Shown here piece after piece: positions 1 through 64,000 of a stretch of DNA of 64,000 nt. The stretch covers positions 85,018-149,017 of the forward strand of contig JAHFIQ010000003.1 of NCBI GenBank assembly GCA_023246355.1, in the 5' to 3' direction. The stretch comes from Candidatus Uhrbacteria bacterium. Lineage in GTDB: Bacteria; Patescibacteriota; Patescibacteriia; UBA9934; GWF2-40-263. The first letter of the stretch is position 1. Each line of letters starts with the position of its first letter. The position numbers were made by a program, and so were the translations under genes. The notes under the pieces were generated by a model. The model saw nothing but the letters and a program-made list of their open reading frames with translations. It had not been told where the DNA came from and made no database searches.

Positions 1-511
1 CTTTTCCGATCCAGATCAGCGACGCTTCCGCTGTCCCCGCATCACCTTCATTCCAAAGCTCAGGAAGTTCCAGGGTCGTAGCATTGGCAAGAGATTCACT
101 TCGTCTACTTCCACTCTGGATTGTCTCTTCGACCTCTGGCTCCGGGGCATCAGGCACTTCCTCCCCCACGGCTGTCTGCCCATACTCAGACTCGTATGCT
201 TCCCGTGCCGCGATCGACGCGGCGGTCTCTGTTTCTGTGGTAATGCTCCAGGTGAGAGAGACGGATGAACCAGGTGTCCACTCTGTGATGGCGATTGAAC
301 GCTCGTCGGCATCGCCACCAAAAAGATCGACAATTTTCCCTCCAAGTCCAAGCACCGTCGGCCGCAATACGATCTCGCTGCCAATGGCGAGATCGAGAGA
401 GGCAGCCGCTTGCTCTGGTGTGAGATCTGAAACAGCGACTCCCGTGCAGCCAAACCCAAAAAGCACGACAAGAAGAAGGTTCCAGAACGTGAGCTGTCGG
501 TGCTTTTGCAT
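1..511 (-). CDS. secreted/lipoprotein-like hypothetical protein (C-terminal part cut by window start)
   Basis: Frame absent from the ORF track because it runs off the window edge. Manual reverse-complement translation from ATG (RC of 509-511) gives MQKHRQLTFWNLLLVVLFGFGCTGVAVSDLTPEQAAASLDLAIGSEIVLRPTVLGLGGKIVDLFGG...ELWNEGDAGTAEASLIWIGK, open to position 1. N-terminal signal peptide with lipobox-like LFGFGC. The two track ORFs here (16..585 minus, 84..689 plus) are low-complexity and were not preferred. Confidence 0.45.
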   Translation of the reverse strand, partial: MQKHRQLTFWNLLLVVLFGFGCTGVAVSDLTPEQAAASLDLAIGSEIVLRPTVLGLGGKIVDLFGGDADERSIAITEWTPGSSVSLTWSITTETETAASIAAREAYESEYGQTAVGEEVPDAPEPEVEETIQSGSRRSESLANATTLELPELWNEGDAGTAEASLIWIGK

Positions 512-560
512 AAGACGAAAGACGCTTTTCTCTCATAGGAGAAATGAGCGTTCAAAAAAA

Positions 561-821
561 TTATCCTTTTTTCCCTGCCGCCCACTCACGGATTCTGTCC
601 TCGCTCGTGGCGCCACAGATAAAATCTTTTGTCTCGTCATTCCAGAAATACGGCACACCGCCGCACTTCCCACCGTCGGCTTTCTCTAGATGTTTTGCGT
701 TCTCCTCGTTATGCCAGGTCTCTCGCTTTTCGATGATGATTCCCTCCCCGATCAGTTTATCCACAAGAGGTAACATATGATGGCAGTGCGGGCATTCTTC
801 GCCGTAGTAGAAGTAGAGCAT
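561..821 (-). CDS. thioredoxin/glutaredoxin-like small redox protein
   Basis: 86 aa with CPHC active-site motif (YGEECPHCHHMLP) and thioredoxin-fold-like length. Confidence 0.6.
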   Translation of the reverse strand: MLYFYYGEECPHCHHMLPLVDKLIGEGIIIEKRETWHNEENAKHLEKADGGKCGGVPYFWNDETKDFICGATSEDRIREWAAGKKG

Positions 822-877
822 AATTTGGGTAGTCCCAGGCTTTAGCCTGGGCGTGATTTCAATGCTAGAATCTTAAC

Positions 878-1462
878 ATGTCGATTCGTATTCTCACAGT
901 TGTCTTGTGTCTCTCGGTCATGGGGCTGTTGGTACTCCAACGTTTTTCAGGTCCACCGGAGCTGACCGTCACAGTTGCGATGGTGAATGAGGAAAGCAAC
1001 TATCACACAGGGGAAGAACTAGAGCGTGGTGAGATGGTGACAACACAGAACGGCTTTCTCGAGTTCACCATTGGAGAAGACACACAGGTGTATCTCGCGG
1101 CACAGACGCAAGTTGAGCTTCATCGAATTTTTGAAGATGAGGTCGTGCTGAAACTCAAAAAGGGCAGAATCGTCGTTCGCACAGAATCCGAGATGCCTGT
1201 TGTCATCAAAACAAACAAGACAGAATCTCTCATTCACAAAAGCTCTGCCTCTTTTGTGAACTATGACTTTTTACAAACCGTGCATGTGATTCCACTGAGT
1301 GGATCCGTGCAGCTCACGATCGGCGATGAGAATCTGCTCACACCCGTTCCCTTCTCGATTCATGAAACGGATCCTATCAGCTATGAGACGCTCGAAGTGA
1401 ATCTTGAAGCCGGCGACGCCAAGGCGTTTTATGAGTGGACAGACCACGTCACTCGCGAGTGA
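878..1462 (+). CDS. hypothetical protein with N-terminal membrane anchor
   Basis: 194 aa ORF with a hydrophobic N-terminus (ILTVVLCLSVMGLLVL). No recognisable catalytic motif. Confidence 0.45.
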   Translation: MSIRILTVVLCLSVMGLLVLQRFSGPPELTVTVAMVNEESNYHTGEELERGEMVTTQNGFLEFTIGEDTQVYLAAQTQVELHRIFEDEVVLKLKKGRIVVRTESEMPVVIKTNKTESLIHKSSASFVNYDFLQTVHVIPLSGSVQLTIGDENLLTPVPFSIHETDPISYETLEVNLEAGDAKAFYEWTDHVTRE

Positions 1463-1523
1463 CGTGGCAGGCGTTTTGACGGATGAATAGATCCCATGTG
1501 GTTGTCCACAGACCTGCTTGACT

Positions 1524-2588
1524 TTAGTCGATGATCCCGCCGCCGAGGACTTTTTCGCCGTCGTAAAAGACAATCGACTGGCCTGGCGTGACTGCGCGTT
1601 GAGGATGGCTAAACTTGACTAAGACCCCATCACTCCCTCCCCCCTTGATCCCCCCTCGGGCAGGGGGGAAAACTTCACACTCTTGTAACGGCTGGCGGTA
1701 GCGAATCCTTGCCTGGCAGGAAAATGGAACGGTTGGTTTCTCAAACCAGTTGAGTTGTGATGCGGTTAGCTCTTTCTTAAACAACCCAGGATGGAAGTTG
1801 CTTCCAACCACCAGCTCTTTTGTCTCTGGGCGTTTTTCAATCACATAGTACGGCTCTCCCCCGCCGATCCCAAGTCCTTCACGCTGACCGATGGTGTAAA
1901 ACGCCAAACCCTCGTGCGTGCCGATGACTTTTCCGTCTGTGGTCACGACGTTTCCAGGATCCTTGGGAAGACGCTGCTGCAAAAACTTCCGCATTTCGAC
2001 TTCCCCGACAAAACAAATTCCTGTTGAATCTTTTTTCTCTGCGACTTCCAGTCCTGCCCTGCGTGCAAGATCACGAACCTCGGGTTTGGTCATCTCGCCG
2101 ATGGGAAACAGAACGTGCGGCAAAACCGAAGGTGGTATCGCCCAAAGGAAATACGATTGATCTTTGTTTGGGTCAAGGCCTGAGAGGAGGTTGTAGGGAG
2201 TACGTTGTAGGGAGGAGGGAGCCACTCGAGCGTAATGCCCTGTGGCAACAACATCACAGCCTAACCGATCCGCTTCCTGAACAAACCGATCAAACTTGAT
2301 AAATTTATTGCACAAGACGTCCGGATTTGGCGTACGGCCTGCTTCAAACTCCTCGAACATATTCTCGACAACCTTCGCCCGGTATTCTTCCTCAAAATCA
2401 AACGTCACAAATGGAATGCCAAGCTTTGCTGCCACACGCGTGGCATCTCGTTGGTCCGCACGCCAATTGCAGTCAGACCAGTTTTTCATGAACGCGCCAA
2501 TCACCTCATAGCCATCCTTCAATAACAAAACCCCGGACACAGATGAATCCACGCCTCCAGACATACCAAGAAGGACTTTTTTTGACAT
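1524..2588 (-). CDS. mnmA: tRNA-specific 2-thiouridylase MnmA
   Basis: PP-loop SGGVDSSV at N-terminus; conserved GLDPNKDQSYFL and C-terminal PGQSIVFYDGEKVLGGGII. Carries an 8-aa insertion (PARGGIKGGG) encoded by a C6/G6 palindromic element at 1639-1670. Confidence 0.95.
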   Translation of the reverse strand: MSKKVLLGMSGGVDSSVSGVLLLKDGYEVIGAFMKNWSDCNWRADQRDATRVAAKLGIPFVTFDFEEEYRAKVVENMFEEFEAGRTPNPDVLCNKFIKFDRFVQEADRLGCDVVATGHYARVAPSSLQRTPYNLLSGLDPNKDQSYFLWAIPPSVLPHVLFPIGEMTKPEVRDLARRAGLEVAEKKDSTGICFVGEVEMRKFLQQRLPKDPGNVVTTDGKVIGTHEGLAFYTIGQREGLGIGGGEPYYVIEKRPETKELVVGSNFHPGLFKKELTASQLNWFEKPTVPFSCQARIRYRQPLQECEVFPPARGGIKGGGSDGVLVKFSHPQRAVTPGQSIVFYDGEKVLGGGIID

Positions 2589-2593
2589 ACAGA

Positions 2594-3895
2594 TTAGCCC
2601 TTCAAAATTTTCTCAAACCTCTCGACATCCTCTCTCACCACAAACACATCCACAAATTTCAGCTTCTCGTTGTACTTCATCAGCAGATCTGAATATTCCA
2701 TCATCGGCATGATCCGCGAACCTGCCAATACCTTTTTTTCGACAAACACGTCATGTGACGCATCTGATCCCAAGGAGGTCAGTTCTTTGCCGGCAGAATG
2801 TGTGAACCAACGAATGTTGTTCATCTCACAGATCGACTTGATCCGCTCAAGCGTCTGTCTATCGTCGGCGACACTCTCTTGCAAACGCAAAATCCGTCGA
2901 GCCGGCAGACGAGCCATGATGTGATGCGACCAATACTGTTTCGGATCGCGCGCGGCGGCAAACAACTGCTCAATCACCGCACCATCATGCAAATCCGCAT
3001 AGACATGAGGATCGGTAGGAATCGTGAGAGGAACTTCTCGCGTGGCGATCGCTTGCTCAAGGTAATGTATGAACCCGGCCTTCGTTTTATGAAAATAGAC
3101 TTGATCAAACATGTGATAGCGCGCCAAGAGGAAGGCCTCAAAGGCTCGAACGCCATTTTCGGCGAGCGTTAGAACAAACCGACCGTCTTTCTCCTGTGCA
3201 CTCATGCTGGAAATCAACCAGTCTATATCAAAGGCGCCGTAGGCCACGCCACAAAAATAACTATCGCGTAGCAGATAGTCCATCCGATCGGCATCTGCTT
3301 CGCCTGAAATCAGCTGACGCATCAGCGGATGCAGCGATTCACATCTTGATGCGATGGTCTCAAACCCTTGCGAGGGTTTCACCCCAGCATGGACAAGTGA
3401 GGCCACATCCTGAGCCAGATGCATTTCAAGTGCGCCCTCCTTTGCCATGGTCTGAAGCAAGAGCACACTATAATCCTCGTGATGCGCTTGGCGATTCTCT
3501 GTATCACTCCACCAGGTCCAGTCCATAGGCAGCGCATGGCGCATGGGAAAAATAGACTCACACTCATGGGAGAATGGTCCATGTCCAATATCATGAAGCA
3601 GACCAGCGAGCCGAATCCTCTGGCGCAGCCCGTTGATTTCCTCGGGGGTAAATCTCTCAACAAGGTTTGGTGTTCCCTCAATCACTTTTCCAAAAAGTCG
3701 CCCAGCGACATGCATCGCTCCCAGTCCGTGCATAAACCGTGTATGAACAGCGCCGGGATACACGTACGTTTGCAAAAAAGAAAGCTGTGAAATAAAACGC
3801 AACCGTTGAAAAAACGGATGGTCAATTATCTTTCGTTCAAATTCATCAAAAGCGATGCGCTTGTGAATCGGATCCCGAATCTCGTAGGGCTGCAT
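2594..3895 (-). CDS. HD-domain phosphohydrolase (dGTPase-like)
   Basis: HD motif LLHDIGHGPFSH plus RFMHGLGAMHVA; 433 aa. Confidence 0.85.
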   Translation of the reverse strand: MQPYEIRDPIHKRIAFDEFERKIIDHPFFQRLRFISQLSFLQTYVYPGAVHTRFMHGLGAMHVAGRLFGKVIEGTPNLVERFTPEEINGLRQRIRLAGLLHDIGHGPFSHECESIFPMRHALPMDWTWWSDTENRQAHHEDYSVLLLQTMAKEGALEMHLAQDVASLVHAGVKPSQGFETIASRCESLHPLMRQLISGEADADRMDYLLRDSYFCGVAYGAFDIDWLISSMSAQEKDGRFVLTLAENGVRAFEAFLLARYHMFDQVYFHKTKAGFIHYLEQAIATREVPLTIPTDPHVYADLHDGAVIEQLFAAARDPKQYWSHHIMARLPARRILRLQESVADDRQTLERIKSICEMNNIRWFTHSAGKELTSLGSDASHDVFVEKKVLAGSRIMPMMEYSDLLMKYNEKLKFVDVFVVREDVERFEKILKG

Positions 3896-3936
3896 ACCTG
3901 CCTATCCTAGTATGCACAGGACTTGCTGGCAAACGC

Positions 3937-6039
3937 TCAATCAAACCGAATCGTCTGGCCTGAACGAACTGTCCCACTTGTTGCAGGTGCCGCCACAGGA
4001 CGGGGTGCAGGAGGAGGTGGAGGAGTCAGCGTTGATGTGGCAATCACAGGTGGTCTTGGAGCGCTCGGCTGCCCGATAGGAGATCGCTCTTCACCTGGTC
4101 CTGTGGATTTTTTTCCACGTCTGCGGCGTTTCTTTCTGAGAGGATCAGCGGATTCTGTCGATGGGCGTGGAGCAATAGGTGCTGGTGATACAGAGGGAGC
4201 CTGAGTCTGCTTGCGCGCCTCACGAATTTTTTTCAAACAATCCTCACAAAACGCTGGTCGTGAACGATCAAGCTTCACGTTCGTGGAAAAATCCTTTTTG
4301 CATTCTGAACAAGTGTATGTTTCCCTGGGAACCGCTGGAATCGCCGTGACCTCTCGCTTCGGGATCACAGGAACCTCTTGCCTTTGGATAACAGGAGCTG
4401 CTGGTGCTGGTGCTGGTGCGGACGCAGGTTTTACAGGAACAAGGGCCTCCAGTTTCACGGCGGGCTGCTCTGATATTTTTTCTACCGGTGTCCCCTCTGT
4501 TGGTTTGGGAACAGGAAGAGGTTCAACCTTCGCCACAAATGGTTTTGATTTTTTTCCTCCCTTGCGTTCCTCACGGACAATCTCAATACAATCATCACAA
4601 TAAATCGGTCGCGAGCGATCAAGCTCCACAGGCAAAATGACTTCCTTAGCACAGCGCGAGCACTTGTATTCAAATCGCGGTTTTTTGTTTTCCTTGGTCG
4701 CCTTCTTCTTCGCCTCAGCTGCCTCCAAAAGCGTGTCCATGTCCGCACCCTCCATGCCGCTCCACTGCAAAATCTTTTCTTCGATCACGCCACGAGGTTG
4801 AGCATATCGCTCCCTGGAAACTTTAATGACCTTTTCTTCAGAACCTGTCACCTGTGCAATCGGCGGCAGGGTGAGCGCAGAGAACGGCTGACTCGTCACC
4901 CCATCGATGAGCAACTTAATGTAGACGTTGTACTTGGGCAGATTGATGATGTCCTCAGGCGTGAACCGGGGCATGAACTCCGTTTCCATGAATGTCGCAT
5001 CAGGCGATCCCACTCGAAACGTAATGATGGTTCCCACGTTGCCAAACACCGCGTCGCGCACTTCTTCACTCAACTGTGCCACATACTGATGCGCCATCGT
5101 CAGACACAGCCGATACTTACGTGCCTCGGACAAAATACTCGCGAACGACTCCACGGCAAAGTTTTGAAACTCGTCGACGTAGAGATAAAAATCCTTGCGT
5201 TCACTTTCAGGAATTTCCACGCGCTCCATGGCGGCCAATTGCATCTTCGTGATCAGGAGCCCTCCCAGGAGTCGGGAGTTATCTTCTCCAATTCTTCCCT
5301 TTGAAAGGTTGATGATGAAGATTTTCTCGCTGTCCATGATTTCACGCACGTTGATGGTCGACTTCACTTGCGCGACGATATTGCGAATAACCACCGCGGA
5401 CAAAAACTGACCAATCTTGTTTTGAATCGGCGCCACGGCTTCTTGTGCGTATTTTTCATTGTACGAAGCAAACTCCACCAACCAAAACTGTTTGACCACG
5501 GGGTCCTTTACGTTCCCCACGATCCGTTTGCGAAAGTCCGCATCTGAGAGCATGCGATTGATTCCCAGCAAAGTCTGTCCGGGATTATCCAAAAGCGCCA
5601 AGAGCGTGTTATTCAAAATATATTCCATGCGGCTGGACCACATGTTCTCCCAAATTTTTTGAAAGACCCCCATCATGCCCGAGACCACAAGATGCTTATG
5701 ACTTTCACTCACGGCTTCCAAAATGTTGAAGCCCACAGGAAAATCCATGTCCGCCGGGTTGAAATACACCACGTCGTTCATCCGCCAACTCGGAATAAAA
5801 TTGATGAGACGCTCGGCGGTGTCGCCGTGAGGATCAACATACGCACAACCGTGCCCTGCGTAGATGTCCGACAAAATAAGATTTTCCAACAGTACGGTCT
5901 TGCCCATGCCTGTTTTTCCAATCACATACACGTGGCGGCGGCGGTCGTCGGTCTTAATGCCAAACTTCGTCATCTTGTTGCGAAAATTCGTTTTCGCAAA
6001 ATAGTTGACCTCATTGTCGTGATCGTGATTGTAACCCAT
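3937..6039 (-). CDS. TraD/TrwB/VirD4-like coupling ATPase (FtsK/HerA superfamily) with tandem C-terminal zinc ribbons
   Basis: Walker A VIGKTGMGKT, Walker B YLYVDEFQNF, and a T4CP-like block SEARKYRLCLTMAHQYVAQLSEEVRDAVFGNVGTIITF. C-terminus has two repeated CxxC-x17-CxxC modules (YKCSRCAKEV...CDDC and YTCSECKKDF...CEDC) separated by Pro/Ala-rich linkers. Confidence 0.65.
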   Translation of the reverse strand: MGYNHDHDNEVNYFAKTNFRNKMTKFGIKTDDRRRHVYVIGKTGMGKTVLLENLILSDIYAGHGCAYVDPHGDTAERLINFIPSWRMNDVVYFNPADMDFPVGFNILEAVSESHKHLVVSGMMGVFQKIWENMWSSRMEYILNNTLLALLDNPGQTLLGINRMLSDADFRKRIVGNVKDPVVKQFWLVEFASYNEKYAQEAVAPIQNKIGQFLSAVVIRNIVAQVKSTINVREIMDSEKIFIINLSKGRIGEDNSRLLGGLLITKMQLAAMERVEIPESERKDFYLYVDEFQNFAVESFASILSEARKYRLCLTMAHQYVAQLSEEVRDAVFGNVGTIITFRVGSPDATFMETEFMPRFTPEDIINLPKYNVYIKLLIDGVTSQPFSALTLPPIAQVTGSEEKVIKVSRERYAQPRGVIEEKILQWSGMEGADMDTLLEAAEAKKKATKENKKPRFEYKCSRCAKEVILPVELDRSRPIYCDDCIEIVREERKGGKKSKPFVAKVEPLPVPKPTEGTPVEKISEQPAVKLEALVPVKPASAPAPAPAAPVIQRQEVPVIPKREVTAIPAVPRETYTCSECKKDFSTNVKLDRSRPAFCEDCLKKIREARKQTQAPSVSPAPIAPRPSTESADPLRKKRRRRGKKSTGPGEERSPIGQPSAPRPPVIATSTLTPPPPPAPRPVAAPATSGTVRSGQTIRFD

Positions 6040-6044
6040 AAAAT

Positions 6045-7676
6045 TTATGTGGGAAGATTTGGTGGTACAAGATCGTCCTCTGGCTCTGCGGTCGGAGACG
6101 TGGGTGAAAGCGGTGTATTGAAATCCTCGTCACTGGTGGCCCAGACCGTGGATTTTTTTTCTGGGACATCGTCAGGTACGACCGCAGGAGTCGAGGCTGT
6201 TGGCGATGGTGGATGTGGAAGGGCCTCTGAAAGCGGCTCGTCAGATTCAGGCTCAGCAATACCAAATGGAGAGGCGGGTACTGTTTCTTCCTCGGCAGCC
6301 GAAATATCTGACGCTCCAGGCAAGGACTGCTCGGCAAAGGTGATGGGCAAGCCCACGGGCGGTTCACCACGTTTAGATTCGCTCTTTTTCACGAGTGGCG
6401 CCTTGATGGAGATGGCTGGGAAGTGCCAAAGGGTCGCAAGCTCTTCTGTGTTGAGGAAAACCGGATTCGCACCAATCCCCCAGTTGCGGGTTTTGTACGC
6501 CTTCATGAGCGTGTGCTGCTTTTTTGTGTACACCCAACGCATCCAAAAATAATCGTCCTTGGGAACCTGGGGAATAAACAGGGTAAATTTGTTCAAGTTC
6601 AAATTTGAGTACTGGTTCCAAATACCTTTGACAATACCTGTTCGTTCTACTTTGACGAACACATTTTTCTTGGCGATGTACACGACGCGGATCTTGGCGC
6701 CAAGTCCAACCTTGCTCGCTTTGAGGACAATCGCCTCAGCTTCCTGTTTTTGGACAGGCGAAATCTTAAACGCTTTCCAAATATCTTTTTCTTCTGCCGC
6801 AGCGCCAGGGGTGAGCAAACCGCTCAAGTCCACATCAAGTGCCTCTTTAAGCAGCTCATTTGGGAGAGTCAAAAGCGATTCACTCGCAGACTCGATCATC
6901 CCTTTTTTCTTTTTTTCTTCCACGCCGTAGGTGGCATTCACATACTTGATGCCCTTTTTCATCCAGTCGTTACTAGAAGGCTGGACAACAATCTGAATCC
7001 AAAAATGCTCACCTGGACGCATGGTCCCAAGTTGCTCAAGCGTGTATCCAAGAGGATCTTTTATTTCCTGAGAGATCCGATCCTCGAAATCCACATAGGT
7101 TCGAATCGGAAACATCGAGTCCCGATCCAAGGTCATTTCCCCACCCCACATTTCATATTCGGTATCCGGAAAATCCACAGGGAATGGCTTGGTATAATCC
7201 TCGACTTCAGAAATCTGGGCATCCGGGTAATGGGCGTAGATCCCAGCTTCGACCACATCGCGAAATCGCGTTTGCGTGCGAATCACAAATTGGATATAGC
7301 CTTCAGTGGAAACAATTTCAAAGGAAAAAACCGGGTGCAGTTTTCCGTCCATCCATGTTTCCTTCCAGGTGATGGTGGATTTGGTCCCGTAGAGGTTCGC
7401 AAAGAAATTCTCCATGGCCTTTGGTGTTTGTTCGGTCATGGAGGGAACATCCACAGCCAAGTAAGTGAACTTGAGTTTGGCCGAATACAAACCACGACGG
7501 TAATCGCGCCACAACTCGGTAAATCCCCAGGCCAGCGTGGCAGCAATCGGAATCCACCCAAACCAGATCAACAAATCAAAAAGAATAGCGTCAATCGGTT
7601 GATCAAAGTAGGAACTCGAGTGCGCCACAGCTGTTGTGGCTTGTGCCACAATCGGAATCGCAAAAAGGGGAAGCAT
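6045..7676 (-). CDS. membrane protein partner of the coupling-ATPase-like gene (hypothetical)
   Basis: 543 aa with an N-terminal TM region (FDLLIWFGWIPIAATLAWGF), a large soluble domain and an acidic/Pro-Ser-Thr-rich C-terminal tail. Stop lies 5 bp from the next gene start (same strand), so likely co-transcribed. Confidence 0.5.
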   Translation of the reverse strand: MLPLFAIPIVAQATTAVAHSSSYFDQPIDAILFDLLIWFGWIPIAATLAWGFTELWRDYRRGLYSAKLKFTYLAVDVPSMTEQTPKAMENFFANLYGTKSTITWKETWMDGKLHPVFSFEIVSTEGYIQFVIRTQTRFRDVVEAGIYAHYPDAQISEVEDYTKPFPVDFPDTEYEMWGGEMTLDRDSMFPIRTYVDFEDRISQEIKDPLGYTLEQLGTMRPGEHFWIQIVVQPSSNDWMKKGIKYVNATYGVEEKKKKGMIESASESLLTLPNELLKEALDVDLSGLLTPGAAAEEKDIWKAFKISPVQKQEAEAIVLKASKVGLGAKIRVVYIAKKNVFVKVERTGIVKGIWNQYSNLNLNKFTLFIPQVPKDDYFWMRWVYTKKQHTLMKAYKTRNWGIGANPVFLNTEELATLWHFPAISIKAPLVKKSESKRGEPPVGLPITFAEQSLPGASDISAAEEETVPASPFGIAEPESDEPLSEALPHPPSPTASTPAVVPDDVPEKKSTVWATSDEDFNTPLSPTSPTAEPEDDLVPPNLPT

Positions 7677-7699
7677 AACTCAAACTAGTATATCAAAAA

Positions 7700-7730
7700 A
7701 CTGGGGATGAACCCAGTTTGATGTCTGCTT
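7700..7730 (-). terminator. intrinsic terminator downstream of secF
   Basis: Minus-strand reading AAACTGGGttcatcCCCAGTTT followed by TTTTGATA, immediately after the secF stop. Confidence 0.5.
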
Positions 7731-8627
7731 CTATTTTTTTAGACGCTCTTCCCACTCAACCAGCGCCGGACTTGCAAAGAAAATTGAAGAGTACGTTCCC
7801 ACCAAAATGCCGATCATGAGCGCCAAGGCAAAGGGACGGGTAGATTCACCACCAAAGAAAAAGATAGCGGTGAGCGCTAACAGTGTCGTCATGGACGTAT
7901 TCACTGAGCGCACAAACGTTTGACGAATACTTTTTTCAACGACCTGAGGAAATAGCTCCCCGGTGTGATGCGCAAGGTTTTCACGTGTTCGATCAAACAC
8001 CACCACGGTGTCGGAAATCGAGTATCCCAAAATGGTCAGAATGGCCGCGACAAATCCAGATCCAACCTCCCAGTGATAGAAGTGTCCAAGCACGGCAAAC
8101 GCTCCTAAAGGAATAATCACATCATGCGCCGCACACAGAACCGTGATGAGTCCGTACTTCCAGGAGGCAATCGGATCTGAAACTTTTCGGAACGCCCAGG
8201 AGATATACAAACCAATCAGCAGAAGCGTGAGTCCCACACCGATCAAAGACGAACGACGCAATTCGTTTCCAACCGTTGGACCGATGGAATCAAATCGCAG
8301 CTCCGTAAAGTCCCCGAAGACCTGAGTGAGTGTGGTGAGCGTGGCTTGATGCGTGGCTTCGTCTTGAACTTCTGATCGAATAATTAACTTTTGATTTTCA
8401 TCGGCTGACTGGACAGAGACACTCGACAAGGATGTCAGGGCATCTCTCACATCTGTGGTGGAAGGCGCTCCCTGCGTAAACTCAAGCTCCATGAGCGATC
8501 CACCAGTGAAATCCACGCCAAACTTGAGACCAAACACGAACAGCGCGACGATGCTCGCGACGATCAAGACTCCGGAGAGCAGGAACCAGTATTTTCTCAG
8601 GTCAACAAAACTGAAAGAGGTCATCAT
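7731..8627 (-). CDS. secF: protein translocase subunit SecF
   Basis: SecF N-terminus (FVDLRKYWFLLSGVLIVASIVALFVFGLKFGVDFTGGS) and polytopic C-terminal half. 4-bp overlap with secD. Confidence 0.9.
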   Translation of the reverse strand: MMTSFSFVDLRKYWFLLSGVLIVASIVALFVFGLKFGVDFTGGSLMELEFTQGAPSTTDVRDALTSLSSVSVQSADENQKLIIRSEVQDEATHQATLTTLTQVFGDFTELRFDSIGPTVGNELRRSSLIGVGLTLLLIGLYISWAFRKVSDPIASWKYGLITVLCAAHDVIIPLGAFAVLGHFYHWEVGSGFVAAILTILGYSISDTVVVFDRTRENLAHHTGELFPQVVEKSIRQTFVRSVNTSMTTLLALTAIFFFGGESTRPFALALMIGILVGTYSSIFFASPALVEWEERLKK

Positions 8628-10699
8628 ACGTTTTTATGTCGAGTAATTCCGTAAAGGGCAGGACGCTGCAGAGCACGAACTCCACGAATATTTTTCATGT
8701 AGGTTCTGGTGACCGTAATGGCAGTGAACAGACTCAGCAGCACTCCCACAGCGAGCGTTAAGGCAAATCCACGTACGAAGCTCGACGTAAAGCTGTAGAG
8801 CACACAGGCAGAAATGAGGGTGGTGAGATGCCCATCACGAATCGGCGGCCAGGCACGCTTAAAGCCTTCGTCCATGGATGAGATGAGATCGCGACCACTG
8901 CGAAATTCGTCTTTGATGCGCTCAAAGATGAGCACGTTTGCATCCACGGCAATTCCCAACGACAGAATCAATCCAGCAATTCCCGAAAGGGTAATCGTCA
9001 CCCCAAACAAACGGTAGGCCGCCATGTTGAGAACCACGTACAAAATGAGCGCAGCCACAGCCAGGAGTCCAGGAAGACGATACAGAGCGATCATGAACAA
9101 CGCGACCAATAAGAATCCAAGATAAGCTGCCGTCAAACTCTTGTGCAAGGAAGCCAGACCGAGCGTCGGGCCGATGGTTTCTTGTGAGATCAGGTTGACC
9201 GGCACAGGAAGGGCACCTGCATTCAATCGTTGAGCAAGAATTTTTGCTTCCTCAAGGGTGAAGTCCCCTGTGATCACCGCCTTGCCGCCGTAGATGGCCT
9301 GTTGAACCATTGGTGTGGAGATGGGTGTGCCATCCAAGAAAATCGCAATCGGCTGTCCGACATACTCTTCGGTCAATTTGCCAAACAGGTCACCACCCTC
9401 AGCAGAAAACGTCAGCGCCACATACGGCGAGCCGGTGTTTTGATCAAACTGGACCGCCGCACGATCAAGATCTTTTCCCGAGAGTTCTGAATTCACCCAG
9501 GGCGAGGCCTCAGGAATGATGTCGTACATGTCAGAAAGCTCCATGAGGATGCGCTGGATTGTGTAGGTCGAAACGCTGCGCTCTTCTTGTTTGTAGATGA
9601 GATGGTAGCCAAAATCCGTTTCAACGATCTCAGAAATGCCACCCACGGGAAGCGCTGTGGCTGCCAGGCCAAAGGCTGGAACGTACTTGTCCGCCGTGGC
9701 AAACCCCAGGTCACCACTGTTGGTCGCTGCCGAAGGATCCGTAGAATTCTCAAGCGCAAGCTGCGCAAAATTTTCAGGCGTTGCTTGGTCTTTCAATTTT
9801 CCAATTTGGATGGATGCATCCAGTTGCGAGAGTCCAGTTGTACATCCAGTCTTTCCTTCAAAACAGATCAAGATGTGTGAAAGGTGCATTTCTGTTTTAT
9901 CCTCGTGGCTCACGTATTTGAAAATACTTACGCCATCCTCGTTTTCAAGAAGATTGTTGTAGAGCTGCCCTGGATTCATTCCGCGTTCAATCAAAATCGC
10001 GTATTCAGCAAAATACGAGTCATTGGTGATGCCGTCGATCACTCCCTTGGTCGTGTCTTTATTTTTTTCAATGCTGTTTTCTGCCACCAACGTATCAAAG
10101 TCCTCTCCAGCAAGGGCACGATTCAACACCGCGCGAGCCGCCGTGCGCTCTGCCTCGTTTGCGGTATCAAGCTGCGCTTGCTCTTCAGGAGTGAGGTCAC
10201 GATCAGTTTCCTTGCCAGGGGTTTTGAATTCAAGCACCGGCGTCTCGCCAATAAGCGCGATCGCTTCAGTGACATCCAGGACCCCGGCCAAATCAATAAT
10301 GACTCGATACGTTCCACCGGTCGTCGTTGTTTGTACGATGGGTTCAGAAACACCAAACGCGTTCACGCGCCGTTCAATCACATCTCGCACACCTTCCAGC
10401 GCCTCATTGCGGTCTGCTTCAGGAATCTGGCTCATGTCAGCTTCGTAGATCAGATGCGTTCCTCCTTGCAAATCAAGGCCGAGTTTGAATGGAATGTCAT
10501 TGATGGACGGAGGAGCCCAACCTGTTTGCGCTTGCACAAAGAGCGCACCGCGATTCCACAAAAACGGAAAATCATAGATACCAACTGCCACGGTCGCAAC
10601 CAGCAAAATAATGGCCGTGAGCCGCATTCCCCAAGGACTTTGTGAGGTTTTCTGCTGAGCTTTCTTCTTGAGCTTCCAGGTTTGCATAGGATCAAACAA
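8624..10699 (-). CDS. secD: protein translocase subunit SecD
   Basis: GLDLQGGTHLIY periplasmic-domain signature and a C-terminal SecD/SecF membrane domain; 691 aa. Confidence 0.9.
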   Translation of the reverse strand: MFDPMQTWKLKKKAQQKTSQSPWGMRLTAIILLVATVAVGIYDFPFLWNRGALFVQAQTGWAPPSINDIPFKLGLDLQGGTHLIYEADMSQIPEADRNEALEGVRDVIERRVNAFGVSEPIVQTTTTGGTYRVIIDLAGVLDVTEAIALIGETPVLEFKTPGKETDRDLTPEEQAQLDTANEAERTAARAVLNRALAGEDFDTLVAENSIEKNKDTTKGVIDGITNDSYFAEYAILIERGMNPGQLYNNLLENEDGVSIFKYVSHEDKTEMHLSHILICFEGKTGCTTGLSQLDASIQIGKLKDQATPENFAQLALENSTDPSAATNSGDLGFATADKYVPAFGLAATALPVGGISEIVETDFGYHLIYKQEERSVSTYTIQRILMELSDMYDIIPEASPWVNSELSGKDLDRAAVQFDQNTGSPYVALTFSAEGGDLFGKLTEEYVGQPIAIFLDGTPISTPMVQQAIYGGKAVITGDFTLEEAKILAQRLNAGALPVPVNLISQETIGPTLGLASLHKSLTAAYLGFLLVALFMIALYRLPGLLAVAALILYVVLNMAAYRLFGVTITLSGIAGLILSLGIAVDANVLIFERIKDEFRSGRDLISSMDEGFKRAWPPIRDGHLTTLISACVLYSFTSSFVRGFALTLAVGVLLSLFTAITVTRTYMKNIRGVRALQRPALYGITRHKNV

Positions 10700-10759
10700 T
10701 CAATAAAATCGGGGTCAGTGTAGACGAGAGGTAAAAGGAAGGCAAGTGGATAGATTTGG

Positions 10760-11986
10760 TCAGGACGTTGGACGAACAAGCGTCTTCTCGCCACCAACAG
10801 CAGCTGGAAGAGGTTCCTGGCTGTACATTCTTTTATCTGGCCAGTTGTTTCGAGAACGAATGAGATGCAGGTACGCCTCAGACTGCTTGTCGATTTCTGC
10901 ATCTCCTCCAGGCATGAACGAAAGACGATCCTTGATTCCCAACACGCGTGCCATGCCGTTCAAGGCTCGGGCATAGTTCAAACCATTCAGAAGATTATTC
11001 ACCTCGGAGGACGCGATCTGCGCAGAGGTCGTGAGTCTGTGCGCGGCATCTCGTGCTCCTGTCCATTCGTTGTCTGCAAACGGATCGACAATCAAGTACG
11101 TCCACTTCCCTTCTCCATTTTTGTACACACGGATATTTCCACCACCAGCCATATCAAGCATCTTGTTTGATGTTTGCGTAAACTCCATCATGCGCTCCAC
11201 AAGATCACGCAGAACATCTGCAAGTTCATCATCCACATAGGACTCCCCGAGCAGTCGTACGGTTCCCACATGCAAAAAGCTATACAGCAGGTTTGCATCA
11301 AACGGTTCCTTCTCACCAAACGCCATTCGATTTAATCGTTGATACTCGTCCAGAGGGACATCGAAACGCTCTGTATATCGAAACCCAAACGAGTGCATGT
11401 CAGGATTTTCTCCAGCTTCTTTTTTGAGCATCCTGGCGCGTTCAGGAAGAATTTCCTGATACCGAACAATCGTCGGGACTGAAACCGTTGACGCAGGAGC
11501 AAGATCCGTGAGATCACTGCGCTCGAGGATTTCACGGGCAACCTCGGGTGTCACAGGAACGTTACGAGTCACGGTGCGTGTCGAGAGAATATGATCAGCT
11601 GGAAACGCACGTCGCAGGGCTTTCACAAACTGTTCCTCACGTTCAATGGCCTGTTCCATTCGATCCGTATCATCTTCTTGTTCGGCCATGGCCCTGGCGC
11701 CTTCTCGGATCCGTGCTTCGTTGGTCGTGGCAAAGGGATGTGTTTCCCATCGCGTAAAGGCGTCGCGCATCAAACCTCGTTTCAAAAAATACATGTCAGC
11801 TTTCAACACCACCTTTCTGTGAGCTCCTTCTCGTCCTTCTTTTTGCTTCACCCGAAACACAACAGACTCCCCTCCGTGGCCGGCATATTCAAGCTCGCCA
11901 GGAAGAAGCGGATCAGCTTTGCGTTCCTGGACGTATCTCTCTGCGAGTCCTGGAACAGGATCAGATGGTGGGCGCTCATGGGGCAT
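10760..11986 (-). CDS. hypothetical protein (408 aa)
   Basis: Long ORF in the minus-strand gene run. Contains GHGGESVVFRV and LDMAGGGNIRVY...IVDPFADN segments but no confident family assignment. Confidence 0.45.
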   Translation of the reverse strand: MPHERPPSDPVPGLAERYVQERKADPLLPGELEYAGHGGESVVFRVKQKEGREGAHRKVVLKADMYFLKRGLMRDAFTRWETHPFATTNEARIREGARAMAEQEDDTDRMEQAIEREEQFVKALRRAFPADHILSTRTVTRNVPVTPEVAREILERSDLTDLAPASTVSVPTIVRYQEILPERARMLKKEAGENPDMHSFGFRYTERFDVPLDEYQRLNRMAFGEKEPFDANLLYSFLHVGTVRLLGESYVDDELADVLRDLVERMMEFTQTSNKMLDMAGGGNIRVYKNGEGKWTYLIVDPFADNEWTGARDAAHRLTTSAQIASSEVNNLLNGLNYARALNGMARVLGIKDRLSFMPGGDAEIDKQSEAYLHLIRSRNNWPDKRMYSQEPLPAAVGGEKTLVRPTS

Positions 11987-11994
11987 AGATTGAT

Positions 11995-12732
11995 TTATCG
12001 TTGAGGCTGTTGATTCAGCCAGCGAGCTGCAAACTGATCGGCAAATAATTCTTTAGGAAGGGATCGGTAGGCACGTTCTTGTATTTCTAGAAGCTGCTCA
12101 ATCGTCGTCACATCAAGCTGCAAAAGACGTTCTCTGGTTTTTGGCCGGTCATCTAAAAATGCATCAAGCGTTGGAAACGAAACAAGACTTGCCTTCAGCT
12201 CGCTGGGAGATAGACCGGGAACAGGCAACGTCTCCATCTGGCGAAAAAAGAAATCGCGCCAAACCATCGGCGCATTCTCCTGTCCGATCTCAGCGTCAGA
12301 GGCAACGTTGGAAAGATAATCGTACGCATGGCCAAGTTCATGGAGAAATATAGCGTTTTTTAATAGTCTTGGACTGAGATCCTCAAACGAAATTCCAAGA
12401 CTCTCAGCTGTGATCTGAGCTGCAACGCGTCTGTCTTGTTTAAGCTTTTCAAAATCCTTTTCATTTCCAGGTACAAGAATGATGGCTGGGTCTGGATACT
12501 CTTCATTGGGTAAAACAAACTCCCCTCCCGTAAACTGAAGGCGATGAACATCACTGGGCGTGATAATTTCCACGCGAGAGAGAATTGGATAACGTTCAAC
12601 AACCTGTATCCATAACTCAAATAGCTCAGGATCCGTTCCTTCCGGGGCTTCAACCGTTCTGGGATGTTCTGCTGAGAATCCAGAAAAATGACTCTCAGCA
12701 GAAGCATTGGTAGATGGGTATTCATGATTCAT
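11995..12732 (-). CDS. hypothetical HExxH-motif protein (putative metallopeptidase-like)
   Basis: 245 aa; contains IFLHELGHAYDY (HExxH). Confidence 0.45.
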   Translation of the reverse strand: MNHEYPSTNASAESHFSGFSAEHPRTVEAPEGTDPELFELWIQVVERYPILSRVEIITPSDVHRLQFTGGEFVLPNEEYPDPAIILVPGNEKDFEKLKQDRRVAAQITAESLGISFEDLSPRLLKNAIFLHELGHAYDYLSNVASDAEIGQENAPMVWRDFFFRQMETLPVPGLSPSELKASLVSFPTLDAFLDDRPKTRERLLQLDVTTIEQLLEIQERAYRSLPKELFADQFAARWLNQQPQR

Positions 12733-13589
12733 AGGACTGATAACTTACCTTTTGCGAAATACGTATCGACTACCTCCATCCATTTTTCAATGCGCTCTTC
12801 CCATCGATCGATTCCAATTTTGAGCACATCGAGCAACTCCTCATAAAAGACATCGTCCTTTGTGCCAGACAATTTTTCCATAGCCAACCGAAAAGGATCC
12901 TCACTTCCGGTTGCATACGCTTCGTTCACTGCACGAACAAGCGTCGGACGATCGGGTGCATGGTCAACCAGATACTGGATGTAATGCCGTTCAAGGTAAC
13001 CACTGGTTGAAACCTCCTCTTTTTCTTTTTCTGTCAGTATATCTTTCAGTGCTTCATCCGCCAGCCAGTCTGTCACGGCCTCCCAAAACAATGCGCGCTG
13101 GGCTGGTTTGTGCCTGAAATCAACCGACAGCGGATCCACTTCTCCTGTTTTCACAAACCGGCTATGTCGAAGTGGGCCAAGATACACAGAATAGACCTGC
13201 TCGTCTTCGTCACGCATATAATCGACAGCAACGTAGCTCTCGGGAGCCATCAGATGCGAGCCCTCATGAAGGAGTGTATGAAGTGTCTCCGCTCGTGAAG
13301 CACTGTGGAGTACAACGGCAGAACGGCGAACCTCATGCCCGTCTACCTGGTACCGGATCAATCCATCAGCGCCATCTTCTTTTGGATTTTCTTCACCCAT
13401 ACGATCTAGCTCCTGCCGTGTCACAAAAACCGTTTTCCTCAAAACACTCAGTCGACTCTCTAAAACTTCTGACGGAAGGACATCAGCAAACAACCCACGC
13501 AGCGTCCGCTCGGCCGTCTTTTTAAACTCGACTCGCTCGGCTTCGATCCGAGCAATTTCACGTTCAGCTGGGTTATCGTGTGAGGACAT
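12729..13589 (-). CDS. hypothetical HExxH-motif protein (putative metallopeptidase-like)
   Basis: 286 aa; contains LLHEGSHLMAPESY (HExxH); 4-bp overlap with the downstream gene. Confidence 0.45.
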   Translation of the reverse strand: MSSHDNPAEREIARIEAERVEFKKTAERTLRGLFADVLPSEVLESRLSVLRKTVFVTRQELDRMGEENPKEDGADGLIRYQVDGHEVRRSAVVLHSASRAETLHTLLHEGSHLMAPESYVAVDYMRDEDEQVYSVYLGPLRHSRFVKTGEVDPLSVDFRHKPAQRALFWEAVTDWLADEALKDILTEKEKEEVSTSGYLERHYIQYLVDHAPDRPTLVRAVNEAYATGSEDPFRLAMEKLSGTKDDVFYEELLDVLKIGIDRWEERIEKWMEVVDTYFAKGKLSVL

Positions 13590-13773
13590 AATCGAAATGA
13601 AGGGATAGCGCTTCGTTGAGATTATTTAATGCCTCCTTCCTTGTCTTTCCAAAACTCGACACATCAACATTCAAACATTGGGCAACGTAATACTTCCCTT
13701 CTTTCCAAACTTTCGTATTGTGGTCAGTACGATTCATACAGCCAAACAAGCTCAAGAAATCAAACGGATCCAA
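13573..13773 (-). CDS. HicB-like (UPF0150 family) small protein, orphan
   Basis: 66 aa; KYYVAQCLNVDVSSFGKTRKEALNNLNEALSLHF matches the HicB N-domain pattern (YxAxxPxLPGCxSQGxTxEEALxNxxEAIxLxLE). No HicA partner seen. Confidence 0.45.
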   Translation of the reverse strand: MDPFDFLSLFGCMNRTDHNTKVWKEGKYYVAQCLNVDVSSFGKTRKEALNNLNEALSLHFDYVLTR

Positions 13774-14329
13774 CCTCTTCTATCATCTTTTGAGTCTTTT
13801 CTTTCGGTAGCCCCATCAAACTCTCCATCTCGCCGTCAAAGTGAACGTACGGGAGAAATGATGGATGTTCGGCTGCCAGGCCGCCGGCATACTTCATGGC
13901 TTCTCCAGATTCAATAAAAGTTTTCACGTACTCGTCTGGGACGGGATCCATGGTCACCGTCACTTCGTCGATGGCACTGACGCGTTTACCTGTTGCGGTG
14001 TTGCAAACGACCGTGCACGAAGTTGCGGTCTGTGGTTTTGTAGAGAATGTTGAAAGAAATTCATAGGCTTCTTCTTTTGATCGAGGCTTCTCACGTACCT
14101 TGCCATCCACAACCATCACTTGATCAGACGTGATGACGATGGCATCTTCCTGAACCAATGCTAACACCGCGTCCATTTTCGCTTGGGCAATCGCCTCAAC
14201 CAACTCACGCGGATCTTCTTTTCGAATCGCCTTTTCGTCGATGTCCGGTGAGATCACCGTGAACACAAACCCCATGCTCGTAAGCACCGCCTTTCTGCTT
14301 GGTGAACTTGAACCCAAAATAATCTTCAT
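13760..14329 (-). CDS. maf: Maf-like nucleoside triphosphate pyrophosphatase
   Basis: N-terminal ILGSSSPSRKAVL Maf signature; 189 aa. Confidence 0.9.
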   Translation of the reverse strand: MKIILGSSSPSRKAVLTSMGFVFTVISPDIDEKAIRKEDPRELVEAIAQAKMDAVLALVQEDAIVITSDQVMVVDGKVREKPRSKEEAYEFLSTFSTKPQTATSCTVVCNTATGKRVSAIDEVTVTMDPVPDEYVKTFIESGEAMKYAGGLAAEHPSFLPYVHFDGEMESLMGLPKEKTQKMIEEVGSV

Positions 14330-14331
14330 AA

Positions 14332-14772
14332 CTATCGTACCCGCTGTCTCTCGTACTCAAACAATTTTTGATAGATCAACTCAATCCGATCTGGAACGAG
14401 TTTGTACCAGACATGTTCATCCAAAACGATTCCCAGACCTGAGTCGAAAGCTCTTTGCATCTTTTTCATCCATTGTTTCAAGAGATCGTCTGACGGATTC
14501 TGCACACGTTGAGCCACGCCTGAAATCTGTAAACCCTCATCTGGCATCTCAGGTCCCTGTGTCACGGCAATGGCGCCAGCAACGTGGTTGTGTCCATCAT
14601 CAATCGCCTTGGAATGCCGACGTTCGGGTTTGCTCATCCAGTAGAAATTCAAATCCTCGTCAAAAATATAAATCACATCCGCTGCCCACACGCCGTTGTC
14701 ATCTTGAACAGCGAGAGTCACCAGGTAGCCTCTTTGCAAAACCTCACGAGTAAGTTGGTTTAGGTCATGCAT
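14332..14772 (-). CDS. pyridoxamine 5'-phosphate oxidase-like FMN-binding protein
   Basis: 146 aa; split-barrel-like N-terminus (VTLAVQDDNGVWAADVIYIFDEDLNFYWMS). Moderate confidence. Confidence 0.5.
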   Translation of the reverse strand: MHDLNQLTREVLQRGYLVTLAVQDDNGVWAADVIYIFDEDLNFYWMSKPERRHSKAIDDGHNHVAGAIAVTQGPEMPDEGLQISGVAQRVQNPSDDLLKQWMKKMQRAFDSGLGIVLDEHVWYKLVPDRIELIYQKLFEYERQRVR

Positions 14773-14801
14773 AAAAATCAGCGAGTTAAAAGCGCCACGG
14801 G

Positions 14802-15239
14802 TTACGTAGCGCCAGAGTCCACGACTTCCTCTTTCTCATCTTCGATTTGCAGGAACAGGGTCATGGTGCCGATCGACTGGACACTCAGATCCAGTGACAG
14901 GAACGCTGAGGAGAACTGTCCATCGACTTTGAAGGAGAATCCTTCGATCAAGACGACACAGGCAAGGCTCGTGCCGTCGACCGTGACCCCTTCGATCGTG
15001 TTGTCTTCGTGCTCGATCACGAACCCGTGGATGTTCATCTTGCCATCGAAGTCAAGATCCGCCCACAGCTCGCGATCGTGCTCGTAGAACTCAATCTTGA
15101 ACGTCGAATCCTTGTCCAAGACCTGAACCCCATCGACCGGACTACCGTCCCCAGGAAATCCCAGGTAGGTTCCCTCAATGATGTCGATGGTCTCCCCGCC
15201 GCCTGTGCCAGCACAGGCAAGAAACAGAAGTCCGAACAT
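14802..15239 (-). CDS. hypothetical lipoprotein
   Basis: Signal peptide with lipobox MFGLLFLACAG; acidic mature region. Confidence 0.5.
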   Translation of the reverse strand: MFGLLFLACAGTGGGETIDIIEGTYLGFPGDGSPVDGVQVLDKDSTFKIEFYEHDRELWADLDFDGKMNIHGFVIEHEDNTIEGVTVDGTSLACVVLIEGFSFKVDGQFSSAFLSLDLSVQSIGTMTLFLQIEDEKEEVVDSGAT

Positions 15240-15310
15240 GAAGCACCCCCAAGTGATGCCTCCTCCGTACTCATCATACTCTGATTTTCTTCAAACAAAC
15301 AGAGAAACCA

Positions 15311-15331
15311 AAAACCACCGAGGGTGGTTTT
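15311..15331 (-). terminator. intrinsic terminator after secA
   Basis: AAAACCACCgagGGTGGTTTT directly downstream of the secA stop (symmetric A/T flanks). Confidence 0.55.
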
Positions 15332-15334
15332 GTT

Positions 15335-18019
15335 TCATGCTCCATGGCACTTCTTAAACTTTTTTCCTGATCCGCAATGGCAGGGTTCGTTGCGGCCGAG
15401 TTTTTCTTCTCGCATGCCTTCGACCCCCCTCATTCCCCCCTTGCCAAGGGGGGAAGCTTTCTGATTCCCCTCTACGGCTCCTTGCAGCACCACTCCTGCC
15501 TTCTGGAAGACAGATCGGCCGAGTTCCATTTGGACTTTCATGTCCACCGCGTGCTTGGCGTACTTAAAAAACGTATACGTAATTTCATGGTTGATTGATC
15601 CAAGAAGATTTTGGAACATACCAAAGCCTTCTCGTTTGTACTCAACCAGCGGATCGCGCTGACCGTAGCCTTGCAAGCCGATGCCGGTTCTCAGCGCACT
15701 CATCGCAGCAAGATGATCAATCCAGAGTGTATCGATCGATCGCAGAATCACCCCGCGCTCGATGTTGTAGATGCTCTTTTTGTCTTCGAAGACGTCGGCG
15801 AGCTGATCGTAGGTCTGGCGAACGACTTCCATGATTTTGATGATGACTTGCGTCCGATCTTGCGCCAGCCGCTCTCGCTCTTTTGTGGATGCTAGGTCAA
15901 GCGTTGTGAGTGAAGACTTCTGTGCATCCGTGAGCGGCACAATCGTCCCTACGGTCTCAACAATTTCTTTCATGTTCCATCCACCTTCTCCACCTTGTCC
16001 ACCCTCAGAACTATGAAACAACACGACCTGCTCCACCTCACCTTCGATCACATCCAGCACACGAGATCGAAGAGCTTCTGGTTCTTTTGCAAACAATTCA
16101 AGGATTTCCAAGCGTCTGGCATAGATGACTTCACGATGCTTGTTGAGCACGTCGTCATACTCGAGCAAATGTTTGCGTGAATCAAAATGATACCCTTCCA
16201 CGCGTGTCTGTGCCTTTTCAATTGAGCCGGTGATGAGTTTGTTTTCAATGGGCATGTCATCCGGAATTCCGAGGCGGTCCATCATGCCTCGCGCACGGTC
16301 TGAACCGAAGATCCGCATGAGTCCATCTTCCATAGACAAATAAAACTGGGTGGAACCTGGATCGCCTTGGCGACCTGAACGTCCGCGCAATTGATTATCG
16401 ATGCGCCGAGCGTCGTGGCGCTCCGTGCCGATCACATGCAATCCTCCAAGTTCTTTGACACGCGCTTCTTCCTCAGGCGTTGCTGGATTTCCGCCAAGCT
16501 TTATGTCGACTCCGCGTCCTGCCATGTTAGTGGCAATCGTCACCGCGTGAGTACGTCCTGCCTGGGCGATAATTTCCGCCTCGCGATCGTGATTTTTCGC
16601 ATTCAATACTTCATGCCTGACCCCCGCGTTTGTCAAAAGCAGGGACAGCACCTCATTTTTTTCCACGCTCACGGTACCCACCAAGACGGGTTGACCTTTT
16701 TCTTGAAGCGTCTGAATTTCTTTGACGACCGCCTCAAACTTTCCCTTTTCACTCTTAAAAATTTTGTCTCCTAAGTCAACCCGCTCCACAGGTTTGTTCG
16801 TTGGGATCTCTACGACTTCCAAATTGTAGATCTTGGAAAATTCTTCGGCTTCGGTTGCCGCGGTTCCGGTCATGCCTGACAACTTGTGATACAAACGAAA
16901 AAGATTCTGGAACGTAATGGTCGCAAGTGTTTGGCTCTCACGCTGGATCTGCACGCCTTCTTTTGCCTCGATGGCTTGATGAATCCCTTCGGAGAATCGG
17001 CGGCCCTGCATCAGACGTCCAGTAAATTCATCCACAATAATCACCTCACCTTCCTTGACCACATAATGGACGTCCTTTTGATAGTTGGCACGAGCTCGGA
17101 GCGCAGAATCAGCGTAGCGTTGATATTGTCCTTGATCGATCGCATAGAGATTTTCGATTCCAAGCGCTCGTTCAATATGTTCAATGCCTGTTTCTGTCAG
17201 CGTGGCCGCACGCATTTTTTCGTCCACATTATAATCTTCGTTCTCTTTCAACGAAGCCACGATCTGCGCAAACCGATAGTAGAGGTCATTGGATTTCTCC
17301 GCAGGTGCGGAGATGATAAGTGGTGTGCGAGCTTCGTCGATCAGGATGGAATCGATTTCGTCAACGATCGCGTAATGCAATTCGCGCATGACGCATGCCT
17401 CAATGCTCGGCGCCATGTTGTCGCGCAAATAATCAAATCCAAATTGATTGTTGGTGCCGTAGGTGATGTCCGCTTGGTAGGCTTCGCGGCGAGAGACCGA
17501 TCTGAGTCCATGCGAAGCCGCGGGATCAAACAGGAGTCCTCCTTCATGCTGAATCACACCAACACTCATGCCAAGCGCATGAAAAATTTGCCCCATCCAT
17601 GCGGCATCGCGACGGGCCAGATAATCGTTGACCGTCACCAGATGACAACCCTGACCACGAAGAGCATTCGCGTAGAGCGCAAGCGTTGAGGTGAGTGTTT
17701 TTCCCTCACCAGTACGCATCTCAGCTATCTGTCCACGATGGAGCGTGAGCCCACCAATGAGCTGAACATCAAAATGGCGCTGCCCAAGTGTTCGTTTTGC
17801 GACCTCTCGTACCACCGCAAAGGCCTCGTACACAAGATCATCAAGAGCCACGCCTTGTGCGAGGCGCGATTTAAACTCGGAGGTTTTTCCTTTCAGTTCA
17901 TCGTCCGTGAGCGATGCAATCGAAGGCTCGAGCGCGTTAATGCTCTCGATTTCACGAAACAGACTTCCGATGAGTTTCTTGTTTGGATCCCCAAAAAGAA
18001 GTTTCAAGACTCTGGACAT
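15335..18019 (-). CDS. secA: preprotein translocase ATPase SecA
   Basis: 894 aa; MRTGEGKTLTSTLALYANAL Walker A region and DEAD motor. C-terminal zinc finger CHCGSGKKFKKCHG. Linker contains an in-frame palindromic-element insertion at 15414-15445. Confidence 0.97.
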   Translation of the reverse strand: MSRVLKLLFGDPNKKLIGSLFREIESINALEPSIASLTDDELKGKTSEFKSRLAQGVALDDLVYEAFAVVREVAKRTLGQRHFDVQLIGGLTLHRGQIAEMRTGEGKTLTSTLALYANALRGQGCHLVTVNDYLARRDAAWMGQIFHALGMSVGVIQHEGGLLFDPAASHGLRSVSRREAYQADITYGTNNQFGFDYLRDNMAPSIEACVMRELHYAIVDEIDSILIDEARTPLIISAPAEKSNDLYYRFAQIVASLKENEDYNVDEKMRAATLTETGIEHIERALGIENLYAIDQGQYQRYADSALRARANYQKDVHYVVKEGEVIIVDEFTGRLMQGRRFSEGIHQAIEAKEGVQIQRESQTLATITFQNLFRLYHKLSGMTGTAATEAEEFSKIYNLEVVEIPTNKPVERVDLGDKIFKSEKGKFEAVVKEIQTLQEKGQPVLVGTVSVEKNEVLSLLLTNAGVRHEVLNAKNHDREAEIIAQAGRTHAVTIATNMAGRGVDIKLGGNPATPEEEARVKELGGLHVIGTERHDARRIDNQLRGRSGRQGDPGSTQFYLSMEDGLMRIFGSDRARGMMDRLGIPDDMPIENKLITGSIEKAQTRVEGYHFDSRKHLLEYDDVLNKHREVIYARRLEILELFAKEPEALRSRVLDVIEGEVEQVVLFHSSEGGQGGEGGWNMKEIVETVGTIVPLTDAQKSSLTTLDLASTKERERLAQDRTQVIIKIMEVVRQTYDQLADVFEDKKSIYNIERGVILRSIDTLWIDHLAAMSALRTGIGLQGYGQRDPLVEYKREGFGMFQNLLGSINHEITYTFFKYAKHAVDMKVQMELGRSVFQKAGVVLQGAVEGNQKASPLGKGGMRGVEGMREEKLGRNEPCHCGSGKKFKKCHGA

Positions 18020-18088
18020 ACGGCCAAGATTATGTCTCTTTTCCCTAAAAAAATCAAACGACGAGACCTCTGCCTCGCCGTTGCCTTA

Positions 18089-18448
18089 CTATTGCTTTCC
18101 TGGTCGTGTACCTTTTTGAGACCGATCCTGCAGCTTATCTTTGTATTCCTTAAGCTGCCGGCGTGTCTGATCGCAGGCCTGAGAGATCGCGTGATAGAGA
18201 TCTTCTTCTAGCGCCACGGATCGAATTTCTGTTCCACGCACATGTAATTGAAACTCCGCGGTGAAAAAAGGACCTTTGGAATGATGTTTGGTCGACTTGC
18301 CTACCTCGACTCTGAGCTCGGCCGCAGGTTCAAAACCAGCTGTGAACTTTTCGAGCATGGTGGCCTTGGATTCAACACGTGACTTAATGGCGTCTGTGAG
18401 CGGAAGGTTGGTGCCCTTGATGGAGACGATGTGCATAGAGAGAATCAA
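18089..18448 (-). CDS. hpf: ribosome hibernation-promoting factor (HPF/RaiA family)
   Basis: 119 aa; ribosome-associated inhibitor fold signature (LPLTDAIKSRVESK...FTAEFQLHVRG). Confidence 0.85.
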   Translation of the reverse strand: MILSMHIVSIKGTNLPLTDAIKSRVESKATMLEKFTAGFEPAAELRVEVGKSTKHHSKGPFFTAEFQLHVRGTEIRSVALEEDLYHAISQACDQTRRQLKEYKDKLQDRSQKGTRPGKQ

Positions 18449-19401
18449 AATCCTAAATAAGCTACTTCCTCTTCTAACTGTATCCCAAGTTCGTTCCGTG
18501 TGCGAGTTTTGACAAGTGCAACGAGCTGAACCACTTCATCGGCCGTGGCGTTTCCGAGATTCACCACAAAATTTCCATGCATCTGACTGATCATGGCCTG
18601 ACCGATCTTTGTGCCTTTGAGATCCAACTGGTCGATGAGCCAGCCCGCAGAGAGCCTGCGAGCTGACAACATCTCTGGTGGTATATCGAGTTTTTGAGAA
18701 AGTCGTTGCAGCTCAGTTTCATCCTGGATCTGATAATTTTTAAACAGACATCCTGCTGATCCGGCATCAAGCGGCTGAGAGGATTTGCGCTTCATAAGCT
18801 TATCATCGAGTTCGGCTTTCAGCTCTCGCGCATCGCCTTCTTCTAGTTCAAACGTAGCTGAGAGAACAATGTCGTCGGTGTGTTTAAGCACGGACTCACG
18901 ATAACCAAGCTTCAAATCCACCTTATCTACTTTTTCCACCTTCCCACCTCTTAAGACCTCAACACTCACCAACCGATCCTTCATCTCTCCACCAAAACAT
19001 CCGGCATTTCCACGCACGCCGCCGCCAACCGTTCCAGGGAGCGAAATCGCCCAGGTGAGTCCTTTGAGTCCGGCGTTTGCCGTGGCTCTGGCAAGCGCGG
19101 AAGACAAAACTCCTGCCTGCGCCACGACACGTGTGCCATGAATTTCGTAAGTTCGCATCGCGATTTTGATAACGATCCCATCAAATCCCGCGTCAGAGGC
19201 AAGCGTGTTTGAACCGCCACCAAAAACGACAAACGGAATCCTGTTTGTCTTGGCAAGATCAATAACCTGTTGAAGTTCCTCCATGGTTCGGACTTCGACA
19301 AACCACTTGGCTGGTCCACCGATCCGAAAGTTCGTGTGCTTTGAAAGCAGCTCGTTTTCAAGAACGCGTGAGCCAACGATGTGTCGCAGAGATTCTGTCA
19401 T
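18445..19401 (-). CDS. murB: UDP-N-acetylenolpyruvoylglucosamine reductase MurB
   Basis: FAD-binding HTNFRIGGPAKWFVEV and FVVFGGGSN motifs; 4-bp overlaps with hpf and murC. Confidence 0.92.
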   Translation of the reverse strand: MTESLRHIVGSRVLENELLSKHTNFRIGGPAKWFVEVRTMEELQQVIDLAKTNRIPFVVFGGGSNTLASDAGFDGIVIKIAMRTYEIHGTRVVAQAGVLSSALARATANAGLKGLTWAISLPGTVGGGVRGNAGCFGGEMKDRLVSVEVLRGGKVEKVDKVDLKLGYRESVLKHTDDIVLSATFELEEGDARELKAELDDKLMKRKSSQPLDAGSAGCLFKNYQIQDETELQRLSQKLDIPPEMLSARRLSAGWLIDQLDLKGTKIGQAMISQMHGNFVVNLGNATADEVVQLVALVKTRTRNELGIQLEEEVAYLGF

Positions 19402-20744
19402 ACGAGGTGGCGAGCAACCGCATCAATGTCTCCCGCTCCCATTATAAGCAAAACATCGTTTGGTTGCACACGTTCGCGGAGTTGAGATTCGGCGTTGGAT
19501 AGGTCAGAGGCATAGGTCAAATGGGTCCCATGGGACTTATTGACAGTCTCAACTAAATTGCGTGAGCTTATATCGTGTTCTTCATTTCTCCCTGCCACAT
19601 CATAAATCTCTGCCACAATCGTGAGATCCGCCAAGGGGAGAACTTCAACGAACTCATTGAACAACTTTTTTGTCCGGTCGTGTTGGTGAGGCTGGTAACA
19701 CAATACAACTCGACGACCAGGAAAAAATTCCCGCGCCGCTTGAATCGTCTGCTTCACAGCCGTGGGATGATGACCATAGTCAGAAATAACTTCAGCACCT
19801 TTGTACACACCGACACGCTCAAACCTTCGCCAAATTCCTGTGAAGTCTGCAAGCGTGCGACGGCATGTTTCAAATGGAACACCCAGCTCCATGGCAGCGG
19901 CCGTAGCAGAGAGAGCGTTCATCGCATTAAAGACGCCAGGAATTTTCAAAAGCAACTCCCCGTGGTTTGTGCTAACGATTTGCTCTCCTGGTTTGGTTTC
20001 GCGCCCCTCCAACACATAGGTCGCATTGGTCTTCTGTGACCCATAGTGCACCGATCTCTCTGCCGTTAATTTCATCGACACCGGGTCGTCCGCATTCAAC
20101 ACCACCAAGCCCTTGCTTTTCAGCTTATCGACAAACGTTTGAAACGTCGCCTGGATGTGATCGATGTCACGATAATAATCCAAGTGGTCTTCTTCAATGT
20201 TAGTGAGCACAATCATCTCAGGATCCAAGTGCAACATGTTCGCCCGATATTCACAGCCTTCCACGACAAAGAAACGCCCTTTCCCGATGCGCAGATTCCC
20301 GTCCTTGAAGCTCGGTACCAGAGAGCCGACCAATACCGTTGGATCATACCCAGCCGCCTCCAGAATCAATCCAAGCATGGCCGTAGTTGTTGATTTACCG
20401 TTTGTGCCTGAGACAACGATCGTTGAAAACTCGCGTGAAACTTCACCAAGAAATTCAAAATTTGAGAGCTCACGGATTCCTTGGTCACGTGCGGCCTCTC
20501 GCTCCACATTGGATTCCGGCGCAGCCGGTGTGTAGATGAGCAGATCAACCCCATGGTGGACTTGATCACTCTTATGACCCACGTACACCTTGGCCCCTCG
20601 TTCTTCAAGATCCTGTGTCATCTGACTTGCCTGAATGTCTGATCCACTTACCTTTACTCCCTCATGCAAAAACCACTTTGCCAGAGCGGACATGCCGATC
20701 CCACCGATCCCAACGAAATGGACGTGGTTGTATCTCTCAAACAT
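19398..20744 (-). CDS. murC: UDP-N-acetylmuramate--L-alanine ligase MurC
   Basis: HFVGIGGIGMSALA Mur ligase P-loop. Start assigned to MFERYNHVHF (ATG RC of 20742-20744); the track ORF extends further upstream through repeats. Confidence 0.9.
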   Translation of the reverse strand: MFERYNHVHFVGIGGIGMSALAKWFLHEGVKVSGSDIQASQMTQDLEERGAKVYVGHKSDQVHHGVDLLIYTPAAPESNVEREAARDQGIRELSNFEFLGEVSREFSTIVVSGTNGKSTTTAMLGLILEAAGYDPTVLVGSLVPSFKDGNLRIGKGRFFVVEGCEYRANMLHLDPEMIVLTNIEEDHLDYYRDIDHIQATFQTFVDKLKSKGLVVLNADDPVSMKLTAERSVHYGSQKTNATYVLEGRETKPGEQIVSTNHGELLLKIPGVFNAMNALSATAAAMELGVPFETCRRTLADFTGIWRRFERVGVYKGAEVISDYGHHPTAVKQTIQAAREFFPGRRVVLCYQPHQHDRTKKLFNEFVEVLPLADLTIVAEIYDVAGRNEEHDISSRNLVETVNKSHGTHLTYASDLSNAESQLRERVQPNDVLLIMGAGDIDAVARHLV

Positions 20745-20753
20745 ACATGCACG

Positions 20754-20762
20754 ATTGTAGCA
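20754..20762 (-). promoter_or_regulatory. extended -10 promoter (TGCTACAAT) placed for a leaderless murC mRNA
   Basis: Coding-strand TGcTACAAT followed by only 9 nt before the murC ATG. Confidence 0.45.
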
Positions 20763-20763
20763 T

Positions 20764-20866
20764 AGGTAGACAAGGTGGATTAGGTAGACAAGGTGGCAAG
20801 GAAATTTGAAATCCCTCATCCACCTGATCCACCTCTTCCACCTTATCTACCTCCTCAAAATGAAAA
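20764..20866 (-). repeat. AGGTAGACAAGGTGG direct repeats plus inverted CCACCT/CTACCT repeats upstream of murC
   Basis: aggtagacaaggtgg at 20764-20778 and 20782-20796 (18-bp period). Inverted copies atccacctgatccacctcttccaccttatctacct at 20811-20866. Confidence 0.6.
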
Positions 20867-20880
20867 ACGCCAGGCTAGGC

Positions 20881-22182
20881 CTAGCGCGTCGTTGTTGGCC
20901 TCAAGGGCCGTGCTTCTAGATGTGTGCGATCGATCCAGCGAAGGATCAAATCATCATGAACCGTGTTCCAGACGATCGAACCATCAGGGTGCTCGTGAAG
21001 GTTCCACGCGAGCGGCACAGCGGTGAGCCGACGTCCATGCACGATCGGCTTGTCCCAGACGCCATCGTGAACGATCACGGCTTCAATGGCACCTGCGTCG
21101 CTTACAAGAACCTCACGGACGACGACGCCCTCTGGAAACTCGCGATCCTCCACTGGGGTGACCAGATGCTCATGCCACTTCCCATCAAGCTTCACACGCA
21201 TACGAGCGGCAAAGGATGTCCCACTCTGTGACCAAAAAACATCTGGCCGTGCAAGCGTGAAAGCACCCTCATGGACGAGCGTCTGGTTGTTGAGCAGAAG
21301 TCTTCGTTCATCCCCCGCCGCGTCTCGAGGCCGCACAAGCGTGAGCAAACCCAAGTGGGTCGGTGAACTCCAGACCTCTTCAAGCTGTCCATCGATGGGA
21401 ACCAAGCGCGGCTTGCCGTCGACATGTTTCCCTGTCTCGATGAGAAGCGATCGGTACGGTGTGCGTGTGGCGAGCAGATGCTGACCCTGCCATCTCACGA
21501 AACGAATCGTGGGATCGATCGTACAAGGCGAAAATGGTTCGATGCCATCCTGACTGATCTCGTAGGCATACGAACGACCACCAAGTTCTTCCACCACGCA
21601 CAGTGTTTCATCTGCGTAGAGCTCAACCTTGGCTCCCGTGGCGATCGGCAGCAGTCCCCAGGGTGTGATGATCACGTTTTCCCCTGGAAAGGCAGCTTGC
21701 TCTCCCACAGGCATCCGCACGGCGCCATTTGTGTAGGAGCCGACCATGCGATTCATTGGGAAGAGATACTGACGCAGACCAGCTGCGATGAGCCAGACGC
21801 CAGGAGCATACCCACGCACCTGTCCCCAAACCAGAACATGGTTGTCATGGACACGCAGGATCCTCGTCCCGCCCTGGTCCTTCCCCACGAGCCGCTGAAA
21901 CACCATCCTGGCGTCAAAGCCACTGTGGAAGAGTTCTTCCTCCTGGTCGCGCGTCAGGATGATGGCCACATGGGAACCACTTGGCGTGCACGCAAGTTGA
22001 TCTCCGGCCATAAGCCGACGAAGCATCAGCGCACTTGGAGAGAGAGGAAGCTGACAGATCGTGTGCATCTCGCCCGAGAATCCGGGTTCAGACAAACGCA
22101 CGACGCTGCTTTGCGTCCTGGGAGTTGCGAGTGTGGTCACGGCAACCTCCTTGTTTTGCGTACACAGGATGCGTACGGTCAT
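20881..22182 (-). CDS. hypothetical protein (433 aa), moderately GC-enriched
   Basis: Long ORF with no recognised motifs and GC ~57%, above the local baseline. Several internal Met make the start uncertain. Confidence 0.45.
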   Translation of the reverse strand: MTVRILCTQNKEVAVTTLATPRTQSSVVRLSEPGFSGEMHTICQLPLSPSALMLRRLMAGDQLACTPSGSHVAIILTRDQEEELFHSGFDARMVFQRLVGKDQGGTRILRVHDNHVLVWGQVRGYAPGVWLIAAGLRQYLFPMNRMVGSYTNGAVRMPVGEQAAFPGENVIITPWGLLPIATGAKVELYADETLCVVEELGGRSYAYEISQDGIEPFSPCTIDPTIRFVRWQGQHLLATRTPYRSLLIETGKHVDGKPRLVPIDGQLEEVWSSPTHLGLLTLVRPRDAAGDERRLLLNNQTLVHEGAFTLARPDVFWSQSGTSFAARMRVKLDGKWHEHLVTPVEDREFPEGVVVREVLVSDAGAIEAVIVHDGVWDKPIVHGRRLTAVPLAWNLHEHPDGSIVWNTVHDDLILRWIDRTHLEARPLRPTTTR

Positions 22183-22207
22183 CTCAACCTAGCGAGAATC
22201 TTCCGGT

Positions 22208-22237
22208 TTGTCAATCACACAGGTGACCGAGTAGAAT
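22208..22237 (+). promoter_or_regulatory. sigma70-like promoter of glyA (TTGTCA-18-TAGAAT), near-leaderless
   Basis: TTGTCA at 22208 and TAGAAT at 22232. Only 9 nt between the -10 and the glyA ATG and no Shine-Dalgarno. Confidence 0.5.
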
Positions 22238-22246
22238 AGTGGGGCT

Positions 22247-23530
22247 ATGAAACTCAATGAAATCGACCTGGACGTTGCACGAGCCTTGAATCACGAACTT
22301 CTTCGAGAGCAGGAAGGCCTAGAAATGATTCCCAGTGAAAACTTCGTTTCCGAGGCTGTGCTTGAGGCGCTTGGTTCGATTGGCACAAACAAATATTCAG
22401 AAGGCTATCCAGGCCAACGCTACTATGGTGGCTGTGAATGGGTGGATGTGATTGAGAACCTGGCGCGAGATCGAGCAAAAGCTCTCTTTGGCGTCACGCA
22501 TGCAAACGTCCAGCCAGCCTCAGGATGCGCGGCCAACATCGCCGCCATGTTTGCCCTCTTGGAACCTGGAGACACGCTCATGGGCATGAATCTGTTCTAC
22601 GGCGGACACATGACCCACGGCCTGCCCGTCAACTTTTCAGGTCGCTACTACAAATCGATTCAATACACATCCACCAAGGACGGCTTCATGGATTTTGACC
22701 AAATGCGGTCGCTCGCTCTTGAACACAAACCAAAACTCGTGATCGTCGGAGCCACGGCGTATCCAAGAATCATCGATTGGCAGAAGGCGCGTGAAGTCGC
22801 CGATGCGGTGGGCGCCTTTCTGATGGCCGACGTTTCACATATTGCCGGGTTGATCGTCTCAGGAGATCATCCATCTCCTGTGGGAATTGCGGACGTGATC
22901 ACGACGACAACACATAAAACTCTGCGTGGTCCCCGAGGGGCCATGATCCTGTGCAATGGCAATCCCTCCACGCCGCTGAAAAAAGTCGATGTCACAAAAG
23001 AAAACATCCCCACACTCATTGATCGCGCCATCATTCCAGGTCTGCAAGGCGGGCCACACAATCACCAGACAGCCGCGATTGCAGTCGCTCTCAAAGAAGC
23101 AGCACAACCTGACTTCAAAGAATACGGTCATCAGATTGTGAAAAACGCAAAGACGTTGGCTGCTGCGCTGACACGCCAGGGCTTTGAGCTCATCACAGGC
23201 GGCACTGACAATCACCTCATGGTTGTAGATCTCACGAACAAAAATATCTCAGGGAAGCAAGCCGAACAGGCGCTCGGACTCGCTGGCATCACCGTGAACA
23301 AAAATACTATCCCCTTTGAACCCCGCACGCCGTTTGATCCATCGGGGATCCGTCTTGGCACGCCAGCTCTCACCACGCGAGGGATGAAGGAAGTTGAAAT
23401 GGAAACGATCGGCAGCTGGATCGATGAGGCGATCGTCAACTGGAACAACGAATCAAAACTTACCTCGATCAAGTCAGGTGTGAAAGAGATGACAGATCGA
23501 TTTCCTCTGTATCCAAACCTCCACTACTAG
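22247..23530 (+). CDS. glyA: serine hydroxymethyltransferase
   Basis: PLP-lysine region TTTTHKTLRGPRGAMI and glycine-rich GMNLFYGGHMTHG; 427 aa. Confidence 0.97.
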   Translation: MKLNEIDLDVARALNHELLREQEGLEMIPSENFVSEAVLEALGSIGTNKYSEGYPGQRYYGGCEWVDVIENLARDRAKALFGVTHANVQPASGCAANIAAMFALLEPGDTLMGMNLFYGGHMTHGLPVNFSGRYYKSIQYTSTKDGFMDFDQMRSLALEHKPKLVIVGATAYPRIIDWQKAREVADAVGAFLMADVSHIAGLIVSGDHPSPVGIADVITTTTHKTLRGPRGAMILCNGNPSTPLKKVDVTKENIPTLIDRAIIPGLQGGPHNHQTAAIAVALKEAAQPDFKEYGHQIVKNAKTLAAALTRQGFELITGGTDNHLMVVDLTNKNISGKQAEQALGLAGITVNKNTIPFEPRTPFDPSGIRLGTPALTTRGMKEVEMETIGSWIDEAIVNWNNESKLTSIKSGVKEMTDRFPLYPNLHY

Positions 23531-23533
23531 TCT

Positions 23534-24355
23534 ATGGCAATGATTCTAGATGGTAGAACCCTCGCACAAAACATCCGTGAAAAAATAAAAGCTCGCGTGT
23601 CAACACTGGCAACCAAGCCAGGCCTGGCCGTTCTTTTGGTTGGCTCAGATCCTGCCAGCCACACCTACGTGGCCCTTAAAAAAAAGGCCTGTGAGGAAGC
23701 AGGAATCCGTTTTGAACAGCATCTCTATTTTGCCAACGAGTCTGAAGAGACACTCATCAAAAAAATTCACGAGCTGAATGCGCGAGAAGATGTAACCGGC
23801 ATCCTCGTTCAACTCCCCTTGCCCACACAGGATGCTGACCGTGTGATCGCTGAAATAGATTCACTCAAAGATGTCGACGGTTTCCATCCGGCGAATCTTC
23901 AAAATCTGGAAGCAGGAAAACCATCCATCGCCTCGGCCGTGGCCCTGGGGATTATGAAACTGATCGGTGAGGCGAAAGGATCCCAGGCCCTCATCGTCTC
24001 TTCTCCCTTGTTTGCAAGACCTCTTCAAATTCTCTTGCGCGAACGAAAGATCTTCTCGACTGTTGTGCAGAGCCATGATCCCCACCTTGCTGAAAAAACA
24101 CGCGCGGCAGATATTCTCATCACCGCTGTTGGACAACCGGTTCTGATCACTGGTGACATGGTGAAACCTGGTGCGACCGTGATCGATGTGGGAACCACAC
24201 GAACGGAAGTTGGTCTCAAAGGTGATGTGGACTTTGATTCTGTCTCACAGATCGCCGGAGCGATCACGCCAGTTCCAGGCGGCGTTGGGCCCATGACCGT
24301 CGCGATGTTGCTTGTGAATATCCTAAAAGCGTACGATTTACAGCGTCGGCATTGA
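23534..24355 (+). CDS. folD: bifunctional methylene-THF dehydrogenase/cyclohydrolase FolD
   Basis: MAMILDGRTLAQNIREKIKARV and VGSDPASHTYVALKKKACEEAGI signatures. Confidence 0.95.
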   Translation: MAMILDGRTLAQNIREKIKARVSTLATKPGLAVLLVGSDPASHTYVALKKKACEEAGIRFEQHLYFANESEETLIKKIHELNAREDVTGILVQLPLPTQDADRVIAEIDSLKDVDGFHPANLQNLEAGKPSIASAVALGIMKLIGEAKGSQALIVSSPLFARPLQILLRERKIFSTVVQSHDPHLAEKTRAADILITAVGQPVLITGDMVKPGATVIDVGTTRTEVGLKGDVDFDSVSQIAGAITPVPGGVGPMTVAMLLVNILKAYDLQRRH

Positions 24356-24379
24356 CATTTCTGAAATTTCCTGTATCAT
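24352..24379 (+). promoter_or_regulatory. strong sigma70-like promoter (TTGACA-16-TATCAT) for the GC-rich gene at 24463
   Basis: TTGACA at 24352-24357 (overlaps the folD stop) and TATCAT at 24374-24379. Confidence 0.55.
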
Positions 24380-24415
24380 ACTCGACTCGTGAGCGTCCTG
24401 CTTGCGATTCGACCT

Positions 24416-24441
24416 GTCACGTCGGTCGCGACCGACGTGAC
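24416..24441 (+). promoter_or_regulatory. perfect 13-bp-arm palindrome/hairpin in the 5' UTR
   Basis: GTCACGTCGGTCGCGACCGACGTGAC lies between the promoter and an AGGAG Shine-Dalgarno 8 nt before the ATG at 24463. Confidence 0.5.
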
Positions 24442-24462
24442 CTGCCACAGGAGACTGGACCG

Positions 24463-24798
24463 ATGTTGCCTCTCAAGCATATCAGTGGTCAGCAGCGTGT
24501 CGCCGCTCACGTCTTCATCGAAGACGGAGAGCGCGCGGTGTGTGTCGTGCTCTACAGCCGAGAGACCTCCAAGGCCGTGGACGCCCTGAGGTTGGAGGAG
24601 CGAGACATCGAGGTCGCGACGACCGAAGTCCGTCGCTGGATCCGTCCGCGGTTTCTCGATCGTGAGAGCCTCGATGAACTCATCGCCTGGGTTCGCGAGG
24701 ATCACGAAACCTGGCTCGAAGTCCTCTCCGGCGGCAACCCCATGACCGCCTGGCTGGGCTCGCGAGGCCGTCGCAGGATCCCCCAGATCGAGGCCTAG
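24463..24798 (+). CDS. hypothetical protein (111 aa), high-GC (foreign-looking) gene
   Basis: ORF MLPLKHISGQQRVAAHVFIEDGERAV...RRRIPQIEA at ~63% GC with GC3-rich codons, preceded by its own promoter, hairpin and SD. The competing antisense ORF 24376..24816 was not preferred. Confidence 0.5.
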   Translation: MLPLKHISGQQRVAAHVFIEDGERAVCVVLYSRETSKAVDALRLEERDIEVATTEVRRWIRPRFLDRESLDELIAWVREDHETWLEVLSGGNPMTAWLGSRGRRRIPQIEA

Positions 24799-24846
24799 AC
24801 TTTGGGCCTTCGCCAATCACGCAGATCCTGATTCGCTACCAGGATC

Positions 24847-24901
24847 AAACCCGCCATATGACTCATGAGCAACCATGGGGATCTATGGCGGTTTTATTTT
24901 T
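24847..24901 (+). terminator. intrinsic terminator after the 24463 gene
   Basis: AAACCCGCCATA...TATGGCGGTTTT stem followed by ATTTTTG. Confidence 0.45.
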
Positions 24902-24906
24902 GCTGA

Positions 24907-25032
24907 GACCTCTGCAAAACTCGCGATCTTGCGTTTCACGGGCGCCCGTCGACCCCACTCTACATAGATAACCTACGTTTCGTGGGGCTCGACAGCCCGT
25001 TCAACGCAATCTCATCGAGTTTTTGAGAGGTC
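24907..25032 (-). repeat. MITE-like structured repeat, copy D (inverted orientation, diverged core)
   Basis: Termini GACCTCTGCAAAACTCGCGATCTTGCG ... CGCAATCTCATCGAGTTTTTGAGAGGTC match the reverse complement of copies A-C. The core has diverged. Overlaps the 3' end of CDS 25012-25419. Confidence 0.7.
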
Positions 25033-25419
25033 TCGTTTTGGTCGAGCTGCCGCAATCGCTCCAACGATAATCGCGACCACGTTGATCCAGTTGGCGTTGA
25101 TCACACCCCAATTCAAGATGCTGGACCAGCCAAGCCCATAGACAGGTCTCACAAGAACGATGGCTACCACGAACATGAGGATGATCCATCCAAAGGCGGT
25201 GACAAAACGCGCAGACCAGTTATTTTGAGCCCGACGAAAATAGAGATAACTGACTAGCAGGGTCCACAAAGGTGTAAAAATATTGACCGCAACATAGACG
25301 GCCGGATGTGCGGTCGCCTGATAAGCGCTCACCAGAAGAAACGAGACTGGATACCACACAAGAACGTACAGGAGAAAAAAGGCAAACCATCGCTTCGTGA
25401 AATAAAATGAGTCGTTCAT
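25012..25419 (-). CDS. small polytopic membrane protein (hypothetical)
   Basis: 135 aa with four hydrophobic segments. The last ~7 codons derive from repeat copy D. Confidence 0.4.
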   Translation of the reverse strand: MNDSFYFTKRWFAFFLLYVLVWYPVSFLLVSAYQATAHPAVYVAVNIFTPLWTLLVSYLYFRRAQNNWSARFVTAFGWIILMFVVAIVLVRPVYGLGWSSILNWGVINANWINVVAIIVGAIAAARPKRDLSKTR

Positions 25420-25425
25420 AGAAAA

Positions 25426-26580
25426 TTAGATACGTGTTTGAATGATCTCCAAAATAATTCCGATGAGAAATACCACCATAAGCATCCGAGTGAGTGGCGT
25501 GGGGAAGTTAATGCACTGTGGCTGCTTGCACAATCCTTTGCCTCGCATCACTTCATAGGAACGCGCGATCAAGATCGCCAAGATCCCTCCGAAGATACTT
25601 CCGACAAAACCAATGATCGTCATAAACTCCCGCACGCCAAAGGCAAAAAGGAATATCGGCACCAGAGTCGTGAGCAGCCACGCGTGAAGATGCGAGAGTC
25701 GGAAATCGAATTTGAAAATGTTTAAAAGTTCGATGCCCAGGATCAGATAAATCGAGATGACCGTGATGAGACCCAAGAGTGGTGCAAGAAAGCCGAACGT
25801 ATTTCCCAGAACTGTGAGCCCGTCAAAGGCAATGGGTGTGGTCGCGGACCCGGAGACCCCAACCACGGCCACACTAAAAAGACCGTACAAAACGCCAATC
25901 ACGGACATGGCGACGATGATGGCACGAGCTAATTCACGTTTATGCCTCACTCCAAGGACTTCTTTCATTTCCGGCACAATGCCAAACCCCGAAAGCGCAA
26001 ACAACAGAACACCGAAGGGAAAAAACCATTGCGAGGAATGCAACGTAAAAAGCGCGCTGGCTGAAATATGTGGAAGACTCGCAAAGATCACGAAGACAAA
26101 AAGGAACAAGAGAAGAATCACCACAAGCACCTCGATTCGTGAGGCGAGCCGCAGACCTCCCCAGATGAGCATAGAGGCGACAATGCCGATGACATAGGCA
26201 TGTTGGATCGCCGCGTCGCCAACGGCTCCGGTCATGAGCGAAAGAAACTGGCCACCCACCACCATGTAGGCCTGCATCGCTCCCCAAACCGCACAAGCCA
26301 TGCAGACCAAGGCTACCCATTTCGCGCGATCTCCAAGATACACATGCAGAGCGCTCACCAACCGGTGTCGACCTGGGGTTTGGACAATCACCTCGGCAAA
26401 CATGAGCTGAAGAATCGTCAGCGCGGCACAGAGCAACAACAATTCAAGCAGACCAAGCGCCACACCACTTTGCGCAAAAGCATACGGCAAGCCAAAAACG
26501 CCTACGCCAACAATGGCGCCAATCATGAGACCTACGGATCGTAAAAAGGGAACGTTTGGATGGACCACAGTTATCCTCAA
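25426..26580 (-). CDS. amino acid permease (aromatic/hydroxy amino acid transporter family-like)
   Basis: 384 aa, ~11 TM segments, with GLPYAFAQSG-type N-terminal motif typical of Trp/Tyr/Ser permease families. Confidence 0.75.
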   Translation of the reverse strand: MRITVVHPNVPFLRSVGLMIGAIVGVGVFGLPYAFAQSGVALGLLELLLLCAALTILQLMFAEVIVQTPGRHRLVSALHVYLGDRAKWVALVCMACAVWGAMQAYMVVGGQFLSLMTGAVGDAAIQHAYVIGIVASMLIWGGLRLASRIEVLVVILLLFLFVFVIFASLPHISASALFTLHSSQWFFPFGVLLFALSGFGIVPEMKEVLGVRHKRELARAIIVAMSVIGVLYGLFSVAVVGVSGSATTPIAFDGLTVLGNTFGFLAPLLGLITVISIYLILGIELLNIFKFDFRLSHLHAWLLTTLVPIFLFAFGVREFMTIIGFVGSIFGGILAILIARSYEVMRGKGLCKQPQCINFPTPLTRMLMVVFLIGIILEIIQTRI

Positions 26581-26593
26581 GTTTCACTCAGAT

Positions 26594-26621
26594 TATAACA
26601 TAAACGCGGCTTGCTTGTGCG
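26594..26621 (+). promoter_or_regulatory. putative dnaB promoter (TTGCTT-16-TAAGAT), short leader
   Basis: cTTGCTTgtgcggctcctcgtgcTAAGATgcacgacgttATG; about 10 nt between the -10 and the ATG. Confidence 0.35.
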
Positions 26622-26636
26622 GCTCCTCGTGCTAAG

Positions 26637-28127
26637 ATGCACGACGTTATGTCCAAAGATCGCATTCCCCCACACAACCTTGAGGCCGAGCAATCGTTGC
26701 TTGGCTGTTTGTTGATTGATCGCGACGCCATCATCAAGGTCGCCGATGGGGTGCATGGTGAAGATTTTTACCGGGAGGCGCATCAAAAAATTTTCGAGGC
26801 TGTGCTTCAATTATTTGAACGCCATGATCCCATCGATATCTTGTCCGTGGGCAATCGCCTCGAAGAGCAAGGTCTCACGGCTCGAGTGGGAGGTCGTGCG
26901 TATCTCGTTGAATTATCAAACATGGTACCGACGTCTGCTCATGTCGTGCATTACGGTGAGATCGTTCAAAAAAAAGCAACCCTTCGCCGTTTGCTTTCCG
27001 CGGCATCCGAAATCACCACCATTGGTTTTGACGAAGACGAGGATGTAGAAATGTCGATCGATGCTGCTGAGCGCGCGCTGTTCAATGTCTCGGAAAAATA
27101 TAACAAGCAGACCTTCGTTTCCATTCGCTCTGTCTTACACGACGCATTTGATCGCATCGATGAATTGCACAAAGGCCAAGGCAAGTTGCGCGGTGTGACC
27201 ACGGGCTTTCGTGAGCTCGATAACCTTCTCGCAGGACTCCAAAAATCTGACTTGGTGATTTTGGCGGCCCGTCCATCGGTTGGAAAAACATCGTTAGCAT
27301 TGGATATCGCACGGCAAATAGGTGTGGAAGCAAAAATTCCTGTTGGATTCTTTTCGCTGGAAATGTCCAAGGAACAACTCGTGGATCGCATGATTTGCGC
27401 TCAGGCGAACGTGGATCTTTGGAAACTGCGCACCGGAAGACTCTCAGATGCGGACGATGACTTTCCTCGCATCGGTCATGCACTTGGCGAACTTTCCGAA
27501 GCACCCATCTTCATCGACGACTCGGCAACTCTGAACGTCATGCAACTGCGTACCAAAGCCAGACGACTCAAAACCGAACATGGGCTTGGCATCATCATGG
27601 TCGACTATCTCCAGCTCATGGAAGGACGATCGCGCAAAGGTTCTGACAACCGCGTACAAGAGGTTTCCGAAATTTCTCGCGGCCTCAAGCAGATCGCCAA
27701 GGAATTGAACGTGCCTGTGCTTGCTCTGGCGCAGCTCTCTCGTGCCGTGGAACTTAACAAGCCTGCCATTCCTCGACTCTCCCATCTGCGCGATTCAGGA
27801 TCGATTGAGCAGGACGCGGACGTGGTATTGTTCATCTATCGCAAAGCCGCGGACCGAGGATTTCGCACGGAAGATATTCCACCTGAGGAAGCAAACATCG
27901 CTGAGATCCACATCGCCAAGCATCGCAATGGCCCCACCGGCATGGTCAGACTCTTCTTTGAAAAAAAACGCGCGTCGTTTTTGAACCTCGATACCAAACA
28001 CGGCGCGCCACCTCCACCCGCGGCCAAGGAATCAGAGGTCGGAGGATTCGCCCCGTTTGCGCAAGCCCCACAGCGCAACATTGCTCCCCCTCCTGTGGAT
28101 CCAAATCCTGGATTCTCACCCCCCTAA
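26637..28127 (+). CDS. dnaB: replicative DNA helicase DnaB
   Basis: Walker A ARPSVGKTSLALD, Walker B IIMVDYLQLM and an N-terminal DnaB helical domain, with an extra Pro-rich C-terminal tail. Confidence 0.95.
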   Translation: MHDVMSKDRIPPHNLEAEQSLLGCLLIDRDAIIKVADGVHGEDFYREAHQKIFEAVLQLFERHDPIDILSVGNRLEEQGLTARVGGRAYLVELSNMVPTSAHVVHYGEIVQKKATLRRLLSAASEITTIGFDEDEDVEMSIDAAERALFNVSEKYNKQTFVSIRSVLHDAFDRIDELHKGQGKLRGVTTGFRELDNLLAGLQKSDLVILAARPSVGKTSLALDIARQIGVEAKIPVGFFSLEMSKEQLVDRMICAQANVDLWKLRTGRLSDADDDFPRIGHALGELSEAPIFIDDSATLNVMQLRTKARRLKTEHGLGIIMVDYLQLMEGRSRKGSDNRVQEVSEISRGLKQIAKELNVPVLALAQLSRAVELNKPAIPRLSHLRDSGSIEQDADVVLFIYRKAADRGFRTEDIPPEEANIAEIHIAKHRNGPTGMVRLFFEKKRASFLNLDTKHGAPPPPAAKESEVGGFAPFAQAPQRNIAPPPVDPNPGFSPP

Positions 28128-28145
28128 TCCACCTTTTCCACCTCT
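28125..28145 (+). repeat. CCACCT repeat (TAATCCACCTTTTCCACCTCT) abutting the ybaB start codon
   Basis: Same CCACCT family as upstream of dnaK and murC. Confidence 0.5.
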
Positions 28146-28451
28146 ATGTTCTCAAAACTCAAACACATCCGCGATCTCAAAAAGCAAGGCAAGGACATGC
28201 AAAATGAACTCGCGACCATCGTCAACGAAGGCTCTGCTGCCTGGGGCAAAGTCAAACTGGTTGTGAATGGAAATCGCGAGCTCATGAGTGTGTCGATCGA
28301 TGACGAGATGATGAAGGACCGACCCAAGCTCGAGGAAGCCATCAAGAACGCATTCAAGGACGCCACGGGGATGAAGTTTCAAATGAAGCTCGCCAAGAAG
28401 ATGCAGGACATGGGAGGAATGGATATCCTGAAGAAATTTGGTGGTGAATAG
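28146..28451 (+). CDS. ybaB: nucleoid-associated protein YbaB/EbfC
   Basis: 101 aa; KLVVNGNRELMSVSIDDEMM YbaB signature. Confidence 0.92.
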   Translation: MFSKLKHIRDLKKQGKDMQNELATIVNEGSAAWGKVKLVVNGNRELMSVSIDDEMMKDRPKLEEAIKNAFKDATGMKFQMKLAKKMQDMGGMDILKKFGGE

Positions 28452-28457
28452 CGAACA

Positions 28458-28510
28458 GGCGGGTGGCACGGAACTGGTCTGCACCGTGACAGGACCCGCC
28501 TTATTTTTAT
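28458..28510 (+). other. hairpin with T-run between ybaB and recR (possible attenuator/terminator)
   Basis: GGCGGGT...ACCCGCC stem then TTATTTTTAT. The loop is large (29 nt) and the T-run overlaps the recR ATG. Confidence 0.3.
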
Positions 28511-29111
28511 GCGTAGGTTTCCCGAACCCATTACCAATCTCGTCGCGGCTTTTGCACGACTTCCTGGCGTGGGGCCCAAAACGGCTCTTCGCTATGTTTT
28601 TTATCTTCTGCAACAGCCCAAGGCAGATTTGGAAGTGATGGCACGCGCCCTTATCCAGTTAGGAGAACGCATCCAAACCTGTCCGCGTTGCTTCACCTAC
28701 ACCGAAGCTCAGATGTGCGAAATTTGTTTGGATCCAAAGCGCGACAGTAAACTCCTCTGTGTGGTGGAAGAAGCACGTGACATCGCAACAATCGAATCCA
28801 CGGGCGGATTCAACGGTCTCTATCACGTGATGGGAGGATCGCTCAACCCGATCGAAGGCATCACGCAAGACGTGATCCGTTTTCGTGAGTTGAAAAATCG
28901 TATTGAGACAGAGCCAGGCATCGAGGAGGTGATTCTTGCTCTTTCGCCGACCACGCAGGGCGAAACAACGATCCTCTTTTTACAAAAACAGCTCGCGCCT
29001 CTGGTGCGTTCTCTGACTCGCCTCGCCCGCGGCCTCCCCATGGGCGCCACCCTCGAGTTTGCCGACGAGGTGACCTTGGGAGATGCGCTCAAAGGAAGGA
29101 GGAAATTATAA
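28509..29111 (+). CDS. recR: recombination protein RecR
   Basis: HhH LPGVGPKTALRYVFYLL, C4 zinc finger CPRC...CEIC and Toprim domain. Confidence 0.95.
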   Translation: MRRFPEPITNLVAAFARLPGVGPKTALRYVFYLLQQPKADLEVMARALIQLGERIQTCPRCFTYTEAQMCEICLDPKRDSKLLCVVEEARDIATIESTGGFNGLYHVMGGSLNPIEGITQDVIRFRELKNRIETEPGIEEVILALSPTTQGETTILFLQKQLAPLVRSLTRLARGLPMGATLEFADEVTLGDALKGRRKL

Positions 29112-29116
29112 CGAGG

Positions 29117-29139
29117 CTCCCCCCTGCCCGAGGGGAGGG
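29117..29139 (-). repeat. C6/G6 palindromic element, intergenic copy
   Basis: ctcccccctgcccgaggggaggg; its reverse complement matches the mnmA-internal copy core CTCGGGCAGGGGGGA. Confidence 0.55.
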
Positions 29140-29209
29140 TTTCATAAAAGCAAGAGCGCACCCGACGGCGAGCCGAAGGGGGGCTCAAGCCGCGCGAGTG
29201 CGCAGAGGG

Positions 29210-29821
29210 TCATGTTGCCGTGGAAATGAGCCGCGGCTTCACGAACAGGATGAACATCATGGTGCTCTCGATGGCCAGGAACGTGATGGGCTGTGCTGCG
29301 TCATCGAGCGACCACGAGGGCACTGCCGCTACCGCGAGCAGACAGGAAATCCAGTACAGCGTCCAGGCCAACTTGTCTTCTTCCCCTGGCTTGCCCCAGG
29401 CATTCTGGAAGGTCGGCACGGAGCCGATGAACATCGCGGTCAGGCTGGTTGTCAATCCAATGGTCGGACTGTCAAACACCTGCCACAAGACGATGGCCAG
29501 AGCCGCGCACAAGAGACAGAACTTGTCGAGCCACGTCCATCCTGGCTTGCCGTATTTGAGCGCGAGTGTAGCCACCGTCCATGTGCCGATGACGGCGGCG
29601 GTGATCTGGCCGTTCACGGAGTGACGCGCGAACATTCCGGTGAACGTGATCGAGTCCAGAGCACCCCAGATGATCCAGGACGTCTTCTGCGGCCTCGTCT
29701 CACCGCGCACCACTGCACAAATGTAAGGGATGTACGCAATGATGAACACGATGGCGGAGAGAGTGGAGAGGATCTGCACGTTGACCTCCTGTCGTATGCA
29801 ATCGACTAATGATTCTAGCAA
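29210..29821 (-). CDS. polytopic membrane protein (hypothetical; possible PQ-loop-like)
   Basis: 203 aa, ~6-7 TM, with RGETRPQKTSW after the first helix. Start uncertain. Confidence 0.4.
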   Translation of the reverse strand: MLESLVDCIRQEVNVQILSTLSAIVFIIAYIPYICAVVRGETRPQKTSWIIWGALDSITFTGMFARHSVNGQITAAVIGTWTVATLALKYGKPGWTWLDKFCLLCAALAIVLWQVFDSPTIGLTTSLTAMFIGSVPTFQNAWGKPGEEDKLAWTLYWISCLLAVAAVPSWSLDDAAQPITFLAIESTMMFILFVKPRLISTAT

Positions 29822-29858
29822 AAAACAGGCCGTCTGTCAATCGATGGGCCTGTTTTTG
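29821..29858 (-). terminator. hairpin terminator after the ABC exporter gene
   Basis: AAAAACAGGCC...GGCCTGTTTTTG. Confidence 0.45.
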
Positions 29859-29865
29859 CTTGGAT

Positions 29866-31650
29866 TTACTGGATGAATCCACCGGCTTGGATCTCCCAAA
29901 GTTTTTTGTAGATGCCTTCGTCTTTTTTGAGAAGCTCCTCGTGCGTGCCAGTGTCAATGACTTTGCCTTTTTGGATGACCACGATTCTGTCCATCTTCAT
30001 AATGGTGGAAAGTCGGTGGGCAATGACGATGGTTGTCTTGTCACGCATCAGCTCTTCGAGCGCTTCTTGGATGAGGGACTCAGATTCTGAATCAAGACTG
30101 GATGTGGCCTCGTCCAGAACCAGGATCGGCGCATTCTTGAGGATCGCTCGAGCAATTGCAATGCGTTGGCGTTCACCACCGGACAACTTCACTCCACGTT
30201 CACCAACAAACGTCTCGTACTTTTGCGGCAGCTCTTCAATGAACTCATGGGCATGGGCTTTTTTCGCTGCCTCGATCACTTCCTCATCCGTGGCCTCTCG
30301 CCGACCATAGCGAATATTTTCCATCACCGATCGATGAAACAGAATCGGCTCCTGCGGCACAAGCGCGATGTTGCGACGCAGACTCTCCTGCGTGACCTTG
30401 GCAATGTCCTGATTGCCAATCAGAATCTGACCGCCTTCTAGGTCATGGAATCGAAACAGCAATTTCACCACCGTCGACTTCCCTGCTCCAGACGGTCCCA
30501 CCAATGCGACTTTTTCTTTTGGCTTGATGATGAGATTCATCTTACTGAGCACACGACGTGTCTTGTTGAAACTGAACGTGACATTCTTGAACTCAATCCG
30601 ACCTGATTGCACTTGCAACTCTTTGGCACGTCGTGCGTCCACCACCTCGTGAGGCATCTTCAAAATCTGTACCATTTCATCAGCATCAGCCAACGACGTG
30701 AAGACTCGGCGAATGGCTCGGCCAAAATCCCAAATTTTGAAAAAGATTCCCAGAAGCGATCCTTGAATAAGCGCAAAGTCACCGATCGTCAGCAGTCCCT
30801 TCTCCCACAGACGGATAGCCACGTACATGATGACAAACTCAATCAAGAACATGAACGAAGACTGAAACGCATCCATAAGCTCACCCAGTCTCCAGGTGAA
30901 CGTCTGGGCTCGACGCATTCTCTCTGTCACCTCGGCAAACAGTCCGTCCTCAAACAACCGTCCGGTAAACAACTGAACCGTTACCGCGTTGGATATTGAG
31001 TCAGCCAACACGCCTGTTGCCTCTGAGTCGATCGCCGCGCTCTTGAAGTCATACTTCAATTTCCAACGAGCATACACCACGTTGACAAATAGAAAAATAA
31101 AAATCCAGATCAGCAAGATTCCTGCCAGAACCGAACTTCGGCTGTAGAGAACCACTAAGTTTCCGATCAGCGTGAACGTGAGTGGAATAAAATGAAACTG
31201 GACTTGGTCGGCAAAATCTTCAAACGATCTTGCCAGACGTGTGACTTTTCTCACGAGTGCGCCAGCAAAGTTGTTCGAGAAGAATCGAAAGGAATGCTGG
31301 TGCAGGTATGACAGAGACGTCTGCTCCAGATCCGCCATCACGCGGGGCTGAAACCAGGAACTCATGAGTCCTGAGACGCGCCAGCCCAACCATTCCAATC
31401 CATGAAGAACCCCGATGATGACAATCGTCCCGATGAGCAGATGGGCGATCGTTTCTGTTCCTGGCGAGAGATCCCCAGACAGCAAATCGAAAAATCGTTT
31501 ATAAAAAACCGGCACAAGTACATCGATTGCATTGGCAAATGCAATCAACAACAGCATGAATAGGGTGCTGCCTTTGTACTTGGACACCTGTTCCCAAAAG
31601 ACCCTGAGAACATCACGCGTGTGAATTTTTTGTCTGGCGTGTTCATTCAT
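29866..31650 (-). CDS. ABC exporter, fused permease-ATPase (MsbA/type I exporter-like)
   Basis: 6-TM N-terminal domain followed by Walker A GPSGAGKST, signature LSGGERQRIAIARA and Walker B ILVLDEATS. Confidence 0.9.
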   Translation of the reverse strand: MNEHARQKIHTRDVLRVFWEQVSKYKGSTLFMLLLIAFANAIDVLVPVFYKRFFDLLSGDLSPGTETIAHLLIGTIVIIGVLHGLEWLGWRVSGLMSSWFQPRVMADLEQTSLSYLHQHSFRFFSNNFAGALVRKVTRLARSFEDFADQVQFHFIPLTFTLIGNLVVLYSRSSVLAGILLIWIFIFLFVNVVYARWKLKYDFKSAAIDSEATGVLADSISNAVTVQLFTGRLFEDGLFAEVTERMRRAQTFTWRLGELMDAFQSSFMFLIEFVIMYVAIRLWEKGLLTIGDFALIQGSLLGIFFKIWDFGRAIRRVFTSLADADEMVQILKMPHEVVDARRAKELQVQSGRIEFKNVTFSFNKTRRVLSKMNLIIKPKEKVALVGPSGAGKSTVVKLLFRFHDLEGGQILIGNQDIAKVTQESLRRNIALVPQEPILFHRSVMENIRYGRREATDEEVIEAAKKAHAHEFIEELPQKYETFVGERGVKLSGGERQRIAIARAILKNAPILVLDEATSSLDSESESLIQEALEELMRDKTTIVIAHRLSTIMKMDRIVVIQKGKVIDTGTHEELLKKDEGIYKKLWEIQAGGFIQ

Positions 31651-31656
31651 AAAAGA

Positions 31657-31685
31657 AAATCACCGCGTTAGGCGGTGATCTTTTC
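31657..31685 (-). terminator. intrinsic terminator overlapping the rplU stop codon
   Basis: ATCACCGCctaaCGCGGTGAT on the coding strand followed by TTTTC. Confidence 0.5.
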
Positions 31686-31988
31686 GATCTTGATTTTTGT
31701 AAATGGCTGGCGATGCCCGACATTGCGTCGATAACGAACTTTGGACTTGTACTTGATCACGGAAACTTTTTCCGCGCGTCCTTGTTCTTGCACCGTGGCC
31801 GACACCTTGGCACCGCTGACCAAAGGCGTACCCAATTGTGTGTTGCCCCCGTCTTCGTCACAAATGAGGAGCGCGTCAAAATGGACGCTGGCTCCAGATT
31901 CGTTTTCAAGTTTCTCAATCGCAAGGATCTGTCCTTCGTGGACGAGATATTGTTTTCCTCCTGTCTGAATCACGGCTCGTTGTGACAT
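31668..31988 (-). CDS. rplU: 50S ribosomal protein L21
   Basis: 106 aa; MSQRAVIQTGGKQYLVHEGQ L21 signature. Confidence 0.93.
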   Translation of the reverse strand: MSQRAVIQTGGKQYLVHEGQILAIEKLENESGASVHFDALLICDEDGGNTQLGTPLVSGAKVSATVQEQGRAEKVSVIKYKSKVRYRRNVGHRQPFTKIKIEKITA

Positions 31989-32059
31989 AGTATCATGACG
32001 CGGCTCCTTCCATCTATGGATGCAGTGTGCCAGCGACGATTAAGAATACGAGCGAAATC

Positions 32060-32572
32060 TTACTTGTCCCCAAGCTCTACGTCAAGAACATCCCCTACCT
32101 GCACGCCGTTTTGAGCCACAAATCCCGCTTGTACCTCAAGAACACGATCAACAGGCACTGGAGAATAATAAATCGTATGCACCGGATCTTCTAAAGGCGC
32201 GTCCTGTTGAAACCCCACAACCGTGTCCCCATCGATCCAAATGATGTCGATGGGAAACAGCATGTCCTTCATCCAAAACCCTTGAATTTCTTTCGTCTCA
32301 AACAGAAACAGCATTCCCTCATTTTCAAGAAGGGGCTCATGAAAAGACAACCCCTGAACGCGCTCAGCGGCTGTATCTGCGATCTCCACGTTCACTCTTG
32401 TTCCGTTGACAAACTCGACCGTTGGAGTTGGAAGTGAACGCTGTTCTCTCATATGAGAAAAAAGCGTTTGCGCATTCGGAAACCAAATCACGGCAAGTGC
32501 GATCAAGCACAGCATGACTCCCAGGAGCGTCCATGGCCGATTACCGTTGAGCATGTCGTTCTTTTTGTACAA
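32060..32572 (-). CDS. DUF192-family protein
   Basis: 170 aa with N-terminal TM and FPIDIIWIDGDTVV motif characteristic of DUF192/COG1430. Confidence 0.65.
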   Translation of the reverse strand: MYKKNDMLNGNRPWTLLGVMLCLIALAVIWFPNAQTLFSHMREQRSLPTPTVEFVNGTRVNVEIADTAAERVQGLSFHEPLLENEGMLFLFETKEIQGFWMKDMLFPIDIIWIDGDTVVGFQQDAPLEDPVHTIYYSPVPVDRVLEVQAGFVAQNGVQVGDVLDVELGDK

Positions 32573-33581
32573 AAAATAACGCGGTAAGCAGCATCACCAG
32601 ACACAGCACGATGAGCGCCACGAGTTTTTCACGGCTCTGAAGGAAAAGCGCGGTCACACCGAACGCTGCGGCGACCGCCACATACAAAATCACGATCCGT
32701 GTTTGTCCCCAACCGAGTGCGAGCAGCCGATGGTGAAGATGTTTTTTGTCGCCGAGAAAGACGCGAGCAATGCCGCCTTCGCGAAAACGCCGAGAGATCA
32801 CCCACAGAACATCCAAAAGGGGAATGCCCAGGACCAGCAAAGCGGTTGCGACTTTGCCGCCAGAGATCACCGCAAGGATTCCAAGCATGAATCCGACAAA
32901 CGTCGAGCCACCTTCACCCAAAAAAATCGAGGCAGGATGCACATTCCAAAACAAGAATCCGAGATAGGATCCAATCGTCACAGCTGAAAGCAGGGCAACA
33001 TCTGGTTGAAAATAAGCAGCGGTAAGTGACAGCAGCATGATCATCACGGCTCCAACGGAGGTGACAGAGGTCGCCAGTCCATCAAGCCCATCCAAAAATT
33101 TGGTCGTATACATGACCAGCATGAGCCAGACAAACACCAGGATGTCAGATTGCCAGCTCAAAAGCACGATCACCCCTCCAAACGGATTGGTCAGCTTATC
33201 CACTTCGATTCCAAACGCGATCACTGTGAGCGTGGCCAGGATCGGAGCAACGATCGTGGCGTGTGCAGGCAGATCAAAACGATCATCGAGGATCCCACCG
33301 ATCATGAGGATCAACCCTCCGATCAAGACGCCGATGTAGTGGGCGGTCACGATCTCTCCGGATGTGAGTGCCTCGCTGGTTGAGAGAATGCCAATCACCA
33401 CCGCGCTGACAGAAACAAAAATCGCCAGTCCTCCTAACCGCGCCACAGGCCGCGTGTGAATTTTCCGGCTGCTCGTCGGTTTGTCAACGACACCCATCAC
33501 CAGGGCGACACGCCGAATCAACACCGTCAAGAGGAACGAAAGGATGAACGCCAACAGTCCCCAGAGGATGAGCAAAGTCAT
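32541..33581 (-). CDS. glycosyltransferase family 4 polyprenyl-phosphate sugar-1-phosphate transferase (MraY/WecA family)
   Basis: Polytopic protein with GGILDDRFDL (DDxxD) and KHLHHRLLALGW (MraY-like HHH region). It could be the mraY that is missing from the ftsI-murF cluster. Confidence 0.7.
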   Translation of the reverse strand: MTLLILWGLLAFILSFLLTVLIRRVALVMGVVDKPTSSRKIHTRPVARLGGLAIFVSVSAVVIGILSTSEALTSGEIVTAHYIGVLIGGLILMIGGILDDRFDLPAHATIVAPILATLTVIAFGIEVDKLTNPFGGVIVLLSWQSDILVFVWLMLVMYTTKFLDGLDGLATSVTSVGAVMIMLLSLTAAYFQPDVALLSAVTIGSYLGFLFWNVHPASIFLGEGGSTFVGFMLGILAVISGGKVATALLVLGIPLLDVLWVISRRFREGGIARVFLGDKKHLHHRLLALGWGQTRIVILYVAVAAAFGVTALFLQSREKLVALIVLCLVMLLTALFFVQKERHAQR

Positions 33582-36196
33582 AGAGCGGCGGCTTCTTCTA
33601 TGCGAATCCCTCCTCCTGCCTCAAGCACAATCGTGTCACGTCGTTTCACTTTTCCTTCCAACAGAGCGTTGGCAATCGCGTTGTCAACTTCCTCCTGTAC
33701 CAGACGCCGCAGAGGTCGCGCGCCAAATTTTGGATCAAAGCCTTTTTGCGCGAGCTCGGCAATCGCCTCAGGAGCCGCCCGAAATCCGATGCCTTTTGGC
33801 TCCAACCGTTTTGCCACCTGGGCCATAAACAATTCTGTAATCGAAAGGACATCTTCACGTGCAAGAGGCTTGAACACAATCACCCCATCAAACCGATTCA
33901 AAAATTCAGGTCGATAAATTCCGCGCAATGCTTCTTCCAACAACTGCGTTTTCACACTCGCCAGATCTTCGCCACGTCCTACGGCATCTTGGATATACTG
34001 CGTGCCGGCATTGGAAGTCGCGATGATGATCGTGTTGGTAAAATCAACCGTGCGTCCTGCCGCATCTGTCAAACGTCCGTCATCAAACACCTGCAAAAAG
34101 AGATTCAAAATATCGGCGTTTGCTTTTTCAAGCTCATCCAACAGGACAATGGAAAAAGGATTTTTCCGCACGGCCTCGGTGAGCAACCCACCTTGTCCTG
34201 ATCCTGGCACACCGATCATCCGATGGATGCTCGAGGGATCTTGATACTCGGACATGTCCAGGCGAATCATCAGGTCCTCTGAACCGAAGTAGGTCTGTGC
34301 GACGGTTTTCGCCAGCTCTGTCTTTCCCACACCAGTTGGTCCGAGAAACAAAAACGTGGCGATGGGTCGAGCTTGGGAACGCAATTCTGTCCGTGCTCGA
34401 CGGAGCGCGGCGGACACGGCTGACACGGCTTCGTCTTGGCCGATCACGCGACCATGCATGCGGCTTTCAAGGGCCAACAACTTTTCTGTTTCATCGGATT
34501 GAACCGAAGTGGTTGGGATTCCCGTCTTGCCGGCGACGATCAGACTCACATCTTCCCCTGTCACCAACGCATCCTTACCTCTCGTCTTCGCCACCTGCAG
34601 CGCGGTCTCACGAGCAATTTCAATCGCCTTCTTTGGCAAGTAGGTTTCATGCATGTACCGATCGGTGAGTGTCACGGCCTTCTCCACGGCCTCGTAGCTG
34701 AACACCACGTGGTGCTCATATTCCATTCCACCAATTTTGGATTCAAGGATGTGAATGGCCGCTTTGTGATCGGGTTCCAACACATCGACCTTCTGAAATT
34801 CGCGACCGAGCACAGATCGCTCCACCACTTCGCTGTAGGCCTGTGGCGTGGTGGTGGCAATCGCGAATGTCCCGCTGCGTGAGAGAAAATCCACAAGCGT
34901 TGAGGCGAGATCGTTGGCCCCGTTTTGCGAAACGAGTTGATCGATGTCGGTGATCGCTAGAATAATATTGCGAGACTTGGCGACTTCCGAGAGCACAAGC
35001 AGCAACCTCTCCTGAGCCTCTGCCTCAGAGGCACCAGACACAAGATGAGGAATCGAAAGACGCACAAGACGTTTGTCTTGCAAAATCGTTGGCACACACT
35101 CTTCCACCATCAGCTCAGCCACACCAGCCACGATGGATGTTTTTCCTACCCCTTCAGATCCCACGAGGATCACACTTTGACGACCACCTTCGATCACGCG
35201 AAACAATTCTTCGATCTCGCTCTCGCGCTCAATCAGCATGGGCAATCTGCCGGACACGGCCGCGGTGGTGAGATCCTCAGAAAGGGCATCGAGCATGGGC
35301 GTGACCACGCTGGTCATTGATCGATTCATGGCGCCTGTGGGTTTGTAGAGCGCGGCTTTTTTAAAACGTTCGTAGCGCTCACGCATCTTTTCGTGAATGC
35401 CAAGCCACGCCACCATGTTCCAAAATTGATTCTCATCCACGTGGTTGTCCAAGAGGAGCTCCTGCAAAAAAGGATCTGCTTGATAGCTTGCCGCAAACAC
35501 CGCAAGCGCGGTCACGTGCTCTTGTTTTTCTCGCAGAGCCCCACGAAAGCCTTCCAACAGGACCCGCTCAGCATCCAAAGAAAACTGCGTGGGTTTACTC
35601 AGTGGCCGCGTTGAAAGCCGGCGTGTCAGAGGATCTTTCAGTACATCGACTGTCAACCCAAGACGATTAAACACAACATGCACGTTCACATCATCAAGCG
35701 CCCCGACAAAAAGATGAATCGGCTCGACCGTTGCGTGTCCGTAGGAATTTGCCAGCTCAAAGGCCGCCTCAACGGCTTTCTTGGCATCGGGTGAAAAGAA
35801 CGTTTCGATGTTGATCGCCTCGTTCACTGCATCCACCTCTTCCACCTTCCCCACCTCTTCTCCCACTGGCATCTTCACTTCACGATGCGCCACAAGACGC
35901 TTGTGATACCAAACAAACAACAGCGCGAGCCCTGTTCCCCAGACGAACACGAGAGTCCAAGAAGGCTTCATCCAAAAGGCAGATGTCAAAACACGTGTCG
36001 GATCTGTGATGAGCAACAGAAGGATCGCCACCGCCGCAAAAACGCAGGTCTTCACCACACTTAAGATAAACAACACCTGCATGGCTTTTTCGTGAGCTGA
36101 GCGATCCATCACGATTGCCTCGTCCAGGACCGCAGACCAGACATAGGTCTTGCCACCAAGTTGTACGGCGAGCTTTGGCATATCAGAAAAGGACAC
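33578..36196 (-). CDS. ClpA/ClpC-like double-AAA+ chaperone with an N-terminal transmembrane region
   Basis: Two AAA modules (GSEGVGKTS and GPTGVGKTE Walker A; DELEKA sensor region) about 255 aa apart (no ClpB M-domain). The first ~110 aa contain 2-3 hydrophobic helices. An alternative start at MPVGEEVG would remove them. Confidence 0.8.
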   Translation of the reverse strand: MSFSDMPKLAVQLGGKTYVWSAVLDEAIVMDRSAHEKAMQVLFILSVVKTCVFAAVAILLLLITDPTRVLTSAFWMKPSWTLVFVWGTGLALLFVWYHKRLVAHREVKMPVGEEVGKVEEVDAVNEAINIETFFSPDAKKAVEAAFELANSYGHATVEPIHLFVGALDDVNVHVVFNRLGLTVDVLKDPLTRRLSTRPLSKPTQFSLDAERVLLEGFRGALREKQEHVTALAVFAASYQADPFLQELLLDNHVDENQFWNMVAWLGIHEKMRERYERFKKAALYKPTGAMNRSMTSVVTPMLDALSEDLTTAAVSGRLPMLIERESEIEELFRVIEGGRQSVILVGSEGVGKTSIVAGVAELMVEECVPTILQDKRLVRLSIPHLVSGASEAEAQERLLLVLSEVAKSRNIILAITDIDQLVSQNGANDLASTLVDFLSRSGTFAIATTTPQAYSEVVERSVLGREFQKVDVLEPDHKAAIHILESKIGGMEYEHHVVFSYEAVEKAVTLTDRYMHETYLPKKAIEIARETALQVAKTRGKDALVTGEDVSLIVAGKTGIPTTSVQSDETEKLLALESRMHGRVIGQDEAVSAVSAALRRARTELRSQARPIATFLFLGPTGVGKTELAKTVAQTYFGSEDLMIRLDMSEYQDPSSIHRMIGVPGSGQGGLLTEAVRKNPFSIVLLDELEKANADILNLFLQVFDDGRLTDAAGRTVDFTNTIIIATSNAGTQYIQDAVGRGEDLASVKTQLLEEALRGIYRPEFLNRFDGVIVFKPLAREDVLSITELFMAQVAKRLEPKGIGFRAAPEAIAELAQKGFDPKFGARPLRRLVQEEVDNAIANALLEGKVKRRDTIVLEAGGGIRIEEAAAL

Positions 36197-36560
36197 CGAT
36201 CAAGGAACCAAAAAAACCAAACAGGGCAAGAGGAAAAGCAAAGATGTACAAAAAGAAAAGGAAGACGGCGACCAGAAACCAGGCAACCACTCCGAGACTT
36301 CGGATGACAATCACCGCCGAGCGCACACCGATGCTGATGAGTGAGCCAGCAATCGAATCATCACCATACATCGGCACAAACCAATTTTTCACCCAGACGT
36401 CGACACCAAAAAATTTCACTGATCCGCGGACGGAATTCAGCAGCCATAAGGATGTTTCGGACAAGCCTCGCGAGTACCACCACACAGGCCAAAACAACCC
36501 TTCCCGGATTCCTGTTCCTAAAAGCGTGCGAAAGACGAGTTGTCGTGAGGGCGTGATCAT
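36183..36560 (-). CDS. small membrane protein (hypothetical)
   Basis: 125 aa hydrophobic ORF overlapping the clp-like gene start by 14 bp. Weak support. Confidence 0.3.
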   Translation of the reverse strand: MITPSRQLVFRTLLGTGIREGLFWPVWWYSRGLSETSLWLLNSVRGSVKFFGVDVWVKNWFVPMYGDDSIAGSLISIGVRSAVIVIRSLGVVAWFLVAVFLFFLYIFAFPLALFGFFGSLIGVLF

Positions 36561-36577
36561 GCAGATAATCTTATCAC

Positions 36578-36604
36578 AAAAGCCGCCCAGTTAGGCGGCC
36601 TTTT
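36578..36604 (-). terminator. bidirectional hairpin terminator overlapping the tgt stop codon
   Basis: AAAAGCCGCCcagttaGGCGGCCTTTT. Confidence 0.5.
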
Positions 36605-37763
36605 CTATCCACTGACGTAAACGCTGCATCAGTGTCAGATAAAAATGAAGATTATGAATCGTGGAAAGACGTAGAGCTAAAATTTCGTTCACAGAAAAAA
36701 GATGGCGAAGATAGGCCCGAGACGTCGTCTTGCAGGTTTCGCAGGAACAGAATGGATCAATGCGGCCTTGGTCGAGTTGATATGTTTCGTTGGTTACGCG
36801 CAGCTTGTCATAAAAAGTCCGTAGTCCGACCTGACCCCATTCGATCGTTTCGGGTCGCTGGGTCCACACAAACAACGTTCCGTGTCTGGCATTGCGAGTC
36901 GGCAAAACACAATCAAACATGTCCACACCCATCTTCACATACTCCACAATTTCCTCTGGCATGCCGCCGCCCATGAAGTAGCGAGGTTTATCTTCCGGCA
37001 AAAGTTCGCAGACTCTGGAGGTTATCCTGTACGCATCTTCTCGAGACTCGCCCACGGAAAGTCCACCGATCGCATAGCCATCAAAACCAATGTCGACCAA
37101 TCCATTGACTGATCGCTCGCGAAGATCTTCGTGTATGCCGCCTTGGACGATACCAAACAGCTGAGCTGCCGCGTCGATATTGTCTCCGGGCCGCCGGACT
37201 GTCGCCGTCGTTCCCTCCGACAACATCGACGTGGCAGCTTTGTAAAACACATCTTTACATCGCCTCGCCCAACGTAAAGATCTCTCCATGGCTTCTTCGT
37301 ACCGCTCACGCGAGGAATCTCCCGCGGCCACATCATCAAATTGCATCGCGATATCAGATCCGATCGCGGATTGCATCTCCATGGACAGCTCTGGTGTCAG
37401 TGTGATGCGCGAGCCGTCCAGATGAGACTGAAAGATCACACCGTCTTCGGTCGTCTTATTCATCTTTGAAAGGCTGAATACTTGATAGCCGCCCGAGTCG
37501 GTTAAGATCGGCCCGTCCCAGTTCATGAATCGATGAAGTCCCCCGAGGGCTTTCATGTGTTCGAGTCCAGGGCGCAACAACAGATGGTAGGTGTTGGAAA
37601 GCAAGATCTGCGCGCCCAAATTTTTCATGTCAGCGCTCGACATCGTTTTAACCGCACCCTTGGTCGCAATGGGCATGAAAAATGGCGTCTCGATGATTCC
37701 ATGAGGCGTCGTGAGCTGCCCGCGTCGAGCACGGCCATGTGTTGTCTGCACATCCATTCCCAT
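36591..37763 (-). CDS. tgt: queuine tRNA-ribosyltransferase
   Basis: DSGGYQ catalytic region and zinc-site CSCETC; 390 aa. Confidence 0.95.
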   Translation of the reverse strand: MGMDVQTTHGRARRGQLTTPHGIIETPFFMPIATKGAVKTMSSADMKNLGAQILLSNTYHLLLRPGLEHMKALGGLHRFMNWDGPILTDSGGYQVFSLSKMNKTTEDGVIFQSHLDGSRITLTPELSMEMQSAIGSDIAMQFDDVAAGDSSRERYEEAMERSLRWARRCKDVFYKAATSMLSEGTTATVRRPGDNIDAAAQLFGIVQGGIHEDLRERSVNGLVDIGFDGYAIGGLSVGESREDAYRITSRVCELLPEDKPRYFMGGGMPEEIVEYVKMGVDMFDCVLPTRNARHGTLFVWTQRPETIEWGQVGLRTFYDKLRVTNETYQLDQGRIDPFCSCETCKTTSRAYLRHLFSVNEILALRLSTIHNLHFYLTLMQRLRQWIEKAA

Positions 37764-37786
37764 AGGTCCTATTGGTCTCAGACGAC

Positions 37787-38881
37787 CTATGTCTTCAGGT
37801 TAAGCTCTTCAAGCAATTTTTTCTGCTCGCGTGAAAGTCTCTCTGGTGTCTTCACTTCCACGGTCACGATTTGATCGCCACGACCACGATTGGATGGCAC
37901 GCCCTTACCGCGCAAACGAAACTGAGAACCAGATTGTGTTCCCGCAGGAATTTTCAAGTCGCCTTTGCCATCAACCGTTTCGATTTCGATCGTGTCGCCC
38001 AAGGCCGCTTGGGTGAAACCGATCGTCGACTGGCTATGGATGTGAATCCCATCGCGCTCAAAACGAGGATCGTGCTTGACGTGGAGTCTCACAAATAAGT
38101 CTCCGGTGCGGCCACCACGCACCGCTTCACCTTTTTCGCGAACGCGAAGCACGGCTCCGTCATCCACACCCGCAGGAATCCCAACGGACAGCCGTTCGCG
38201 TTTTCGCTCTACTCCCTCACCATGACAGGTCGAACAAATCTTGTTTGGAATCTCTCCTGTTCCCTGACAAACCTCGCAACTTCTCTTGCTCTGCATGGTT
38301 CCCAAAATCGTTCTTTGCATCGTGACCTGCACGCCGCTCCCCTTACACGTGTCACACGTCTTCATTCCAGACCCTGGTTCACCACCCGTGCCTGCACAGC
38401 GTTCACATGCGGCATTTTTTGTGACCTCGATGTCTTTATTCACGCCAAAAACAGATTCAGAGAACGACAGATCCGCATCGACTTGAATGTCACTTCCGCG
38501 TGGCTGACCTCGGCCACCTCCTCGACCACCGAACATGTCTCCAAACAAGTCACCCAAATCTTCAAACCCTCCCGCCTGTTGGAAACCGGAAAAATCCCAG
38601 GCGGAGCCTGGTCCGCCTCTGGAGGAAAAACCTCCAAAGCCTTGACTTCCCCCAAAGCCAGACGACCCATCAAAGGCGGCGGACCCAAATTGATCGTACT
38701 TCGCGCGCTTTTCCGGATCGCCCAAAACTTGGTATGCCTCATTGGCTTCCTTGAACTTCGCCTCATCGCCGCCAGCCTTATCAGGATGATACTTGTGCGC
38801 CTGAGTGCGAAACGCTTTTTTGATGTCGTCGGCCGATGCGTTTTTGTTGACGTTCAGTATTTTGTAATAATCTTTGGGCAT
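37787..38881 (-). CDS. dnaJ: chaperone DnaJ
   Basis: J-domain KDYYKILNV...HPDK, G/F-rich region and four CxxCxGxG repeats. Start set to MPKDYY (ATG RC of 38879-38881). Confidence 0.95.
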
Positions 38882-38888
38882 ACGGTGA

Positions 38889-38916
38889 GTAGACGGTAGA
38901 CAGTTGACAGTAGACA
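38889..38916 (-). repeat. GTAGAC repeat block (downstream flank of the four-helix-bundle gene, upstream of dnaJ)
   Basis: gtagacggtagacagttgacagtagaca; inverted relative to the block at 39275-39304. Confidence 0.6.
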
Positions 38917-38917
38917 A

Positions 38918-39271
38918 CTACCTTTGAGACTCGCGCAAGGAACACAATTTTTTCCAAAGGATATTGGATGAAGCATCCATTCGCGACCAAGTATCTTCGC
39001 TGATATAAGAAAGTTTTAAAGCGATTTTGAAAGCCGCATGAACTTCAACAAGAGAAGCAAGACCAATAGTAATGTATCTTGAGAATTCTTTTCTACTTCC
39101 ACGTGCAGAACCTTCAGCGAGATTAAGATAGATCGAGTAAGCCGCTCTACGAACCTGACTTGTTAATCCGTACTTCTCCTCAGGAGGAAAGGATGCGGTC
39201 GTTGCATGCACCGCATCAACGAAGGCAAGTATGTCCTTCCCGACCCTCAATTCTTCATATCGAAATCCCAT
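38918..39271 (-). CDS. four-helix-bundle protein (23S rRNA intervening-sequence protein family, TIGR02436-like)
   Basis: EEKYGLTSQVRRAAYSIYLNLAEGSARGSRKEFSRYITIGLASLVEV matches the family consensus (E.RYGLTSQLRRAA.SI..NIAEG..R...KEF..FL.IA.GSL.E). Confidence 0.9.
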   Translation of the reverse strand: MGFRYEELRVGKDILAFVDAVHATTASFPPEEKYGLTSQVRRAAYSIYLNLAEGSARGSRKEFSRYITIGLASLVEVHAAFKIALKLSYISEDTWSRMDASSNILWKKLCSLRESQR

Positions 39272-39274
39272 ATT

Positions 39275-39304
39275 CTGTCTACCGTCTACTGTTAACCGTC
39301 TACC
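39275..39304 (-). repeat. GTAGAC repeat block (upstream flank of the four-helix-bundle gene)
   Basis: Coding strand reads GGTAGACGGTTAACAGTAGACGGTAGACAG immediately before the ATG. Confidence 0.6.
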
Positions 39305-39768
39305 TTTTCAACAACGTCAACCACCGTCGGTTTCTCGATCGACAGATAGTCGCTGTACTTCATGTTGATCGAATCAGTGAGTGAACCCGCGTTGAAGTGT
39401 ATCACGTCATTCTCAGCAAGCCGACGGTCGACGTACGTTTTGAGTCCGATCACAGAACCAAACGGAGGTACGGATCCCTTCACGCAACCCGTGACGGCCT
39501 CGGGCTCAGTGGCAAAACTGATGTTCTCACCCAGAATGGCTTTTGCTTTTTTCCCATCCAACCGCAAATCCGCCGGCATCACAAATAAGACATGCTGCTT
39601 GGTCTTGCTCCCCCGCACCACCAACGCCTTAGCTCCAGCATGTAACGGCACGCCACGAATCCTGGAGGCATCTTCACTCGTATACGTCGGCTCGTGATGA
39701 GCGGTGTGATATTCAGTGCCAGAGGAATCCAGTAGCGATTTAATTTTTTCAAAGATGTGCGTCGACAC
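39292..39768 (-). CDS. YbaK/ProX-family aminoacyl-tRNA deacylase-like protein
   Basis: 158 aa; GCVKGSVPPFGSVIGL (GxVxPFG deacylase motif). Confidence 0.7.
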   Translation of the reverse strand: MSTHIFEKIKSLLDSSGTEYHTAHHEPTYTSEDASRIRGVPLHAGAKALVVRGSKTKQHVLFVMPADLRLDGKKAKAILGENISFATEPEAVTGCVKGSVPPFGSVIGLKTYVDRRLAENDVIHFNAGSLTDSINMKYSDYLSIEKPTVVDVVEKVDG

Positions 39769-39770
39769 AA

Positions 39771-41669
39771 CTATTCCTTCTTCTCTTGAAACTCCGCATC
39801 AATTGGCTCGTCTTTTTTTTCTTCCTGCCCACCTTCTCCACCTTGTCCACCTGTTCCACCTTGTCCACCTGCCGTTTGATACATCTTCGCACCCACTTTC
39901 TGTGCAGCGGTCGACAACTCGTCGGCGGCTTTCTTGATAGCTTCGTGATCATCACCATCCTTCACGGCCTTGAGCGCAGCAATCTTGTCTTCGATGTCTT
40001 TCTTTTCCTCAGGAGTGGCTTTTTCCCCAGCCTCTTTCATCATTTTCTCCGTTGTGTAAATCATGGTATCTGCTAAATTCTGATGCTCAACCTTTTCTTT
40101 GAGCTTCTTATCTTCCTCTGCATGACTTTCCGCGTCGCGCTTCATGCGTTCCACTTCGTCCTTGGAAAGTCCTGTGGATCCTTGAATGGTAATTTTCTGA
40201 CTCGTACCCGTGCCTTTGTCCGTGGCCGACACATTCAAAATGCCGTTGGCATCAATATCAAACTTCACTTCCACCTGAGGCACGCCGCGAGGTGCCATGG
40301 GGATGCCGGACAAAATAAATCGACCGAGCGTCTTGTTGCCAGACGCCACTTCACGTTCCCCTTGCAGCACATGAATCTCCACCGTTGTCTGGTTGTCTGC
40401 GGCTGTGGAAAAAATTTGTGACTTGCCAGCAGGAATCGTCGTATTGCGTTCAATCAGTTTCGTCATCACGCCACCGAGTGTTTCAATGCCAAACGAGAGT
40501 GGGGTGACATCCAACAGAAGCACGTCTTTCACTTCACCTTGAAGAACGCCCGCTTGCACCGCAGCGCCAAGGGCCACGACTTCGTCTGGATTCACGGTGA
40601 TGTTCGGCTTCTTTCCAAAAAAATCCTCAACGGTTTTTAAGACCAACGGCATGCGGGTCATCCCTCCGACCATGACGATTTCTTCGATCGCTCCCTTGTC
40701 GAGTCCCGCGTCTTTGAGCGCGGCCTTGAGCGGCACGAGTGTTTTGGCAACCAAGTCATGACACAGCTCTTCAAGCTTGCTGCGCGTCATGCTGAGCACC
40801 AAGTGCTTGGGGCCATTTGCATCAGAGGTAATAAACGGCTGGTTGATTTCCGTTTGTGCGGCTGTGGAGAGTTCGATCTTGGCACGCTCAGCCGCATCTT
40901 TCACACGTTGAAGCGCCAGAGAATCCTTGGACAGATCAATCCCCTCTTGCTTCTTGAACTCCTCCAAAATCCAATCAATGATCACGCGATCAAAATCATC
41001 GCCGCCCAGATGGGTATCGCCATTGGTGGATTTGACTTCGACGGTATCTTCAGAAACTTCCAGCACAGACACATCAAACGTGCCGCCACCCAAATCGTAG
41101 ACCACAATTTTCTGACCTTTCTTTTTATCGAAGCCGTAGGCAAGGGCCGCCGCTGTTGGCTCGTTGATGATGCGACGCACCTTGAGACCAGCAATCTCGC
41201 CAGCGGTTTTTGTTGCCGCGCGCTGTGCGTCATCAAAATACGCCGGTACGGTAATAATCGCTTCCTCGATTTTTTCGCCAAGTTTTTCCTCCGCATCCGC
41301 TTTCAATTTTTGCAGCACCATCGCGGAAATTTCCTCAGGCGTGTATTCCTTCTCTGCCATCTTGATCGCGACTCCATCGCCGCGTTTCACAATTTCAAAC
41401 GGCATGACCTTTTGGTCACGCATGACTTCCGCATCGTCAAAACGACGTCCGATCAATCGCTTGATGGAGTACAACGTATTTTTCGGATTGGTGACCGCTT
41501 GTCGTTTGGCTGACAAACCCACAGAGCGTTCACCAGCTTTGTTGACCGAAACCATCGACGGGGTGGTACGGGCGCCTTCTTTGTTTTCCAAAACCTTGGG
41601 CTGACCACCTTCGATGATCGCCACGCACGAGTTGGTTGTTCCAAGATCGATTCCGAGAATTTTTGGCAT
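39771..41669 (-). CDS. dnaK: chaperone DnaK (Hsp70)
   Basis: [21 protein letters not shown] and [10 protein letters not shown] signatures; Gly-rich [15 protein letters not shown] tail. Confidence 0.98.
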
Positions 41670-41764
41670 ATGGGAAAGGTATGTAAGGTAGACTAGGTAG
41701 ATGAGGTGGTAAAGAGGAATTGCACACCTCGGCCACCTTTTCCACCTTAACCACCTAAGTTGTT
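41670..41764 (-). repeat. AGGTGG direct repeats and CCACCT/CTACCT inverted repeats in the grpE-dnaK intergenic region
   Basis: Coding strand AGGTGGTTAAGGTGGAAAAGGTGG...CCACCTCATCTACCTAGTCTACCTTACATACC. The first repeat overlaps the grpE stop codon. Confidence 0.6.
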
Positions 41765-42217
41765 AATAATCACCTTCGCTGGACGGACAATGCGGTCACC
41801 GAGCTTCCAGCCGCGATGGATGACTTCCAAAATTTGATCATCGAGCGCGCTCTCATCCGTTTTTTCACCAACCGCTTCGCACGACGTGCTATCGAACAGC
41901 TCTCCGGCGTTTCCAAATGCCTCCAGTCCCAGATTTTTCAAAACACCTTCCAGACCCTGTCGTACATGCAGAATGCCTGCGAGCCATTTTTCTATTTCCG
42001 GTGAACCTCCTTCTGGTTTGTGCTTGAGTGCTTGATCGAAATGATCAATCGATTCGATCAGATCGTGGGCGAGAAATTCTTTTGTGCCTTCACGAATGGC
42101 CGTGCGCTCTTTGGCGAGATCTTTTTTGAGATTATCGTAGTCGGCCAAAGCGCGTTTCCATCCTGTGAGATACTCGTCACATTTCACACATGGGTCGATT
42201 GGTGTTTTATCACTCAT
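41747..42217 (-). CDS. grpE: nucleotide exchange factor GrpE
   Basis: Start set at MSDKTPIDP (ATG RC of 42215-42217). The track ORF extends to 42424 only because repeat copy A lacks stops in that frame. Confidence 0.88.
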
Positions 42218-42285
42218 AAGACATTTTTCAAAATAAGATGAGATCGGCTTGAACGGGCTGGCAGACGCTGAAAACCTACTCATGG

Positions 42286-42409
42286 GACCTCTGCAAAACT
42301 CGATGAGATTGCGATGCGCGGGGAAGCCAGCCTCCGAGACGTAGTGAAAACTACGTTGAGGAGGTGGCGGGGCCCCGCAAGTCGCAAGATCGCGAGTTTT
42401 GCAGAGGTC
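42286..42409 (+). repeat. MITE-like structured repeat, copy A (124 bp)
   Basis: GACCTCTGCAAAACTCGATGAGATTGCGATGCGCGGGGAAGCCAGCCTCCGAGACGTAG-tgaaaa-CTACGTTGAGGAGGTGGCGGGGCCCCGCAAGTCGCAAGATCGCGAGTTTTGCAGAGGTC. Terminal inverted repeats of ~17 bp. Lies in the hrcA-grpE intergenic region. Confidence 0.8.
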
Positions 42410-42410
42410 A

Positions 42411-43100
42411 CTATAGTTGTTCAATGACGTTACGCGCTGATTCGACCAAAGCTAAGTTTCGACGATAATTCATTCTGAGTGGCCCGGTGACACCGACAAA
42501 CCCTTCCTCACCACTGTGGATTTGGTAGCGCACCACGACCGTGGCCATCTGTGAACCAAAGGGATTTTCAGAACCGATCCACACATGCGGCTCTTGGCCT
42601 GCACGCGCAAACAATCCCATCAGGAGTTCATCAAATTGATCGATCACATCTGAAAGTTCCATGATGATTGCCAAATTCTGAAAATCCGGTTTGTGAAACA
42701 AATTGGCCACGCCTGAGTAATAGCTCCACTCATCATTGAAGGCGAGAATCGCGGTCTCTCCCGAAACTTCACCAAGCGTTTTGACCACAGACTTCAGCGC
42801 GCTTTGCGTGTTGTCCTCATCGGGAACCGGCAAGGCTTTCACAAGCGTGGAAACTTTTTTCTCCACCAAATGCTTCAGGTAATAAACGTACGCTTTTTCC
42901 GTTGGTACACGACCGGCCGAGGTGTGCGGGGCGACAAGATAGCCTTCGCCCTCAAGTACAGCCATTTCGTTTCGAATCGTGGCAGCGGAAACCCCCAAAT
43001 CAAATTGCTCGTTGAGGACCTTTGAACCAACCGGCTCAGCACAGCGGATGTATTCCTCAATCAGGATCTTTAAAATGAGTTCTTTTCTGGAATCCAGCAT
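42411..43100 (-). CDS. hrcA: heat-inducible transcription repressor HrcA
   Basis: wHTH N-terminus (ILKILIEEYIRCAEPVGSKVL) and HrcA C-domain. Start set at MLDSRKEL (ATG RC of 43098-43100). Confidence 0.9.
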   Translation of the reverse strand: MLDSRKELILKILIEEYIRCAEPVGSKVLNEQFDLGVSAATIRNEMAVLEGEGYLVAPHTSAGRVPTEKAYVYYLKHLVEKKVSTLVKALPVPDEDNTQSALKSVVKTLGEVSGETAILAFNDEWSYYSGVANLFHKPDFQNLAIIMELSDVIDQFDELLMGLFARAGQEPHVWIGSENPFGSQMATVVVRYQIHSGEEGFVGVTGPLRMNYRRNLALVESARNVIEQL

Positions 43101-43108
43101 AAAACAAA

Positions 43109-43135
43109 TTAGCACTCACCATTATAGAGTGCTAA
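43109..43135 (-). promoter_or_regulatory. CIRCE operator (TTAGCACTC-N9-GAGTGCTAA), perfect match
   Basis: ttagcactcaccattatagagtgctaa immediately upstream of hrcA. Confidence 0.9.
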
Positions 43136-43148
43136 ATAGGCTTGTCAA
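43121..43148 (-). promoter_or_regulatory. sigma70 promoter of the hrcA-grpE-dnaK operon (TTGACA-16-TATAAT)
   Basis: Coding strand TTGACAagcctatttagcactcTATAAT; the -10 sits inside the CIRCE spacer. Confidence 0.75.
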
Positions 43149-44095
43149 ATGGTGTGCACGACCGCGGCGAGATCACCGGCCTCAGCCCTGCCTGGCCGTG
43201 TGGTTTTTTTCCCAGCTTCATCATCGGCGGAGCGCTGAAGGACATCTTCCGCTTGAAGATCGTCCTGAAGAGTCGAAACCCAGTTTTGGATATCACGTGT
43301 GGTGAGATTGCTCTGCACGGTTCCGTTGACGATGACGAGTCGATCGCCTCTTTGCACATCATAGACATCGACCTCAGGCGTGATGCGTGTACTATTTCTT
43401 CCTGTCACTGAAACCACGTCATGGCGCAGAGGAAACAGTTGCTGATGCTCGTGTGAGAGCTCACTTGGGGAACGCGACTGGTCGATCTGTTCGAAATCCT
43501 CCGATGAAAGAAACCCTGCGTGCATCTGTTGAGTGAGCCCCGTGTCATCCTGAGTCATCTGTGTGAGACGTTCTCCACGAAGAAGATACACTCGAGCATC
43601 ACCCAGATGTGAGAGATATAATCGTTTACGTGCATGGGGAAGATCAACGAGCTTGGCGATCGACGCGCGAAGTCCCGCATGATCAAATTCTTTCTGCACC
43701 ACACTTCGTGACCTCACCTTGGCAATGGTCGGTAAAAAAATTTCCTTGAGTTTTGACTCAACGAGTGCATCGACTCTTGCGATTCGTTCATCCATGGAGC
43801 CTGCGGCGTACAGATTATTTTGAATCTGGCGATCGAGTGAGGCACCAAGATCCTGTGCCACTGTTGAAACCAAATCTTTCGCCACAAGCGAAGCAACTCT
43901 TTCTGATCCACGTCCCTCTGCGACCCCAAATAAGCCGTGTTCAGGATCGTTGAGTTTCGCGACTCCTGGGACGACTTTACGCTGTTCACTTCCTAACTCA
44001 ACACGTCCTTTGAACTCGGGCGCTCCTAAGTTGAATTCCGCTGATCCCCTTCGGTCCAGCGTCTCTTGAACATACGTCATGCCTTGTTCTCTCAT
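43145..44095 (-). CDS. PP2C/SpoIIE-like protein phosphatase domain protein (putative)
   Basis: Motifs LFGVAEGRGSE, LYLSHLGDARVYLL, MTQDDTG and GDRLVIVNGTV resemble PP2C blocks. Start chosen at internal MREQG to avoid an 80-bp overlap with kef. Confidence 0.45.
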   Translation of the reverse strand: MREQGMTYVQETLDRRGSAEFNLGAPEFKGRVELGSEQRKVVPGVAKLNDPEHGLFGVAEGRGSERVASLVAKDLVSTVAQDLGASLDRQIQNNLYAAGSMDERIARVDALVESKLKEIFLPTIAKVRSRSVVQKEFDHAGLRASIAKLVDLPHARKRLYLSHLGDARVYLLRGERLTQMTQDDTGLTQQMHAGFLSSEDFEQIDQSRSPSELSHEHQQLFPLRHDVVSVTGRNSTRITPEVDVYDVQRGDRLVIVNGTVQSNLTTRDIQNWVSTLQDDLQAEDVLQRSADDEAGKKTTRPGRAEAGDLAAVVHTI

Positions 44096-44117
44096 AGACT
44101 CCCAGTATACCAAATCC

Positions 44118-45773
44118 TTAAACTGTTTTTGTAAGCGTCTGCCAAGATCGCTTGACGGTCTTTTTTTCACGCAGCATCTCGGAAAACTTTTTTCCACTTA
44201 AAACAGGCGGCACAATCACATAGGTAGCACCAAGCTCATAGCAGCGTGCGGCCTCCTGTGCGCTGTGAGCTGAGACAATCACCACGCCCTTGAAGTGCCG
44301 AGCCCGCAGATACGAGAGCAGCGATGTACTGATAAGCACATTGGGAATGGTGGAGATGACCAACCGAGCTTTGGTCACACATAGCTCGTCAAGAAAACTC
44401 TCATCGCCGACATCCCCATACACGGCCGGTTCTTGTAGACTCGCCAGTTCGCGAATCGCCACAGGATCAAAATCCACAACCGTGTACGATTGTTTCATTC
44501 CACGAATCGTCTTTAAGAGCTCAGCGCCGGTCCGATGATACCCAAAAAGCAACACCTGTGTTGGCCGATGTTGAGCCTCCCTCTCCGCGTGCAACATCCT
44601 TCCTGGCTCAAGCCAACGCAAAAGCGGATGAAGGCGTTTGAAAATTCGGTCATTGTGTTCGATCAGAAATGAGCTGGCCGTGATGGTCACCAAACCCACG
44701 GCCGTGGCGAGAACCAGCGCATGTTCATTCACCTGTCCGGCGGCAATTCCGGCAATAATCACGATGAACGAGAATTCAGAAATTTGCGCCACGGTCGTGC
44801 CAGCCAGAAATCCGGTCCGTGGATGATAGCCCAGGAGCCGCATGATGATCATCATAATCAGTGGATTGCCGATGAGCACATAGAGACTCAGCACGATGGT
44901 TGGAATCAAAAGCGTACTCAGGTTTTCAAATCCCAGACGGGTGCCAAGCACGATAAAGAAGATAATAAGAAAAAAATCTCGCAAGGGTCGAATACGCGCA
45001 TTGATTTCCCTCTCGTACAAGGAACCCGAAAGCGTGATCCCAGCGATGAGCGCACCCATTTCGATCCCAAAGCCCAGAGCAACCAAGGCGCTCGCAAGTA
45101 AAAAGCACCAGGCAACAGCAAAAACGGAAAGCAGTTCCTGGGACTTGGCAACCTCGCGCAACAGAGGCGGCAGGATTTTCGTGGAAACAAGCCACAGGGC
45201 AGGAATAAGCAGCGCGACCTTCACAAGAGTCGTGGCGGTAACGGTTTCAAGGCTGGCACCCGTGTTGATGGTCGAGAGGCCCAGGAGGATGAGCATCGCG
45301 ATAAAATCTTGCACCAACAAAAATCCAACGCTGATACGGCCGTAGAGCGTGTCCAGATCCTGTTTGTCCATGAGGAGCTTCACGATGATGATCGTGCTGG
45401 AAAACGAAAAAGCAACAGCGATGTACAGACTCGTCATCGCATCAAACCCAAGCGATGCGGTGATCACAAACCCAACAATCGACGTCACGATGACCTGCGC
45501 CATGCCAGTGGCCAGCGCGATGCCCCCCACGTCACGGACGTTTCTCCAGTTGAGACCGAGCCCGACCGTGAACAACAAAAATGCCACACCGATTTGCGAC
45601 AGGACATCAAAAACGGCAGGTGAACGGGTGAGCGCAAAAACGCCTGGGCCAACCAAGATGCCTGTGATGATATAGGCGATGATGAGCGGCTGACGCAGTC
45701 GATGCACGATGAGTGCAACCGCTGCGGCGATGATCAAAATCACCCCGATCTCAAAAAAAAGTTCCTCCAGCAT
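44118..45773 (-). CDS. Kef-type monovalent cation:proton antiporter (CPA2) with C-terminal RCK/TrkA-N domain
   Basis: 12-13 TM helices and a GYHRTG Rossmann RCK domain. Start set at MLEELFFEIGV (ATG RC of 45771-45773). Confidence 0.85.
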   Translation of the reverse strand: MLEELFFEIGVILIIAAAVALIVHRLRQPLIIAYIITGILVGPGVFALTRSPAVFDVLSQIGVAFLLFTVGLGLNWRNVRDVGGIALATGMAQVIVTSIVGFVITASLGFDAMTSLYIAVAFSFSSTIIIVKLLMDKQDLDTLYGRISVGFLLVQDFIAMLILLGLSTINTGASLETVTATTLVKVALLIPALWLVSTKILPPLLREVAKSQELLSVFAVAWCFLLASALVALGFGIEMGALIAGITLSGSLYEREINARIRPLRDFFLIIFFIVLGTRLGFENLSTLLIPTIVLSLYVLIGNPLIMMIIMRLLGYHPRTGFLAGTTVAQISEFSFIVIIAGIAAGQVNEHALVLATAVGLVTITASSFLIEHNDRIFKRLHPLLRWLEPGRMLHAEREAQHRPTQVLLFGYHRTGAELLKTIRGMKQSYTVVDFDPVAIRELASLQEPAVYGDVGDESFLDELCVTKARLVISTIPNVLISTSLLSYLRARHFKGVVIVSAHSAQEAARCYELGATYVIVPPVLSGKKFSEMLREKKTVKRSWQTLTKTV

Positions 45774-45831
45774 GGCAGAAGTATACCATGGGTTGAAAAA
45801 CAGAAACGAATGTGATACATTTTGCGCCGTT

Positions 45832-47289
45832 ATGGGAGCTGGAAATGTCATCGTACGATTTGAAGATGTGTCCTTTGGATACCAACGCGAGAACCCCATT
45901 CTCGATGAGGCGAGTTTTTCGGTTCGCGAAGATGTGAAGCTCACGCTCATGGGACAAAATGGTGCGGGCAAAAGTACCATCTTCAAACTCATCACAGGGG
46001 AATTGAAAGCAGACAAAGGCAACGTTCATATCCTTCCTGGAAAGACCATCGCCACTGCCAAGCAAGTCATGGCGCGTGAACACCTGACTGAATCTGTCCG
46101 CGACTATTTTGGTCACGCGTTTGTTGACGTGCCATACAACCTCGATAAAAAAATCAAAGACGTTCTGGAGGTTGTGAATCTCACAGCCCCCCTTGAAAAA
46201 CCCGTCGGTGATTTTTCTGGTGGACAACAGGCGCGGCTGTTGTTGGCGTTTGCGCTCATCCAGGAACCAGACATCTTGCTCTTGGACGAACCTACAAACA
46301 ATCTGGATCGCGACGGCATCGATCATCTCACCATGTTTCTCATTCTCTATCCCAAAACCGTGCTCGTCATTTCTCACGACGCGGATTTCTTAAACAGCTT
46401 CACTGAAGGCGTGCTCCATCTGGATGTCTTCACAGGCAAAGTGGAAAAATACGATGGCAACTACACGGACGTGGTAGAAGAAATCGCTGCACGCGTTGAA
46501 CGTGACCGTGCAAAAAATGCCCAGCTTCTCAAAACCATTCAAGATCGAAAAGACAAAGTCAATTTTTTTGCACACAAAGGTGGCAAGATGCGTAAACTTG
46601 CAAGCAAACTTCGTGAAGAAGTAGCCGAGGCCGAAGAAAATATGGTCGATGTCCGCCGCGACGACCGAACGATCACAAATTTTACCATTCCCTGCCAGGC
46701 GTTCACTGAACCGATCGTCAAAATTACGGGAGTGAAAGTCATCCAAAACCACGAGCCGCATCACGTCAAAATCGATCTTGAACTCCGTCGCAGAAATCAC
46801 CTCCTGATCGCGGGCCCAAACGGGATCGGCAAAAGCACATTGCTTCGATCACTCGCCGAGGGAAAAAATCCTGACGCGGTCATCACACCAGGTGTGAAGG
46901 TCGGCTACTACAAACAGGATTTCTCTGGACTTGATTTTGCAAAAACGGCCTATGCTTCACTAGAGGAAGTCATGGATCAACCTGACAACGAAACCATTCG
47001 ACGCACGGGCGCACGATTTCTCTTGGACGGCGATGCTCTTGCCACACCAGTGGGCGCCCTCTCTGAAGGCCAAAAAGGATTGCTCTGCTTTGCACGATTC
47101 GTCCTGCAAGAACCAGGCCTGCTCATCTTCGACGAACCAACCAACCACATCAATTTCCGCCACCTCCCGGTTATCGCCCGCGCTTTGAACGACTTTGAAG
47201 GCTGCCTCATCGTGGTCAGCCACGCCGAGGATTTTGTGAAGCAGATTCGATTTGACCAGACGCTGGATCTCTCGTCCTTGATAAAATAG
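45832..47289 (+). CDS. ABC-F family ATPase (tandem ABC domains, no TM)
   Basis: Two Walker A sites (GQNGAGKST and GPNGIGKST) and two ABC signatures (FSGGQQARL and LSEGQKGLL). Start set at MGAGNVIVRF to leave room for divergent promoters. Confidence 0.88.
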   Translation: MGAGNVIVRFEDVSFGYQRENPILDEASFSVREDVKLTLMGQNGAGKSTIFKLITGELKADKGNVHILPGKTIATAKQVMAREHLTESVRDYFGHAFVDVPYNLDKKIKDVLEVVNLTAPLEKPVGDFSGGQQARLLLAFALIQEPDILLLDEPTNNLDRDGIDHLTMFLILYPKTVLVISHDADFLNSFTEGVLHLDVFTGKVEKYDGNYTDVVEEIAARVERDRAKNAQLLKTIQDRKDKVNFFAHKGGKMRKLASKLREEVAEAEENMVDVRRDDRTITNFTIPCQAFTEPIVKITGVKVIQNHEPHHVKIDLELRRRNHLLIAGPNGIGKSTLLRSLAEGKNPDAVITPGVKVGYYKQDFSGLDFAKTAYASLEEVMDQPDNETIRRTGARFLLDGDALATPVGALSEGQKGLLCFARFVLQEPGLLIFDEPTNHINFRHLPVIARALNDFEGCLIVVSHAEDFVKQIRFDQTLDLSSLIK

Positions 47290-47295
47290 TCGTGA

Positions 47296-47419
47296 GACCC
47301 CTGCAAAACTCGATGAGATTGCGGTGCGCGGGGAAGCCAGCCACCGAGGCGTAGCGATAGCTACGTTGAGGTGGTGGCGGGGCCCGCAAGCCGCAAGATC
47401 GCGAGTTTTGCAGGGGTCT
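47296..47419 (+). repeat. MITE-like structured repeat, copy B (124 bp)
   Basis: GACCCCTGCAAAACTCGATGAGATTGCGGTGCGCGGGGAAGCCAGCCACCGAGGCGTAG-cgatag-CTACGTTGAGGTGGTGGCGGGGCCCGCAAGCCGCAAGATCGCGAGTTTTGCAGGGGTC. Confidence 0.8.
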
Positions 47420-47461
47420 CTTGTATTGACAACATCACTACATCTGCTACCCTGGTATTAT

Positions 47462-47740
47462 ATGACAACGGTGCAAGTTCGTATTGATGAAAAAACAAAA
47501 CGCGAAGCCAAGCGTGTGCTGGACGGTCTTGGCATTGACATGAGTGGCGCCATCAAACTCTACCTCCGCCAAATTTCTCTGCACCGAGGGATTCCACTGC
47601 CTCTGAGAACAAAAAATGGGTTAACACCTCAACAAGAAGTTGAGATTCTCACCGCGTCAAGTGAGGCAAAAGAAGGAAAAAACGTTTCAAAAAAAATGAG
47701 TCCTCGTCAGGCTCTCGACTATCTGAATTCACTCTCATGA
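47462..47740 (+). CDS. dinJ: RelB/DinJ-family antitoxin
   Basis: MTTVQVRIDEKTKREAKRVLDGLGIDMSGAIKLYLRQISLHRGIPLPL matches the DinJ ribbon-helix-helix pattern; 4-bp overlap with the toxin gene. Confidence 0.85.
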   Translation: MTTVQVRIDEKTKREAKRVLDGLGIDMSGAIKLYLRQISLHRGIPLPLRTKNGLTPQQEVEILTASSEAKEGKNVSKKMSPRQALDYLNSLS

Positions 47741-48000
47741 AAATTCAGTTTCACAAACGTTTTGAAAAACGTTTCCAACGACTCCCACCGCACTTGAAGC
47801 ACAAGGCAACGGAAGCCATCAATCGGTTCATGACAGATCCGTTCCATCCACTTTTACGGAATCACGCTCTCACAGGACGCATGAATGGAAAACGTGCATT
47901 TTATGTTTCGGCAAACGTTCGAATCATTTTTGAGGAACTGGATGGTTACACGCTGATTCTTCTCCTTGATATCGGATCTCACGAGATGGTTTACCGGTAA
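47737..48000 (+). CDS. yafQ: YafQ/RelE-family mRNA interferase toxin
   Basis: 87 aa; KRFQRLPPHLKHKATEAINRF...HPLLRNHALTGRMNGKRAFYVSANVRIIFEELDGYTLILLLDIGSHEMVY. Confidence 0.85.
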   Translation: MKIQFHKRFEKRFQRLPPHLKHKATEAINRFMTDPFHPLLRNHALTGRMNGKRAFYVSANVRIIFEELDGYTLILLLDIGSHEMVYR

Positions 48001-48056
48001 AAGATTCCCTTGATCCGACTGGCATTGTTATGCTACGCTTCGCCGCACCAAAAGAC

Positions 48057-48131
48057 GGCCCCATCGTCTAACGGTTAGGACGGCAGGTTCTCATCCTGCA
48101 AACCGGGGTTCGATTCCCCGTGGGGTCACCA
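48057..48131 (+). tRNA. tRNA-Glu (anticodon CUC), CCA encoded
   Basis: Cloverleaf: acceptor GGCCCCA/TGGGGTC, D-arm GTCT-AACGGTTA-GGAC, anticodon arm GCAGG-TTCTCAT-CCTGC, T-arm CGGGG-TTCGATT-CCCCG, 3' ACCA. Confidence 0.85.
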
Positions 48132-48173
48132 ACTAAAACACCTGAGTTTTCTCGGGTGTTTTAGTTGGTGACC
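48124..48173 (+). repeat. 19-bp perfect inverted repeat that includes the tRNA-Glu 3' acceptor/CCA end
   Basis: GGTCACCAACTAAAACACC-tgagttttctcg-GGTGTTTTAGTTGGTGACC, followed at 48175-48215 by an inverted partial copy of the tRNA T-arm region (GTGGGGAATCGAAC) interrupted by the palindrome GCACATGCCctgcGGCATGTGC. Confidence 0.7.
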
Positions 48174-48291
48174 TAAGCACATGCCCTGCGGCATGTGCGT
48201 GGGGAATCGAACGCCGGAGCCATATGCGGCCAGCAGGCCGCATGGCGAGGCGGTGCCCAGCCCGAGCCGCTGCAGCGGCGAGAGGCGCGGG

Positions 48292-48312
48292 CGATTCCCC
48301 GTGGGGTCACCA
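48292..48312 (+). repeat. 21-bp direct repeat of the tRNA-Glu 3' end (att-like)
   Basis: cgattccccgtggggtcacca is identical to 48111-48131. The intervening 48216-48291 is ~70% GC and packed with palindromes (GCCGCTGCAGCGGC, CCATATGCGGCCagcaGGCCGCATGG). Confidence 0.7.
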
Positions 48313-48365
48313 CAAAAAGACGTACCCGTGATATGTTCGCTACCGATCACTCGTACGTCTTTTTG
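48313..48365 (+). other. 13-bp-stem hairpin (CAAAAAGACGTAC...GTACGTCTTTTTG) after the att-like repeat
   Basis: Perfect 13-bp arms with a 27-nt loop and flanking A/T runs. Possible bidirectional terminator. Confidence 0.4.
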
Positions 48366-48400
48366 TTTGTCTAAAAAGTCCGTAGTCGGACCTGACCCCA

Positions 48401-49366
48401 TTACTCCGGATACTCACTTACATACACCATGAAATACGAACCGTCGGCTAGCTCGGCGACGGCCATATCTTGGATGTAGCCGCTTCCGAGCGTGGAAGCC
48501 GCTGTGGCATCCAGGGCAATGTCGTCAGCCGTCCAGGTGGTTGCATCCGTTGTTGTGAACGAACGAATATTTGAATCAGGAAGAGAGAAACCAAATAGGC
48601 GCATCATGGAACCGTTAAACGTCGGATTAGAAATAATGTAGCCGCGCAGTGGAAGCTCAACGGTCGAAGGTGTCGTAAGGGTAAATGTTTTCCCGTCGGT
48701 TGAGGTTGCGTGATGTTGTTCCCCTGTCTTTTCATCCAACACAAACATATGCCACAGGCCATCAAAGAACATCGTGGAGGAATCGTTGAGATTATGTGTT
48801 GGGGATAGCGCAACACCTTTGTACGTAAACGCGATGCCGTCAGGACTCTCTGCATAGGCGATCCCCAGCGTGTTGTCCTGTTTCACGTTGGTCGTAAAAA
48901 ATAATCGGAAGGTTCCATCATCAAGCAAGACTATATCTGGATCACTTGGCGGGCGGTCAGACGTGGAAGGCCAATTGAGGCGCGTGGTGAAATGATAGGT
49001 CCACGTCTTCCCGTTGTCGCTTGAAATCGCCACAGGCATTGTTTCTTTTCCTTCTTCAATCCCTTGACCAATGTAGTACAGATAGATGGTTCCCTCGTCA
49101 GTCACTACCATGTCGGGAACGTTTCCCTGCTCGGTGAAAATCTCTCCCGTTGGTGTGAAATGAATCCCATCCGTGGAGGTTGCTGTAAGCAGTCGTCGTT
49201 CTCCTGCACTGGCAGGTGGTGGATTTTCTGCTTTTTCCGTTGGCGGAGTGAAATCACTCGTCTGTGTCTGTACGTCCGCATCACTCACGGACGATTCACT
49301 TGCCGATGAACAACCAAACCCAAGTATGACGATTCCCATCAGCACAAAAGATAGATATTTTTTCAT
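48401..49366 (-). CDS. BNR/Asp-box repeat lipoprotein (sialidase/glycosidase-like beta-propeller)
   Basis: Lipobox ILGFGCSS and Asp-box repeats SSDNGKTW and STDGKTFT; 321 aa. Confidence 0.6.
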   Translation of the reverse strand: MKKYLSFVLMGIVILGFGCSSASESSVSDADVQTQTSDFTPPTEKAENPPPASAGERRLLTATSTDGIHFTPTGEIFTEQGNVPDMVVTDEGTIYLYYIGQGIEEGKETMPVAISSDNGKTWTYHFTTRLNWPSTSDRPPSDPDIVLLDDGTFRLFFTTNVKQDNTLGIAYAESPDGIAFTYKGVALSPTHNLNDSSTMFFDGLWHMFVLDEKTGEQHHATSTDGKTFTLTTPSTVELPLRGYIISNPTFNGSMMRLFGFSLPDSNIRSFTTTDATTWTADDIALDATAASTLGSGYIQDMAVAELADGSYFMVYVSEYPE

Positions 49367-49419
49367 ATGAATAAAGTATACCTGAGTTTGCCTTTCTAGG
49401 TGAAAAAACGCTATCCTTC

Positions 49420-50448
49420 ATGTATATGAAAAAGTCTTTTTTCTTTTTGTCACTGTTACTCATGGGAGCCGGGTGCGCGAGCATCGAGCCTGCAGAATCT
49501 ATTCCTGAAACGAATTCAACCCAGATCGAGGATCCTGTTTCTGTGGATGTAGACGATGCACAAACTGAACCTGTTGTGCAGGACGAAACAGCCACATCTC
49601 AGGACTCTTCGGAGGACCAAACCGACACATCTTCTGTCCAAGTCGTCGACGACAACACCAATATTGTTGGTTCACTTTTTACAACGGCTCAGGGCGCTGT
49701 AGACACTCGTTCACTGTCCTCCCCTGCGCGCAATAGCCTCTACTCGTGTACCGCAACAAAAATGGGAACAGCTCTTGATCGATCCTGGGTGGGTGAAGAT
49801 GGCGTGATTGCGCTTGCCGATAAACCTGTGGTCGAAGGATCGATTGACTGGGAGAGTTCACTCAACGTCGCTGTAGATTCCGCTGTGCGCCTGATCACAG
49901 GCAACGGTCTCCCAGATCATAAAACTGGTGGATTTCCTGTGCGCCCAGGATCTGAGGCAAGCTCCTATGACCGCAATCCAAATCGTATTTCCAGCTACTC
50001 CCTGAGCTATGAAATTCCTGCGGACCCGGTGATCGCCGAGGAACCAGGCTGTCTCCCCATGGGACCGATCGGGGTGATGCTCACCGGAGCGGTTTTCTAC
50101 AACGCGCTGGATGCAGACAACCGCGATGCTGTCGCCAATGAAGTTTTCGATGCCTGCGAGGGACACCCACAGGATCGTGGTCAGTACCACTACCATCACC
50201 TCTCGTCGTGCATGGACTATGAAGATGGCATAGGACACTCTCCGTTGATCGGCTATGCGCTCGATGGCTTTGGCATCTACGGACCGTTTGGAGATGATGG
50301 ATCTGTGATCACGAATGCGGATCTCGATGAATGCCACGGGCATGTAGGGATGGTCGAAGATGAGAATGGCAGCATCCTAGAAATCTATCATTACCACGCC
50401 AACAACGAATTCCCCTACACGCTGGGCTGCCTCAAAGGCGAGAAATAG
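49420..50448 (+). CDS. YHYH-domain lipoprotein
   Basis: Lipobox LLMGAGCAS and motifs GQYHYHHLSSC...ECHGHVG...EIYHYHAN characteristic of the YHYH family. Confidence 0.65.
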   Translation: MYMKKSFFFLSLLLMGAGCASIEPAESIPETNSTQIEDPVSVDVDDAQTEPVVQDETATSQDSSEDQTDTSSVQVVDDNTNIVGSLFTTAQGAVDTRSLSSPARNSLYSCTATKMGTALDRSWVGEDGVIALADKPVVEGSIDWESSLNVAVDSAVRLITGNGLPDHKTGGFPVRPGSEASSYDRNPNRISSYSLSYEIPADPVIAEEPGCLPMGPIGVMLTGAVFYNALDADNRDAVANEVFDACEGHPQDRGQYHYHHLSSCMDYEDGIGHSPLIGYALDGFGIYGPFGDDGSVITNADLDECHGHVGMVEDENGSILEIYHYHANNEFPYTLGCLKGEK

Positions 50449-50462
50449 AAAAACGCCCCTGG

Positions 50463-51155
50463 TTAGGAGACGTCAAGAAGGAGTGCTGACGCATTTTCAA
50501 TTTGGCCATCCTCGTGCAGCAGTGCACGAAGGGCATCGCGGGCTTCGACCAGCGTTGGGCGATCAAGAAGAGCCGCGAGCGCTCGAGAGGTCATGAGATG
50601 ATCATCGAGCACACGCCAGACTTCGTCAGTGGCAAGCAGCACCCACCTGCCAGCATGAAGCTTGTCGATGATGCGAACCGTCGGGGTAGATGGAACGTGA
50701 GACGCTCGGTCACCGAGTGAACGCGTCAACCTTCCTTTGTATCCTTGATGATCCTCTGTGAGCTCAATCACGTGGTGTCTGGTGACAAGCGCGGCGCGCG
50801 AATCTCCGACATGCGCCACAACCACGCGATTCGGTGAATGGTCAAACATGACCAGAGTCGTTCCGCCTTTGTAACGGCGTTTCAGCTCCATGTCGATGAC
50901 CTCACAGGCATGCGTGAGAGACAGGATCGGACAGCCGGTCGCATATCCGTTTTCACGCAACAACACAGGCAGACGCCGGGAGGCGAACTCCGCGGCATCG
51001 TCTCCGTCTTCTCCGTGACCATCGGCAACAATGCCGATCACGGATCCTGAATGAAGCCAGTCATCTTGCACGTACAGTCGATCAGCCTGATGAGGCCGTG
51101 AACCCCGCATCGCAAACCCTGCCCAACGATCAGAGCGAATCAGCATGAACCGCAC
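50463..51155 (-). CDS. PP2C-family Ser/Thr protein phosphatase
   Basis: IGIVADGHGEDG, GGTTLVMF, VAHVGDSRA and VLLATDEVW blocks. Confidence 0.8.
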   Translation of the reverse strand: MRFMLIRSDRWAGFAMRGSRPHQADRLYVQDDWLHSGSVIGIVADGHGEDGDDAAEFASRRLPVLLRENGYATGCPILSLTHACEVIDMELKRRYKGGTTLVMFDHSPNRVVVAHVGDSRAALVTRHHVIELTEDHQGYKGRLTRSLGDRASHVPSTPTVRIIDKLHAGRWVLLATDEVWRVLDDHLMTSRALAALLDRPTLVEARDALRALLHEDGQIENASALLLDVS

Positions 51156-51205
51156 CTAAAGCTCGGCCGAAATAGTACCCGTTTTTACAAAATCGAACAA
51201 GGGAT

Positions 51206-52498
51206 CTATTCCCAGGCTTTTTCTTGACGTACGAGGAGGTCTTGCGCACGCAAGGGTTCTGCCATGACATCCTTCACCACCCGTTCCATGCGTGCGGACT
51301 GAGAGCCTTTGACCAAAATGATGTCGCCTTTTTTGATGTGTGGATCTAGCCAGCGACCCGCCTCTATTGCATCGGAAACATGTTGTGTGTGATCCTCCGG
51401 AATGCCGGACTCAATCGCGCCGCGCTGTGTGTGCAGCGACAACTCGCCAACCGTGATGAGCAGATCCACGCCAGCCTCGGCCGCGCGCATGCCCAGCATT
51501 CGGTGCTCACTCTCGCTCGCGGGTCCAAGCTCTGCCATGTGACCCAACACTGCGATGCGGCGACCAGGATCAACAGGGGTAAACTCCTTGAGGACCTCCA
51601 GAGCCGCGGCCATAGATGCGGGCGCGGCATTGTAACTGGCGTCCAAAATCAACGATCCTTTAATTCCTGGAATCGGGTTCATACGCCCAGGTTCAAGTTT
51701 GACCTCTGAAATCTTTGAAAGAATCTCATCATGGGTAAGCCCAAGGTGCTTGGCAATCGCGATCGCAGGAAGAAACGCACTGACATTTGCCTTTCCCAGG
51801 ATATTCACGAGCTCAAGTGCAAGTTGATCGTGATCGGTGGAGGTGACATCGACCTTGACCGTTGAAAATGTTTCCCCAGGTTCAAAAGAAAAATCCGTAC
51901 GCGTGGTCAATGTGTAGTTGCTTGCGTGGACCTGTGCAGATTCCGAAAAACCGTACGTGACCACAGGAGCCGCTGCGTGACCTGCTGTTCCCATCACAAG
52001 AGCATCATCGGCATTCAAGACACAGAGTCCATCAGGTGCTGTGCGCGAGAGAAGCACGGCTTTTTCCTCCGCAAGCGCTGGGATCGAGGGAAAAAACTCC
52101 GCATGCACCGGCGAGATTCGAGTAAGAACAGAAATGTTCGGACGCGCGATCTCACACAGATGCGCCATGTCGCCAGGATGATCGATCCCGTACTCGAGCA
52201 CAAAGACCTGCGGGACTTCGTGAGGTGTGGAAAGCAAAATCTTCAGCCATCCGAAAATAGATTTGCCTGGTGACATGACTCCCAAAATAGTGAGAGGGAC
52301 ACCAAACTCGTTGTTGTAATTTTTGATCGTCGAAGCGACCTGAAACTTTGCCGACAGAATCGTCGCAATCGCATTGCGAACGCTGGTTTTTCCAACTGAA
52401 CCTGTCACCGCGATGATGAGAGGCTTGTGCGCAGCAATAACCTTCTGAGCTTTTTTGGTGATCAAATTTTGGATGAATCGCTTCATAAAATTATTCAA
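51206..52498 (-). CDS. murF: UDP-N-acetylmuramoyl-tripeptide--D-alanyl-D-alanine ligase MurF
   Basis: IIAVTGSVGKTSV P-loop, NYNNEFGVPLT and Mur ligase C-domain. Confidence 0.92.
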   Translation of the reverse strand: MNNFMKRFIQNLITKKAQKVIAAHKPLIIAVTGSVGKTSVRNAIATILSAKFQVASTIKNYNNEFGVPLTILGVMSPGKSIFGWLKILLSTPHEVPQVFVLEYGIDHPGDMAHLCEIARPNISVLTRISPVHAEFFPSIPALAEEKAVLLSRTAPDGLCVLNADDALVMGTAGHAAAPVVTYGFSESAQVHASNYTLTTRTDFSFEPGETFSTVKVDVTSTDHDQLALELVNILGKANVSAFLPAIAIAKHLGLTHDEILSKISEVKLEPGRMNPIPGIKGSLILDASYNAAPASMAAALEVLKEFTPVDPGRRIAVLGHMAELGPASESEHRMLGMRAAEAGVDLLITVGELSLHTQRGAIESGIPEDHTQHVSDAIEAGRWLDPHIKKGDIILVKGSQSARMERVVKDVMAEPLRAQDLLVRQEKAWE

Positions 52499-54257
52499 TG
52501 CTTCTTACAGGAGGAACCTCGAAATACTGTAGCAGAAACTCGGCGATTTCCCCAAACAAGGGCGCGGCGGTCGATTCGGCCCAGACCACGTCTTTTGGAT
52601 TGTCGATGCGCACGATCATGGCAAATTTTGGATCCTCAACCGGACCAAATCCCGCAAAGGAGCCGATGGTATTGTCAGAGGCATACCCGATTCCATCCGT
52701 CCTTGCCACTTGAGCTGTCCCTGTCTTCCCACCGATATAGTACCCAGGGACGCCGGCACGCTTTCCATGTCCGTATTCCACCACCGAGACAAGCATGGCT
52801 GCCAGGGTCCTGGCGGTTTTAGAATCAATGACTTGCGCGAGATCTTTCGTTTCACGTTTTTCAACGCTTCCATCGGCATGGCGAATTTCATCCACAATGA
52901 GCGGCTGTTTTAACATCCCGCCATTGGCAATGGCTGCGTAGGCCATCACGATCTGCAAAGGCGTTACCGTGATGCCTTGTCCGAACGTCGCGGTGGCAGA
53001 ATAAATTTCTGATGCGTTATCCAACGAAGAGATATCCCCACTTGATTCTGTCTCAAGTTCAATCCCGGTTGGAGAGCCAAACCCAAACGCATGAACGTAC
53101 TGCTCAAACACGGTCATGCCCATCGCCCGCATGGCAAAAATCATGCCTGTGTTGATGGAGTCTTCCAAGACCTGCGTCATCCCGACCGTCCCGTACACTT
53201 TTCCTTCCGCGTTCCCGATCGGCTTGGGCCATCCATCCACCATCACAGATCCGGTGTCTGTAAACGTCGTGGTCGGCGTGACAGCCCCCACATCCACGGC
53301 CGCGGCCATGGTGATCGGTTTAAACACAGAGCCTGGCTCATAGGAACCAAAAATCGCTGGATTGTTAAACACGTCAATGGAATCCACCTCACCGTAGTGG
53401 TTGGGATCAAAGTCAGGCGCGCCACACATGGCTAAAATTTTTCCCGTGGCTGGATCGACAATAATAATGCTTCCTCCCTCAGCACCATGTTTCAATACCG
53501 CTGCCTGGAGCGTTGAGCAGGCTTTGTATTGAATGGTTCTGTCGATCGTGAGCACGACATCAGATCCATCAACCGCAGGAATAAGATCTTGGTCTGCCAC
53601 GGCGATCAAACGTCCAGCAATGTCGCGTTCTGAACGAAGTGAGCCTGCGCTACCTGTCAGCACGTCATTAAAATATCCTTCGATGCCGTACTTTCCCGAG
53701 ACGCTCCCATCTTCATTTGCGCCAACAAAGCCAAGCACATGTCCGCTCATCTCAGGCTCGGGATAGACTCGAGAAGACTCACGGACATACGAGATTCCAG
53801 GAAGATCAAGATCGAGAATCTTTTGCAAGGTTGCATCATCGACTTCCCTTTCGATCGGTTCATACGGATCTTCCGGTTGATCAAGACGTTCTTCCAGGAG
53901 GAGAATAGCTTCATCGTCATAGCCAAAAATTTCTCCAAGAGCCTCTGCGGTATCGTCTGGTTCATCCACGAGCCTTGGATCGGCCCAGATAAACGCCAGC
54001 TCTTCATTGGTGGCCACAGGCACGATCGTCTCGTCCTTGTAGTCATGCAAATAAATATCTCCGCGCTCGGGAATCAATTCTTGAAACAGCTCATGCTGGC
54101 CGCTGGCAAGGGCCTCATAATAATCGTGTTCCAACACCTGCAAGACAACGAGCTTTAACACAATCACCCCAGCAAACGCCACAAGCGCATATCGAAACAC
54201 CTCCAGACGAATGTCCAGATCTCCACGCGCTGATGGTCCCCATCTGCCTCGTTTCAT
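52491..54257 (-). CDS. ftsI: penicillin-binding protein 2/FtsI-type transpeptidase
   Basis: N-terminal TM, SxxK (GSVFKP), SxN (DSINTG) and KTG (GKTGTAQ) motifs. Confidence 0.9.
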   Translation of the reverse strand: MKRGRWGPSARGDLDIRLEVFRYALVAFAGVIVLKLVVLQVLEHDYYEALASGQHELFQELIPERGDIYLHDYKDETIVPVATNEELAFIWADPRLVDEPDDTAEALGEIFGYDDEAILLLEERLDQPEDPYEPIEREVDDATLQKILDLDLPGISYVRESSRVYPEPEMSGHVLGFVGANEDGSVSGKYGIEGYFNDVLTGSAGSLRSERDIAGRLIAVADQDLIPAVDGSDVVLTIDRTIQYKACSTLQAAVLKHGAEGGSIIIVDPATGKILAMCGAPDFDPNHYGEVDSIDVFNNPAIFGSYEPGSVFKPITMAAAVDVGAVTPTTTFTDTGSVMVDGWPKPIGNAEGKVYGTVGMTQVLEDSINTGMIFAMRAMGMTVFEQYVHAFGFGSPTGIELETESSGDISSLDNASEIYSATATFGQGITVTPLQIVMAYAAIANGGMLKQPLIVDEIRHADGSVEKRETKDLAQVIDSKTARTLAAMLVSVVEYGHGKRAGVPGYYIGGKTGTAQVARTDGIGYASDNTIGSFAGFGPVEDPKFAMIVRIDNPKDVVWAESTAAPLFGEIAEFLLQYFEVPPVRSIE

Positions 54258-55447
54258 AATCCAAGTCCAAAACTAAACAACGATCCCTTTCCTCGTGGAT
54301 TTTTTCCTGAACGCACCTCATCCCCATCACTCACCCCATCGCCGTCCGTATCAGCGCGGCCTCGATCTGTTCCATAAAACGCTTCCAAAATATCATCGAG
54401 TCCATCGCCATCTTGGTCATCGGATGCTTCGACAGTGGTGACGGGCAAGCGCGCAGTCTGCTCATCCAAGAGTGTAGCCTCGCCCAAACTTAGACTCGCT
54501 CCCGCAGACTCAGGAAACACGGCATGCAAAATATCCACAAACGAAATGGCATCAGAAGGCGCGGCGATGTCGCTCATCTCGTTGAACTTGGAAAAATCCA
54601 CGCGTGCATCAACCGGAATCAGATCCGTACTCCCCTCCTGTACAAATCCACCGGCCGCCTGCACTCGATACAGAACGTGGTCATCCATGCCGATCCAAAA
54701 CCGAAGCGTGAGTCGTGCGAGTTGCTTGGCCTGCGTGTGAGCAAGAATTCGATCTGTATCTTCTGGTTCCTTTCCTTCTTTGGCGCGAACAGCATCGAGC
54801 AGGAATGCTTCTGTTGCATCTTGATCAAACCTCCCGTCAATGATGTGGGTGTTGGTGCCATCGATGATCTCGGTAAGACCGTTATACTCGGCCACGACGA
54901 TATCGGTCAGCGCCAGCATGTAGCGAAGTCGAGTGATCGCGGCGGGATTCCAACCCGTCAGCGGCGTGATGAAGGTAAGCGGCGCCTGAAGCCCAGGCAC
55001 GATCTCACCCCAGCCTTCTATCTCTCCCTCATCAAAGACCACCCAGGTGTCACCATCAAATGACACACCTGGCACAGCAGGTCCAGGCACAGCGTAAGTC
55101 AGATACGTTTTTTCACCGATCGTCTTTACTTCACCTGAGAGATCTGTGTAATCATCGTTTTTGGAAATATGAATCACGCGAAACTCTGTATCCTGTTCTA
55201 GATTCTCGTCCTCATCAGCCTGCACATTGCCTGAGGCATACAAAGTCGTGCTCACACGTTCCCCGCCTTGCTCGCGGCTCCAGCTAAAACCGTCGTCATG
55301 GGAAAAACTCGAGAGACTCGCCATGGCAATGGCCATGCGCCGCATCTCAACCTCAGGTCGAAACTTGGTGAGCACCACGTAAGCAGCAAACGTCAAAGCC
55401 ATCACGACCACCACGCCAAGGGTTATAAATGTCAATAGGTGTTTCAT
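54254..55447 (-). CDS. membrane-anchored hypothetical protein with C-terminal calcium-binding-like DxDxDG repeats
   Basis: Start set at MKHLLTFITLGVVVVMALTF (ATG RC of 55445-55447). C-terminus DQDGDGLDD...DTDGDGVSDGDE. The track extension to 55552 runs through repeat copy C. Confidence 0.5.
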   Translation of the reverse strand: MKHLLTFITLGVVVVMALTFAAYVVLTKFRPEVEMRRMAIAMASLSSFSHDDGFSWSREQGGERVSTTLYASGNVQADEDENLEQDTEFRVIHISKNDDYTDLSGEVKTIGEKTYLTYAVPGPAVPGVSFDGDTWVVFDEGEIEGWGEIVPGLQAPLTFITPLTGWNPAAITRLRYMLALTDIVVAEYNGLTEIIDGTNTHIIDGRFDQDATEAFLLDAVRAKEGKEPEDTDRILAHTQAKQLARLTLRFWIGMDDHVLYRVQAAGGFVQEGSTDLIPVDARVDFSKFNEMSDIAAPSDAISFVDILHAVFPESAGASLSLGEATLLDEQTARLPVTTVEASDDQDGDGLDDILEAFYGTDRGRADTDGDGVSDGDEVRSGKNPRGKGSLFSFGLGL

Positions 55448-55450
55448 ACA

Positions 55451-55574
55451 GACCTTTGCAAAAATCGATGAGATTGCGATGCGCGGGGAAGCCAGCCGCC
55501 GAGACGTAGGTAATCCTACGTTGAGGTGGTGGCGGGGCCCCGCAAGTCGCAAGATCGCGAGTTTTGCAAAGGTC
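55451..55574 (+). repeat. MITE-like structured repeat, copy C (124 bp)
   Basis: GACCTTTGCAAAAATCGATGAGATTGCGATGCGCGGGGAAGCCAGCCGCCGAGACGTAG-gtaatc-CTACGTTGAGGTGGTGGCGGGGCCCCGCAAGTCGCAAGATCGCGAGTTTTGCAAAGGTC. Confidence 0.8.
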
Positions 55575-55612
55575 TATAACAAAAGAGACAGCGTTTGCTG
55601 TCTCTTATTCTA

Positions 55613-56056
55613 TCAAAGTTCGGTCACATCGTCTTCTGAAACATACCTCCCCAGGTAGACCAGATTCTCCCCTGTTTCCTCGTTGCCGATGATTCTCAAA
55701 ATTTCACCTTCTGCTGTTTGATAATCGCTCACGAGAAACGTGTCGTCGACTTCGGCCACGGATTCACCGTTGGTGTCCATGACCGTGCCAGCTTCCTCAG
55801 AGGTGAATTCGTATTCCTTCTCTTTGAGCGTGACCGTGTCGCCTTCTGGCTCGATTTCGTCGTCGATCTCTTTGAAGAAAATAAGCTCTTCGTCTTTGAG
55901 GGACACAGAGAACAGATTTCCCTCGTCATCATAGAACCAACGCAGCTTTGCGCCGTCGTCGATTTCGATTTGCGCGTGACCAACGTAGGTAAACGGATCC
56001 GTGCCAATTTTGAGTGCGTCACCTAAATGTAGTCTCCAAAGGTCTTTGATCGTCAT
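55613..56056 (-). CDS. hypothetical acidic protein (147 aa)
   Basis: ORF rich in D/E (EIDDEIEPEGDTV) with no recognised catalytic motif. Confidence 0.45.
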   Translation of the reverse strand: MTIKDLWRLHLGDALKIGTDPFTYVGHAQIEIDDGAKLRWFYDDEGNLFSVSLKDEELIFFKEIDDEIEPEGDTVTLKEKEYEFTSEEAGTVMDTNGESVAEVDDTFLVSDYQTAEGEILRIIGNEETGENLVYLGRYVSEDDVTEL

Positions 56057-56133
56057 AATGGTTCCTCCTTAAAAATACAGGAGGATTAAAACACGCCAAC
56101 GCTTTTGTGTCTACTCCTCTAGTTTTCCCCACC

Positions 56134-56158
56134 CAAGTTGGGAGCCTGGCTCCCAACT
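56134..56158 (+). promoter_or_regulatory. 25-bp perfect palindrome AAGTTGGGAGCC-T-GGCTCCCAACTT followed by a T-run
   Basis: At the low-GC/high-GC boundary. Could be a terminator-like hairpin or a dimeric protein-binding site. Confidence 0.4.
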
Positions 56159-56182
56159 TTTGGCTTATTTTAGCTACGTACC

Positions 56183-56211
56183 CTTGACAAAACCGTCAAA
56201 ATATGATATCT
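56183..56211 (+). promoter_or_regulatory. sigma70-like promoter (TTGACA-17-TATCTT) for the high-GC gene at 56306
   Basis: cccTTGACAaaaccgtcaaaatatgaTATCTTac; TTGAC...GTCAA also forms a small palindrome. Confidence 0.45.
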
Positions 56212-56305
56212 TACTCGCCTCAGAATGTGGCGGGTTATCTGAGTGACGGACAGAAGTCACTGAGACCACCCGCTGCTTCTGCAGCACTTTTCCCAGGAGT
56301 ACATC

Positions 56306-56986
56306 TTGTCTGTTCCCCAACTCAAGCCGCCGTTCGCGCGCGTCTTCCTGATGATCCGCATCAACCCGCGGAAGGTCAGCCGCTTCGAGCAAGCCGGCAT
56401 CCGTATCGTCCGGCGCACGGCCGAGCGTGACGAGGCCATCCGTGCGAGGCATGCCGAGCAGGTCGGCGAGGAGAAGTACGAACGGTTCGGACTCCGGCAG
56501 GACGCGGAGGGCAACCTTCGCGGCCACTCGGGAGAACCCGTGTTCGGCTTCAACCGCAAGGGCATCCCCCACGAAGCGATCAAGCTGTTCCACCTCCACG
56601 ACGACCTCCAGACGGCCGGCTACAGGCTGATCCGGATGGAGATCGTGATCAAGCCGCGCACGGAGGAGAACAAGCTCGAGAAGAAGCCCGACATGGGCGT
56701 GCTGGTCCTGGCCTACGAGCAGGAAGGCACGGAGGTCGCCCTCACGCAGCTTCAGCTCCAGATGCTCGGCAACGAGCTCTCACGCTACTTCCAACACGTC
56801 CACGTCTGGGACAACAGGGACGCCGACGGCTCTGCCGCGGTGAACCCGTCCCACGTGGTCGAGGAGAAGGACGAGGGGAAGCTCACCGACCCGCGCCTGC
56901 TGCGCCTCCAGATCCTCGACAGCGGGGAGCCGGAGTGGATCAACGAGCCCGAGGCGGCCCCTGCCGCGATGGCCGCCAACGGCTAG
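56306..56986 (+). CDS. hypothetical protein (226 aa), high-GC (~65%) island gene
   Basis: ORF with strongly GC3-biased codons (CTG, GGC, GAG, AAG, GAC), unlike the core genes. No family assigned. An alternative start exists at MIRINPRKV. Confidence 0.5.
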   Translation: MSVPQLKPPFARVFLMIRINPRKVSRFEQAGIRIVRRTAERDEAIRARHAEQVGEEKYERFGLRQDAEGNLRGHSGEPVFGFNRKGIPHEAIKLFHLHDDLQTAGYRLIRMEIVIKPRTEENKLEKKPDMGVLVLAYEQEGTEVALTQLQLQMLGNELSRYFQHVHVWDNRDADGSAAVNPSHVVEEKDEGKLTDPRLLRLQILDSGEPEWINEPEAAPAAMAANG

Positions 56987-57005
56987 CAACGCACTGCCCC
57001 GTGCG

Positions 57006-57070
57006 AAGAAGAGTCCCCGCGTGATTTCGATCACCGGAAACGAGACTCGACTTCGCGCGGGGCTCTTCTT
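57006..57070. other. 15-bp perfect inverted repeat (AAGAAGAGTCCCCGCG ... CGCGGGGCTCTTCTT) between convergent island genes
   Basis: Stem with a 34-nt loop. Possible bidirectional terminator. Confidence 0.4.
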
Positions 57071-57081
57071 ATCCAAAAAAT

Positions 57082-57627
57082 CTACCGTCGATACAAAAAG
57101 ACATTCGGCTGACCTTGTGCCATATCGATGACGTCATCTTCCCAACCATCGATCGGCCAAACATAACTCACGACTCTGGCTCCTGGTTTCAATTCCGCTT
57201 CCAGCTTTGGACGGATTTTTTTGTAGGCCGCGGGCATGAGAAATAGATAAACCACGTCGTAATCTGAGAGGGGGTGCTTGAATACATTTCCAAGGACGAT
57301 TTCAGGAAAAGTGACGATCGCAAAATTTTGAAACTTTTTTTGCGATCGCAAAAAGGCCACCTGCATTTTTGCGATCGTCCACTGGAGCAGGGACAACTCC
57401 ACTCCCACGATCCTTCCTGCCTGAGTCGTTTGTGCTAGATGCCGACAGACGCGTCCATTCCCACAGCCAAGCTCCACAAACATTTCCCCTGGTTGCAGAG
57501 CTACCAACCGCTCGATTCGTTTCAAATCCTTCTTCCACGTCGGCACCCACGGCGCGCCTTGGGTACTGGCATAAGCAACAGAGGCAAGAAGAATCAACCC
57601 GAGACTCAACAAAATATTTGGAACCAT
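57082..57627 (-). CDS. class I SAM-dependent methyltransferase with N-terminal signal/TM segment
   Basis: Motif I VELGCGNGRV. Start set at MVPNILLSLGLILLASVAYA. High GC. Confidence 0.65.
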   Translation of the reverse strand: MVPNILLSLGLILLASVAYASTQGAPWVPTWKKDLKRIERLVALQPGEMFVELGCGNGRVCRHLAQTTQAGRIVGVELSLLQWTIAKMQVAFLRSQKKFQNFAIVTFPEIVLGNVFKHPLSDYDVVYLFLMPAAYKKIRPKLEAELKPGARVVSYVWPIDGWEDDVIDMAQGQPNVFLYRR

Positions 57628-57659
57628 ACGACAACAAGTATAACAAAAAACCGCCGCGA

Positions 57660-58610
57660 CTACTCGCGACGGATGACGTTGACGTCGAACCCGAAGATGT
57701 CTCGTTCTCCTCGTGTGGCAGCGATGCCATCCTCGTCTGCAACCGCCGTCACGCAGTGCCACAAAGGGCTGCCCTTGTCTGCGTGGAAAATGCCCAGACC
57801 TGGGGTAAGTGTGAGATCCAGCAAGTGCGTCTGCTTGTCGGCTCCGGTGATGTAGCTCACTCCACCGACCACTCCTTCTCGCACCACAACGAGTGCTGAG
57901 ACGATGTAGTCGGCGCCGTCTTGATGCAATCCCTCAGGCGCATTGCTGCGCGCTTCACCAGGTCGAGCCAGAAGCCCCATCTGATGAAACGTGATCTCGA
58001 GGTCTTGAATGACGCGGCCTTGATCCCCCTCGGCATCCTCGGTCATCTCAGCAACAGCGATGACGAGACGATGAAACTCGACATGCTCCACCAGCTCGGC
58101 AGCCGTGGGATCGAAGATGCGTTCGATCGTGCGAGGATCGCTTCCACCCACCTCTTGGGTAAACCCGTGACACTCGGTTCTGACCACATGCCACTGCGCA
58201 TCCCAGTTTCCCGTCGCCCGGTTGGTGAGATGAAATCTCGCGATCGACCGTCGTCGATAGGAACGAATCCGCTCGAAGCGAATCTGATCCTGCGTTGGCA
58301 GTCGACGGAAGTACGGAATGAGGTCAATGACGTTTCCCTCCTGTGCAAAGTAGCTGGGGAGGAAACGGTCAAACCACGGCGCGTCAGCAGGAAAACGTTC
58401 CCGAAGAAACGCGACCTGCTCACGTTTCACATCATAGAGATCCCACGAAAGCCTTTGAAAGCTTGGCGCGAGATCTCGGAGAAACCGCTCAGGGTGAACC
58501 CCGATGCCTTCCAGGTTGAACACGCGAATGGGATGTGTGATCACCACGCCGCGTGCTCTTGCAATCTCTTCCTCTGTCAGCACGTACCTGATCCCAGATT
58601 GGCGTTCCAT
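57660..58610 (-). CDS. 2OG-Fe(II) oxygenase-like/cupin-type protein (putative)
   Basis: HQDGADYIVSALVV (HxD) plus downstream WHCV His, suggesting a 2-His-1-carboxylate facial triad. Start set at MERQSGIRYV. Family assignment tentative. Confidence 0.4.
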   Translation of the reverse strand: MERQSGIRYVLTEEEIARARGVVITHPIRVFNLEGIGVHPERFLRDLAPSFQRLSWDLYDVKREQVAFLRERFPADAPWFDRFLPSYFAQEGNVIDLIPYFRRLPTQDQIRFERIRSYRRRSIARFHLTNRATGNWDAQWHVVRTECHGFTQEVGGSDPRTIERIFDPTAAELVEHVEFHRLVIAVAEMTEDAEGDQGRVIQDLEITFHQMGLLARPGEARSNAPEGLHQDGADYIVSALVVVREGVVGGVSYITGADKQTHLLDLTLTPGLGIFHADKGSPLWHCVTAVADEDGIAATRGERDIFGFDVNVIRRE

Positions 58611-58618
58611 GATTCCTC

Positions 58619-60568
58619 CTACCTCGGCGCGCGGCCATCGAGTTCCATCTGGCGGATCTCGGCCATCCATTTCACCTTGAGGGCTTTGGCCTCTGCCTTG
58701 GTCATCTCAGTACCTCCTGGCAGCAAGGCCTTCACCGTACAGTTCACCAGCGCCTGAAGCGTCTGGTAGCGACGAGTGTCCTCGATGTCAGAAGGAAGTC
58801 GGTCTTCTATGAGTCCGATCACCTCTTCCACCGTGAGCCCGTCTTCGTCGGCGGCGGCAGTGAGATCCGCACGCAGCGAACCGAAGTCGGCTGCTGAGTA
58901 TCCTTCCGTGGCCGCACACAGCGCTTTCCACGGCTCCCCATGCATGGCGATCTCCGGGAGAACCGGCTTGATCGCCCACAGGATGAATGCATCCCGATCT
59001 GCGCCTACCGCATCCAGCACAGGAATGATGAGATCACCGGCGCGTCCAGGTCGCCGCATGTCTGGCGACAAGTCCTGGATCCGTGCCGTCATGAGGCACC
59101 ACACGACTTTTCCACGCAGCTTGGGATCGCTCATCCACTTCTGGAATTCACCGGTGAGCCGACGTTCGGTCTCGTGGGTATCAGCACCAACGCCACCAAA
59201 CACCGTGTCAGCTTCGTCCACAAACGGCATGGCACGATCGAGACTCGTGAGAACCCGGTACAAACGCTCCAGCATGATGTCGGTTTCCCCGAACCACTTG
59301 CTGCGAAGGTTGCCCAGCTCCAGCACGACCATTCCCAGTTCAGCCGCGAACGCCTCGAAGATGAAGCTCTTGCCACCGCCGATGGGACCTGAGACCCCGA
59401 AACCTGAGATCGCCTTTTTTCCTCCCGCCTTGATGCGCGGGAGAATTTTCGTGGTCAAAAACACGACCAAATCCGTTGCCCCAACCACATCCTTCAGTCG
59501 ATGCGCCGGCTTCTTGAACTTCACGACGCCTTCGCCCAACTGCGAGATGATGTAGGCCTCCACACGAGAGAGCACATGAGAAGGATCGAGGATCTGACCG
59601 TCGTAGACGTTGCCCATCAACATCTGCCGCAGAGCATGGATCGTGAGACCCGCAGAGAGCTCCGAGAGTTCTGCCTGTGTCCCCCAAAGCTTGATCTTGT
59701 TTCCTTCCTCCTGGTTACGGTTGAACCAGGTGATGAAGTGGCTTCGCGCTTCGGTGTTGGGACTGGGAATCGCCACACGCAAGACTTGCGGCAGCTTGAC
59801 CACGCGATGATTCACGCTTGCAGCTGACTCGGCGATCAAGACCACGGAGTCCTGTGCATGGAGAAACTCCGGATCCGAGAACCAGCTTTGGCAGATCATC
59901 ACTCGATGACGATCCGCCTCGTTGAGACTCGTGATCTGTCCTTCAGGAATGATCGTGTCCGCGCGCTCGATCAGAATCACCAGTCGCCTGCCATACAAGG
60001 CATCGCCCTGCACGGCCGCACGAGAAACCTTGCACATCTCGGCAAGCAGGGTGAGAGCCACCGCAGGTTTGCCCATTACGCGGGTGAGGTACTCGTCGAA
60101 TTCTGGTCCGGACGCCGCGAGCTTCTTGGCCTCTTCGCCGTGAGAGAGCATGCGCCGAATCGCCAGATCATCCGCGGATAGCCCGGTCTGCTGCTTCACC
60201 CAATCAGTCCTCATGGCCTCACGGTCGCTTTCGCGAGCAAATCGGATGGGACCATTGAGACTATAGGTCAGAAGCACCACACTCTCGGGCTTCCCCCAAT
60301 GCGCCCTGAGATTGTCGGCGATTGGGACGTAGCGCCCGAACTCGCTGTCTTGAGACAGGGTGGGTGGAAGCCAGAACAGGTCCTCGACATTGCCGGTGAG
60401 CACAATCGTGCGGGCAGAACCCGCATTCAAGATGTCCGCCGCCTCGCGACGCCAGGGGTATTCCAGATGGGGAATGGACATGAATCCTCCAGAGAACTTG
60501 TCTTCGGACGACGAATCATTCGTCGTCCAGAGAAAAGGGTCGATGTGAAATCGACCGGTGAGCGACAC
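58619..60568 (-). CDS. classic-clade AAA ATPase with a ~370-aa N-terminal domain of unknown function
   Basis: C-terminal module GVSGPIGGGKSFIFEAFAAELG...LRSKWFGETD...PFVDEADTVFGG...TARIQDLSPDMRRPGRAGD follows the CDC48/FtsH-type AAA consensus (Walker A/B, SRH-like, Arg finger). Confidence 0.8.
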   Translation of the reverse strand: MSLTGRFHIDPFLWTTNDSSSEDKFSGGFMSIPHLEYPWRREAADILNAGSARTIVLTGNVEDLFWLPPTLSQDSEFGRYVPIADNLRAHWGKPESVVLLTYSLNGPIRFARESDREAMRTDWVKQQTGLSADDLAIRRMLSHGEEAKKLAASGPEFDEYLTRVMGKPAVALTLLAEMCKVSRAAVQGDALYGRRLVILIERADTIIPEGQITSLNEADRHRVMICQSWFSDPEFLHAQDSVVLIAESAASVNHRVVKLPQVLRVAIPSPNTEARSHFITWFNRNQEEGNKIKLWGTQAELSELSAGLTIHALRQMLMGNVYDGQILDPSHVLSRVEAYIISQLGEGVVKFKKPAHRLKDVVGATDLVVFLTTKILPRIKAGGKKAISGFGVSGPIGGGKSFIFEAFAAELGMVVLELGNLRSKWFGETDIMLERLYRVLTSLDRAMPFVDEADTVFGGVGADTHETERRLTGEFQKWMSDPKLRGKVVWCLMTARIQDLSPDMRRPGRAGDLIIPVLDAVGADRDAFILWAIKPVLPEIAMHGEPWKALCAATEGYSAADFGSLRADLTAAADEDGLTVEEVIGLIEDRLPSDIEDTRRYQTLQALVNCTVKALLPGGTEMTKAEAKALKVKWMAEIRQMELDGRAPR

Positions 60569-60579
60569 GGGATCCGTGT

Positions 60580-61527
60580 CTATGAGCGAGGGGCGAGAAC
60601 CCCCTCGGCTTGGCCTTGTGCAACCGTTTCCCAGAACGTGCGGTGTTCATGGGGATCGAGATCCCGCCCATCGAAGACGATCTCGTAGAGCTCCTCAGCT
60701 TGGTGCGTGATGCGACCGTTCCTGATCGGATCAGACGCGTGGAAGACGGGCGCGGCCTTGTCGTAGACCACACGCGCTCCTCGACCATCTCGTCCCTTCC
60801 AATGCTTGGAAAGGCCGATCACACGATCGCCGACATGCACAGCTTCTTCCAATTGATGGGTGACCATGATGACCGTGTGCGGAGGTTCCCCTCCTTCCTG
60901 AACAGCCTTCATGTTTTCGTCATAGAGATCCAGCAAGACCCGACGTGCGTCGTGGCGCGTTTCCTCGTCGAGGGCTCCGAAGGGCTCATCCAGAAGCAGA
61001 ATCTCCGGCTGCATGATGAGTGCCCTGGCAATCGCGACACGTTGCCGCTGACCACCAGAGAGCTGATGGGGAAACTTGTGCGTATGGCCTGCAAGACCAA
61101 GGCGCGCAAGCATCGCTTCACTTGCTTCCAGTTGTGCTTTGCGTGCCCGACGCCAGGAGCCGGTGATCGATCCCACCAGCCTTGCGGGAATGGTTGTGCT
61201 CCCCAGCATGAGGCCCAGAGCCACATTGTGAAGCGCACTCAGATGCGGGTACAGCGAGTACTCCTGGTACACCATGCCGCGGTCCGGTCCATGGCCCTGC
61301 ACCTCGTAGCTCTCTCCGGCTCGCGTGAGTAGGATTCTCCCGGACGTGGGTTCATGCGTCCCAACGATCATGTTGAGCAGCGTGGACTTTCCACAGCCGG
61401 AGGAGCCGACCATGGCCACGATCTGACCGCGAGCGATCTTCACGTTGATGCCGGTGAGCACCTGCGTGGCTCCAAATGCCTTGTGAACATCCACACAATC
61501 CAGGGCGACCTGGTAGCGAGCTTCCAT
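60580..61527 (-). CDS. ABC transporter ATP-binding protein (NitT/TauT-type importer)
   Basis: GSSGCGKST Walker A, LSGGQRQRVAIARAL signature and LLLDEPFGALD Walker B. Start ATG overlaps the permease stop (ATGA). Confidence 0.9.
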   Translation of the reverse strand: MEARYQVALDCVDVHKAFGATQVLTGINVKIARGQIVAMVGSSGCGKSTLLNMIVGTHEPTSGRILLTRAGESYEVQGHGPDRGMVYQEYSLYPHLSALHNVALGLMLGSTTIPARLVGSITGSWRRARKAQLEASEAMLARLGLAGHTHKFPHQLSGGQRQRVAIARALIMQPEILLLDEPFGALDEETRHDARRVLLDLYDENMKAVQEGGEPPHTVIMVTHQLEEAVHVGDRVIGLSKHWKGRDGRGARVVYDKAAPVFHASDPIRNGRITHQAEELYEIVFDGRDLDPHEHRTFWETVAQGQAEGVLAPRS

Positions 61528-62366
61528 CACTGTCCCTCCCGGACATACCAGGGGCAGAGCAGCCGCTGGACTTGGTTGAAAAACACTTGGATCCCGATTC
61601 CCATGAACCCGAGGGCCATGAGATACGGAATCACCACGTCCATGCGAGCCGATCGGTACAGACGCAGGAAGCGATAGCCATAGCCCGCCTGTCCTGCAAC
61701 CCATTCGGTTGCGACCAGCAAGATGAGGGCCAGCCCCACACTTGCTCGAATGGCATCGATGATCTGGGGAAGCACCTGCCAAAACAGGATGCTCCAGACA
61801 ATCTCTTGGTTGCTGGCGCCAAGCGTCTTGGCACTGAAGATGTGTTCGTCGTGCACTTCGCGCACCGCGGCGTAGACCCTGCCGGCAATCACTGGCAAAA
61901 TCCCGAACACGATGACCGCGGCAAACATCTTGAACTCGAACCCGAACAGGGTGATGAACACGACCATGGCGACATTGGGAACGATGTTCTCCTCGAAGTT
62001 GAGAAGGCGTCCCCACATGCTTTCGGCCGCGACATAGGTTCCCATGTAGAGCCCCAGCACCACTCCCAGAACACTGGCGATCCCGATCGCTGGCACGAGC
62101 CGGGCGTAGGAATCGATCGTGTCCTTCAAGAGGACATAGTCACCGCTCTTGGGATCCTTCCACATCTCGCCCACGCCGTGGAACAACTTGCCCCACGTCG
62201 GAATCAGCGTGTTGTCGCCCAGGTAGGCCAGAGCCGTGTAGGCGGTAAGGATGAGGAGAATCGCCAGGGCGAAGTAGCAACGAGAGAGCCAGGCAGGCAG
62301 ACTCTCGCGCATGGTGAAGGTGGCGCGAATGTAGTCACGCCAAGAGCGCGTACGAATCTGGTCCAT
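61527..62366 (-). CDS. ABC transporter permease (NitT/TauT family)
   Basis: 6-TM binding-protein-dependent permease with an EAA-like loop region. Start set at MDQIRTRSW. Confidence 0.8.
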   Translation of the reverse strand: MDQIRTRSWRDYIRATFTMRESLPAWLSRCYFALAILLILTAYTALAYLGDNTLIPTWGKLFHGVGEMWKDPKSGDYVLLKDTIDSYARLVPAIGIASVLGVVLGLYMGTYVAAESMWGRLLNFEENIVPNVAMVVFITLFGFEFKMFAAVIVFGILPVIAGRVYAAVREVHDEHIFSAKTLGASNQEIVWSILFWQVLPQIIDAIRASVGLALILLVATEWVAGQAGYGYRFLRLYRSARMDVVIPYLMALGFMGIGIQVFFNQVQRLLCPWYVREGQ

Positions 62367-62471
62367 GGTGGACTCCGTGGAAAAAACGTCTCTTCGGATG
62401 ACGACCATCGTCATCCAGAGAAAAGGGTCGACGCACCTGGCTTCAAGAGCCAGGGGTCGACCTGAGTGCGG

Positions 62472-63653
62472 CTAGCGCACGAGCGACGTGTCGAAGCGCA
62501 GCAGCGCGGTGGGAGCGGACTCCTTCGTGCCCCAGGCCATGGGGATCGCGTCCACGGAATCCACGAGCTTGTGGACGACCGAGAACTCCTGCACGAGCGG
62601 CATGTTGGCGCGGAACGTCGGCGAGTCCAGCACATCCGCGTCGTTGGGACCCATCATGTGGGTCAGCTCCATGGAGCGGCCGATTGCGCCGTTGTCCAGG
62701 TCGTTGAACTGCGGGCTGATGGCCCGGTAGGTCTGTGCCTGCTGCGAGGGATCCCGACTGCGAGCGGTCATGCTCTGCATGGCCAGCCCCAGGACCCGCA
62801 CACCTTCACGTCCGCCGGCTCGATCGAGCGCCTTCTGGCCCACCACCAACATGTCGGTGATCTCGTAGTCCTGGAGCATCGAGCTGTTGAACAGGTCGCG
62901 CACATCGTCGGCTTTGTCCTCGTTGCCGTTTCGGGTATCCAGGACCGTGAAGGTCTCCGGACTCCATCCACCGAAGGCGCGCAGCGCCGGATCTTGGCGA
63001 CCCGCGAACTGCGTGGAACCCACGACCGGGTCGAGGTTCACGAACGTGTAGTCGGATCCGTAGCGGCCGGCCACGTTGTTCACGGTGCAGGCACGCCAGT
63101 ACAGGTACTGGGTGACCGAGAACTCGGCGCCGTGCACGGGCACGCCCGCGAGGTCTGCCCAGGTTGCGATCTCATCTTCCACGAGGATCTTGTCCGCGCC
63201 GTCCGACCAGGAGGTCGGAAACACGGCCACGGTTGCGTCCCCGCTGCTCTTCTTGCGCTCACCGGCAACCGCGAAGGCGTCGGTGTTGGTGATGAGCAGC
63301 GCGTCCACGGTCCCGGCGCCGTACACGCCGAAGGACTGCACGTAGTCCATGCGCTGGAGCACGACATCCACGCCGTTGTCCCGTTCGAACTGGCCCTGCC
63401 AGCCCTGCCGGTTGTCGATGTAGCCGAAGGCCTCGGCACTCGCCAGAGCCGACCACGAGGTGTAGGGCGACCAGGCGAGCGTGAAGACCGGCGTCCCTGC
63501 GGGCGCTTCGGTCTTCTGCGCGAGAGGATTGGCCGCGCTGCTGGGCTGAACGGTCACCTCCGGAGGGGAACCGATTCCGTCACTGGGACCCGAATTGCGG
63601 TTGTCCTGGCTGGCGCAGGCGATGAGCATGATGAGAGGAACGAGGGGAAGCAT
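62472..63653 (-). CDS. ABC transporter substrate-binding lipoprotein
   Basis: Signal peptide with lipobox LIMLIACASQ. Periplasmic-binding-protein-size mature domain. Start set at MLPLVPLIML. Confidence 0.75.
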   Translation of the reverse strand: MLPLVPLIMLIACASQDNRNSGPSDGIGSPPEVTVQPSSAANPLAQKTEAPAGTPVFTLAWSPYTSWSALASAEAFGYIDNRQGWQGQFERDNGVDVVLQRMDYVQSFGVYGAGTVDALLITNTDAFAVAGERKKSSGDATVAVFPTSWSDGADKILVEDEIATWADLAGVPVHGAEFSVTQYLYWRACTVNNVAGRYGSDYTFVNLDPVVGSTQFAGRQDPALRAFGGWSPETFTVLDTRNGNEDKADDVRDLFNSSMLQDYEITDMLVVGQKALDRAGGREGVRVLGLAMQSMTARSRDPSQQAQTYRAISPQFNDLDNGAIGRSMELTHMMGPNDADVLDSPTFRANMPLVQEFSVVHKLVDSVDAIPMAWGTKESAPTALLRFDTSLVR

Positions 63654-63775
63654 CTGACGTCTCCGTGTTGAACGGCTCGCAAGCGAGCCTTGGGTGATCA
63701 CTCTTTCCGGGTTTCCCCGGTCAGGGTGGTGAAAAGTCACGTCGGTATGATCGACGTGACAGCTTGTGCGAAGCG

Positions 63776-64000
63776 CTAGCTCAGCTTCTCTGCAGCGGCC
63801 GCCGGCGCATCCGGTACCCTGGTCTTGGTCTCGACCTGCTCGGCCAGGCCCAAGAGCGCCGCGAACTCGATGGACGCTTGGGCTTCGTGAGCAGAGGCGA
63901 GGTACTGCGACTCGCTGACAGCCGCATCCGTTCCCGCGAGCTCGGAGGAGACACGCGCTTCGGCTTCGGCCTGACCCACGACCTCGCGAATCGAGGAGAG
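63776..64000 (-). CDS. possible 3' part of a gene continuing beyond the window end
   Basis: High-GC minus-strand ORF (GTG start in the track; may extend upstream past 64000) ending ...LGLAEQVETKTRVPDAPAAAAEKLS. Weak. Confidence 0.2.
   Translation of the reverse strand, partial: LSSIREVVGQAEAEARVSSELAGTDAAVSESQYLASAHEAQASIEFAALLGLAEQVETKTRVPDAPAAAAEKLS

Follow-up and report, generated by a model that had tools for sequence, protein, structure and literature searches.

Short repeats of AGGTGG and CCACCT stand directly upstream of dnaK, murC and ybaB in the window, the 64-kb stretch of DNA analysed here, raising the question of whether they control these genes or belong to something else. The original prediction was that they form either Shine-Dalgarno (SD)-sequestering hairpins of the RNA-thermometer type or operator sites for an unknown regulator. 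We found that the elements regulate neither heat shock nor dnaK specifically. With a probability of roughly 0.55, we take the blocks to be ORF-less members of a lineage-restricted family of small IVS-like or MITE-like palindromic elements in a Ca. Uhrbacteria genome (Patescibacteria/CPR), counterparts of cassettes that carry a PF05635 gene. Directly observed are the architecture and period of the elements, the taxonomic range of the family, their positions relative to genes, their patchy presence, their unit-wise conservation and the arms that they share with PF05635 cassettes. Since genomes of the Candidate Phyla Radiation (CPR) are tiny and tightly packed, non-coding inserts of 70-95 nt at the starts of dnaK, mreB, rplA and murC are unexpected.

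Architecture of the elements in the window

All the AGGTGG/CCACCT repeat strings quoted in the original prediction are present in the sequence, and the bipartite architecture described there, with direct purine-rich repeats followed by inverted pyrimidine-rich repeats that reach the start codon, is real and recurrent. AGGTGG occurs 56 times in the window compared to 24.6 ± 5.5 expected, and 5 of the 9 arms lie in intergenic DNA, which makes up ~6% of the window. AGGTRG hexamers are held in strict 9-nt register, motif copies being spaced almost exclusively by 9, 18 or 27 nt, and 18 adjacent AGGTRG-N3-AGGTRG pairs were observed against 0 in 100 shuffles. The 9-nt unit is AGGTRGA followed by two free bases, and a full element consists of a purine arm, a 23-nt centre and a 3′ arm of inverted CYACCT units. 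The window holds two full elements (between grpE and dnaK, and upstream of murC), one half element (between dnaB and ybaB) and four in-frame coding arrays. The 9-nt period, the identical length of the two centres and the four coding arrays are absent from the original prediction.

The grpE-dnaK element lies on the minus strand and begins with a 5′ arm of three units (AGGTGG TTA AGGTGG AAA AGGTGG; 41756-41733), followed by the 23-nt centre (CCGAGGTGTGCAATTCCTCTTTA; 41732-41710) and a 3′ arm, 41709-41677 as a whole, that comprises CCACCT CAT CTACCT AGT CTACCT (41709-41686) and a degenerate ATACCT tail (41682-41677). The dnaK ATG (41669) is 7 nt past this arm, and the grpE stop codon (41749-41747) is inside the 5′ arm. 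The grpE reading frame thereby runs into the array, its protein ending in ...LGG within the first unit. Several ORFs run into arrays in this way, and the arrays will mislead gene callers and motif hunters.

The murC-upstream element, also on the minus strand, has four units in each arm: AGGTAG ATA AGGTGG AAG AGGTGG ATC AGGTGG on the 5′ side (20852-20820) and CCACCT TGT CTACCT AAT CCACCT TGT CTACCT on the 3′ side (20796-20764), with a 23-nt centre (ATGAGGGATTTCAAATTTCCTTG; 20819-20797) between them. The half element at dnaB-ybaB (28129-28143, minus strand) has two units, which read as CCACCT on the sense (+) strand. It fills the 18-nt gap from the dnaB stop codon to the ybaB ATG, the junction being TAA TCCACCTTT TCCACCTCT ATG (28125-28148).

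Proposed translational control and conservation of the units

The proposal that an SD-sequestering hairpin or thermometer controls translation of dnaK and other genes draws on the partial complementarity of AGGUGG to the canonical 16S rRNA 3′ end, which CCACCU resembles. One element copy does precede dnaK and, as in the ROSE and fourU thermometers and in CIRCE/HrcA, hairpin potential is found upstream of a heat-shock gene. Folding of the 5′ regions gave predicted energies of -34.7 kcal/mol for the dnaK element transcript (z -4.7) and -60.1 kcal/mol for the murC element (z -9.4); these hairpins are far too stable for a thermometer, and they leave the AUG-proximal tail unpaired. It is the anti-SD-like arm that adjoins the ATG, the SD-like one standing 50-90 nt away, so that neither an SD, of which none is present, nor the AUG is sequestered. 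An SD-like motif stands at functional distance in only ~2-3 of 45 genes, and AGGTAG, which accounts for 35% of the units, destroys the SD-like GGTG. The operon is already under HrcA/CIRCE control from a separate site, a canonical CIRCE operator at 43109-43135, and many non-stress genes are preceded by the same elements, while two relatives whose GrpE is 77-78% identical lack the dnaK element. We regard translational control of this kind as scarcely credible, and the SD-thermometer reading as largely refuted.

At murC, the original prediction that the transcript is leaderless held up. An extended -10 (TGCTACAAT; 20762-20754, minus strand) lies outside the repeat, 9 nt before the murC ATG (20744), and the same motif stands 8-9 nt before the ATG in the window and in L238 and L240 (L-numbers denote relatives' metagenome contigs). 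An intrinsic terminator hairpin is present upstream of the element. Because the -10 adjoins the ATG and the terminator precedes the element, the murC repeats are upstream DNA and not 5′ UTR, and action at the RNA level is impossible there except by read-through, which is a further point against a thermometer. The organism has few SD sites, and at some genes an extended -10 was seen 5-10 nt before the start codon; this spacing is consistent with leaderless or near-leaderless mRNAs for those genes.

Selection on RNA structure was not apparent in any of the comparisons made. Mirrored R/Y pairs match independence (52/15/22/33 observed compared to 51.6/14.6/22.4/33.4 expected), the complementarity of mirrored spacers does not exceed that of shuffled ones, and G.U pairs are not in excess of A.C pairs in the sense orientation (19 vs 13). 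Among 26 oriented elements, folding energies gave the sense strand no consistent advantage over the antisense strand. No compensatory changes preserving pairs were found in R/Y combinations, spacers or strand folding. Searches of Rfam returned no family at gathering thresholds, thermometers included, and permissive thresholds gave sub-threshold miRNA-precursor hairpin look-alikes only. Of 138 units flanked on both sides by perfect ones, 131 are AGGTRG, a test that only partly corrects for a retrieval pattern that demands perfect cores and so inflates apparent core conservation. Position 7 is A in 85% of units and positions 8-9 hold ~0.25 bit; the 7-nt core is ~98% conserved while positions 8-9 differ between adjacent units. 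Since the arms show no covariation, the units appear to be constrained one by one, and hairpin formation itself is not demonstrably selected.

Relatives and the PF05635 cassettes

To follow the elements beyond the window, public collections and metagenomes were searched with a specific inverted pattern demanding perfect cores, which replaced a plain triple-AGGTGG probe that was swamped by Gly-Gly-X coding repeats. The search returned look-alikes in Patescibacteria and Ca. Uhrbacteria MAGs; ~45 metagenome contigs (GC 0.48-0.58) matched the pattern, with ~40 non-redundant copies in Patescibacteria contigs, and the nearest named homologs of the window's MurB are from Ca. Uhrbacteria. Across the family, full elements measure ~70-95 nt, with 2-5 tandem 9-nt units in the 5′ arm and a variable centre, and the arms are convergent in 109 cases vs 0. 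Of 24 oriented cases, ~22 have an ORF on the same strand that ends between -11 and +18 nt from the 5′ arm, and an ATG 0-24 nt after the 3′ arm. The elements fill short gaps in which both neighbouring genes run the same way, and they abut the stop codon of the first and the start codon of the second. The downstream genes are diverse and housekeeping (mreB, rplA, rpsL, rpsP, murG, topA, trxB, nrdR and others).

Orthologous junctions differ in whether they hold an element. The grpE-dnaK junction is filled in the window and in L170 (GrpE 65% identical) and lacks the element in L241 and L242, the two closer relatives mentioned above; at the junction between TGT and a membrane-protein gene, L217 (DnaJ 86% identical) has an element and the window has none. 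At murC, the window and L238 are filled and the AGGTRG element is absent in L239 and L240. The DUF4012-mreB junction is filled in four genomes, with a flanking protein 57-82% identical and with differing unit numbers and centres. No target-site duplication was visible at the filled or empty sites compared, and no donor copy was identified among them. The patchy presence of the elements is what suggests that they are mobile. In L217, the TGT reading frame runs into the array and its protein ends in ...WIGGIGG. A unit-like motif was also seen at the empty site in both of the cases inspected (2/2).

These comparisons bear on a rival reading, in which the 9-nt units are host regulatory sites, either on double-stranded DNA, where they would resemble operators or UP elements, or on mRNA, for a chromosomal global factor that controls or insulates many housekeeping transcription units, and which PF05635 cassettes merely share or borrow. 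The units are conserved singly, with positions 8-9 free and no covariation between arms, and the elements adjoin start codons and promoters of housekeeping genes; the coding arrays leave protein length unchanged, as expected for DNA sites needed at given places. The cores are intact at orthologous junctions although flanking proteins are only 57-65% identical, and given this deep divergence a host function fits at least as well as selfish persistence. Against host sites stand the patchy presence at the same junction among close relatives and the differences in unit sequence between related genomes (AGGTRG, TAGGWCC, CCTACAA). With a 9-bp period, neighbouring sites would point to different sides of the B-DNA helix; no function is common to the downstream genes, and no candidate regulator was identified. 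We judge this reading unlikely. The operator sites originally proposed for an unknown regulator are conceivable in the broad sense that the units look individually recognised, but they do not make up a dnaK- or heat-shock-specific regulon.

The family of ORF-less palindromes that we prefer has an ORF-bearing counterpart in the window itself. A four-helix-bundle gene of 117 aa (38918-39271, minus strand) matches Pfam PF05635 with 89.2 bits (cut-off 33.8; E 2.5e-25) along positions 1-103 of the 106-position model, and a profile built from 16 homologs matched in the PDB 2GSC (X. campestris XCC0516, 5 chains; E 1e-38) and 2RLD (E 3e-9). PF05635, for which the names S23p and Avd-like are also in use, is the family of the '23S rRNA intervening-sequence protein', a four-helix bundle that forms pentamers. 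On the same strand, the gene is preceded by a 5′ arm with a 7-nt period (GGTAGAC GGTTAAC AGTAGAC GGTAGAC; 39304-39277) that ends 5 nt before its ATG, and followed by a 3′ arm (GTCTACT GTCAACT GTCTACC GTCTACT; 38915-38888) that ends 6 nt before the dnaJ ATG (38881). The two arms are 86% complementary, and the minimum free energy structure closes the ORF into a loop. GTAGAC/GTCTAC blocks had been reported separately for this gene and for dnaJ; the four-helix-bundle gene indeed has four 7-nt units at either end, but since the inverted GGTAGAC x4 arrays frame that gene, the 'dnaJ' block is its 3′ flank and not a separate feature.

Several observations link these arms to the ORF-less elements. The dnaK and murC elements have 9-mers, AGGTAGACA/T, that include the heptamer GGTAGAC, two relatives (L175 and L222) have a PF05635 ORF between AGGTRG 9-mer arms, and the inner junction AGGTRGCCAGGATT is common to the ORF-bearing cassette and an ORF-less copy in L175. 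Short-period arrays flank the PF05635 gene at 13/13 loci examined, with lineage-specific units, and at the loci examined PF05635 is the only ORF found inside such arms. In L240, the genome's own unit type also occurs at the murC and ybaB-recR junctions. L192 has ORF-less AGGTRG elements alongside a PF05635 gene with GTTGAGT arms, and in L238 the arms of the PF05635 gene consist of TAGGWCC units although remnants of AGGTRG are also present; these mismatches mean that the pairing of protein and unit is not one-to-one in the fragments seen.

The closest known parallel is the 23S rRNA intervening sequence (IVS) that bears S23p in Coxiella burnetii and Leptospira. The ORF family is the same, as judged by the Pfam and 2GSC profile matches, and in the window cassette the ORF is likewise enclosed by inverted, stem-forming flanks. 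The Coxiella IVS has 3-4 tandem heptamers (GACAGAT x3-4) just before the S23p ORF, as the window has GGTAGAC x4; in Coxiella their copy number differs from strain to strain, and the first of them is where RNase III cuts (PMC4990558). Variable unit number, ORF-less versions and sporadic distribution are further common features (PMC4990558). Unlike the IVSs, the window cassette sits in a gap between protein-coding genes and not in helix 45 or 25 of 23S rRNA, and no rRNA gene is present in the window; the ORF-less copies are multi-copy per genome, and their arms consist almost wholly of 9-nt units.

MITE-like palindromic repeats, such as the Neisseria Correia, enterobacterial ERIC/IRU, REP/BIME and Rickettsia RPE elements, offer a second parallel. 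Like them, the elements here fall within a size range of 70-150 nt and are palindromic, multi-copy, placed in intergenic gaps inside or between transcription units and patchy between relatives; RNase III processes some MITE-type repeats, others form hairpins at mRNA ends, and RPEs can lie in frame in genes. The elements are short, non-coding and multi-copy (~40 copies) with convergent terminal inverted repeats, and their presence is polymorphic at orthologous sites. Unlike MITE-type repeats, they show no target-site duplication and, in the window, no transposase-type partner or cognate transposase parent, the only ORF-bearing relative found encoding a PF05635 four-helix bundle, and their arms are tandem short units with two free positions in place of a unique terminal inverted repeat. 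REP sequences are headed by the tetranucleotide GTAG or GTGG, and each unit here includes such a GT[AG]G; mobilisation by a RAYT (Y1 HUH) transposase, with this tetranucleotide as the REP 'head', would also fit intergenic, palindromic, multi-copy elements. The window, however, has no transposase or RAYT gene (no Y1_Tnp), the arms are tandem 9-nt arrays instead of one imperfect palindrome of 20-40 nt, and the only ORF found inside such arms is PF05635. We hold a REP/BIME origin to be highly improbable.

In the reading that we prefer, the ORF-less elements would relate to PF05635 cassettes as MITEs relate to insertion sequences, or as ORF-less to ORF-bearing rRNA IVSs. Where transcribed, as at grpE-dnaK, they would fold into long imperfect hairpins, which by analogy with rRNA IVS stems or Correia/ERIC elements may undergo RNase III-type processing or serve as mRNA-end hairpins, and which probably leave expression of the next cistron unblocked. 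The conserved 7-nt unit would be what a multimeric protein recognises when it binds nucleic acid, and the first candidate for that protein is the PF05635 pentamer associated with the elements. TRAP is a ring-shaped protein that reads 11 (G/U)AG RNA repeats. As in TRAP and Avd, a conserved unit, free spacers and a fixed period are found here, and the arrays, usually of ≤5 units, lie beside a homopentameric, positively charged family. Avd resembles S23 proteins and forms pentamers of positive charge, and 'Avd-binding stem-loops' are described in DGR RNA (10.1101/2023.10.23.563531). Its reported partner is a reverse transcriptase, which the window lacks.

PF05635 proteins are very widespread and, to our knowledge, have no known function outside DGRs. 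Literature searches for the motif, or for repeats around PF05635 genes, brought up the heptamers of the Coxiella IVS and work on Avd, and nothing else. The link between elements and gene, together with the spread of ORF-less copies of the same arms across the genome, gives a testable hypothesis for the binding target of the protein and for the nature of IVSs. Tentatively, and at lower odds than the element reading itself, PF05635 pentamers might be sequence-specific readers of tandem 7-9-nt repeats and, with their inverted arms, make up a distinct class of hairpin element, some members with and some without the ORF, in rRNA helices (the classical IVSs) and in gaps between protein-coding genes; the Uhrbacteria ORF-less copies might then be sites of protein-controlled processing or expression between the cistrons of core operons such as those of dnaK, mreB and rplA. 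If true, this would give a function to a large enigmatic family and explain rRNA intervening sequences.

Other repeat classes were considered and rejected. DnaA boxes (GGTGGATAA vs TGTGGATAA, both 9-mers), Chi/KOPS-like oriented motifs and CsrA, Hfq or Rho sites were dropped because they fit neither the R position nor the 9-nt register, and neither the inversion of the arms nor the association with PF05635. TIGR-Tas arrays were rejected because 2-3 variable bases per unit are too few for guides and no Tas gene is present.

Arrays within coding sequence

The four in-frame arrays all lie on the minus strand. They are found in secA (15981-16003), in a hypervariable Gly-rich loop; in murB (18918-18949; GGKVEKVDKVD), where comparison with solved MurB structures shows no insertion; in the N-terminal part of an AAA ATPase of the Clp type (35833-35856; EEVGKVEEVD); and in the dnaK C-terminal tail, where the array has five units (39829-39870). 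An RPE-like in-frame insertion was rejected for murB, which aligns without gaps to solved MurBs; for secA, the difference is only 2 residues in the hypervariable loop. Insertion of elements does not explain the coding arrays.

Local slippage would instead make the arrays microsatellite-like duplications that arose independently at each site, their inverted arms being coincidental. Unit number does vary among orthologous copies, the MurB homolog P0020 carries a 6-residue Gly-rich insertion at the array position, and the secA and dnaK arrays are placed in Gly-rich low-complexity loops. Slippage copies whole units, whereas positions 8-9 differ between neighbours that keep the same core; the same unit moreover recurs in many genomes and at many sites, and the arms are without exception convergent. 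As an account of the family, slippage is very unlikely; it is disfavoured for the intergenic elements and possible for the secA and dnaK coding arrays.

The inverted AGGTRG elements and their junctions

Between grpE (41747-42283, minus strand) and dnaK (39771-41669, minus strand), the minus strand carries a 5' arm of AGGTGG TTA AGGTGG AAA AGGTGG, a 23-nt centre and a 3' arm of CCACCT CAT CTACCT AGT CTACCT, followed by a degenerate ATACCT and, after 7 further nucleotides, the dnaK ATG. The window holds two such complete elements, this one and one upstream of murC, each composed of a purine arm and an inverted pyrimidine arm around a 23-nt centre; the 18-nt dnaB-ybaB gap contains one half element of two units. 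All strings quoted in the original prediction for murC, ybaB and the four-helix-bundle/dnaJ region were found in the sequence, and its bipartite architecture was borne out, with a motif far more regular than described. AGGTRG copies are spaced by 9, 18 or 27 nt and hardly any other distance, and AGGTRG-N3-AGGTRG occurs 18 times compared to none in 100 dinucleotide-preserving shuffles. AGGTGG itself was seen 56 times (24.6 ± 5.5 expected), and intergenic DNA, about 6% of the window, holds 5 of the 9 arms.

Searching with three AGGTGG units was of no use, as such a probe matches Gly-Gly-X coding repeats. A specific inverted probe matched look-alikes in one Patescibacteria MAG and one Ca. Uhrbacteria MAG, same-type elements in a MAG of GC 0.49 labelled Gammaproteobacteria, and unrelated families of 9-nt period in Actinomycetota, Acidobacteriota and others. 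With a 3+2-unit metagenome probe we retrieved 73 loci, of which about 45 (GC 0.48-0.58) have the unit AGGTRGA[A/T]N; 40 elements were analysed after duplicate removal. The window is Ca. Uhrbacteria DNA, the name borne by MurB homologs 78-85% identical to its own. Of 24 oriented cases, about 22 have a long ORF on the same strand that ends -11 to +18 nt from the first unit, the upstream stop TAG often overlapping that unit (T followed by AGGTRG), and the ATG of a long ORF lies 0-24 nt past the last unit. Since intergenic gaps in these genomes are just a few nucleotides long, any gap insertion would end up flush with stop and start. The downstream genes (dnaK, murC, murG, mreB, rplA, rpsL, rpsP, frr, topA, trxB, nrdR, clpC, a secreted protein and others) are not heat-shock-specific.

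We compared orthologous junctions in loci from other genomes or metagenomes (L numbers). At murC, an intrinsic-terminator hairpin ends the upstream gene in the window, L238, L239 and L240, and all four have a -10 box 8-9 nt ahead of the ATG, of the extended type in three. The window has the full element between terminator and -10, L238 a degenerate AGGTRG copy with a nested GC-rich palindrome, L239 nothing, and L240 two units from a different 9-nt family. The grpE-dnaK gap is filled in the window and in L170 (GrpE 65%, HrcA 53% identical), contains only four heptamers AACCTAC in L241 (78%), and has unrelated hairpins in L242 (77%) and L243 (63%). At the junction of TGT with a membrane-protein gene, the window shows a terminator hairpin and then TGATAAGAT, with the ATG 7 nt further on; in L217 (DnaJ 86% identical) a 4+4-unit element precedes TGCTACAAT, again with the ATG 7 nt further on, and the element's first unit overlaps the unit-like CAGTGGATAG, which in the window is TGT coding sequence. 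The DUF4012-mreB junction is filled in four genomes (flanking protein 57-82% identical), with intact cores and variable unit numbers and centres. Together, these sequence comparisons indicate that elements are gained, lost and turned over at tolerant sites, and that at some sites they persist for a long time.

Several variants were seen in passing. The L238 palindrome (~170-310, ~130 nt, CCCGCCCGAACCCCGTCCGACC...GGTCGGGCGGGG) is another repeat type inserted in the element centre. Many centres of CPR-type elements (for example L161, L183, L193, L198, L209, L125) are tandem 7-nt quasi-palindromic units TTCGGAW / TTCCGAA, so that centre lengths cluster near 15, 22, 29 and 36 nt, and the outermost units are often 8 rather than 9 nt apart (AGGTGGGTAGGTGG / CCACCTACCCACCT). 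Actinomycetota have conserved inverted arrays of their own, with AAGGTGGCG units (GAAGGTGGC x3 ... GCCACCTTC x3; L129, L130, L137, L138, L140, L141, L147 and L149, from Microbacterium, Leucobacter, Herbiconiux and Mycobacterium), and long 9-nt arrays of AGGTAGGKC / GMCCTACCT occur in high-GC soil contigs and Acidobacteriota MAGs.

Hairpin potential, start signals and unit constraint

The original prediction raised the possibility that the blocks fold into RNA-thermometer-like hairpins sequestering the Shine-Dalgarno (SD) sequence, which would suit dnaK. Several results speak against this: of 45 genes, only about 2-3 have an SD-like motif at a functional distance; AGGTAG makes up a third of the units; of the two arms, it is the distal one that resembles an SD; and the AUG is unpaired. 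The hairpins are also far too stable (dnaK, -34.7 kcal/mol, z -4.7; murC, -60.1 kcal/mol, z -9.4; the sense strand folding better at both), the family precedes many unrelated genes, and near relatives lack the element at dnaK. The operon, ordered hrcA-grpE-dnaK-ybaK-like-PF05635-dnaJ, has a perfect CIRCE operator (TTAGCACTC-N9-GAGTGCTAA, 43109-43135) that overlaps the hrcA GTG start and contains TATAAT within its spacer; this canonical CIRCE places the heat-shock operon under classical HrcA control, and the hrcA mRNA is probably leaderless. An extended -10 (TGnTAnnnT) lies 5-10 nt before the start codon in several first genes of transcription units (for example 20754-20762, 36568-36576, ~26592-26600, ~7687-7695), which suggests that leaderless or near-leaderless mRNAs are widespread in this Uhrbacteria genome. 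As the murC transcript is leaderless, the repeats there are upstream DNA, as originally proposed, and this copy, lying between terminator and promoter, counts against every RNA-only model.

Across the family, only about half of 26 oriented elements folded better on the sense strand, and G.U pairs (19) showed no significant excess over A.C (13) in sense orientation. Combinations of R in a 5' unit with Y in the corresponding mirror unit occurred as often as independence predicts (52/15/22/33 observed; 51.6/14.6/22.4/33.4 expected), and mirrored spacer triplets formed 106 Watson-Crick pairs compared to 115 ± 6 in shuffles, revealing no extra complementarity. A unit flanked by two perfect units was AGGTRG in 131 of 138 cases, a middle-unit test that lowers, although not to zero, the inflation of core conservation caused by retrieval with perfect-core probes. 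Position 7 is A in 85% of units, positions 8 and 9 hold about 0.25 bit, and in every case the arms converge (109 vs 0). Because the units are strongly constrained and the arms lack covariation and spacer complementarity, the units behave as individually recognised words, and hairpin potential is a consequence of the inverted arrangement that is not itself visibly selected.

Association with PF05635 cassettes

The blocks originally assigned to dnaJ and to a four-helix-bundle gene are present, but they are the two flanks of a single PF05635 gene (38918-39271; 23S rRNA intervening-sequence, S23p or Avd-like family), whose homolog profile matches pentameric 2GSC (E 1e-38). Four 7-nt units (GGTAGAC GGTTAAC AGTAGAC GGTAGAC) end 5 nt short of its ATG, and four inverted units after its stop (GTCTACT GTCAACT GTCTACC GTCTACT) end 6 nt short of the dnaJ ATG; the two arrays are predicted to pair on the transcript, closing the ORF into a loop. 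The heptamer GGTAGAC sits inside the 9-mers AGGTAGACA/T of the dnaK and murC 3' arms (reverse complement). In L175 and L222, AGGTRG 9-mers that match the element family exactly in type frame a PF05635 ORF, and the inner junction AGGTRGCCAGGATT is common to the PF05635 cassette and an ORF-less copy in L175. The unit type flanking the L240 PF05635 gene recurs ORF-less at its murC and ybaB-recR junctions; in the window genome the murC junction is likewise occupied, by AGGTRG-type arrays.

Short-period arrays, mostly inverted and some direct, flank all 13 PF05635 loci examined, five of which were fetched independently via protein homology. The units are lineage-specific (GGTAGAC, AGTAGAC, AGGTRGANN, GTTGAGTN, AGTGAG, TTGAACA, ATCAAC, GGCGGTT(T), TAGGWCC); the window and L229 proteins, 67% identical, both use GTAGAC. 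In the Coxiella 23S intervening sequence (IVS), 3-4 tandem heptamers GACAGAT directly precede the S23p ORF, their copy number differs among strains, and RNase III cleaves at the first of these repeats (PMC4990558). The Avd protein, described as "similar to S23 ribosomal proteins", forms a positively charged pentamer and binds DGR RNA stem-loops (10.1101/2023.10.23.563531). No transposase, integrase or RAYT gene was found within the window.

We favour, at a probability of roughly 0.55, the reading that the blocks belong, as members lacking an ORF, to an IVS-like, MITE-like family of hairpin elements whose arms consist of tandem units. The elements would be transcribed into long imperfect hairpins, which would undergo RNase III-type processing or end formation, and the PF05635 pentamer would bind the units. 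The earlier alternative, that an unknown protein binds these sites, persists in this altered form; a dnaK regulator is not the best candidate, and by analogy the element-associated pentamer is. That the units serve a host factor instead, the main rival, would fit the deep core conservation at some junctions but not the patchy presence or the lineage-specific units, and we consider it unlikely. On this reading the blocks vary a known kind of sequence, small palindromic repeats or IVS, and within the literature searched no description was found of an association with PF05635 cassettes outside rRNA.

A different PF05635 gene lies downstream of secA or NUDIX in relatives (L238 7201-7576; L239 14184-14754; L240 14677-15232) and is absent there from the window. 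These genes have 9-nt units ATAGGWCCN before the ATG and again midway in a 180-aa ORF; the L238 ORF ends at its internal array.

Coding arrays and other repeats

Four in-frame arrays, all on the sense strand, lie in coding sequence (secA, murB, a clp-type ATPase gene and the dnaK tail). Their origin as insertions was rejected, the MurB segment GGKVEKVDKVDL aligning gap-free to solved MurBs. Relatives at least 84% identical share GGKVEKVDKVDL, more distant ones have DGEIIELKKEDL, and one MurB homolog has a 6-residue Gly-rich expansion at the array position; the SecA array lies within a hypervariable Gly-rich loop, with a different sequence in each relative. The coding arrays may share the DNA-level phenomenon of the intergenic elements, or they may be codon-level repeats of independent origin in which GGT GGA is used by chance. 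The Clp/AAA+ ATPase ORF (33578-36196) has a predicted N-terminal extension of ~140 residues, in which hydrophobic, membrane-like segments precede the Clp_N domain; a 125-aa gene upstream (36183-36560) overlaps it, and both the ATPase start as called and the topology are uncertain.

A second, unrelated MITE-like family, with terminal inverted repeats GAGACCYCTGCAAAACTCG / CGAGTTTTGCAGRGGTCTC separated by about 90 nt, has four copies in the 64 kb (47294-47420, 42286-42409, 24905-25034, 55442-55583). One of them, at 42286-42409, separates hrcA from the real grpE start and makes the longest grpE ORF appear 47 codons too long; in L241-L243, hrcA and grpE abut without it. At 48057-48217, a perfect 23-bp hairpin (48124-48173) comes after tRNA-Glu(CTC), together with an inverted copy of the tRNA's T-arm (48103-48119 / 48201-48217); this arrangement may be the remnant of an integration at the tRNA gene.

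Follow-up and report, generated by a model that had tools for sequence, protein, structure and literature searches.

Bacterial MITEs are small elements (generally <200 bp, up to ~400 bp) devoid of a transposase gene, which are bounded by terminal inverted repeats (TIRs), flanked by direct repeats, dispersed in multiple copies, mobile, and able to form a long stem-loop at the RNA level (PMC3184786). ERIC elements (also IRU), of ~127 bp, are listed among them, and ERIC-type elements are flanked by TA; bcr1, a ~155-bp element of the Bacillus cereus group, is flanked by 5-bp direct repeats, is transcribed, and maintains its fold through compensatory changes (PMC3184786). REPINs, which are doublets of short REPs, are mobilized by RAYTs and generate no target duplication (PMC3116915).

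The stretch of 64,000 nucleotides analyzed here in full (hereafter the window) comes from Candidatus Uhrbacteria, within the CPR/Patescibacteria, and the homologues of its GrpE point to the same group. The genomes of CPR bacteria measure ~1 Mb, their genes are separated by very short spacers, and mobile DNA is usually considered scarce in them. The window carries four complete copies (A to D) of a dispersed, non-coding, imperfect palindrome of ~125 bp, inserted independently at different sites in related genomes. We consider these copies to represent a family of non-autonomous, MITE-like palindromic mobile elements of Candidatus Uhrbacteria, a reading to which we assign a probability of roughly three in four. 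All the descriptive features of bacterial MITEs are present; a cognate autonomous IS was looked for in ~540 kb of loci and not found. Standard copies measure 123–131 bp, and variants 162–166 bp, which is too short for a transposase gene. The ends pair perfectly or near-perfectly over 17–19 bp in copies A–D and are paired across 56 copies. Mobility and dispersal are reflected by 69 copies in 56 sources and by five filled/empty comparisons, and a long stem-loop is found in the predicted folds of 59 of 59 distinct copies. Our literature search on repeats or structured RNAs of this kind in CPR/Patescibacteria returned nothing relevant, and the family is apparently undescribed until now, a new representative among bacterial MITE-like elements. 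It is unusual by its unexpected host group, its clean structural evolution and its intriguing invariant core.

The element can be likened to ERIC, bcr1 and Correia but is a member of none of them, as host, flanking motif and architecture differ. With ERIC, it shares the size class, a single long RNA hairpin, transcribed intergenic sites occupied in either orientation, a non-coding nature, longer variants with internal insertions, and high conservation between species. However, its flanks are not TA but varied repeats of 3–9 bp (ATGA, GTAT, TGAT and others), its hosts are Uhrbacteria-like members of the CPR instead of Enterobacteriaceae, its termini are variable, its asymmetric GA/bulge core is invariant, and its compensatory changes are far more numerous. 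ERIC is set apart here by description, and the Uhrbacteria element is unmatched in E. coli-rich plasmid data. bcr1 resembles it by a non-conserved distribution between related strains, short direct repeats and compensatory changes, but belongs to an unrelated host and has an unrelated sequence as far as can be told. Moreover, copies of bcr1 are reported to differ in stability and to degenerate, whereas 59 of 59 Uhrbacteria copies form a near-perfect rod. Correia/NEMIS elements of Neisseria (~104–157 bp) are likewise abundant intergenic MITEs with inverted-repeat ends that form hairpins within mRNAs, exist as size variants, and differ in presence or absence between close strains. Correia ends are conserved 26-bp TIRs, and these elements are associated with a TA duplication, an IHF site and promoter elements; by contrast, the termini of the Uhrbacteria element vary, and a promoter scan of the window copies and their immediate surroundings detected no promoter-like site.

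REPINs are also abundant intergenic hairpins that preserve structure over sequence and persist for long periods, and recognition of their single-stranded form has been proposed. The Uhrbacteria element differs from them in being one continuous 125-nt rod with target duplications, and no RAYT was found; membership in the REP/REPIN-RAYT system was rejected on the continuous rod, the target duplications and the lack of a recurrent neighbor gene. Derivation from an IS200/IS605 palindrome was also rejected, the flanks being varied, with duplications and no fixed tetra- or pentanucleotide. Finally, integron attC sites combine R''/R' core sites of the form RYYYAAC/GTTRRRY in cassette arrays next to intI. 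The GCAAAAC/GTTTTGC-like ends of the element misfit this consensus, and the sites that it occupies are spacers between housekeeping genes (such as hrcA/grpE and infA/rpmJ), not cassette arrays.

Copies in the Window

A preliminary description of the window had listed four copies, and all four were recovered. In a repeat search, A, B and C form one direct-repeat family and D is reached through inverted matches of both arms, and the 21-mer CGCAAGATCGCGAGTTTTGCA occurs exactly 4 times in the window vs. 0.00 expected in shuffles. Copy A (42284–42411, plus strand) is complete, has an "A-type" core and scores 148.7 bits with the covariance model (CM), with a minimum free energy (MFE) of -90.2 kcal/mol (z = -12.9). 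Copy B (47294–47420, plus strand; 144.8 bits; -94.2 kcal/mol) is complete and one nucleotide shorter, copy C (55449–55576, plus strand; 141.4 bits; -81.9 kcal/mol) is complete, and copy D (24905–25034, minus strand; 118.8 bits; -74.2 kcal/mol) is complete with a "D-type" core. The sense strand of the element is defined as the plus strand for A–C and the minus strand for D. Each copy folds as a single long hairpin (z = -11 to -13) that 0 of 200 shuffles match in stability, and the antisense strand folds 11–16 kcal/mol more weakly than the sense strand.

Several details of the preliminary description need adjustment. Its uniform length of 124 bp for A–C holds for A and C, but B has 123 nt between GACC and GGTC, with one C fewer. 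The stem runs 1–2 bp further out (GA...TC) in B and D than the ends that it gave, whence the coordinates listed above. The covarying pairs it had pointed out are all there, both in the terminal stem (CCTCTG/CAGAGG, CCCCTG/CAGGGG, CCTTTG/CAAAGG) and in the internal helix (CCTCC/GGAGG, CCACC/GGTGG, and CCGCC/GGTGG with a G.U pair). It had overlooked a fifth occurrence, detected as an inverted-repeat match, namely the 58-nt remainder of an older copy, with a core of another type, lying beside copy A (42218–42275, plus strand). This remnant retains the 5' arm, the core motif, P2, P3 and the first half of the apical domain, and aligns over its full length to the 5' halves of copies from four other loci (L039, L009, L008, and L002). 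ACTCAT, which on the gene strand is the ATGAGT of the grpE start region, is found on both sides of it (42212–42217 and 42278–42283). A filter-free covariance-model scan revealed no further copies within the 64-kb window.

Inspection of the neighboring genes upheld the gene contexts initially proposed for the four copies. Copy A separates the hrcA stop (42411–42413, minus strand) from grpE and runs antisense to the hrcA-grpE-dnaK operon. A perfect sigma70-like promoter (TTGACA-16-TATAAT) is located upstream of hrcA (43148 to 43121, minus strand), so copy A should be co-transcribed, as antisense, in the hrcA-grpE-dnaK mRNA. Copy B begins 4 nt past the stop of an ABC-F gene (47287–47289) and ends 41 nt before the relB/dinJ ATG (47462), with relB/dinJ-yafQ downstream; it is co-oriented with both neighbors, which Pfam assigns, together with yafQ, to ABC_tran, RelB and YafQ (RelB being called with 92 aa on the source contig). 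Copy C is antisense to both of its neighbors, sitting between the intrinsic-terminator-like hairpin of a DUF4178 gene (55606 to 55583, minus strand) and the ATG (55447) of a 397-aa gene that precedes a PBP/ftsI-like gene. It is flanked by ATAC (55446–55449) and ATAA (55576–55579), i.e., GTAT and TTAT on the gene strand. Copy D occupies the 3' end of the ORF 25012–25419 (minus strand), the last 7 codons and stop of which are inside the element.

Structure and Covariation

The outer stem, of ~10 bp, constitutes the terminal inverted repeats; it is variable, differs by subfamily, and occurs as a few recurrent types. Inward of it lies a conserved AAAACUCG/CGAGUUUU stem. Next comes an invariant asymmetric core, 5'-GAUGAGAU / 5'-AGAUCGC, made in order of a closing G-C, a bulged A, U.G, G-C, A-U, G.A, A.G and U-A. 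In copy A, the 5' half is GATGAGAT (42302–42309, plus strand), read as the closing G, the bulged A, the U of U.G, G, A, the tandem G-A and U; it corresponds to columns 20–27 of the 56-copy alignment, which are invariant or at least 98% conserved, copies found with the covariance model only included. The 3' half, AGATCGC (42387–42393, plus strand), corresponds to columns 111–117. The bulged A and G.A are present in 56 of 56 copies, A.G in 55 and U.G in 53, the other copies having U-A instead of U.G. Past the core, more covarying stems are interrupted by a second 2x2 loop (G.A/A.G in most copies) and lead to an apical domain of several interchangeable types. The long variants (162–166 nt) contain an additional nested hairpin, CCCGCCCGA...TCGGGCGGG, branching from the core. 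This small hairpin is also found alone elsewhere in the host genomes, which suggests that the long variants harbor a second, REP-like element.

All 59 distinct copies fold as one rod, with predicted MFEs of -49 to -116 kcal/mol, and the sense strand is the more stable of the two in every one of them. Covariation was evaluated on 56 distinct copies of standard length, aligned with MAFFT (not model-based), on which 34 basal pairs were imposed. Of the basal cells, 95.5% are paired, vs. 76.4% after shuffling and 28–48% when partners are slid by 1–3 columns. Changes on both sides affect 25 of the 34 pairs (352 cells), and 0 of 500 shuffles reach the observed values. Selection on the folded structure, which the preliminary description had deduced from covariation among the window copies, is thus strongly supported by the pairing statistics. 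In the variable stems, G.U combinations outnumber A.C (52 vs. 23) and, together with the non-canonical core, this excess indicates that pairing is read on one particular strand.

Invariance of the core is partly built in, because 48 of the loci were fetched from metagenomes by a pattern demanding both core motifs. Three observations argue that it is nonetheless real: the first seven loci were picked on the 3' arm only; ~9 copies found only with the covariance model retain the core; and the CUCG/CGAG stem next to the core is replaced in them by covarying alternatives such as UUGG/CCAA and CGAG/CUCG.

Two known motifs were considered for the core. A kink-turn or box C/D reading of GAUGAGA...GA was rejected: the tandem G.A lies in a symmetric 2x2 loop and not beside a 3-nt bulge, and the register required is contradicted by the covariation of columns 17–20 with columns 117–120 (CG, UA, GC and AU types). 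A resemblance to hammerheads (CGAUGAG, plus CGAAAC in D-type cores) was also rejected, the element being an unbranched rod with no match to an Rfam ribozyme.

Distribution of the Family

An exact scan for CGCAAGATCGCGAGTTTTGCA in GTDB genomes, one per species, matched seven contigs, which belong to Candidatus Uhrbacteria MAGs of ~42–53% G+C, to the unclassified MAG DeMMO3_34, and to one genome labelled Gammaproteobacteria. The spread across phyla suggested by this last label was rejected: the contig (L007) is mis-binned, because its XseA is 60–86% identical to Uhrbacteria proteins. All the host loci are Uhrbacteria-like. A metagenome scan with the two-motif pattern added the 48 loci mentioned above, mostly from groundwater, with Hainich and "NC_groundwater" among the sites. 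A covariance model was built from ten copies and then searched across the loci, yielding the 69 copies, of which 59 are distinct. Their density is one per 3–16 kb, and three loci (L002, L012, and L039) carry 2–3 copies per 8–14 kb. Two copies of L012 are located 2–3 nt upstream of tRNA genes. Further copies are many, and their mutations keep the helices. The element matches no rRNA, tRNA or Rfam family: tRNAs were the only Rfam 15 matches, at gathering as well as relaxed thresholds, the element remaining unmatched even at E ≤ 10 for copy A and at E ≤ 1 for L002, L005, L012 and L039. No match suggestive of a phage or plasmid vehicle was found in IMG/VR, PLSDB or INPHARED.

Copy A is 92–94% identical to copies in other genomes, one of which lies at a locus of 42% G+C; its identity to B and C is 91–93%. 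The DeMMO3_34 copies (L001 and L006) share 95% identity with copy D, against only 77% between copies D and A. This pattern indicates that several core types coexist per genome and are common to different genomes. Identity between copies is about as high among genomes (92–95%) as within a genome (88–93%), across genomes of 42–53% G+C, and genomes sharing copies that are 92–95% identical have GrpE proteins only ~55–80% identical. The occurrence every few kilobases of an element this similar between Uhrbacteria of such different base composition points to active horizontal traffic in groundwater populations.

Insertion Sites and Target Duplications

Filled and empty orthologous sites could be compared in five cases, and in all of them the copies are insertions. 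The first is the site of copy A. In four relatives with GrpE proteins 61–78% identical, the junction of hrcA and grpE is either an overlap of 4, 8 or 14 nt or a gap of 2 nt, whereas the spacer in the window contains the 128 nt of copy A and the 58-nt remnant. ATGAGT-like copies of the old junction flank the remnant, and a degraded one is found to the left of copy A. The closest of the four relatives, GCA_016235605.1, lacks the copy A insertion although the family is present there, at other loci (L003 and L064:1482–1609). At the second site, between a DUF2938-like gene and xseA, the two reading frames share ATGA in L065 and L066, and L007 reads ...ACATGA-[element]-TATGATT..., with ATGA duplicated and both stop and start preserved. 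The third and fourth sites are provided by L003 and L030, which are syntenic at infA-rpmJ (neighbor proteins 63–93% identical) and carry the element in different adjacent spacers, each of which is empty in the other genome. The fifth is the site of copy C: in L068, the DUF4178 protein of which is 80% identical, the spacer measures 83 nt, with the native hairpin, TTTTGGT, then ATG, and in the window the element is found between ...TTTTGTTAT and GTATG.... The target duplication relative to L068 is GT(T)AT...GTAT.

The element thus inserts into very short intergenic spacers, including 4-nt ATGA stop/start overlaps, and duplicates a few target bases, mostly 4–5 bp, with both flanking ORFs surviving. 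Because both codons are restored by the duplication, genes overlapping by ATGA withstand the insertion, and such cases amount to a natural experiment on how translationally coupled genes tolerate a 125-nt hairpin.

Over the whole family, such target-site duplications, which the preliminary description had proposed to look for, are enriched: exact flanking repeats that are 4 nt or longer and lie no more than 3 nt from the ends are observed 18 times among all copies vs. 4.45 expected, and 9/9 matches twice vs. 0.07 expected. Recognizable repeats range from 3 to 9 bp and are absent or unrecognizable in about half of the copies. In the subfamily with GAGACC ends, they are mostly of 4–5 bp (TGAT, TATT, TGTTG, CAAAT, CCATT, TCAT, and ATAC), and other outer-stem types have repeats of 6–9 bp (CTGGTG, TCTTGACGG, and CTATAGAAC). 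Judging from these flanks, the outer-stem types may be paired with different cutting enzymes, a hint for which the numbers are too small to support a claim.

Mobilization and Possible Functions

The filled/empty sites, the enrichment of flanking repeats and dispersal without a constant neighbor support the MITE-like half of the initial proposal of a "MITE-like or small structured RNA"; the other half, a free-standing small-RNA gene, is not favored. The element would be mobilized in trans and exchanged horizontally among Uhrbacteria. Its hairpin would be selected in a single-stranded form, ssDNA or RNA, of one particular strand, because the non-Watson-Crick core is confined to one strand, as is the excess of G.U over A.C. 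The invariant core, asymmetric amid covarying helices, would most probably be the recognition site of a protein that moves or processes the element; as a candidate protein-recognition motif, it could lead to the mobilizing or processing enzyme. After insertion, the element would be transcribed passively within the host operon. Between hrcA and grpE, and by analogy with ERIC and Correia, the rod fold of copy A probably keeps the insertion harmless, or may modulate mRNA processing or stability.

Several observations fit this MITE-like reading less well. In ~540 kb of loci, no autonomous partner with a transposase between matching ends was encountered, whether as isolated 5' and 3' core motifs at IS-like spacing or as a transposase-like recurrent neighbor. 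All-against-all BLAST of 399 predicted neighbor proteins grouped none of them into a family spanning more than 3 loci, and the loci that share the largest families are syntenic. A DDE transposase normally needs conserved termini, but here the outermost 10 bp are the most variable and the subterminal core is invariant. Strand-specific conservation is unexpected for a classical double-stranded cut-and-paste MITE, and the patchy flanking repeats of uneven length as well as the orientation bias presented below are also awkward for it. A plain DDE cut-and-paste MITE thus poorly predicts the variable termini, the conserved subterminal core and the strand specificity.

Domestication as a cis-acting RNA element is possible, though on balance we doubt it. 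Mobility would then account for the origin of the copies only, and the hairpin would be kept for host use in operon mRNAs, as an RNase III/RNase E site, mRNA stabilizer, insulator, or stop/start holder preserving translational coupling. Gene context speaks for this explanation: among 43 scorable copies, 36 have co-directional genes on their two sides, often with a stop and/or a start at a distance of 0–10 nt, 6 others lie between divergent genes and 1 between convergent genes, as judged from our own, crude gene calls at the loci, made with a codon-usage-scored caller. Copy A and the L007 copy split genes that formerly overlapped and were presumably coupled, with stop and start at the rod ends. 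Both strands fold strongly (-45 to -107 kcal/mol), and ERIC and Correia elements affect mRNA stability (PMC3184786). Nevertheless, the conserved non-canonical core and the G.U excess stay on one strand regardless of the direction of the host genes, and most operon-internal copies are transcribed as the weaker strand (22 antisense vs. 14 sense). The copies have no tie to any gene family. The idea that the element supplies the Shine-Dalgarno sequence of the next gene is unsupported, since the terminal arm provides one at 4 of 18 adjacent starts vs. a background of 17%.

A structure-specific mechanism of a new type is a more tentative proposal still, in which the bulged-A/U.G/tandem-G.A core would be recognized on one single strand, ssDNA or RNA, either by a protein or by the RNA that carries it. 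It would explain the free termini, the near-perfect fold, the one-strand non-canonical features and the orientation bias. If true, the family would constitute a new class of hairpin-borne mobile element in CPR bacteria and not a deletion derivative of an ordinary IS.

Orientation also bears on single-strand DNA transposition of the REP/REPIN or IS200/IS605 "PATE" kind, in which a HUH (Y1) transposase or a RAYT would read the sense hairpin at the replication fork. Of 50 copies, counted with several per locus that are not fully independent, 36 have their sense strand on the strand that is locally richer in C (36:14, p = 0.003); it is opposite to the majority gene strand in 34 (34:16), a measure confounded with the former. 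Replication, transcription or counter-selection may lie behind this bias. Such a bias relative to GC skew, strand- and structure-specific conservation with extrahelical and mismatched bases, tolerance of variable termini, and coexistence of the small REP-like hairpin family in the same genomes would all suit this mechanism. We consider it unlikely because target duplications, which IS200/IS605 and REPINs do not make, are seen at sites with empty alleles (ATGA, GTAT) and are enriched overall; this is what a HUH/RAYT element predicts poorly. Furthermore, no conserved tetranucleotide is found 5' of the insertions and no Y1- or RAYT-like gene recurs as a neighbor, and in most copies it is the C-rich strand that carries the folding sequence, the opposite of the rule for IS608.

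Multiple free-standing genes for a structured ncRNA, either trans-acting sRNAs or RNAs with a protein partner, are very unlikely. Compensatory changes, G.U pairs, three GA-type internal loops and the 92–95% identity between genomes with much more divergent GrpE proteins would be expected of such genes, but flanks are unconserved, a terminator tail is absent, and promoter-like sites are lacking in and beside the window copies. In addition, positions are non-syntenic between relatives, copies are wedged inside operons in either orientation at one per 3–16 kb, and no Rfam family matches. Lastly, RNA-mediated (retro-)mobility, in which the folded RNA would be an intermediate for target-primed reverse transcription into DNA, is highly improbable: variable repeat lengths, RNA-like constraints on one strand, and truncated copies that keep the same end (two 5'-only fragments, 42218–42275 in the window and L042:3540, with no 3'-only fragments and, as the only other incomplete copy in ~540 kb of loci, one cut at a contig end) are compatible with it, but there are only two fragments, no reverse transcriptase near any copy and no A-rich or other priming tail, and we know of no bacterial precedent for SINE-like elements.

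Consequences for Genome Annotation

In practice, the element breaks assemblies and inflates or extends ORF calls, and the covariance model can be used to annotate the family. Inflation of ORFs by the stop-free repeat, already suspected in the preliminary description, is confirmed in the window, where the ORFs 41747–42424, 47324–47740 and 54254–55552 are artefacts. The hrcA-grpE spacer provides an example of extension: the translation of the remnant forms a non-conserved N-terminal extension of the called 178-aa GrpE, of which homologues cover ~81–88%, and the GrpE of the source contig is called 22 aa too long.

Hairpin insertions at gene junctions

The junction between a DUF2938-like gene and xseA differs among related genomes. 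It carries the 125-nt element, a MITE-like mobile rod-hairpin repeat, in locus L007, it is empty in L065 and L066, where the two genes overlap by ATGA, and it holds a different insert of 81 nt, palindromic and rich in repeats, in L067 (2420-2500). In these genomes, gene junctions look like hot spots at which hairpins insert. At another outside locus, L012, the element copies at 3935-4061 and 6054-6180 adjoin tRNA genes at 3859-3932 (minus strand) and 6184-6274 (plus strand), respectively. Both copies lie 2-3 nt upstream of the tRNA gene and on its strand, and would therefore belong to the leaders of the tRNA precursors.

Truncated copies and the start of GrpE

Truncated copies of the element were found only at window 42218-42275 and at L042:3540-3554, in an outside locus. 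Both retain the 5' end of the sense strand, although two cases are too few to judge polarity, and the approximately 540 kb searched contained no fragments consisting of the 3' end only. The window remnant lies beside copy A, the complete copy between hrcA and grpE. In the public annotation of the source contig, GrpE (41747-42283) is called as a protein of 178 aa, whose start ATG stands 3 nt off copy A and whose reading frame runs across the remnant. Since the alignment of GrpE homologues begins only at MSDKTP (start 42217), the actual protein probably comprises 156 aa.

A second, smaller palindrome

A REP-like palindrome of approximately 31-45 nt, CCCGCCCGA-N-TCGGGCGGG, represents a second family, far smaller than the 125-nt element. 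It stands alone in some loci of Uhrbacteria, at L014:238-282, L033:10701-10731 and L060:14626-14656, and is nested in long variants of the element at L002:2558-2719, L002:5934-6096 and L005:3808-3973, where it can occupy either side of the element's core.

Other features of the window

Units of 9 nt, AGGTGGAnn or CCACCTnnT, are arrayed at 20757-20874, 28114-28156, 35818-35878, 39823-39874 and 41718-41760. At 20757-20874, upstream of a murC-like gene, two inverted arrays form an intergenic hairpin of approximately 95 nt (-65.9 kcal/mol, z -8.2). Elsewhere, the 9-mers fall within coding regions, as in 'EEVGKVEEVD' of a ClpB-like protein, and they also occur in the N-termini of grpE from relatives. 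The 3' end of the tRNA at 48057-48128 extends into a perfect 24-bp hairpin at 48124-48173 (-44.8 kcal/mol, z -9.7), which could be a terminator or the remnant of an attachment site. A 31-nt repeat, TAAAAAGTCCGTAGTC[C/G]GACCTGACCCCATT, occurs at 36811-36841 and 48372-48402, two copies with 97% identity spaced 11.5 kb apart.

A gene for a PF05635 (23S_rRNA_IVP) protein lies at 38918-39271, between a ybaK-like (tRNA_edit) gene and dnaJ. As it is missing from the syntenic region of the relatives L060 and L062, it is, judged from gene order, a lineage-specific insertion. Over the final 8 kb (56000-64000), G+C content climbs from about 0.50 to 0.58-0.64.

Follow-up and report, generated by a model that had tools for sequence, protein, structure and literature searches.

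A structured unit with tRNA-matched ends downstream of a tRNA-Glu gene in Candidatus Uhrbacteria

Described systems and the tRNA-Glu locus

The 178-bp repeats distal to tyrT in Escherichia coli and the RtT RNA (gene rttR) were described by 1991 (Bosl and Kersten, 1991, as cited in PMC3318445 and bioRxiv 10.1101/2024.07.17.603846), and a role of RtT in the stringent response has been suggested (bioRxiv 10.1101/2024.07.17.603846). The RtT consensus (Rfam RF00391) closes with GGGGAAGGAU / AUCCUUCCCC, then CACCACCA, which together are an inverted plus a direct copy of the tRNA-Tyr 3′ end. The locus compared here lies in a 64,000-nt stretch of a Candidatus Uhrbacteria contig (the window), in which a tRNA-Glu(CTC) gene with an encoded CCA (48057–48131, + strand; ARAGORN; Rfam RF00005, tRNA, 60.8 bits) is followed by a structured unit. 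In design, the closest known counterpart of this unit is RtT. In both systems a tRNA gene is followed immediately, on its own strand, by one unit of ∼130–180 nt or by a tandem series of them, each ending in a copy of the tRNA 3′ end from the T-loop through CCA (AATCCTTCCCCCACCACCA in E. coli, CGATTCCCCGTGGGGTCACCA here); in both, an inverted copy of the T-loop/T-stem 3′ part and the direct copy form a closing helix (GGGGAAGGAU / AUCCUUCCCC in E. coli, GGGGAAUCG / CGAUUCCCC here) that encloses internal hairpins. The likeness is one of design only, because RF00391 (gathering score 45 bits) had no match in window positions 47900–48500 at E ≤ 10; nor was there one in nine related loci at E ≤ 1, and the positive control, E. 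coli tyrT (L150), gave four matches at 133–138 bits. The two also differ in several respects: the tRNA is Glu or Ser here but Tyr in E. coli, in a different phylum; the window unit additionally pairs the acceptor 3′ strand and CCA (TGGTGACC); an extra hairpin (hp2) splits its inverted copy; a terminator-like hairpin stands between tRNA and unit; some Patescibacteria copies lie away from tRNA genes; and the tpr-like small ORF is absent here.

Two further kinds of element invite comparison. Attachment-site duplications of the T-loop class and CIMEs resemble the locus in having a repeat from the T-loop to the tRNA 3′ terminus, an intact proximal tRNA with the displaced 3′ end and original terminator distal to it, an empty site in a relative (L149), and tandem accretion with a decayed older copy (L130). 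They differ in that integrase and excisionase are absent here, the insert, at just 160 nt, has a recurring size and a conserved structure, an inverted tRNA copy pairs with the distal repeat, and in relatives the duplication passes the tRNA into the terminator. The tRNA-like domains of tmRNA and of YrlA/Y RNAs likewise build acceptor-like and T-stem-like helices from the 5′ and 3′ ends of the RNA, with the rest inserted between, and carry a tRNA-like 3′ end with CCA; however, ARAGORN found no tmRNA and Rfam no tmRNA or Y RNA here, the unit has no intact T-loop, its CCA is base-paired, and its helices copy the neighboring tRNA and do not form a fixed alanine-type acceptor. At the locus, Rfam found the tRNA alone at both gathering and permissive thresholds. 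A literature search yielded no description of the family, which is absent from Rfam 15; the family is unannotated, and its design is already known from E. coli RtT.

Repeats, hairpins and fold of the unit

The first copy of the 21-nt direct repeat (CGATTCCCCGTGGGGTCACCA, 48111–48131, +) comprises the 3′ part of the T-loop, the 3′ strand of the T-stem, and the acceptor 3′ strand with CCA of the functional tRNA. A repeat search showed it to be 100% identical to the second copy (48292–48312, +), a tRNA-like 3′ end with CCA that provides the 3′ strand of the unit’s closing helices. The unit is thus located 3′ of a same-strand tRNA gene, and its terminal ∼19–21 nt are identical to the 3′ end of that tRNA, including CCA. 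With up to three mismatches allowed, the 21-mer occurred at these two sites only in the 64-kb window (shuffles expect 0) and did not recur at non-tRNA loci there. A second feature, an inverted repeat with 23-nt arms (48124–48146 / 48151–48173; 96% complementary), has a perfect 19-bp part (GGTCACCAACTAAAACACC / GGTGTTTTAGTTGGTGACC) that takes in the last 8 nt of the tRNA. Positions 48201–48217 are 94% complementary to 48103–48119 and constitute an inverted copy of the T-arm; a palindrome (48172–48203) lies between the TGGTGACC copy and this inverted T-arm copy. The GC content of the 74 nt at 48218–48291 is 77%, compared with 52% across the whole window, and the RNA fold of 48057–48375 has a z-score of −13 against shuffles. 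The five sequence features of the initial annotation, namely the inverted repeat, the inverted T-arm copy, the GC-rich stretch, the 21-bp repeat and the 3′ hairpin, are real and far beyond chance, and each was recovered where it had been placed. The toxin-antitoxin pair of dinJ-yafQ type annotated upstream was also recovered, as precomputed Pfam matches to RelB (∼47462–47740) and YafQ (47737–48000).

The unit is flanked by two hairpins, both of which resemble the terminator of the Uhrbacteria-like relative L149. Hairpin 1 (48124–48173, +; defined by the inverted repeat and the L149 comparison) is long and begins within the last 8 nt of the tRNA; its 3′ arm (GGGTGTTTTAGTT) resembles the L149 tRNA terminator (GGGTGTTTTTGTT) and ends in TGGTGACC (48166–48173), where the acceptor 3′ strand and CCA recur in inverted orientation. 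The distal, terminator-like hairpin (AAAAAGACGTAC...GTACGTCTTTTT) and its T-run occupy 48312–48372 (+; same two lines of evidence), with arms at 48312–48332 and 48346–48366 followed by TTTTTGTTTG; the CAAAAA at its start and the TTTTTGTTTG at its end match the terminator directly after the L149 tRNA-Glu. A simple terminator scan missed this hairpin because its loop exceeds 8 nt.

Units of the family open with the acceptor 3′ strand of the neighboring tRNA in inverted orientation. A hairpin, whose loop is often CTGC, and the T-stem/T-loop, again inverted, come next, followed by two core hairpins, the tRNA 3′ end in direct orientation from the 3′ half of the T-loop through CCA, and a terminator. 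In the window, the first hairpin is hp2, a 9-bp stem (GCACATGCC-CTGC-GGCATGTGC, 48177–48198, +) between the anti-acceptor and anti-T strands, where the D and anticodon arms leave a tRNA; its CTGC loop motif is shared with L136, L031a/c/d and L132 (tRNA-Ser). The inverted T-arm copy follows (GGGGAATCGAACGCCGG, 48201–48217, +), as indicated by inverted repeats, minimum-free-energy folds and helix 4 of the 7-sequence alignment described below; within it, GGGGAATCG (48201–48209) pairs with CGATTCCCC (48292–48300) in repeat copy 2 to form the closing helix around the internal hairpins. These are the core arm P2 (CGCC-GGA-GCCAT..AGCA loop..ATGGC-GA-GGCG, 48212–48252, +), indicated by the fold, by compensatory pairs relative to L136 and by a weak match to model R1 (below), with an internal loop motif GGA/GA common across the family, and the GC-rich core arm P3 (48255–48291, +), indicated by the fold, with a tip hairpin GCCGC-TGCA-GCGGC that is the same in L136 except for being 2 bp longer. 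Because the inverted and direct copies pair, the module would fold into a tRNA-like junction, with an acceptor-like helix, one side arm at the exit of the D and anticodon arms, and a T-stem-like helix whose loop would be replaced by the core.

Several readings of single parts of the locus were discarded. A decayed second tRNA gene between the repeats was rejected by eye, as nothing there is similar to the tRNA 5′ part. A minus-strand tRNA or tmRNA reading of the inverted copy was rejected as well, since ARAGORN returned nothing and the T-stem would not pair. A group I intron in the T-loop is contradicted by an insert that is too small and by the absence of an Rfam intron match, and a paper on Patescibacteria tRNA introns deals with position 35/36 only.

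The covariance model R2 (length 154) was built from six other units on other contigs, with the window sequence left out. In a cmsearch, it matched the window at full length (model 1–154 of 154) at 48165–48312 (+), with 47.5 bits and E = 8.6e-13, as the only match within the 64-kb window. R2 also found new units, specifically L081, a fourth L031 site and L073, and matched L144 and L123 weakly. The family is heterogeneous: R1, modeled on the core of a sister sub-group, gave the window only 13.4 bits (48212–48284), a match not captured at default filters in which the GCCGGA...CGAGGCGG motif is aligned to P2 of the window.

Covariation is strong, and the conserved secondary structure is backed by compensatory changes. 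In the 7-sequence alignment, 95.4% of cells pair, compared with 77.8% in shuffles and 38–48% in slid controls; both sides have changed in 17 of 25 pairs against 6.5 expected, and 0 of 500 shuffles came up to the observed alignment, though part of the covariation in the closing helices is inherent, as the two strands there come from one tRNA. In hp2, 100% of cells pair and eight of nine pairs are compensatory. The window compared with L136 alone yielded 11 compensatory pairs of 41. In a duplex test of the closing helix, pairing was clear for the window copy, L061, L072 and L144 (0 of 300 shuffles) and not significant for the others; the energies are noisy because the repeat is GC-rich and self-complementary. 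The units prefer the + strand: the L032/L130 group has invariant G·U pairs in its closing helix, as does the R1 group in P3, and the fold was more stable on the + than on the − strand in four of five units.

Recurrence and matching to the neighboring tRNA

Among metagenome tRNA-Glu loci, a second GTGGGGTCA was present 83–180 nt downstream at 9 of 87, compared with upstream at 2 of 95; examples are L032, L061, L072, L111, L120, L123, L130 and L144. Because the search for these loci used a perfect 19-mer, the set of copies seen is biased. Single copies, tandem arrays and copies apart from tRNAs all occur. In L136 and L051, the tRNA gene is absent from the contig, yet the direct copy is perfect; the nearest tRNA-Glu to the L142 unit is 3.8 kb off on the opposite strand, and the L081, L114 and inner L031 units likewise do not adjoin a tRNA. 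The region upstream of the L136 unit, scored as a decayed tRNA, gave a suggestive result that fell short of significance (score reached by 33 of 500 shuffles).

Among relatives, L149 has an empty site: its tRNA-Glu(CTC) is followed at once by the terminator, and its ABC-F protein is 86% identical to that of the window, so the repeat arrangement is not shared by all relatives. Another Uhrbacteria-like relative, L144, carries a different unit whose direct copy has the T-stem variant of its own genome (TCTCC). In L144, L136 and L132, the duplication of the tRNA end runs on into the terminator or flank. The ABC-F route to synteny worked where the adjacent 321-aa gene was uninformative, because the homologs of the latter (≤71% identity) sit in unrelated contexts. 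Within the population, four same-strain contigs cross the locus, all identical to the window, and no empty site was seen among them; a 30-nt k-mer overlap in the tRNA 5′ part and the hairpins account for contig breaks inside the region.

The end segments follow the adjacent tRNA, which is Glu here and Ser elsewhere. Glu-matched ends are present in the window copy, L061, L072, L031d and L114a. L132, in contrast, adjoins tRNA-Ser(CGA), and both its inverted and its direct copies are Ser-matched; its core is close to those of the Glu-associated L031c/d and L114a, with a common hp2 loop and a P3 with a GTAA loop. L099 also adjoins tRNA-Ser(CGA) and has Ser-matched copies, with a core of the R1 subgroup. 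Glu and Ser versions alike have the hp2 hairpin at this one junction.

Outside these loci, a scan of species-representative genomes with the tRNA pattern, in a set that lacks the window’s own genome, returned three contigs (two Ca. Shapirobacteria MAGs and one labeled Pseudomonadales), all plain tRNAs. In viral contigs, the 21-mer matched only an att fragment at a contig end and a phage tRNA-Glu, and the pattern of inverted plus direct copies had no match. BLAST of the insert found nothing in phages and one spurious GC-rich match in plasmids.

Explanations for the unit

The stretch at 48132–48372 is probably one copy of a recurrent Patescibacteria family of ∼140–160-nt structured non-coding modules attached to tRNA genes at their 3′ ends. 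The initial annotation had instead taken the direct repeats for an integrase signature enclosing what is left of an excised or decayed element, or a tRNA-targeting MITE. Insertion holds in the sense that the window carries an extra piece relative to the plain tRNA gene of L149, but a decayed remnant of an integrated island is not supported: the insert belongs, over its full length, to a conserved structured family that covaries strongly and recurs at similar size on many unrelated contigs. There is no coding capacity in the 160 nt of the insert. Within ∼6 kb in the window, the precomputed Pfam annotations contain no integrase or other recombinase (GrpE, HrcA, Na/H exchanger, ABC-F, RelB, YafQ, YHYH, PP2C, Mur ligase and PBP are those present), inspection by eye of the larger ORFs around six related loci (within 3.5 kb) showed no integrase, and none was matched by Pfam among ten neighboring ORFs at related loci. 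Since the direct and inverted copies pair in the folded module, the 21-nt direct repeat is probably a working strand, one side of the module’s own closing helix with the inverted copy as its partner, and not an integrase scar. The MITE idea was close to the truth in picturing a small tRNA-associated repeat; as a MITE proper it was rejected, with one copy in the 64-kb window, terminal inverted segments that vary with the neighboring tRNA, and no transposase seen.

Other origins were weighed against the same observations. It is unlikely that the unit is a miniature non-autonomous integrative element (att-only, CIME-like) or a remnant of one, whereby a tyrosine integrase acting in trans would have recombined an attP that carried the tRNA-Glu 3′ end with the T-loop of the gene, the element’s copy completing the tRNA and the original 3′ end and terminator being displaced 181 nt downstream. 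The att-type identity block of the window (21 nt) does start in the T-loop and stop exactly at CCA, L149 offers an empty site in which the post-CCA sequence resembles the flank of repeat copy 2, and in L111 CCA is missing from the tRNA copy but retained, together with a terminator, by the distal one. In addition, tRNA-Glu is a real integration target in communities of this kind (a 46-nt partial tRNA copy bounds a 2.1-kb island in L031, a tRNA-Glu fragment forms the end of viral contig L012, and partial copies are numerous), the older copy in the L130 tandem array has a decayed repeat, and the locus lies beside a toxin-antitoxin pair at a synteny break. Such an origin is countered, however, by the missing integrase at the window and related loci, by conserved RNA-type structure with G·U pairs, and by an inverted tRNA copy that pairs with the direct one, neither feature being predicted by an att core; further, the duplicated block exceeds the att type in L144, L136 and L132, where it runs through the terminator, there are arrays of units and units apart from tRNAs, L132 joins a closely similar core to Ser-matched ends, and viral contigs, phages and plasmids gave nothing.

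A functionless by-product of DNA hairpins, generated by repeated template switching at the terminator hairpin or palindromes with inverted and then direct copying (of the quasi-palindrome extension or inverted-triplication type), is improbable. This mechanism would match the ends to whichever tRNA adjoins and fits the inclusion of the terminator in the duplication (L144, L136, L132), the terminator stems that reach into the tRNA 3′ end at many tRNA-Glu loci (L069, L073, L092, L101, L138 and the L142 unit), and the inverted tRNA-tail matches of at least 10 nt downstream of 6 of 171 tRNAs compared with upstream of 1 of 178. Yet hp2, P2 and P3 are not derived from a tRNA and are nonetheless conserved across contigs with compensatory changes, as are the loop motifs (CTGC, GTAA and the GGA/GA internal loop); hp2 keeps its junction in both Glu and Ser versions, and the direct copy is still perfect on the contigs without a tRNA gene (L136, L051). 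A similarly low probability is given to the unit belonging to a mobile element as a programmable, target-matched RNA or a folded site in single-stranded DNA, in which the tRNA copies would serve as guide or mimic of the target for some recombinase or nuclease, as in IS110 bridge RNAs, the folded CTX-phage attP and integron attC sites. Near-identical cores with ends matched to different tRNAs (L132 relative to L031d and L114a) would suit this, as would the presence or absence of units among relatives and the different variants at the same tRNA; the inverted and direct copies are 75–100 nt apart, as are the corresponding parts of the folded CTX attP. Against it, no neighboring protein was seen to recur, whatever its kind, a helix sequesters the putative guide, viral, phage and plasmid collections held no copies, and signs of mobility are limited to presence and absence.

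Under the preferred reading of a recurrent family of structured modules, transcription of the unit would run on the tRNA strand, reading through hairpin 1 or beginning at a start of its own, and the tRNA 3′-end machinery would trim the transcript to a stable RNA of ∼150–180 nt ending in CCA. At best guess, this RNA may present some tRNA-binding factor with a mimic or decoy of the tRNA acceptor/T arm; a role at the DNA level, as a recombination site or a folded single-stranded site, is possible. Duplication or template switching at the terminator hairpins and 3′ ends of tRNAs might add copies, and recombination between the two direct copies might remove them, restoring a plain tRNA gene. This proposal does not account for the matching of both strands, inverted and direct, to a new tRNA.

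More tentatively, the units may represent a new class of tRNA-matched structured RNAs in Patescibacteria, with a conserved core (hp2, P2 and P3) and closing strands that copy the tRNA served (Glu, Ser, perhaps Val), acting as mimics or guides. As mimics, they would regulate tRNA processing, charging surveillance or the starvation response in hosts with minimal regulatory machinery; as guides, they would be the target-matched component of an unrecognized mobile system homing to tRNA 3′ ends. E. coli RtT would then be the enterobacterial instance of a much wider, uncharacterized phenomenon. The reappearance of an RtT-like design, without sequence similarity, in a distant, genome-reduced phylum speaks for a design that is selected or mechanistically favored, as do its strong covariation and the retargeting of its ends from one tRNA to another; the Patescibacteria family also provides many natural variants for testing what such units do. 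Repeats of tRNA 3′ ends are routinely read as integrase scars; a structured second cause is missed by annotation pipelines, and such units could inflate counts of genomic-island remnants.

With regard to expression, no promoter for the unit was identified at the locus, and the unit may need its own because the terminator-like hairpin 1 separates it from the tRNA. In some relatives (L144, L032), the hairpin in this position looks like a real terminator, and the two terminators of L144 differ from each other by compensatory changes.

Repeats at the tRNA-Glu 3′ end

The tRNA-Glu(CTC) gene lies at 48057-48131 on the forward strand with its CCA encoded (ARAGORN and Rfam agree), and each of the five repeat features that the initial annotation had claimed at its 3′ end was found in the sequence. 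These are a 23-nt inverted repeat (48124-48146 and 48151-48173), the perfect 19-bp part of which begins within the tRNA’s final 8 nt; a palindrome (48172-48203) and an inverted copy of the T-arm (48201-48217); a GC-rich stretch (48218-48291; 77% GC vs. 52% in the window); a perfect 21-nt direct repeat (48292-48312, identical to 48111-48131); and a hairpin (48312-48366) followed by a T-run. The 21-mer is present at only two places in the 64-kb window, where chance expectation is none, and the fold of the region scored z = -13 against shuffles. The toxin-antitoxin module claimed upstream is also there, as RelB and YafQ genes immediately before the tRNA (47462-48000).

The tRNA 5′ leader CACCAAAAGACGGCCCC (48046-48062) is similar to CACAAAAAGACGTACCC past the second repeat copy (48311-48327), and 48047-48057 of the leader is also complementary to 48356-48366 in the final hairpin’s 3′ arm; an earlier duplication that took in the tRNA may have left these likenesses, or they may be due to chance. 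Just beyond the stop codon of a 321-aa gene, the 27-nt AAAAGTCCGTAGTCGGACCTGACCCCA, with a small hairpin (GTCCG-TAGT-CGGAC), occupies 48374-48400 and has a second window copy at 36813-36839 with one mismatch; blastn extends the match to 35 nt (94%). The genome may carry this sequence as a short intergenic repeat.

A conserved structured unit with tRNA-matched ends

A common fold plan is predicted across loci, in which the inverted and direct copies of the tRNA 3′ end form a helix with each other that encloses two or three hairpins. The window unit and that of contig L136 are clearly homologous over their full alignment (mean column identity 78%), and 11 of their 41 predicted pairs have changed on both sides, five of them in hp2, the side hairpin between the inverted acceptor and inverted T-arm copies, where the CTGC loop is retained. 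When seven units were aligned (the window, L136, L031a, L031c, L031d, L114a, and the tRNA-Ser-associated L132), 95.4% of cells in 25 consensus pairs could pair, vs. 77.8% in shuffles, and two-sided changes occurred in 17 of the 25 pairs, vs. 6.5 expected; none of 500 shuffles attained these values, and slid controls paired at 38-48%. Both the G.U pairs and the energies of the folds point to the tRNA strand.

R2, a covariance model trained on six units that did not include the window’s, matched the window at 48165-48312 (+) over its full length (47.5 bits, E≈9e-13) and nowhere else in the 64 kb; it also recovered additional units in L081 and L073, together with a fourth site in L031, and matched the L144 and L123 units weakly. 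In a second model (R1), from a sister sub-group (L061, L072, L096, L099, L101, and L117), GGA and GA flank the outer helix of core arm P2, and core arm P3 reads GGUCGnG...CGUGACC and includes an invariant G.U pair; this model recovered two further units, in L031 and L114, and matched the window only weakly, at the P2 motif. Several units stand in tandem in L031 and in L114, reaching up to 7 kb from the tRNA. A partial R2 match at L073 3834-3892 (-) (21.5 bits, E=2e-4), immediately 3′ of tRNA-Val(GAC) at 3929-4002 (-), hints that the family attaches to tRNA-Val too.

The units of L132 and L099 adjoin tRNA-Ser(CGA), and their inverted copies (GGAGGATTTGAA and GAGAGGGGGAGATTCGAA, respectively) and direct copies (CTCCTCCCGCCTCCG and CCCTCTCCGCCA) are complementary or identical to the 3′ end of tRNA-Ser, not to that of tRNA-Glu. 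The L132 core is very near those of Glu-associated units (hp2 loop AACTGCT; P3 GA-nnn-TGTAA-nnn-TC), and the L099 core is that of the R1 sub-group. In the Glu and Ser versions alike, hp2 lies at the junction of the anti-acceptor and anti-T segments; because the D and anticodon arms of a real tRNA leave at the corresponding junction, the folded unit is predicted to resemble a tRNA, with one helix like the acceptor, a single side arm, and another helix like the T-stem, the loop of which the core replaces.

The closest known counterpart is in Escherichia coli, where the tyrT repeats are 178 bp long and repeated 3.14 times. At the K-12 tyrT locus, RF00391 (RtT, the tyrT-distal repeat RNA) has four matches, one of them in the tyrT-tyrV interval and the other three beyond tyrV, and each unit terminates in AATCCTTCCCCCACCACCA, the tRNA-Tyr 3′ end from T-loop to CCA. 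The closing helix of the RF00391 consensus joins GGGGAAGGAU with AUCCUUCCCC, an inverted against a direct copy, around two hairpins, and the pairing of GGGGAAUCG with CGAUUCCCC in the window follows the same design. RF00391 matched neither the window nor the related loci, and the likeness is therefore architectural rather than one of membership. PMC3318445, citing Bosl and Kersten (1991), describes rttR as one of the tyrT operon’s repeated units, and a preprint (bioRxiv 10.1101/2024.07.17.603846) names rttR as a possible modulator of the stringent response with an unknown mode of action.

Presence and absence in relatives and metagenomes

The same locus was found on contigs of several ENA and Logan samples, and no within-population empty site was seen among the four contigs spanning it, because these are identical. 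A 519-nt contig (L011, ERZ27279977) is window-identical through tRNA position 17 and diverges thereafter (…CATCGTCTA|CGGCCATCACCA); chimeric assembly or a variant assembly path may explain the break. Homologs of the neighboring ABC-F gene carried the source labels Candidatus Uhrbacteria or Patescibacteria. In one of these relatives (L149; ABC-F 86% identical), the tRNA-Glu(CTC) matches that of the window at 71 of 75 nt and is directly followed by CAAAAATGCTCAGC...GCTGGGTGTTTTTGTTTG; comparison among relatives, as the initial annotation had proposed, thus yields an empty site. In two others (L144 and L145; ABC-F 86% identical), the tRNA-Glu(CTC) has the T-stem variant CTCCG. Behind it stands a first terminator; the inverted copy, TTGACCCCAC, and then hairpins come next, and the direct copy, GATTCTCCGTGGGGTCA, bears the genome’s own T-stem variant. 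The second terminator, after the direct copy, differs from the first by compensatory changes; the L144 insert is, by eye, unlike that of the window. Other genes come after ABC-F in L143 and L146 (ABC-F 93% and 87%), placing the RelB-YafQ-tRNA-unit block of the window at a synteny break. The tRNA-Glu(CTC) and a Na/H exchanger gene are divergent in L144, co-directional in L149, and separated by ABC-F and RelB/YafQ in the window; with orientation and neighbors shifting among close relatives, this is a hotspot of rearrangement.

At least 120 stretches, mostly tRNA-Glu genes, matched the 19-mer CGATTCCCCGTGGGGTCAC in a scan of metagenomes. Among the matches listed, a second GTGGGGTCA lay 83-180 nt downstream in 9 of the 87 loci with enough downstream sequence, and upstream in only 2 of 95. 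The window-like layout (tRNA, ∼105-170-nt insert, second copy of the tRNA 3′ end) was present in L032, L061, L072, L111, L120, L123, and L130, the last with two units. Units also occur on contigs with no tRNA gene (L136 and L051) and, in L142, on the opposite strand from a tRNA-Glu 3.8 kb away.

The L142 unit (about 9400-9750 in + coordinates, read on the - strand) neighbors RecO and a metallo-beta-lactamase-fold protein (Pfam Lactamase_B_2, the RNase Z fold), a single case that is suggestive given the unit’s tRNA-like 3′ end. Toxin-antitoxin pairs adjoin units at two unrelated loci, RelB/YafQ in the window and, in L123, a PIN-domain toxin with a small upstream ORF (ORFs 7795-8560 of the reverse-complemented locus). 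Near the end of contig L120 (approximately positions 1-250 of the + strand, with the unit on the - strand), tRNA-Glu(TTC) is followed by a tandem 127-nt unit containing an anticodon-arm-like piece CCGCCTTTCACGGCGG and the full T-arm and 3′ end. Partial tRNA repeats of another type, or an assembly artifact where the contig ends, could account for it.

Integration and the nature of the unit

The initial annotation had read the direct repeat as the scar of an integrase-mediated insertion, an interpretation that the evidence supports only in part. The empty site in L149 speaks for that reading; against it, the insert is a conserved structured unit, and no integrase was found in the precomputed Pfam annotations within about 6 kb of the locus in the window or, on visual inspection, among the larger ORFs lying up to 3.5 kb from six related loci. 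Pfam likewise identified no recombinase among ten neighboring ORFs, which included PIN, an MBL-fold protein, RecO, PGI, and DUF922. An att-only mini-element mobilized in trans is a possible but unlikely source for the arrangement. A palindrome extension product without function and a target-matched guide belonging to an unknown mobile system are both somewhat less likely still, to about the same degree.

In the reading with the best support, 48132-48372 represents a single copy of an RtT-like structured module capped by tRNA ends, with the 21-nt repeat as one of its functional strands. The units are shown to belong to one family, to covary, to prefer one strand, to have ends matched to the tRNA, to be present or absent in relatives, and to form arrays. 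The element is a variant of the RtT-type units, a known but obscure kind, and its family is absent from Rfam 15. Such a unit would be transcribed on the tRNA strand, probably trimmed at its 3′ end to CCA by the tRNA machinery, and might mimic the acceptor/T arm of a tRNA; new units could arise at tRNA ends through duplication or template switching, and recombination between the repeats could remove them. The main gap in the module reading is how both end segments come to fit a new tRNA.

In L031 (JACCDV010554741.1, 1-2760), a pair of small ORFs comes after tRNA-Glu(CTC) at 52-124, along with four or more units in an array. A 46-nt partial tRNA-Glu copy (2250-2296), from the anticodon loop through the 3′ end, delimits a 2.1-kb segment without an integrase and has another unit after it. 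This copy is a genuine, classic att-type duplication, and tRNA-Glu is therefore also an integration target in these organisms. The terminal 34 nt of a tRNA-Glu (10019-10052) form the end of the viral contig L012 (IMGVR_UViG_3300025722_000011), and many marine contigs (L039, L044, L059, L083, L085, L106, and L107) contain partial copies of tRNA-Glu that begin in the anticodon stem, with unrelated DNA in front of them; all of these are ordinary att sites for integrases, on a different tRNA-Glu variant.
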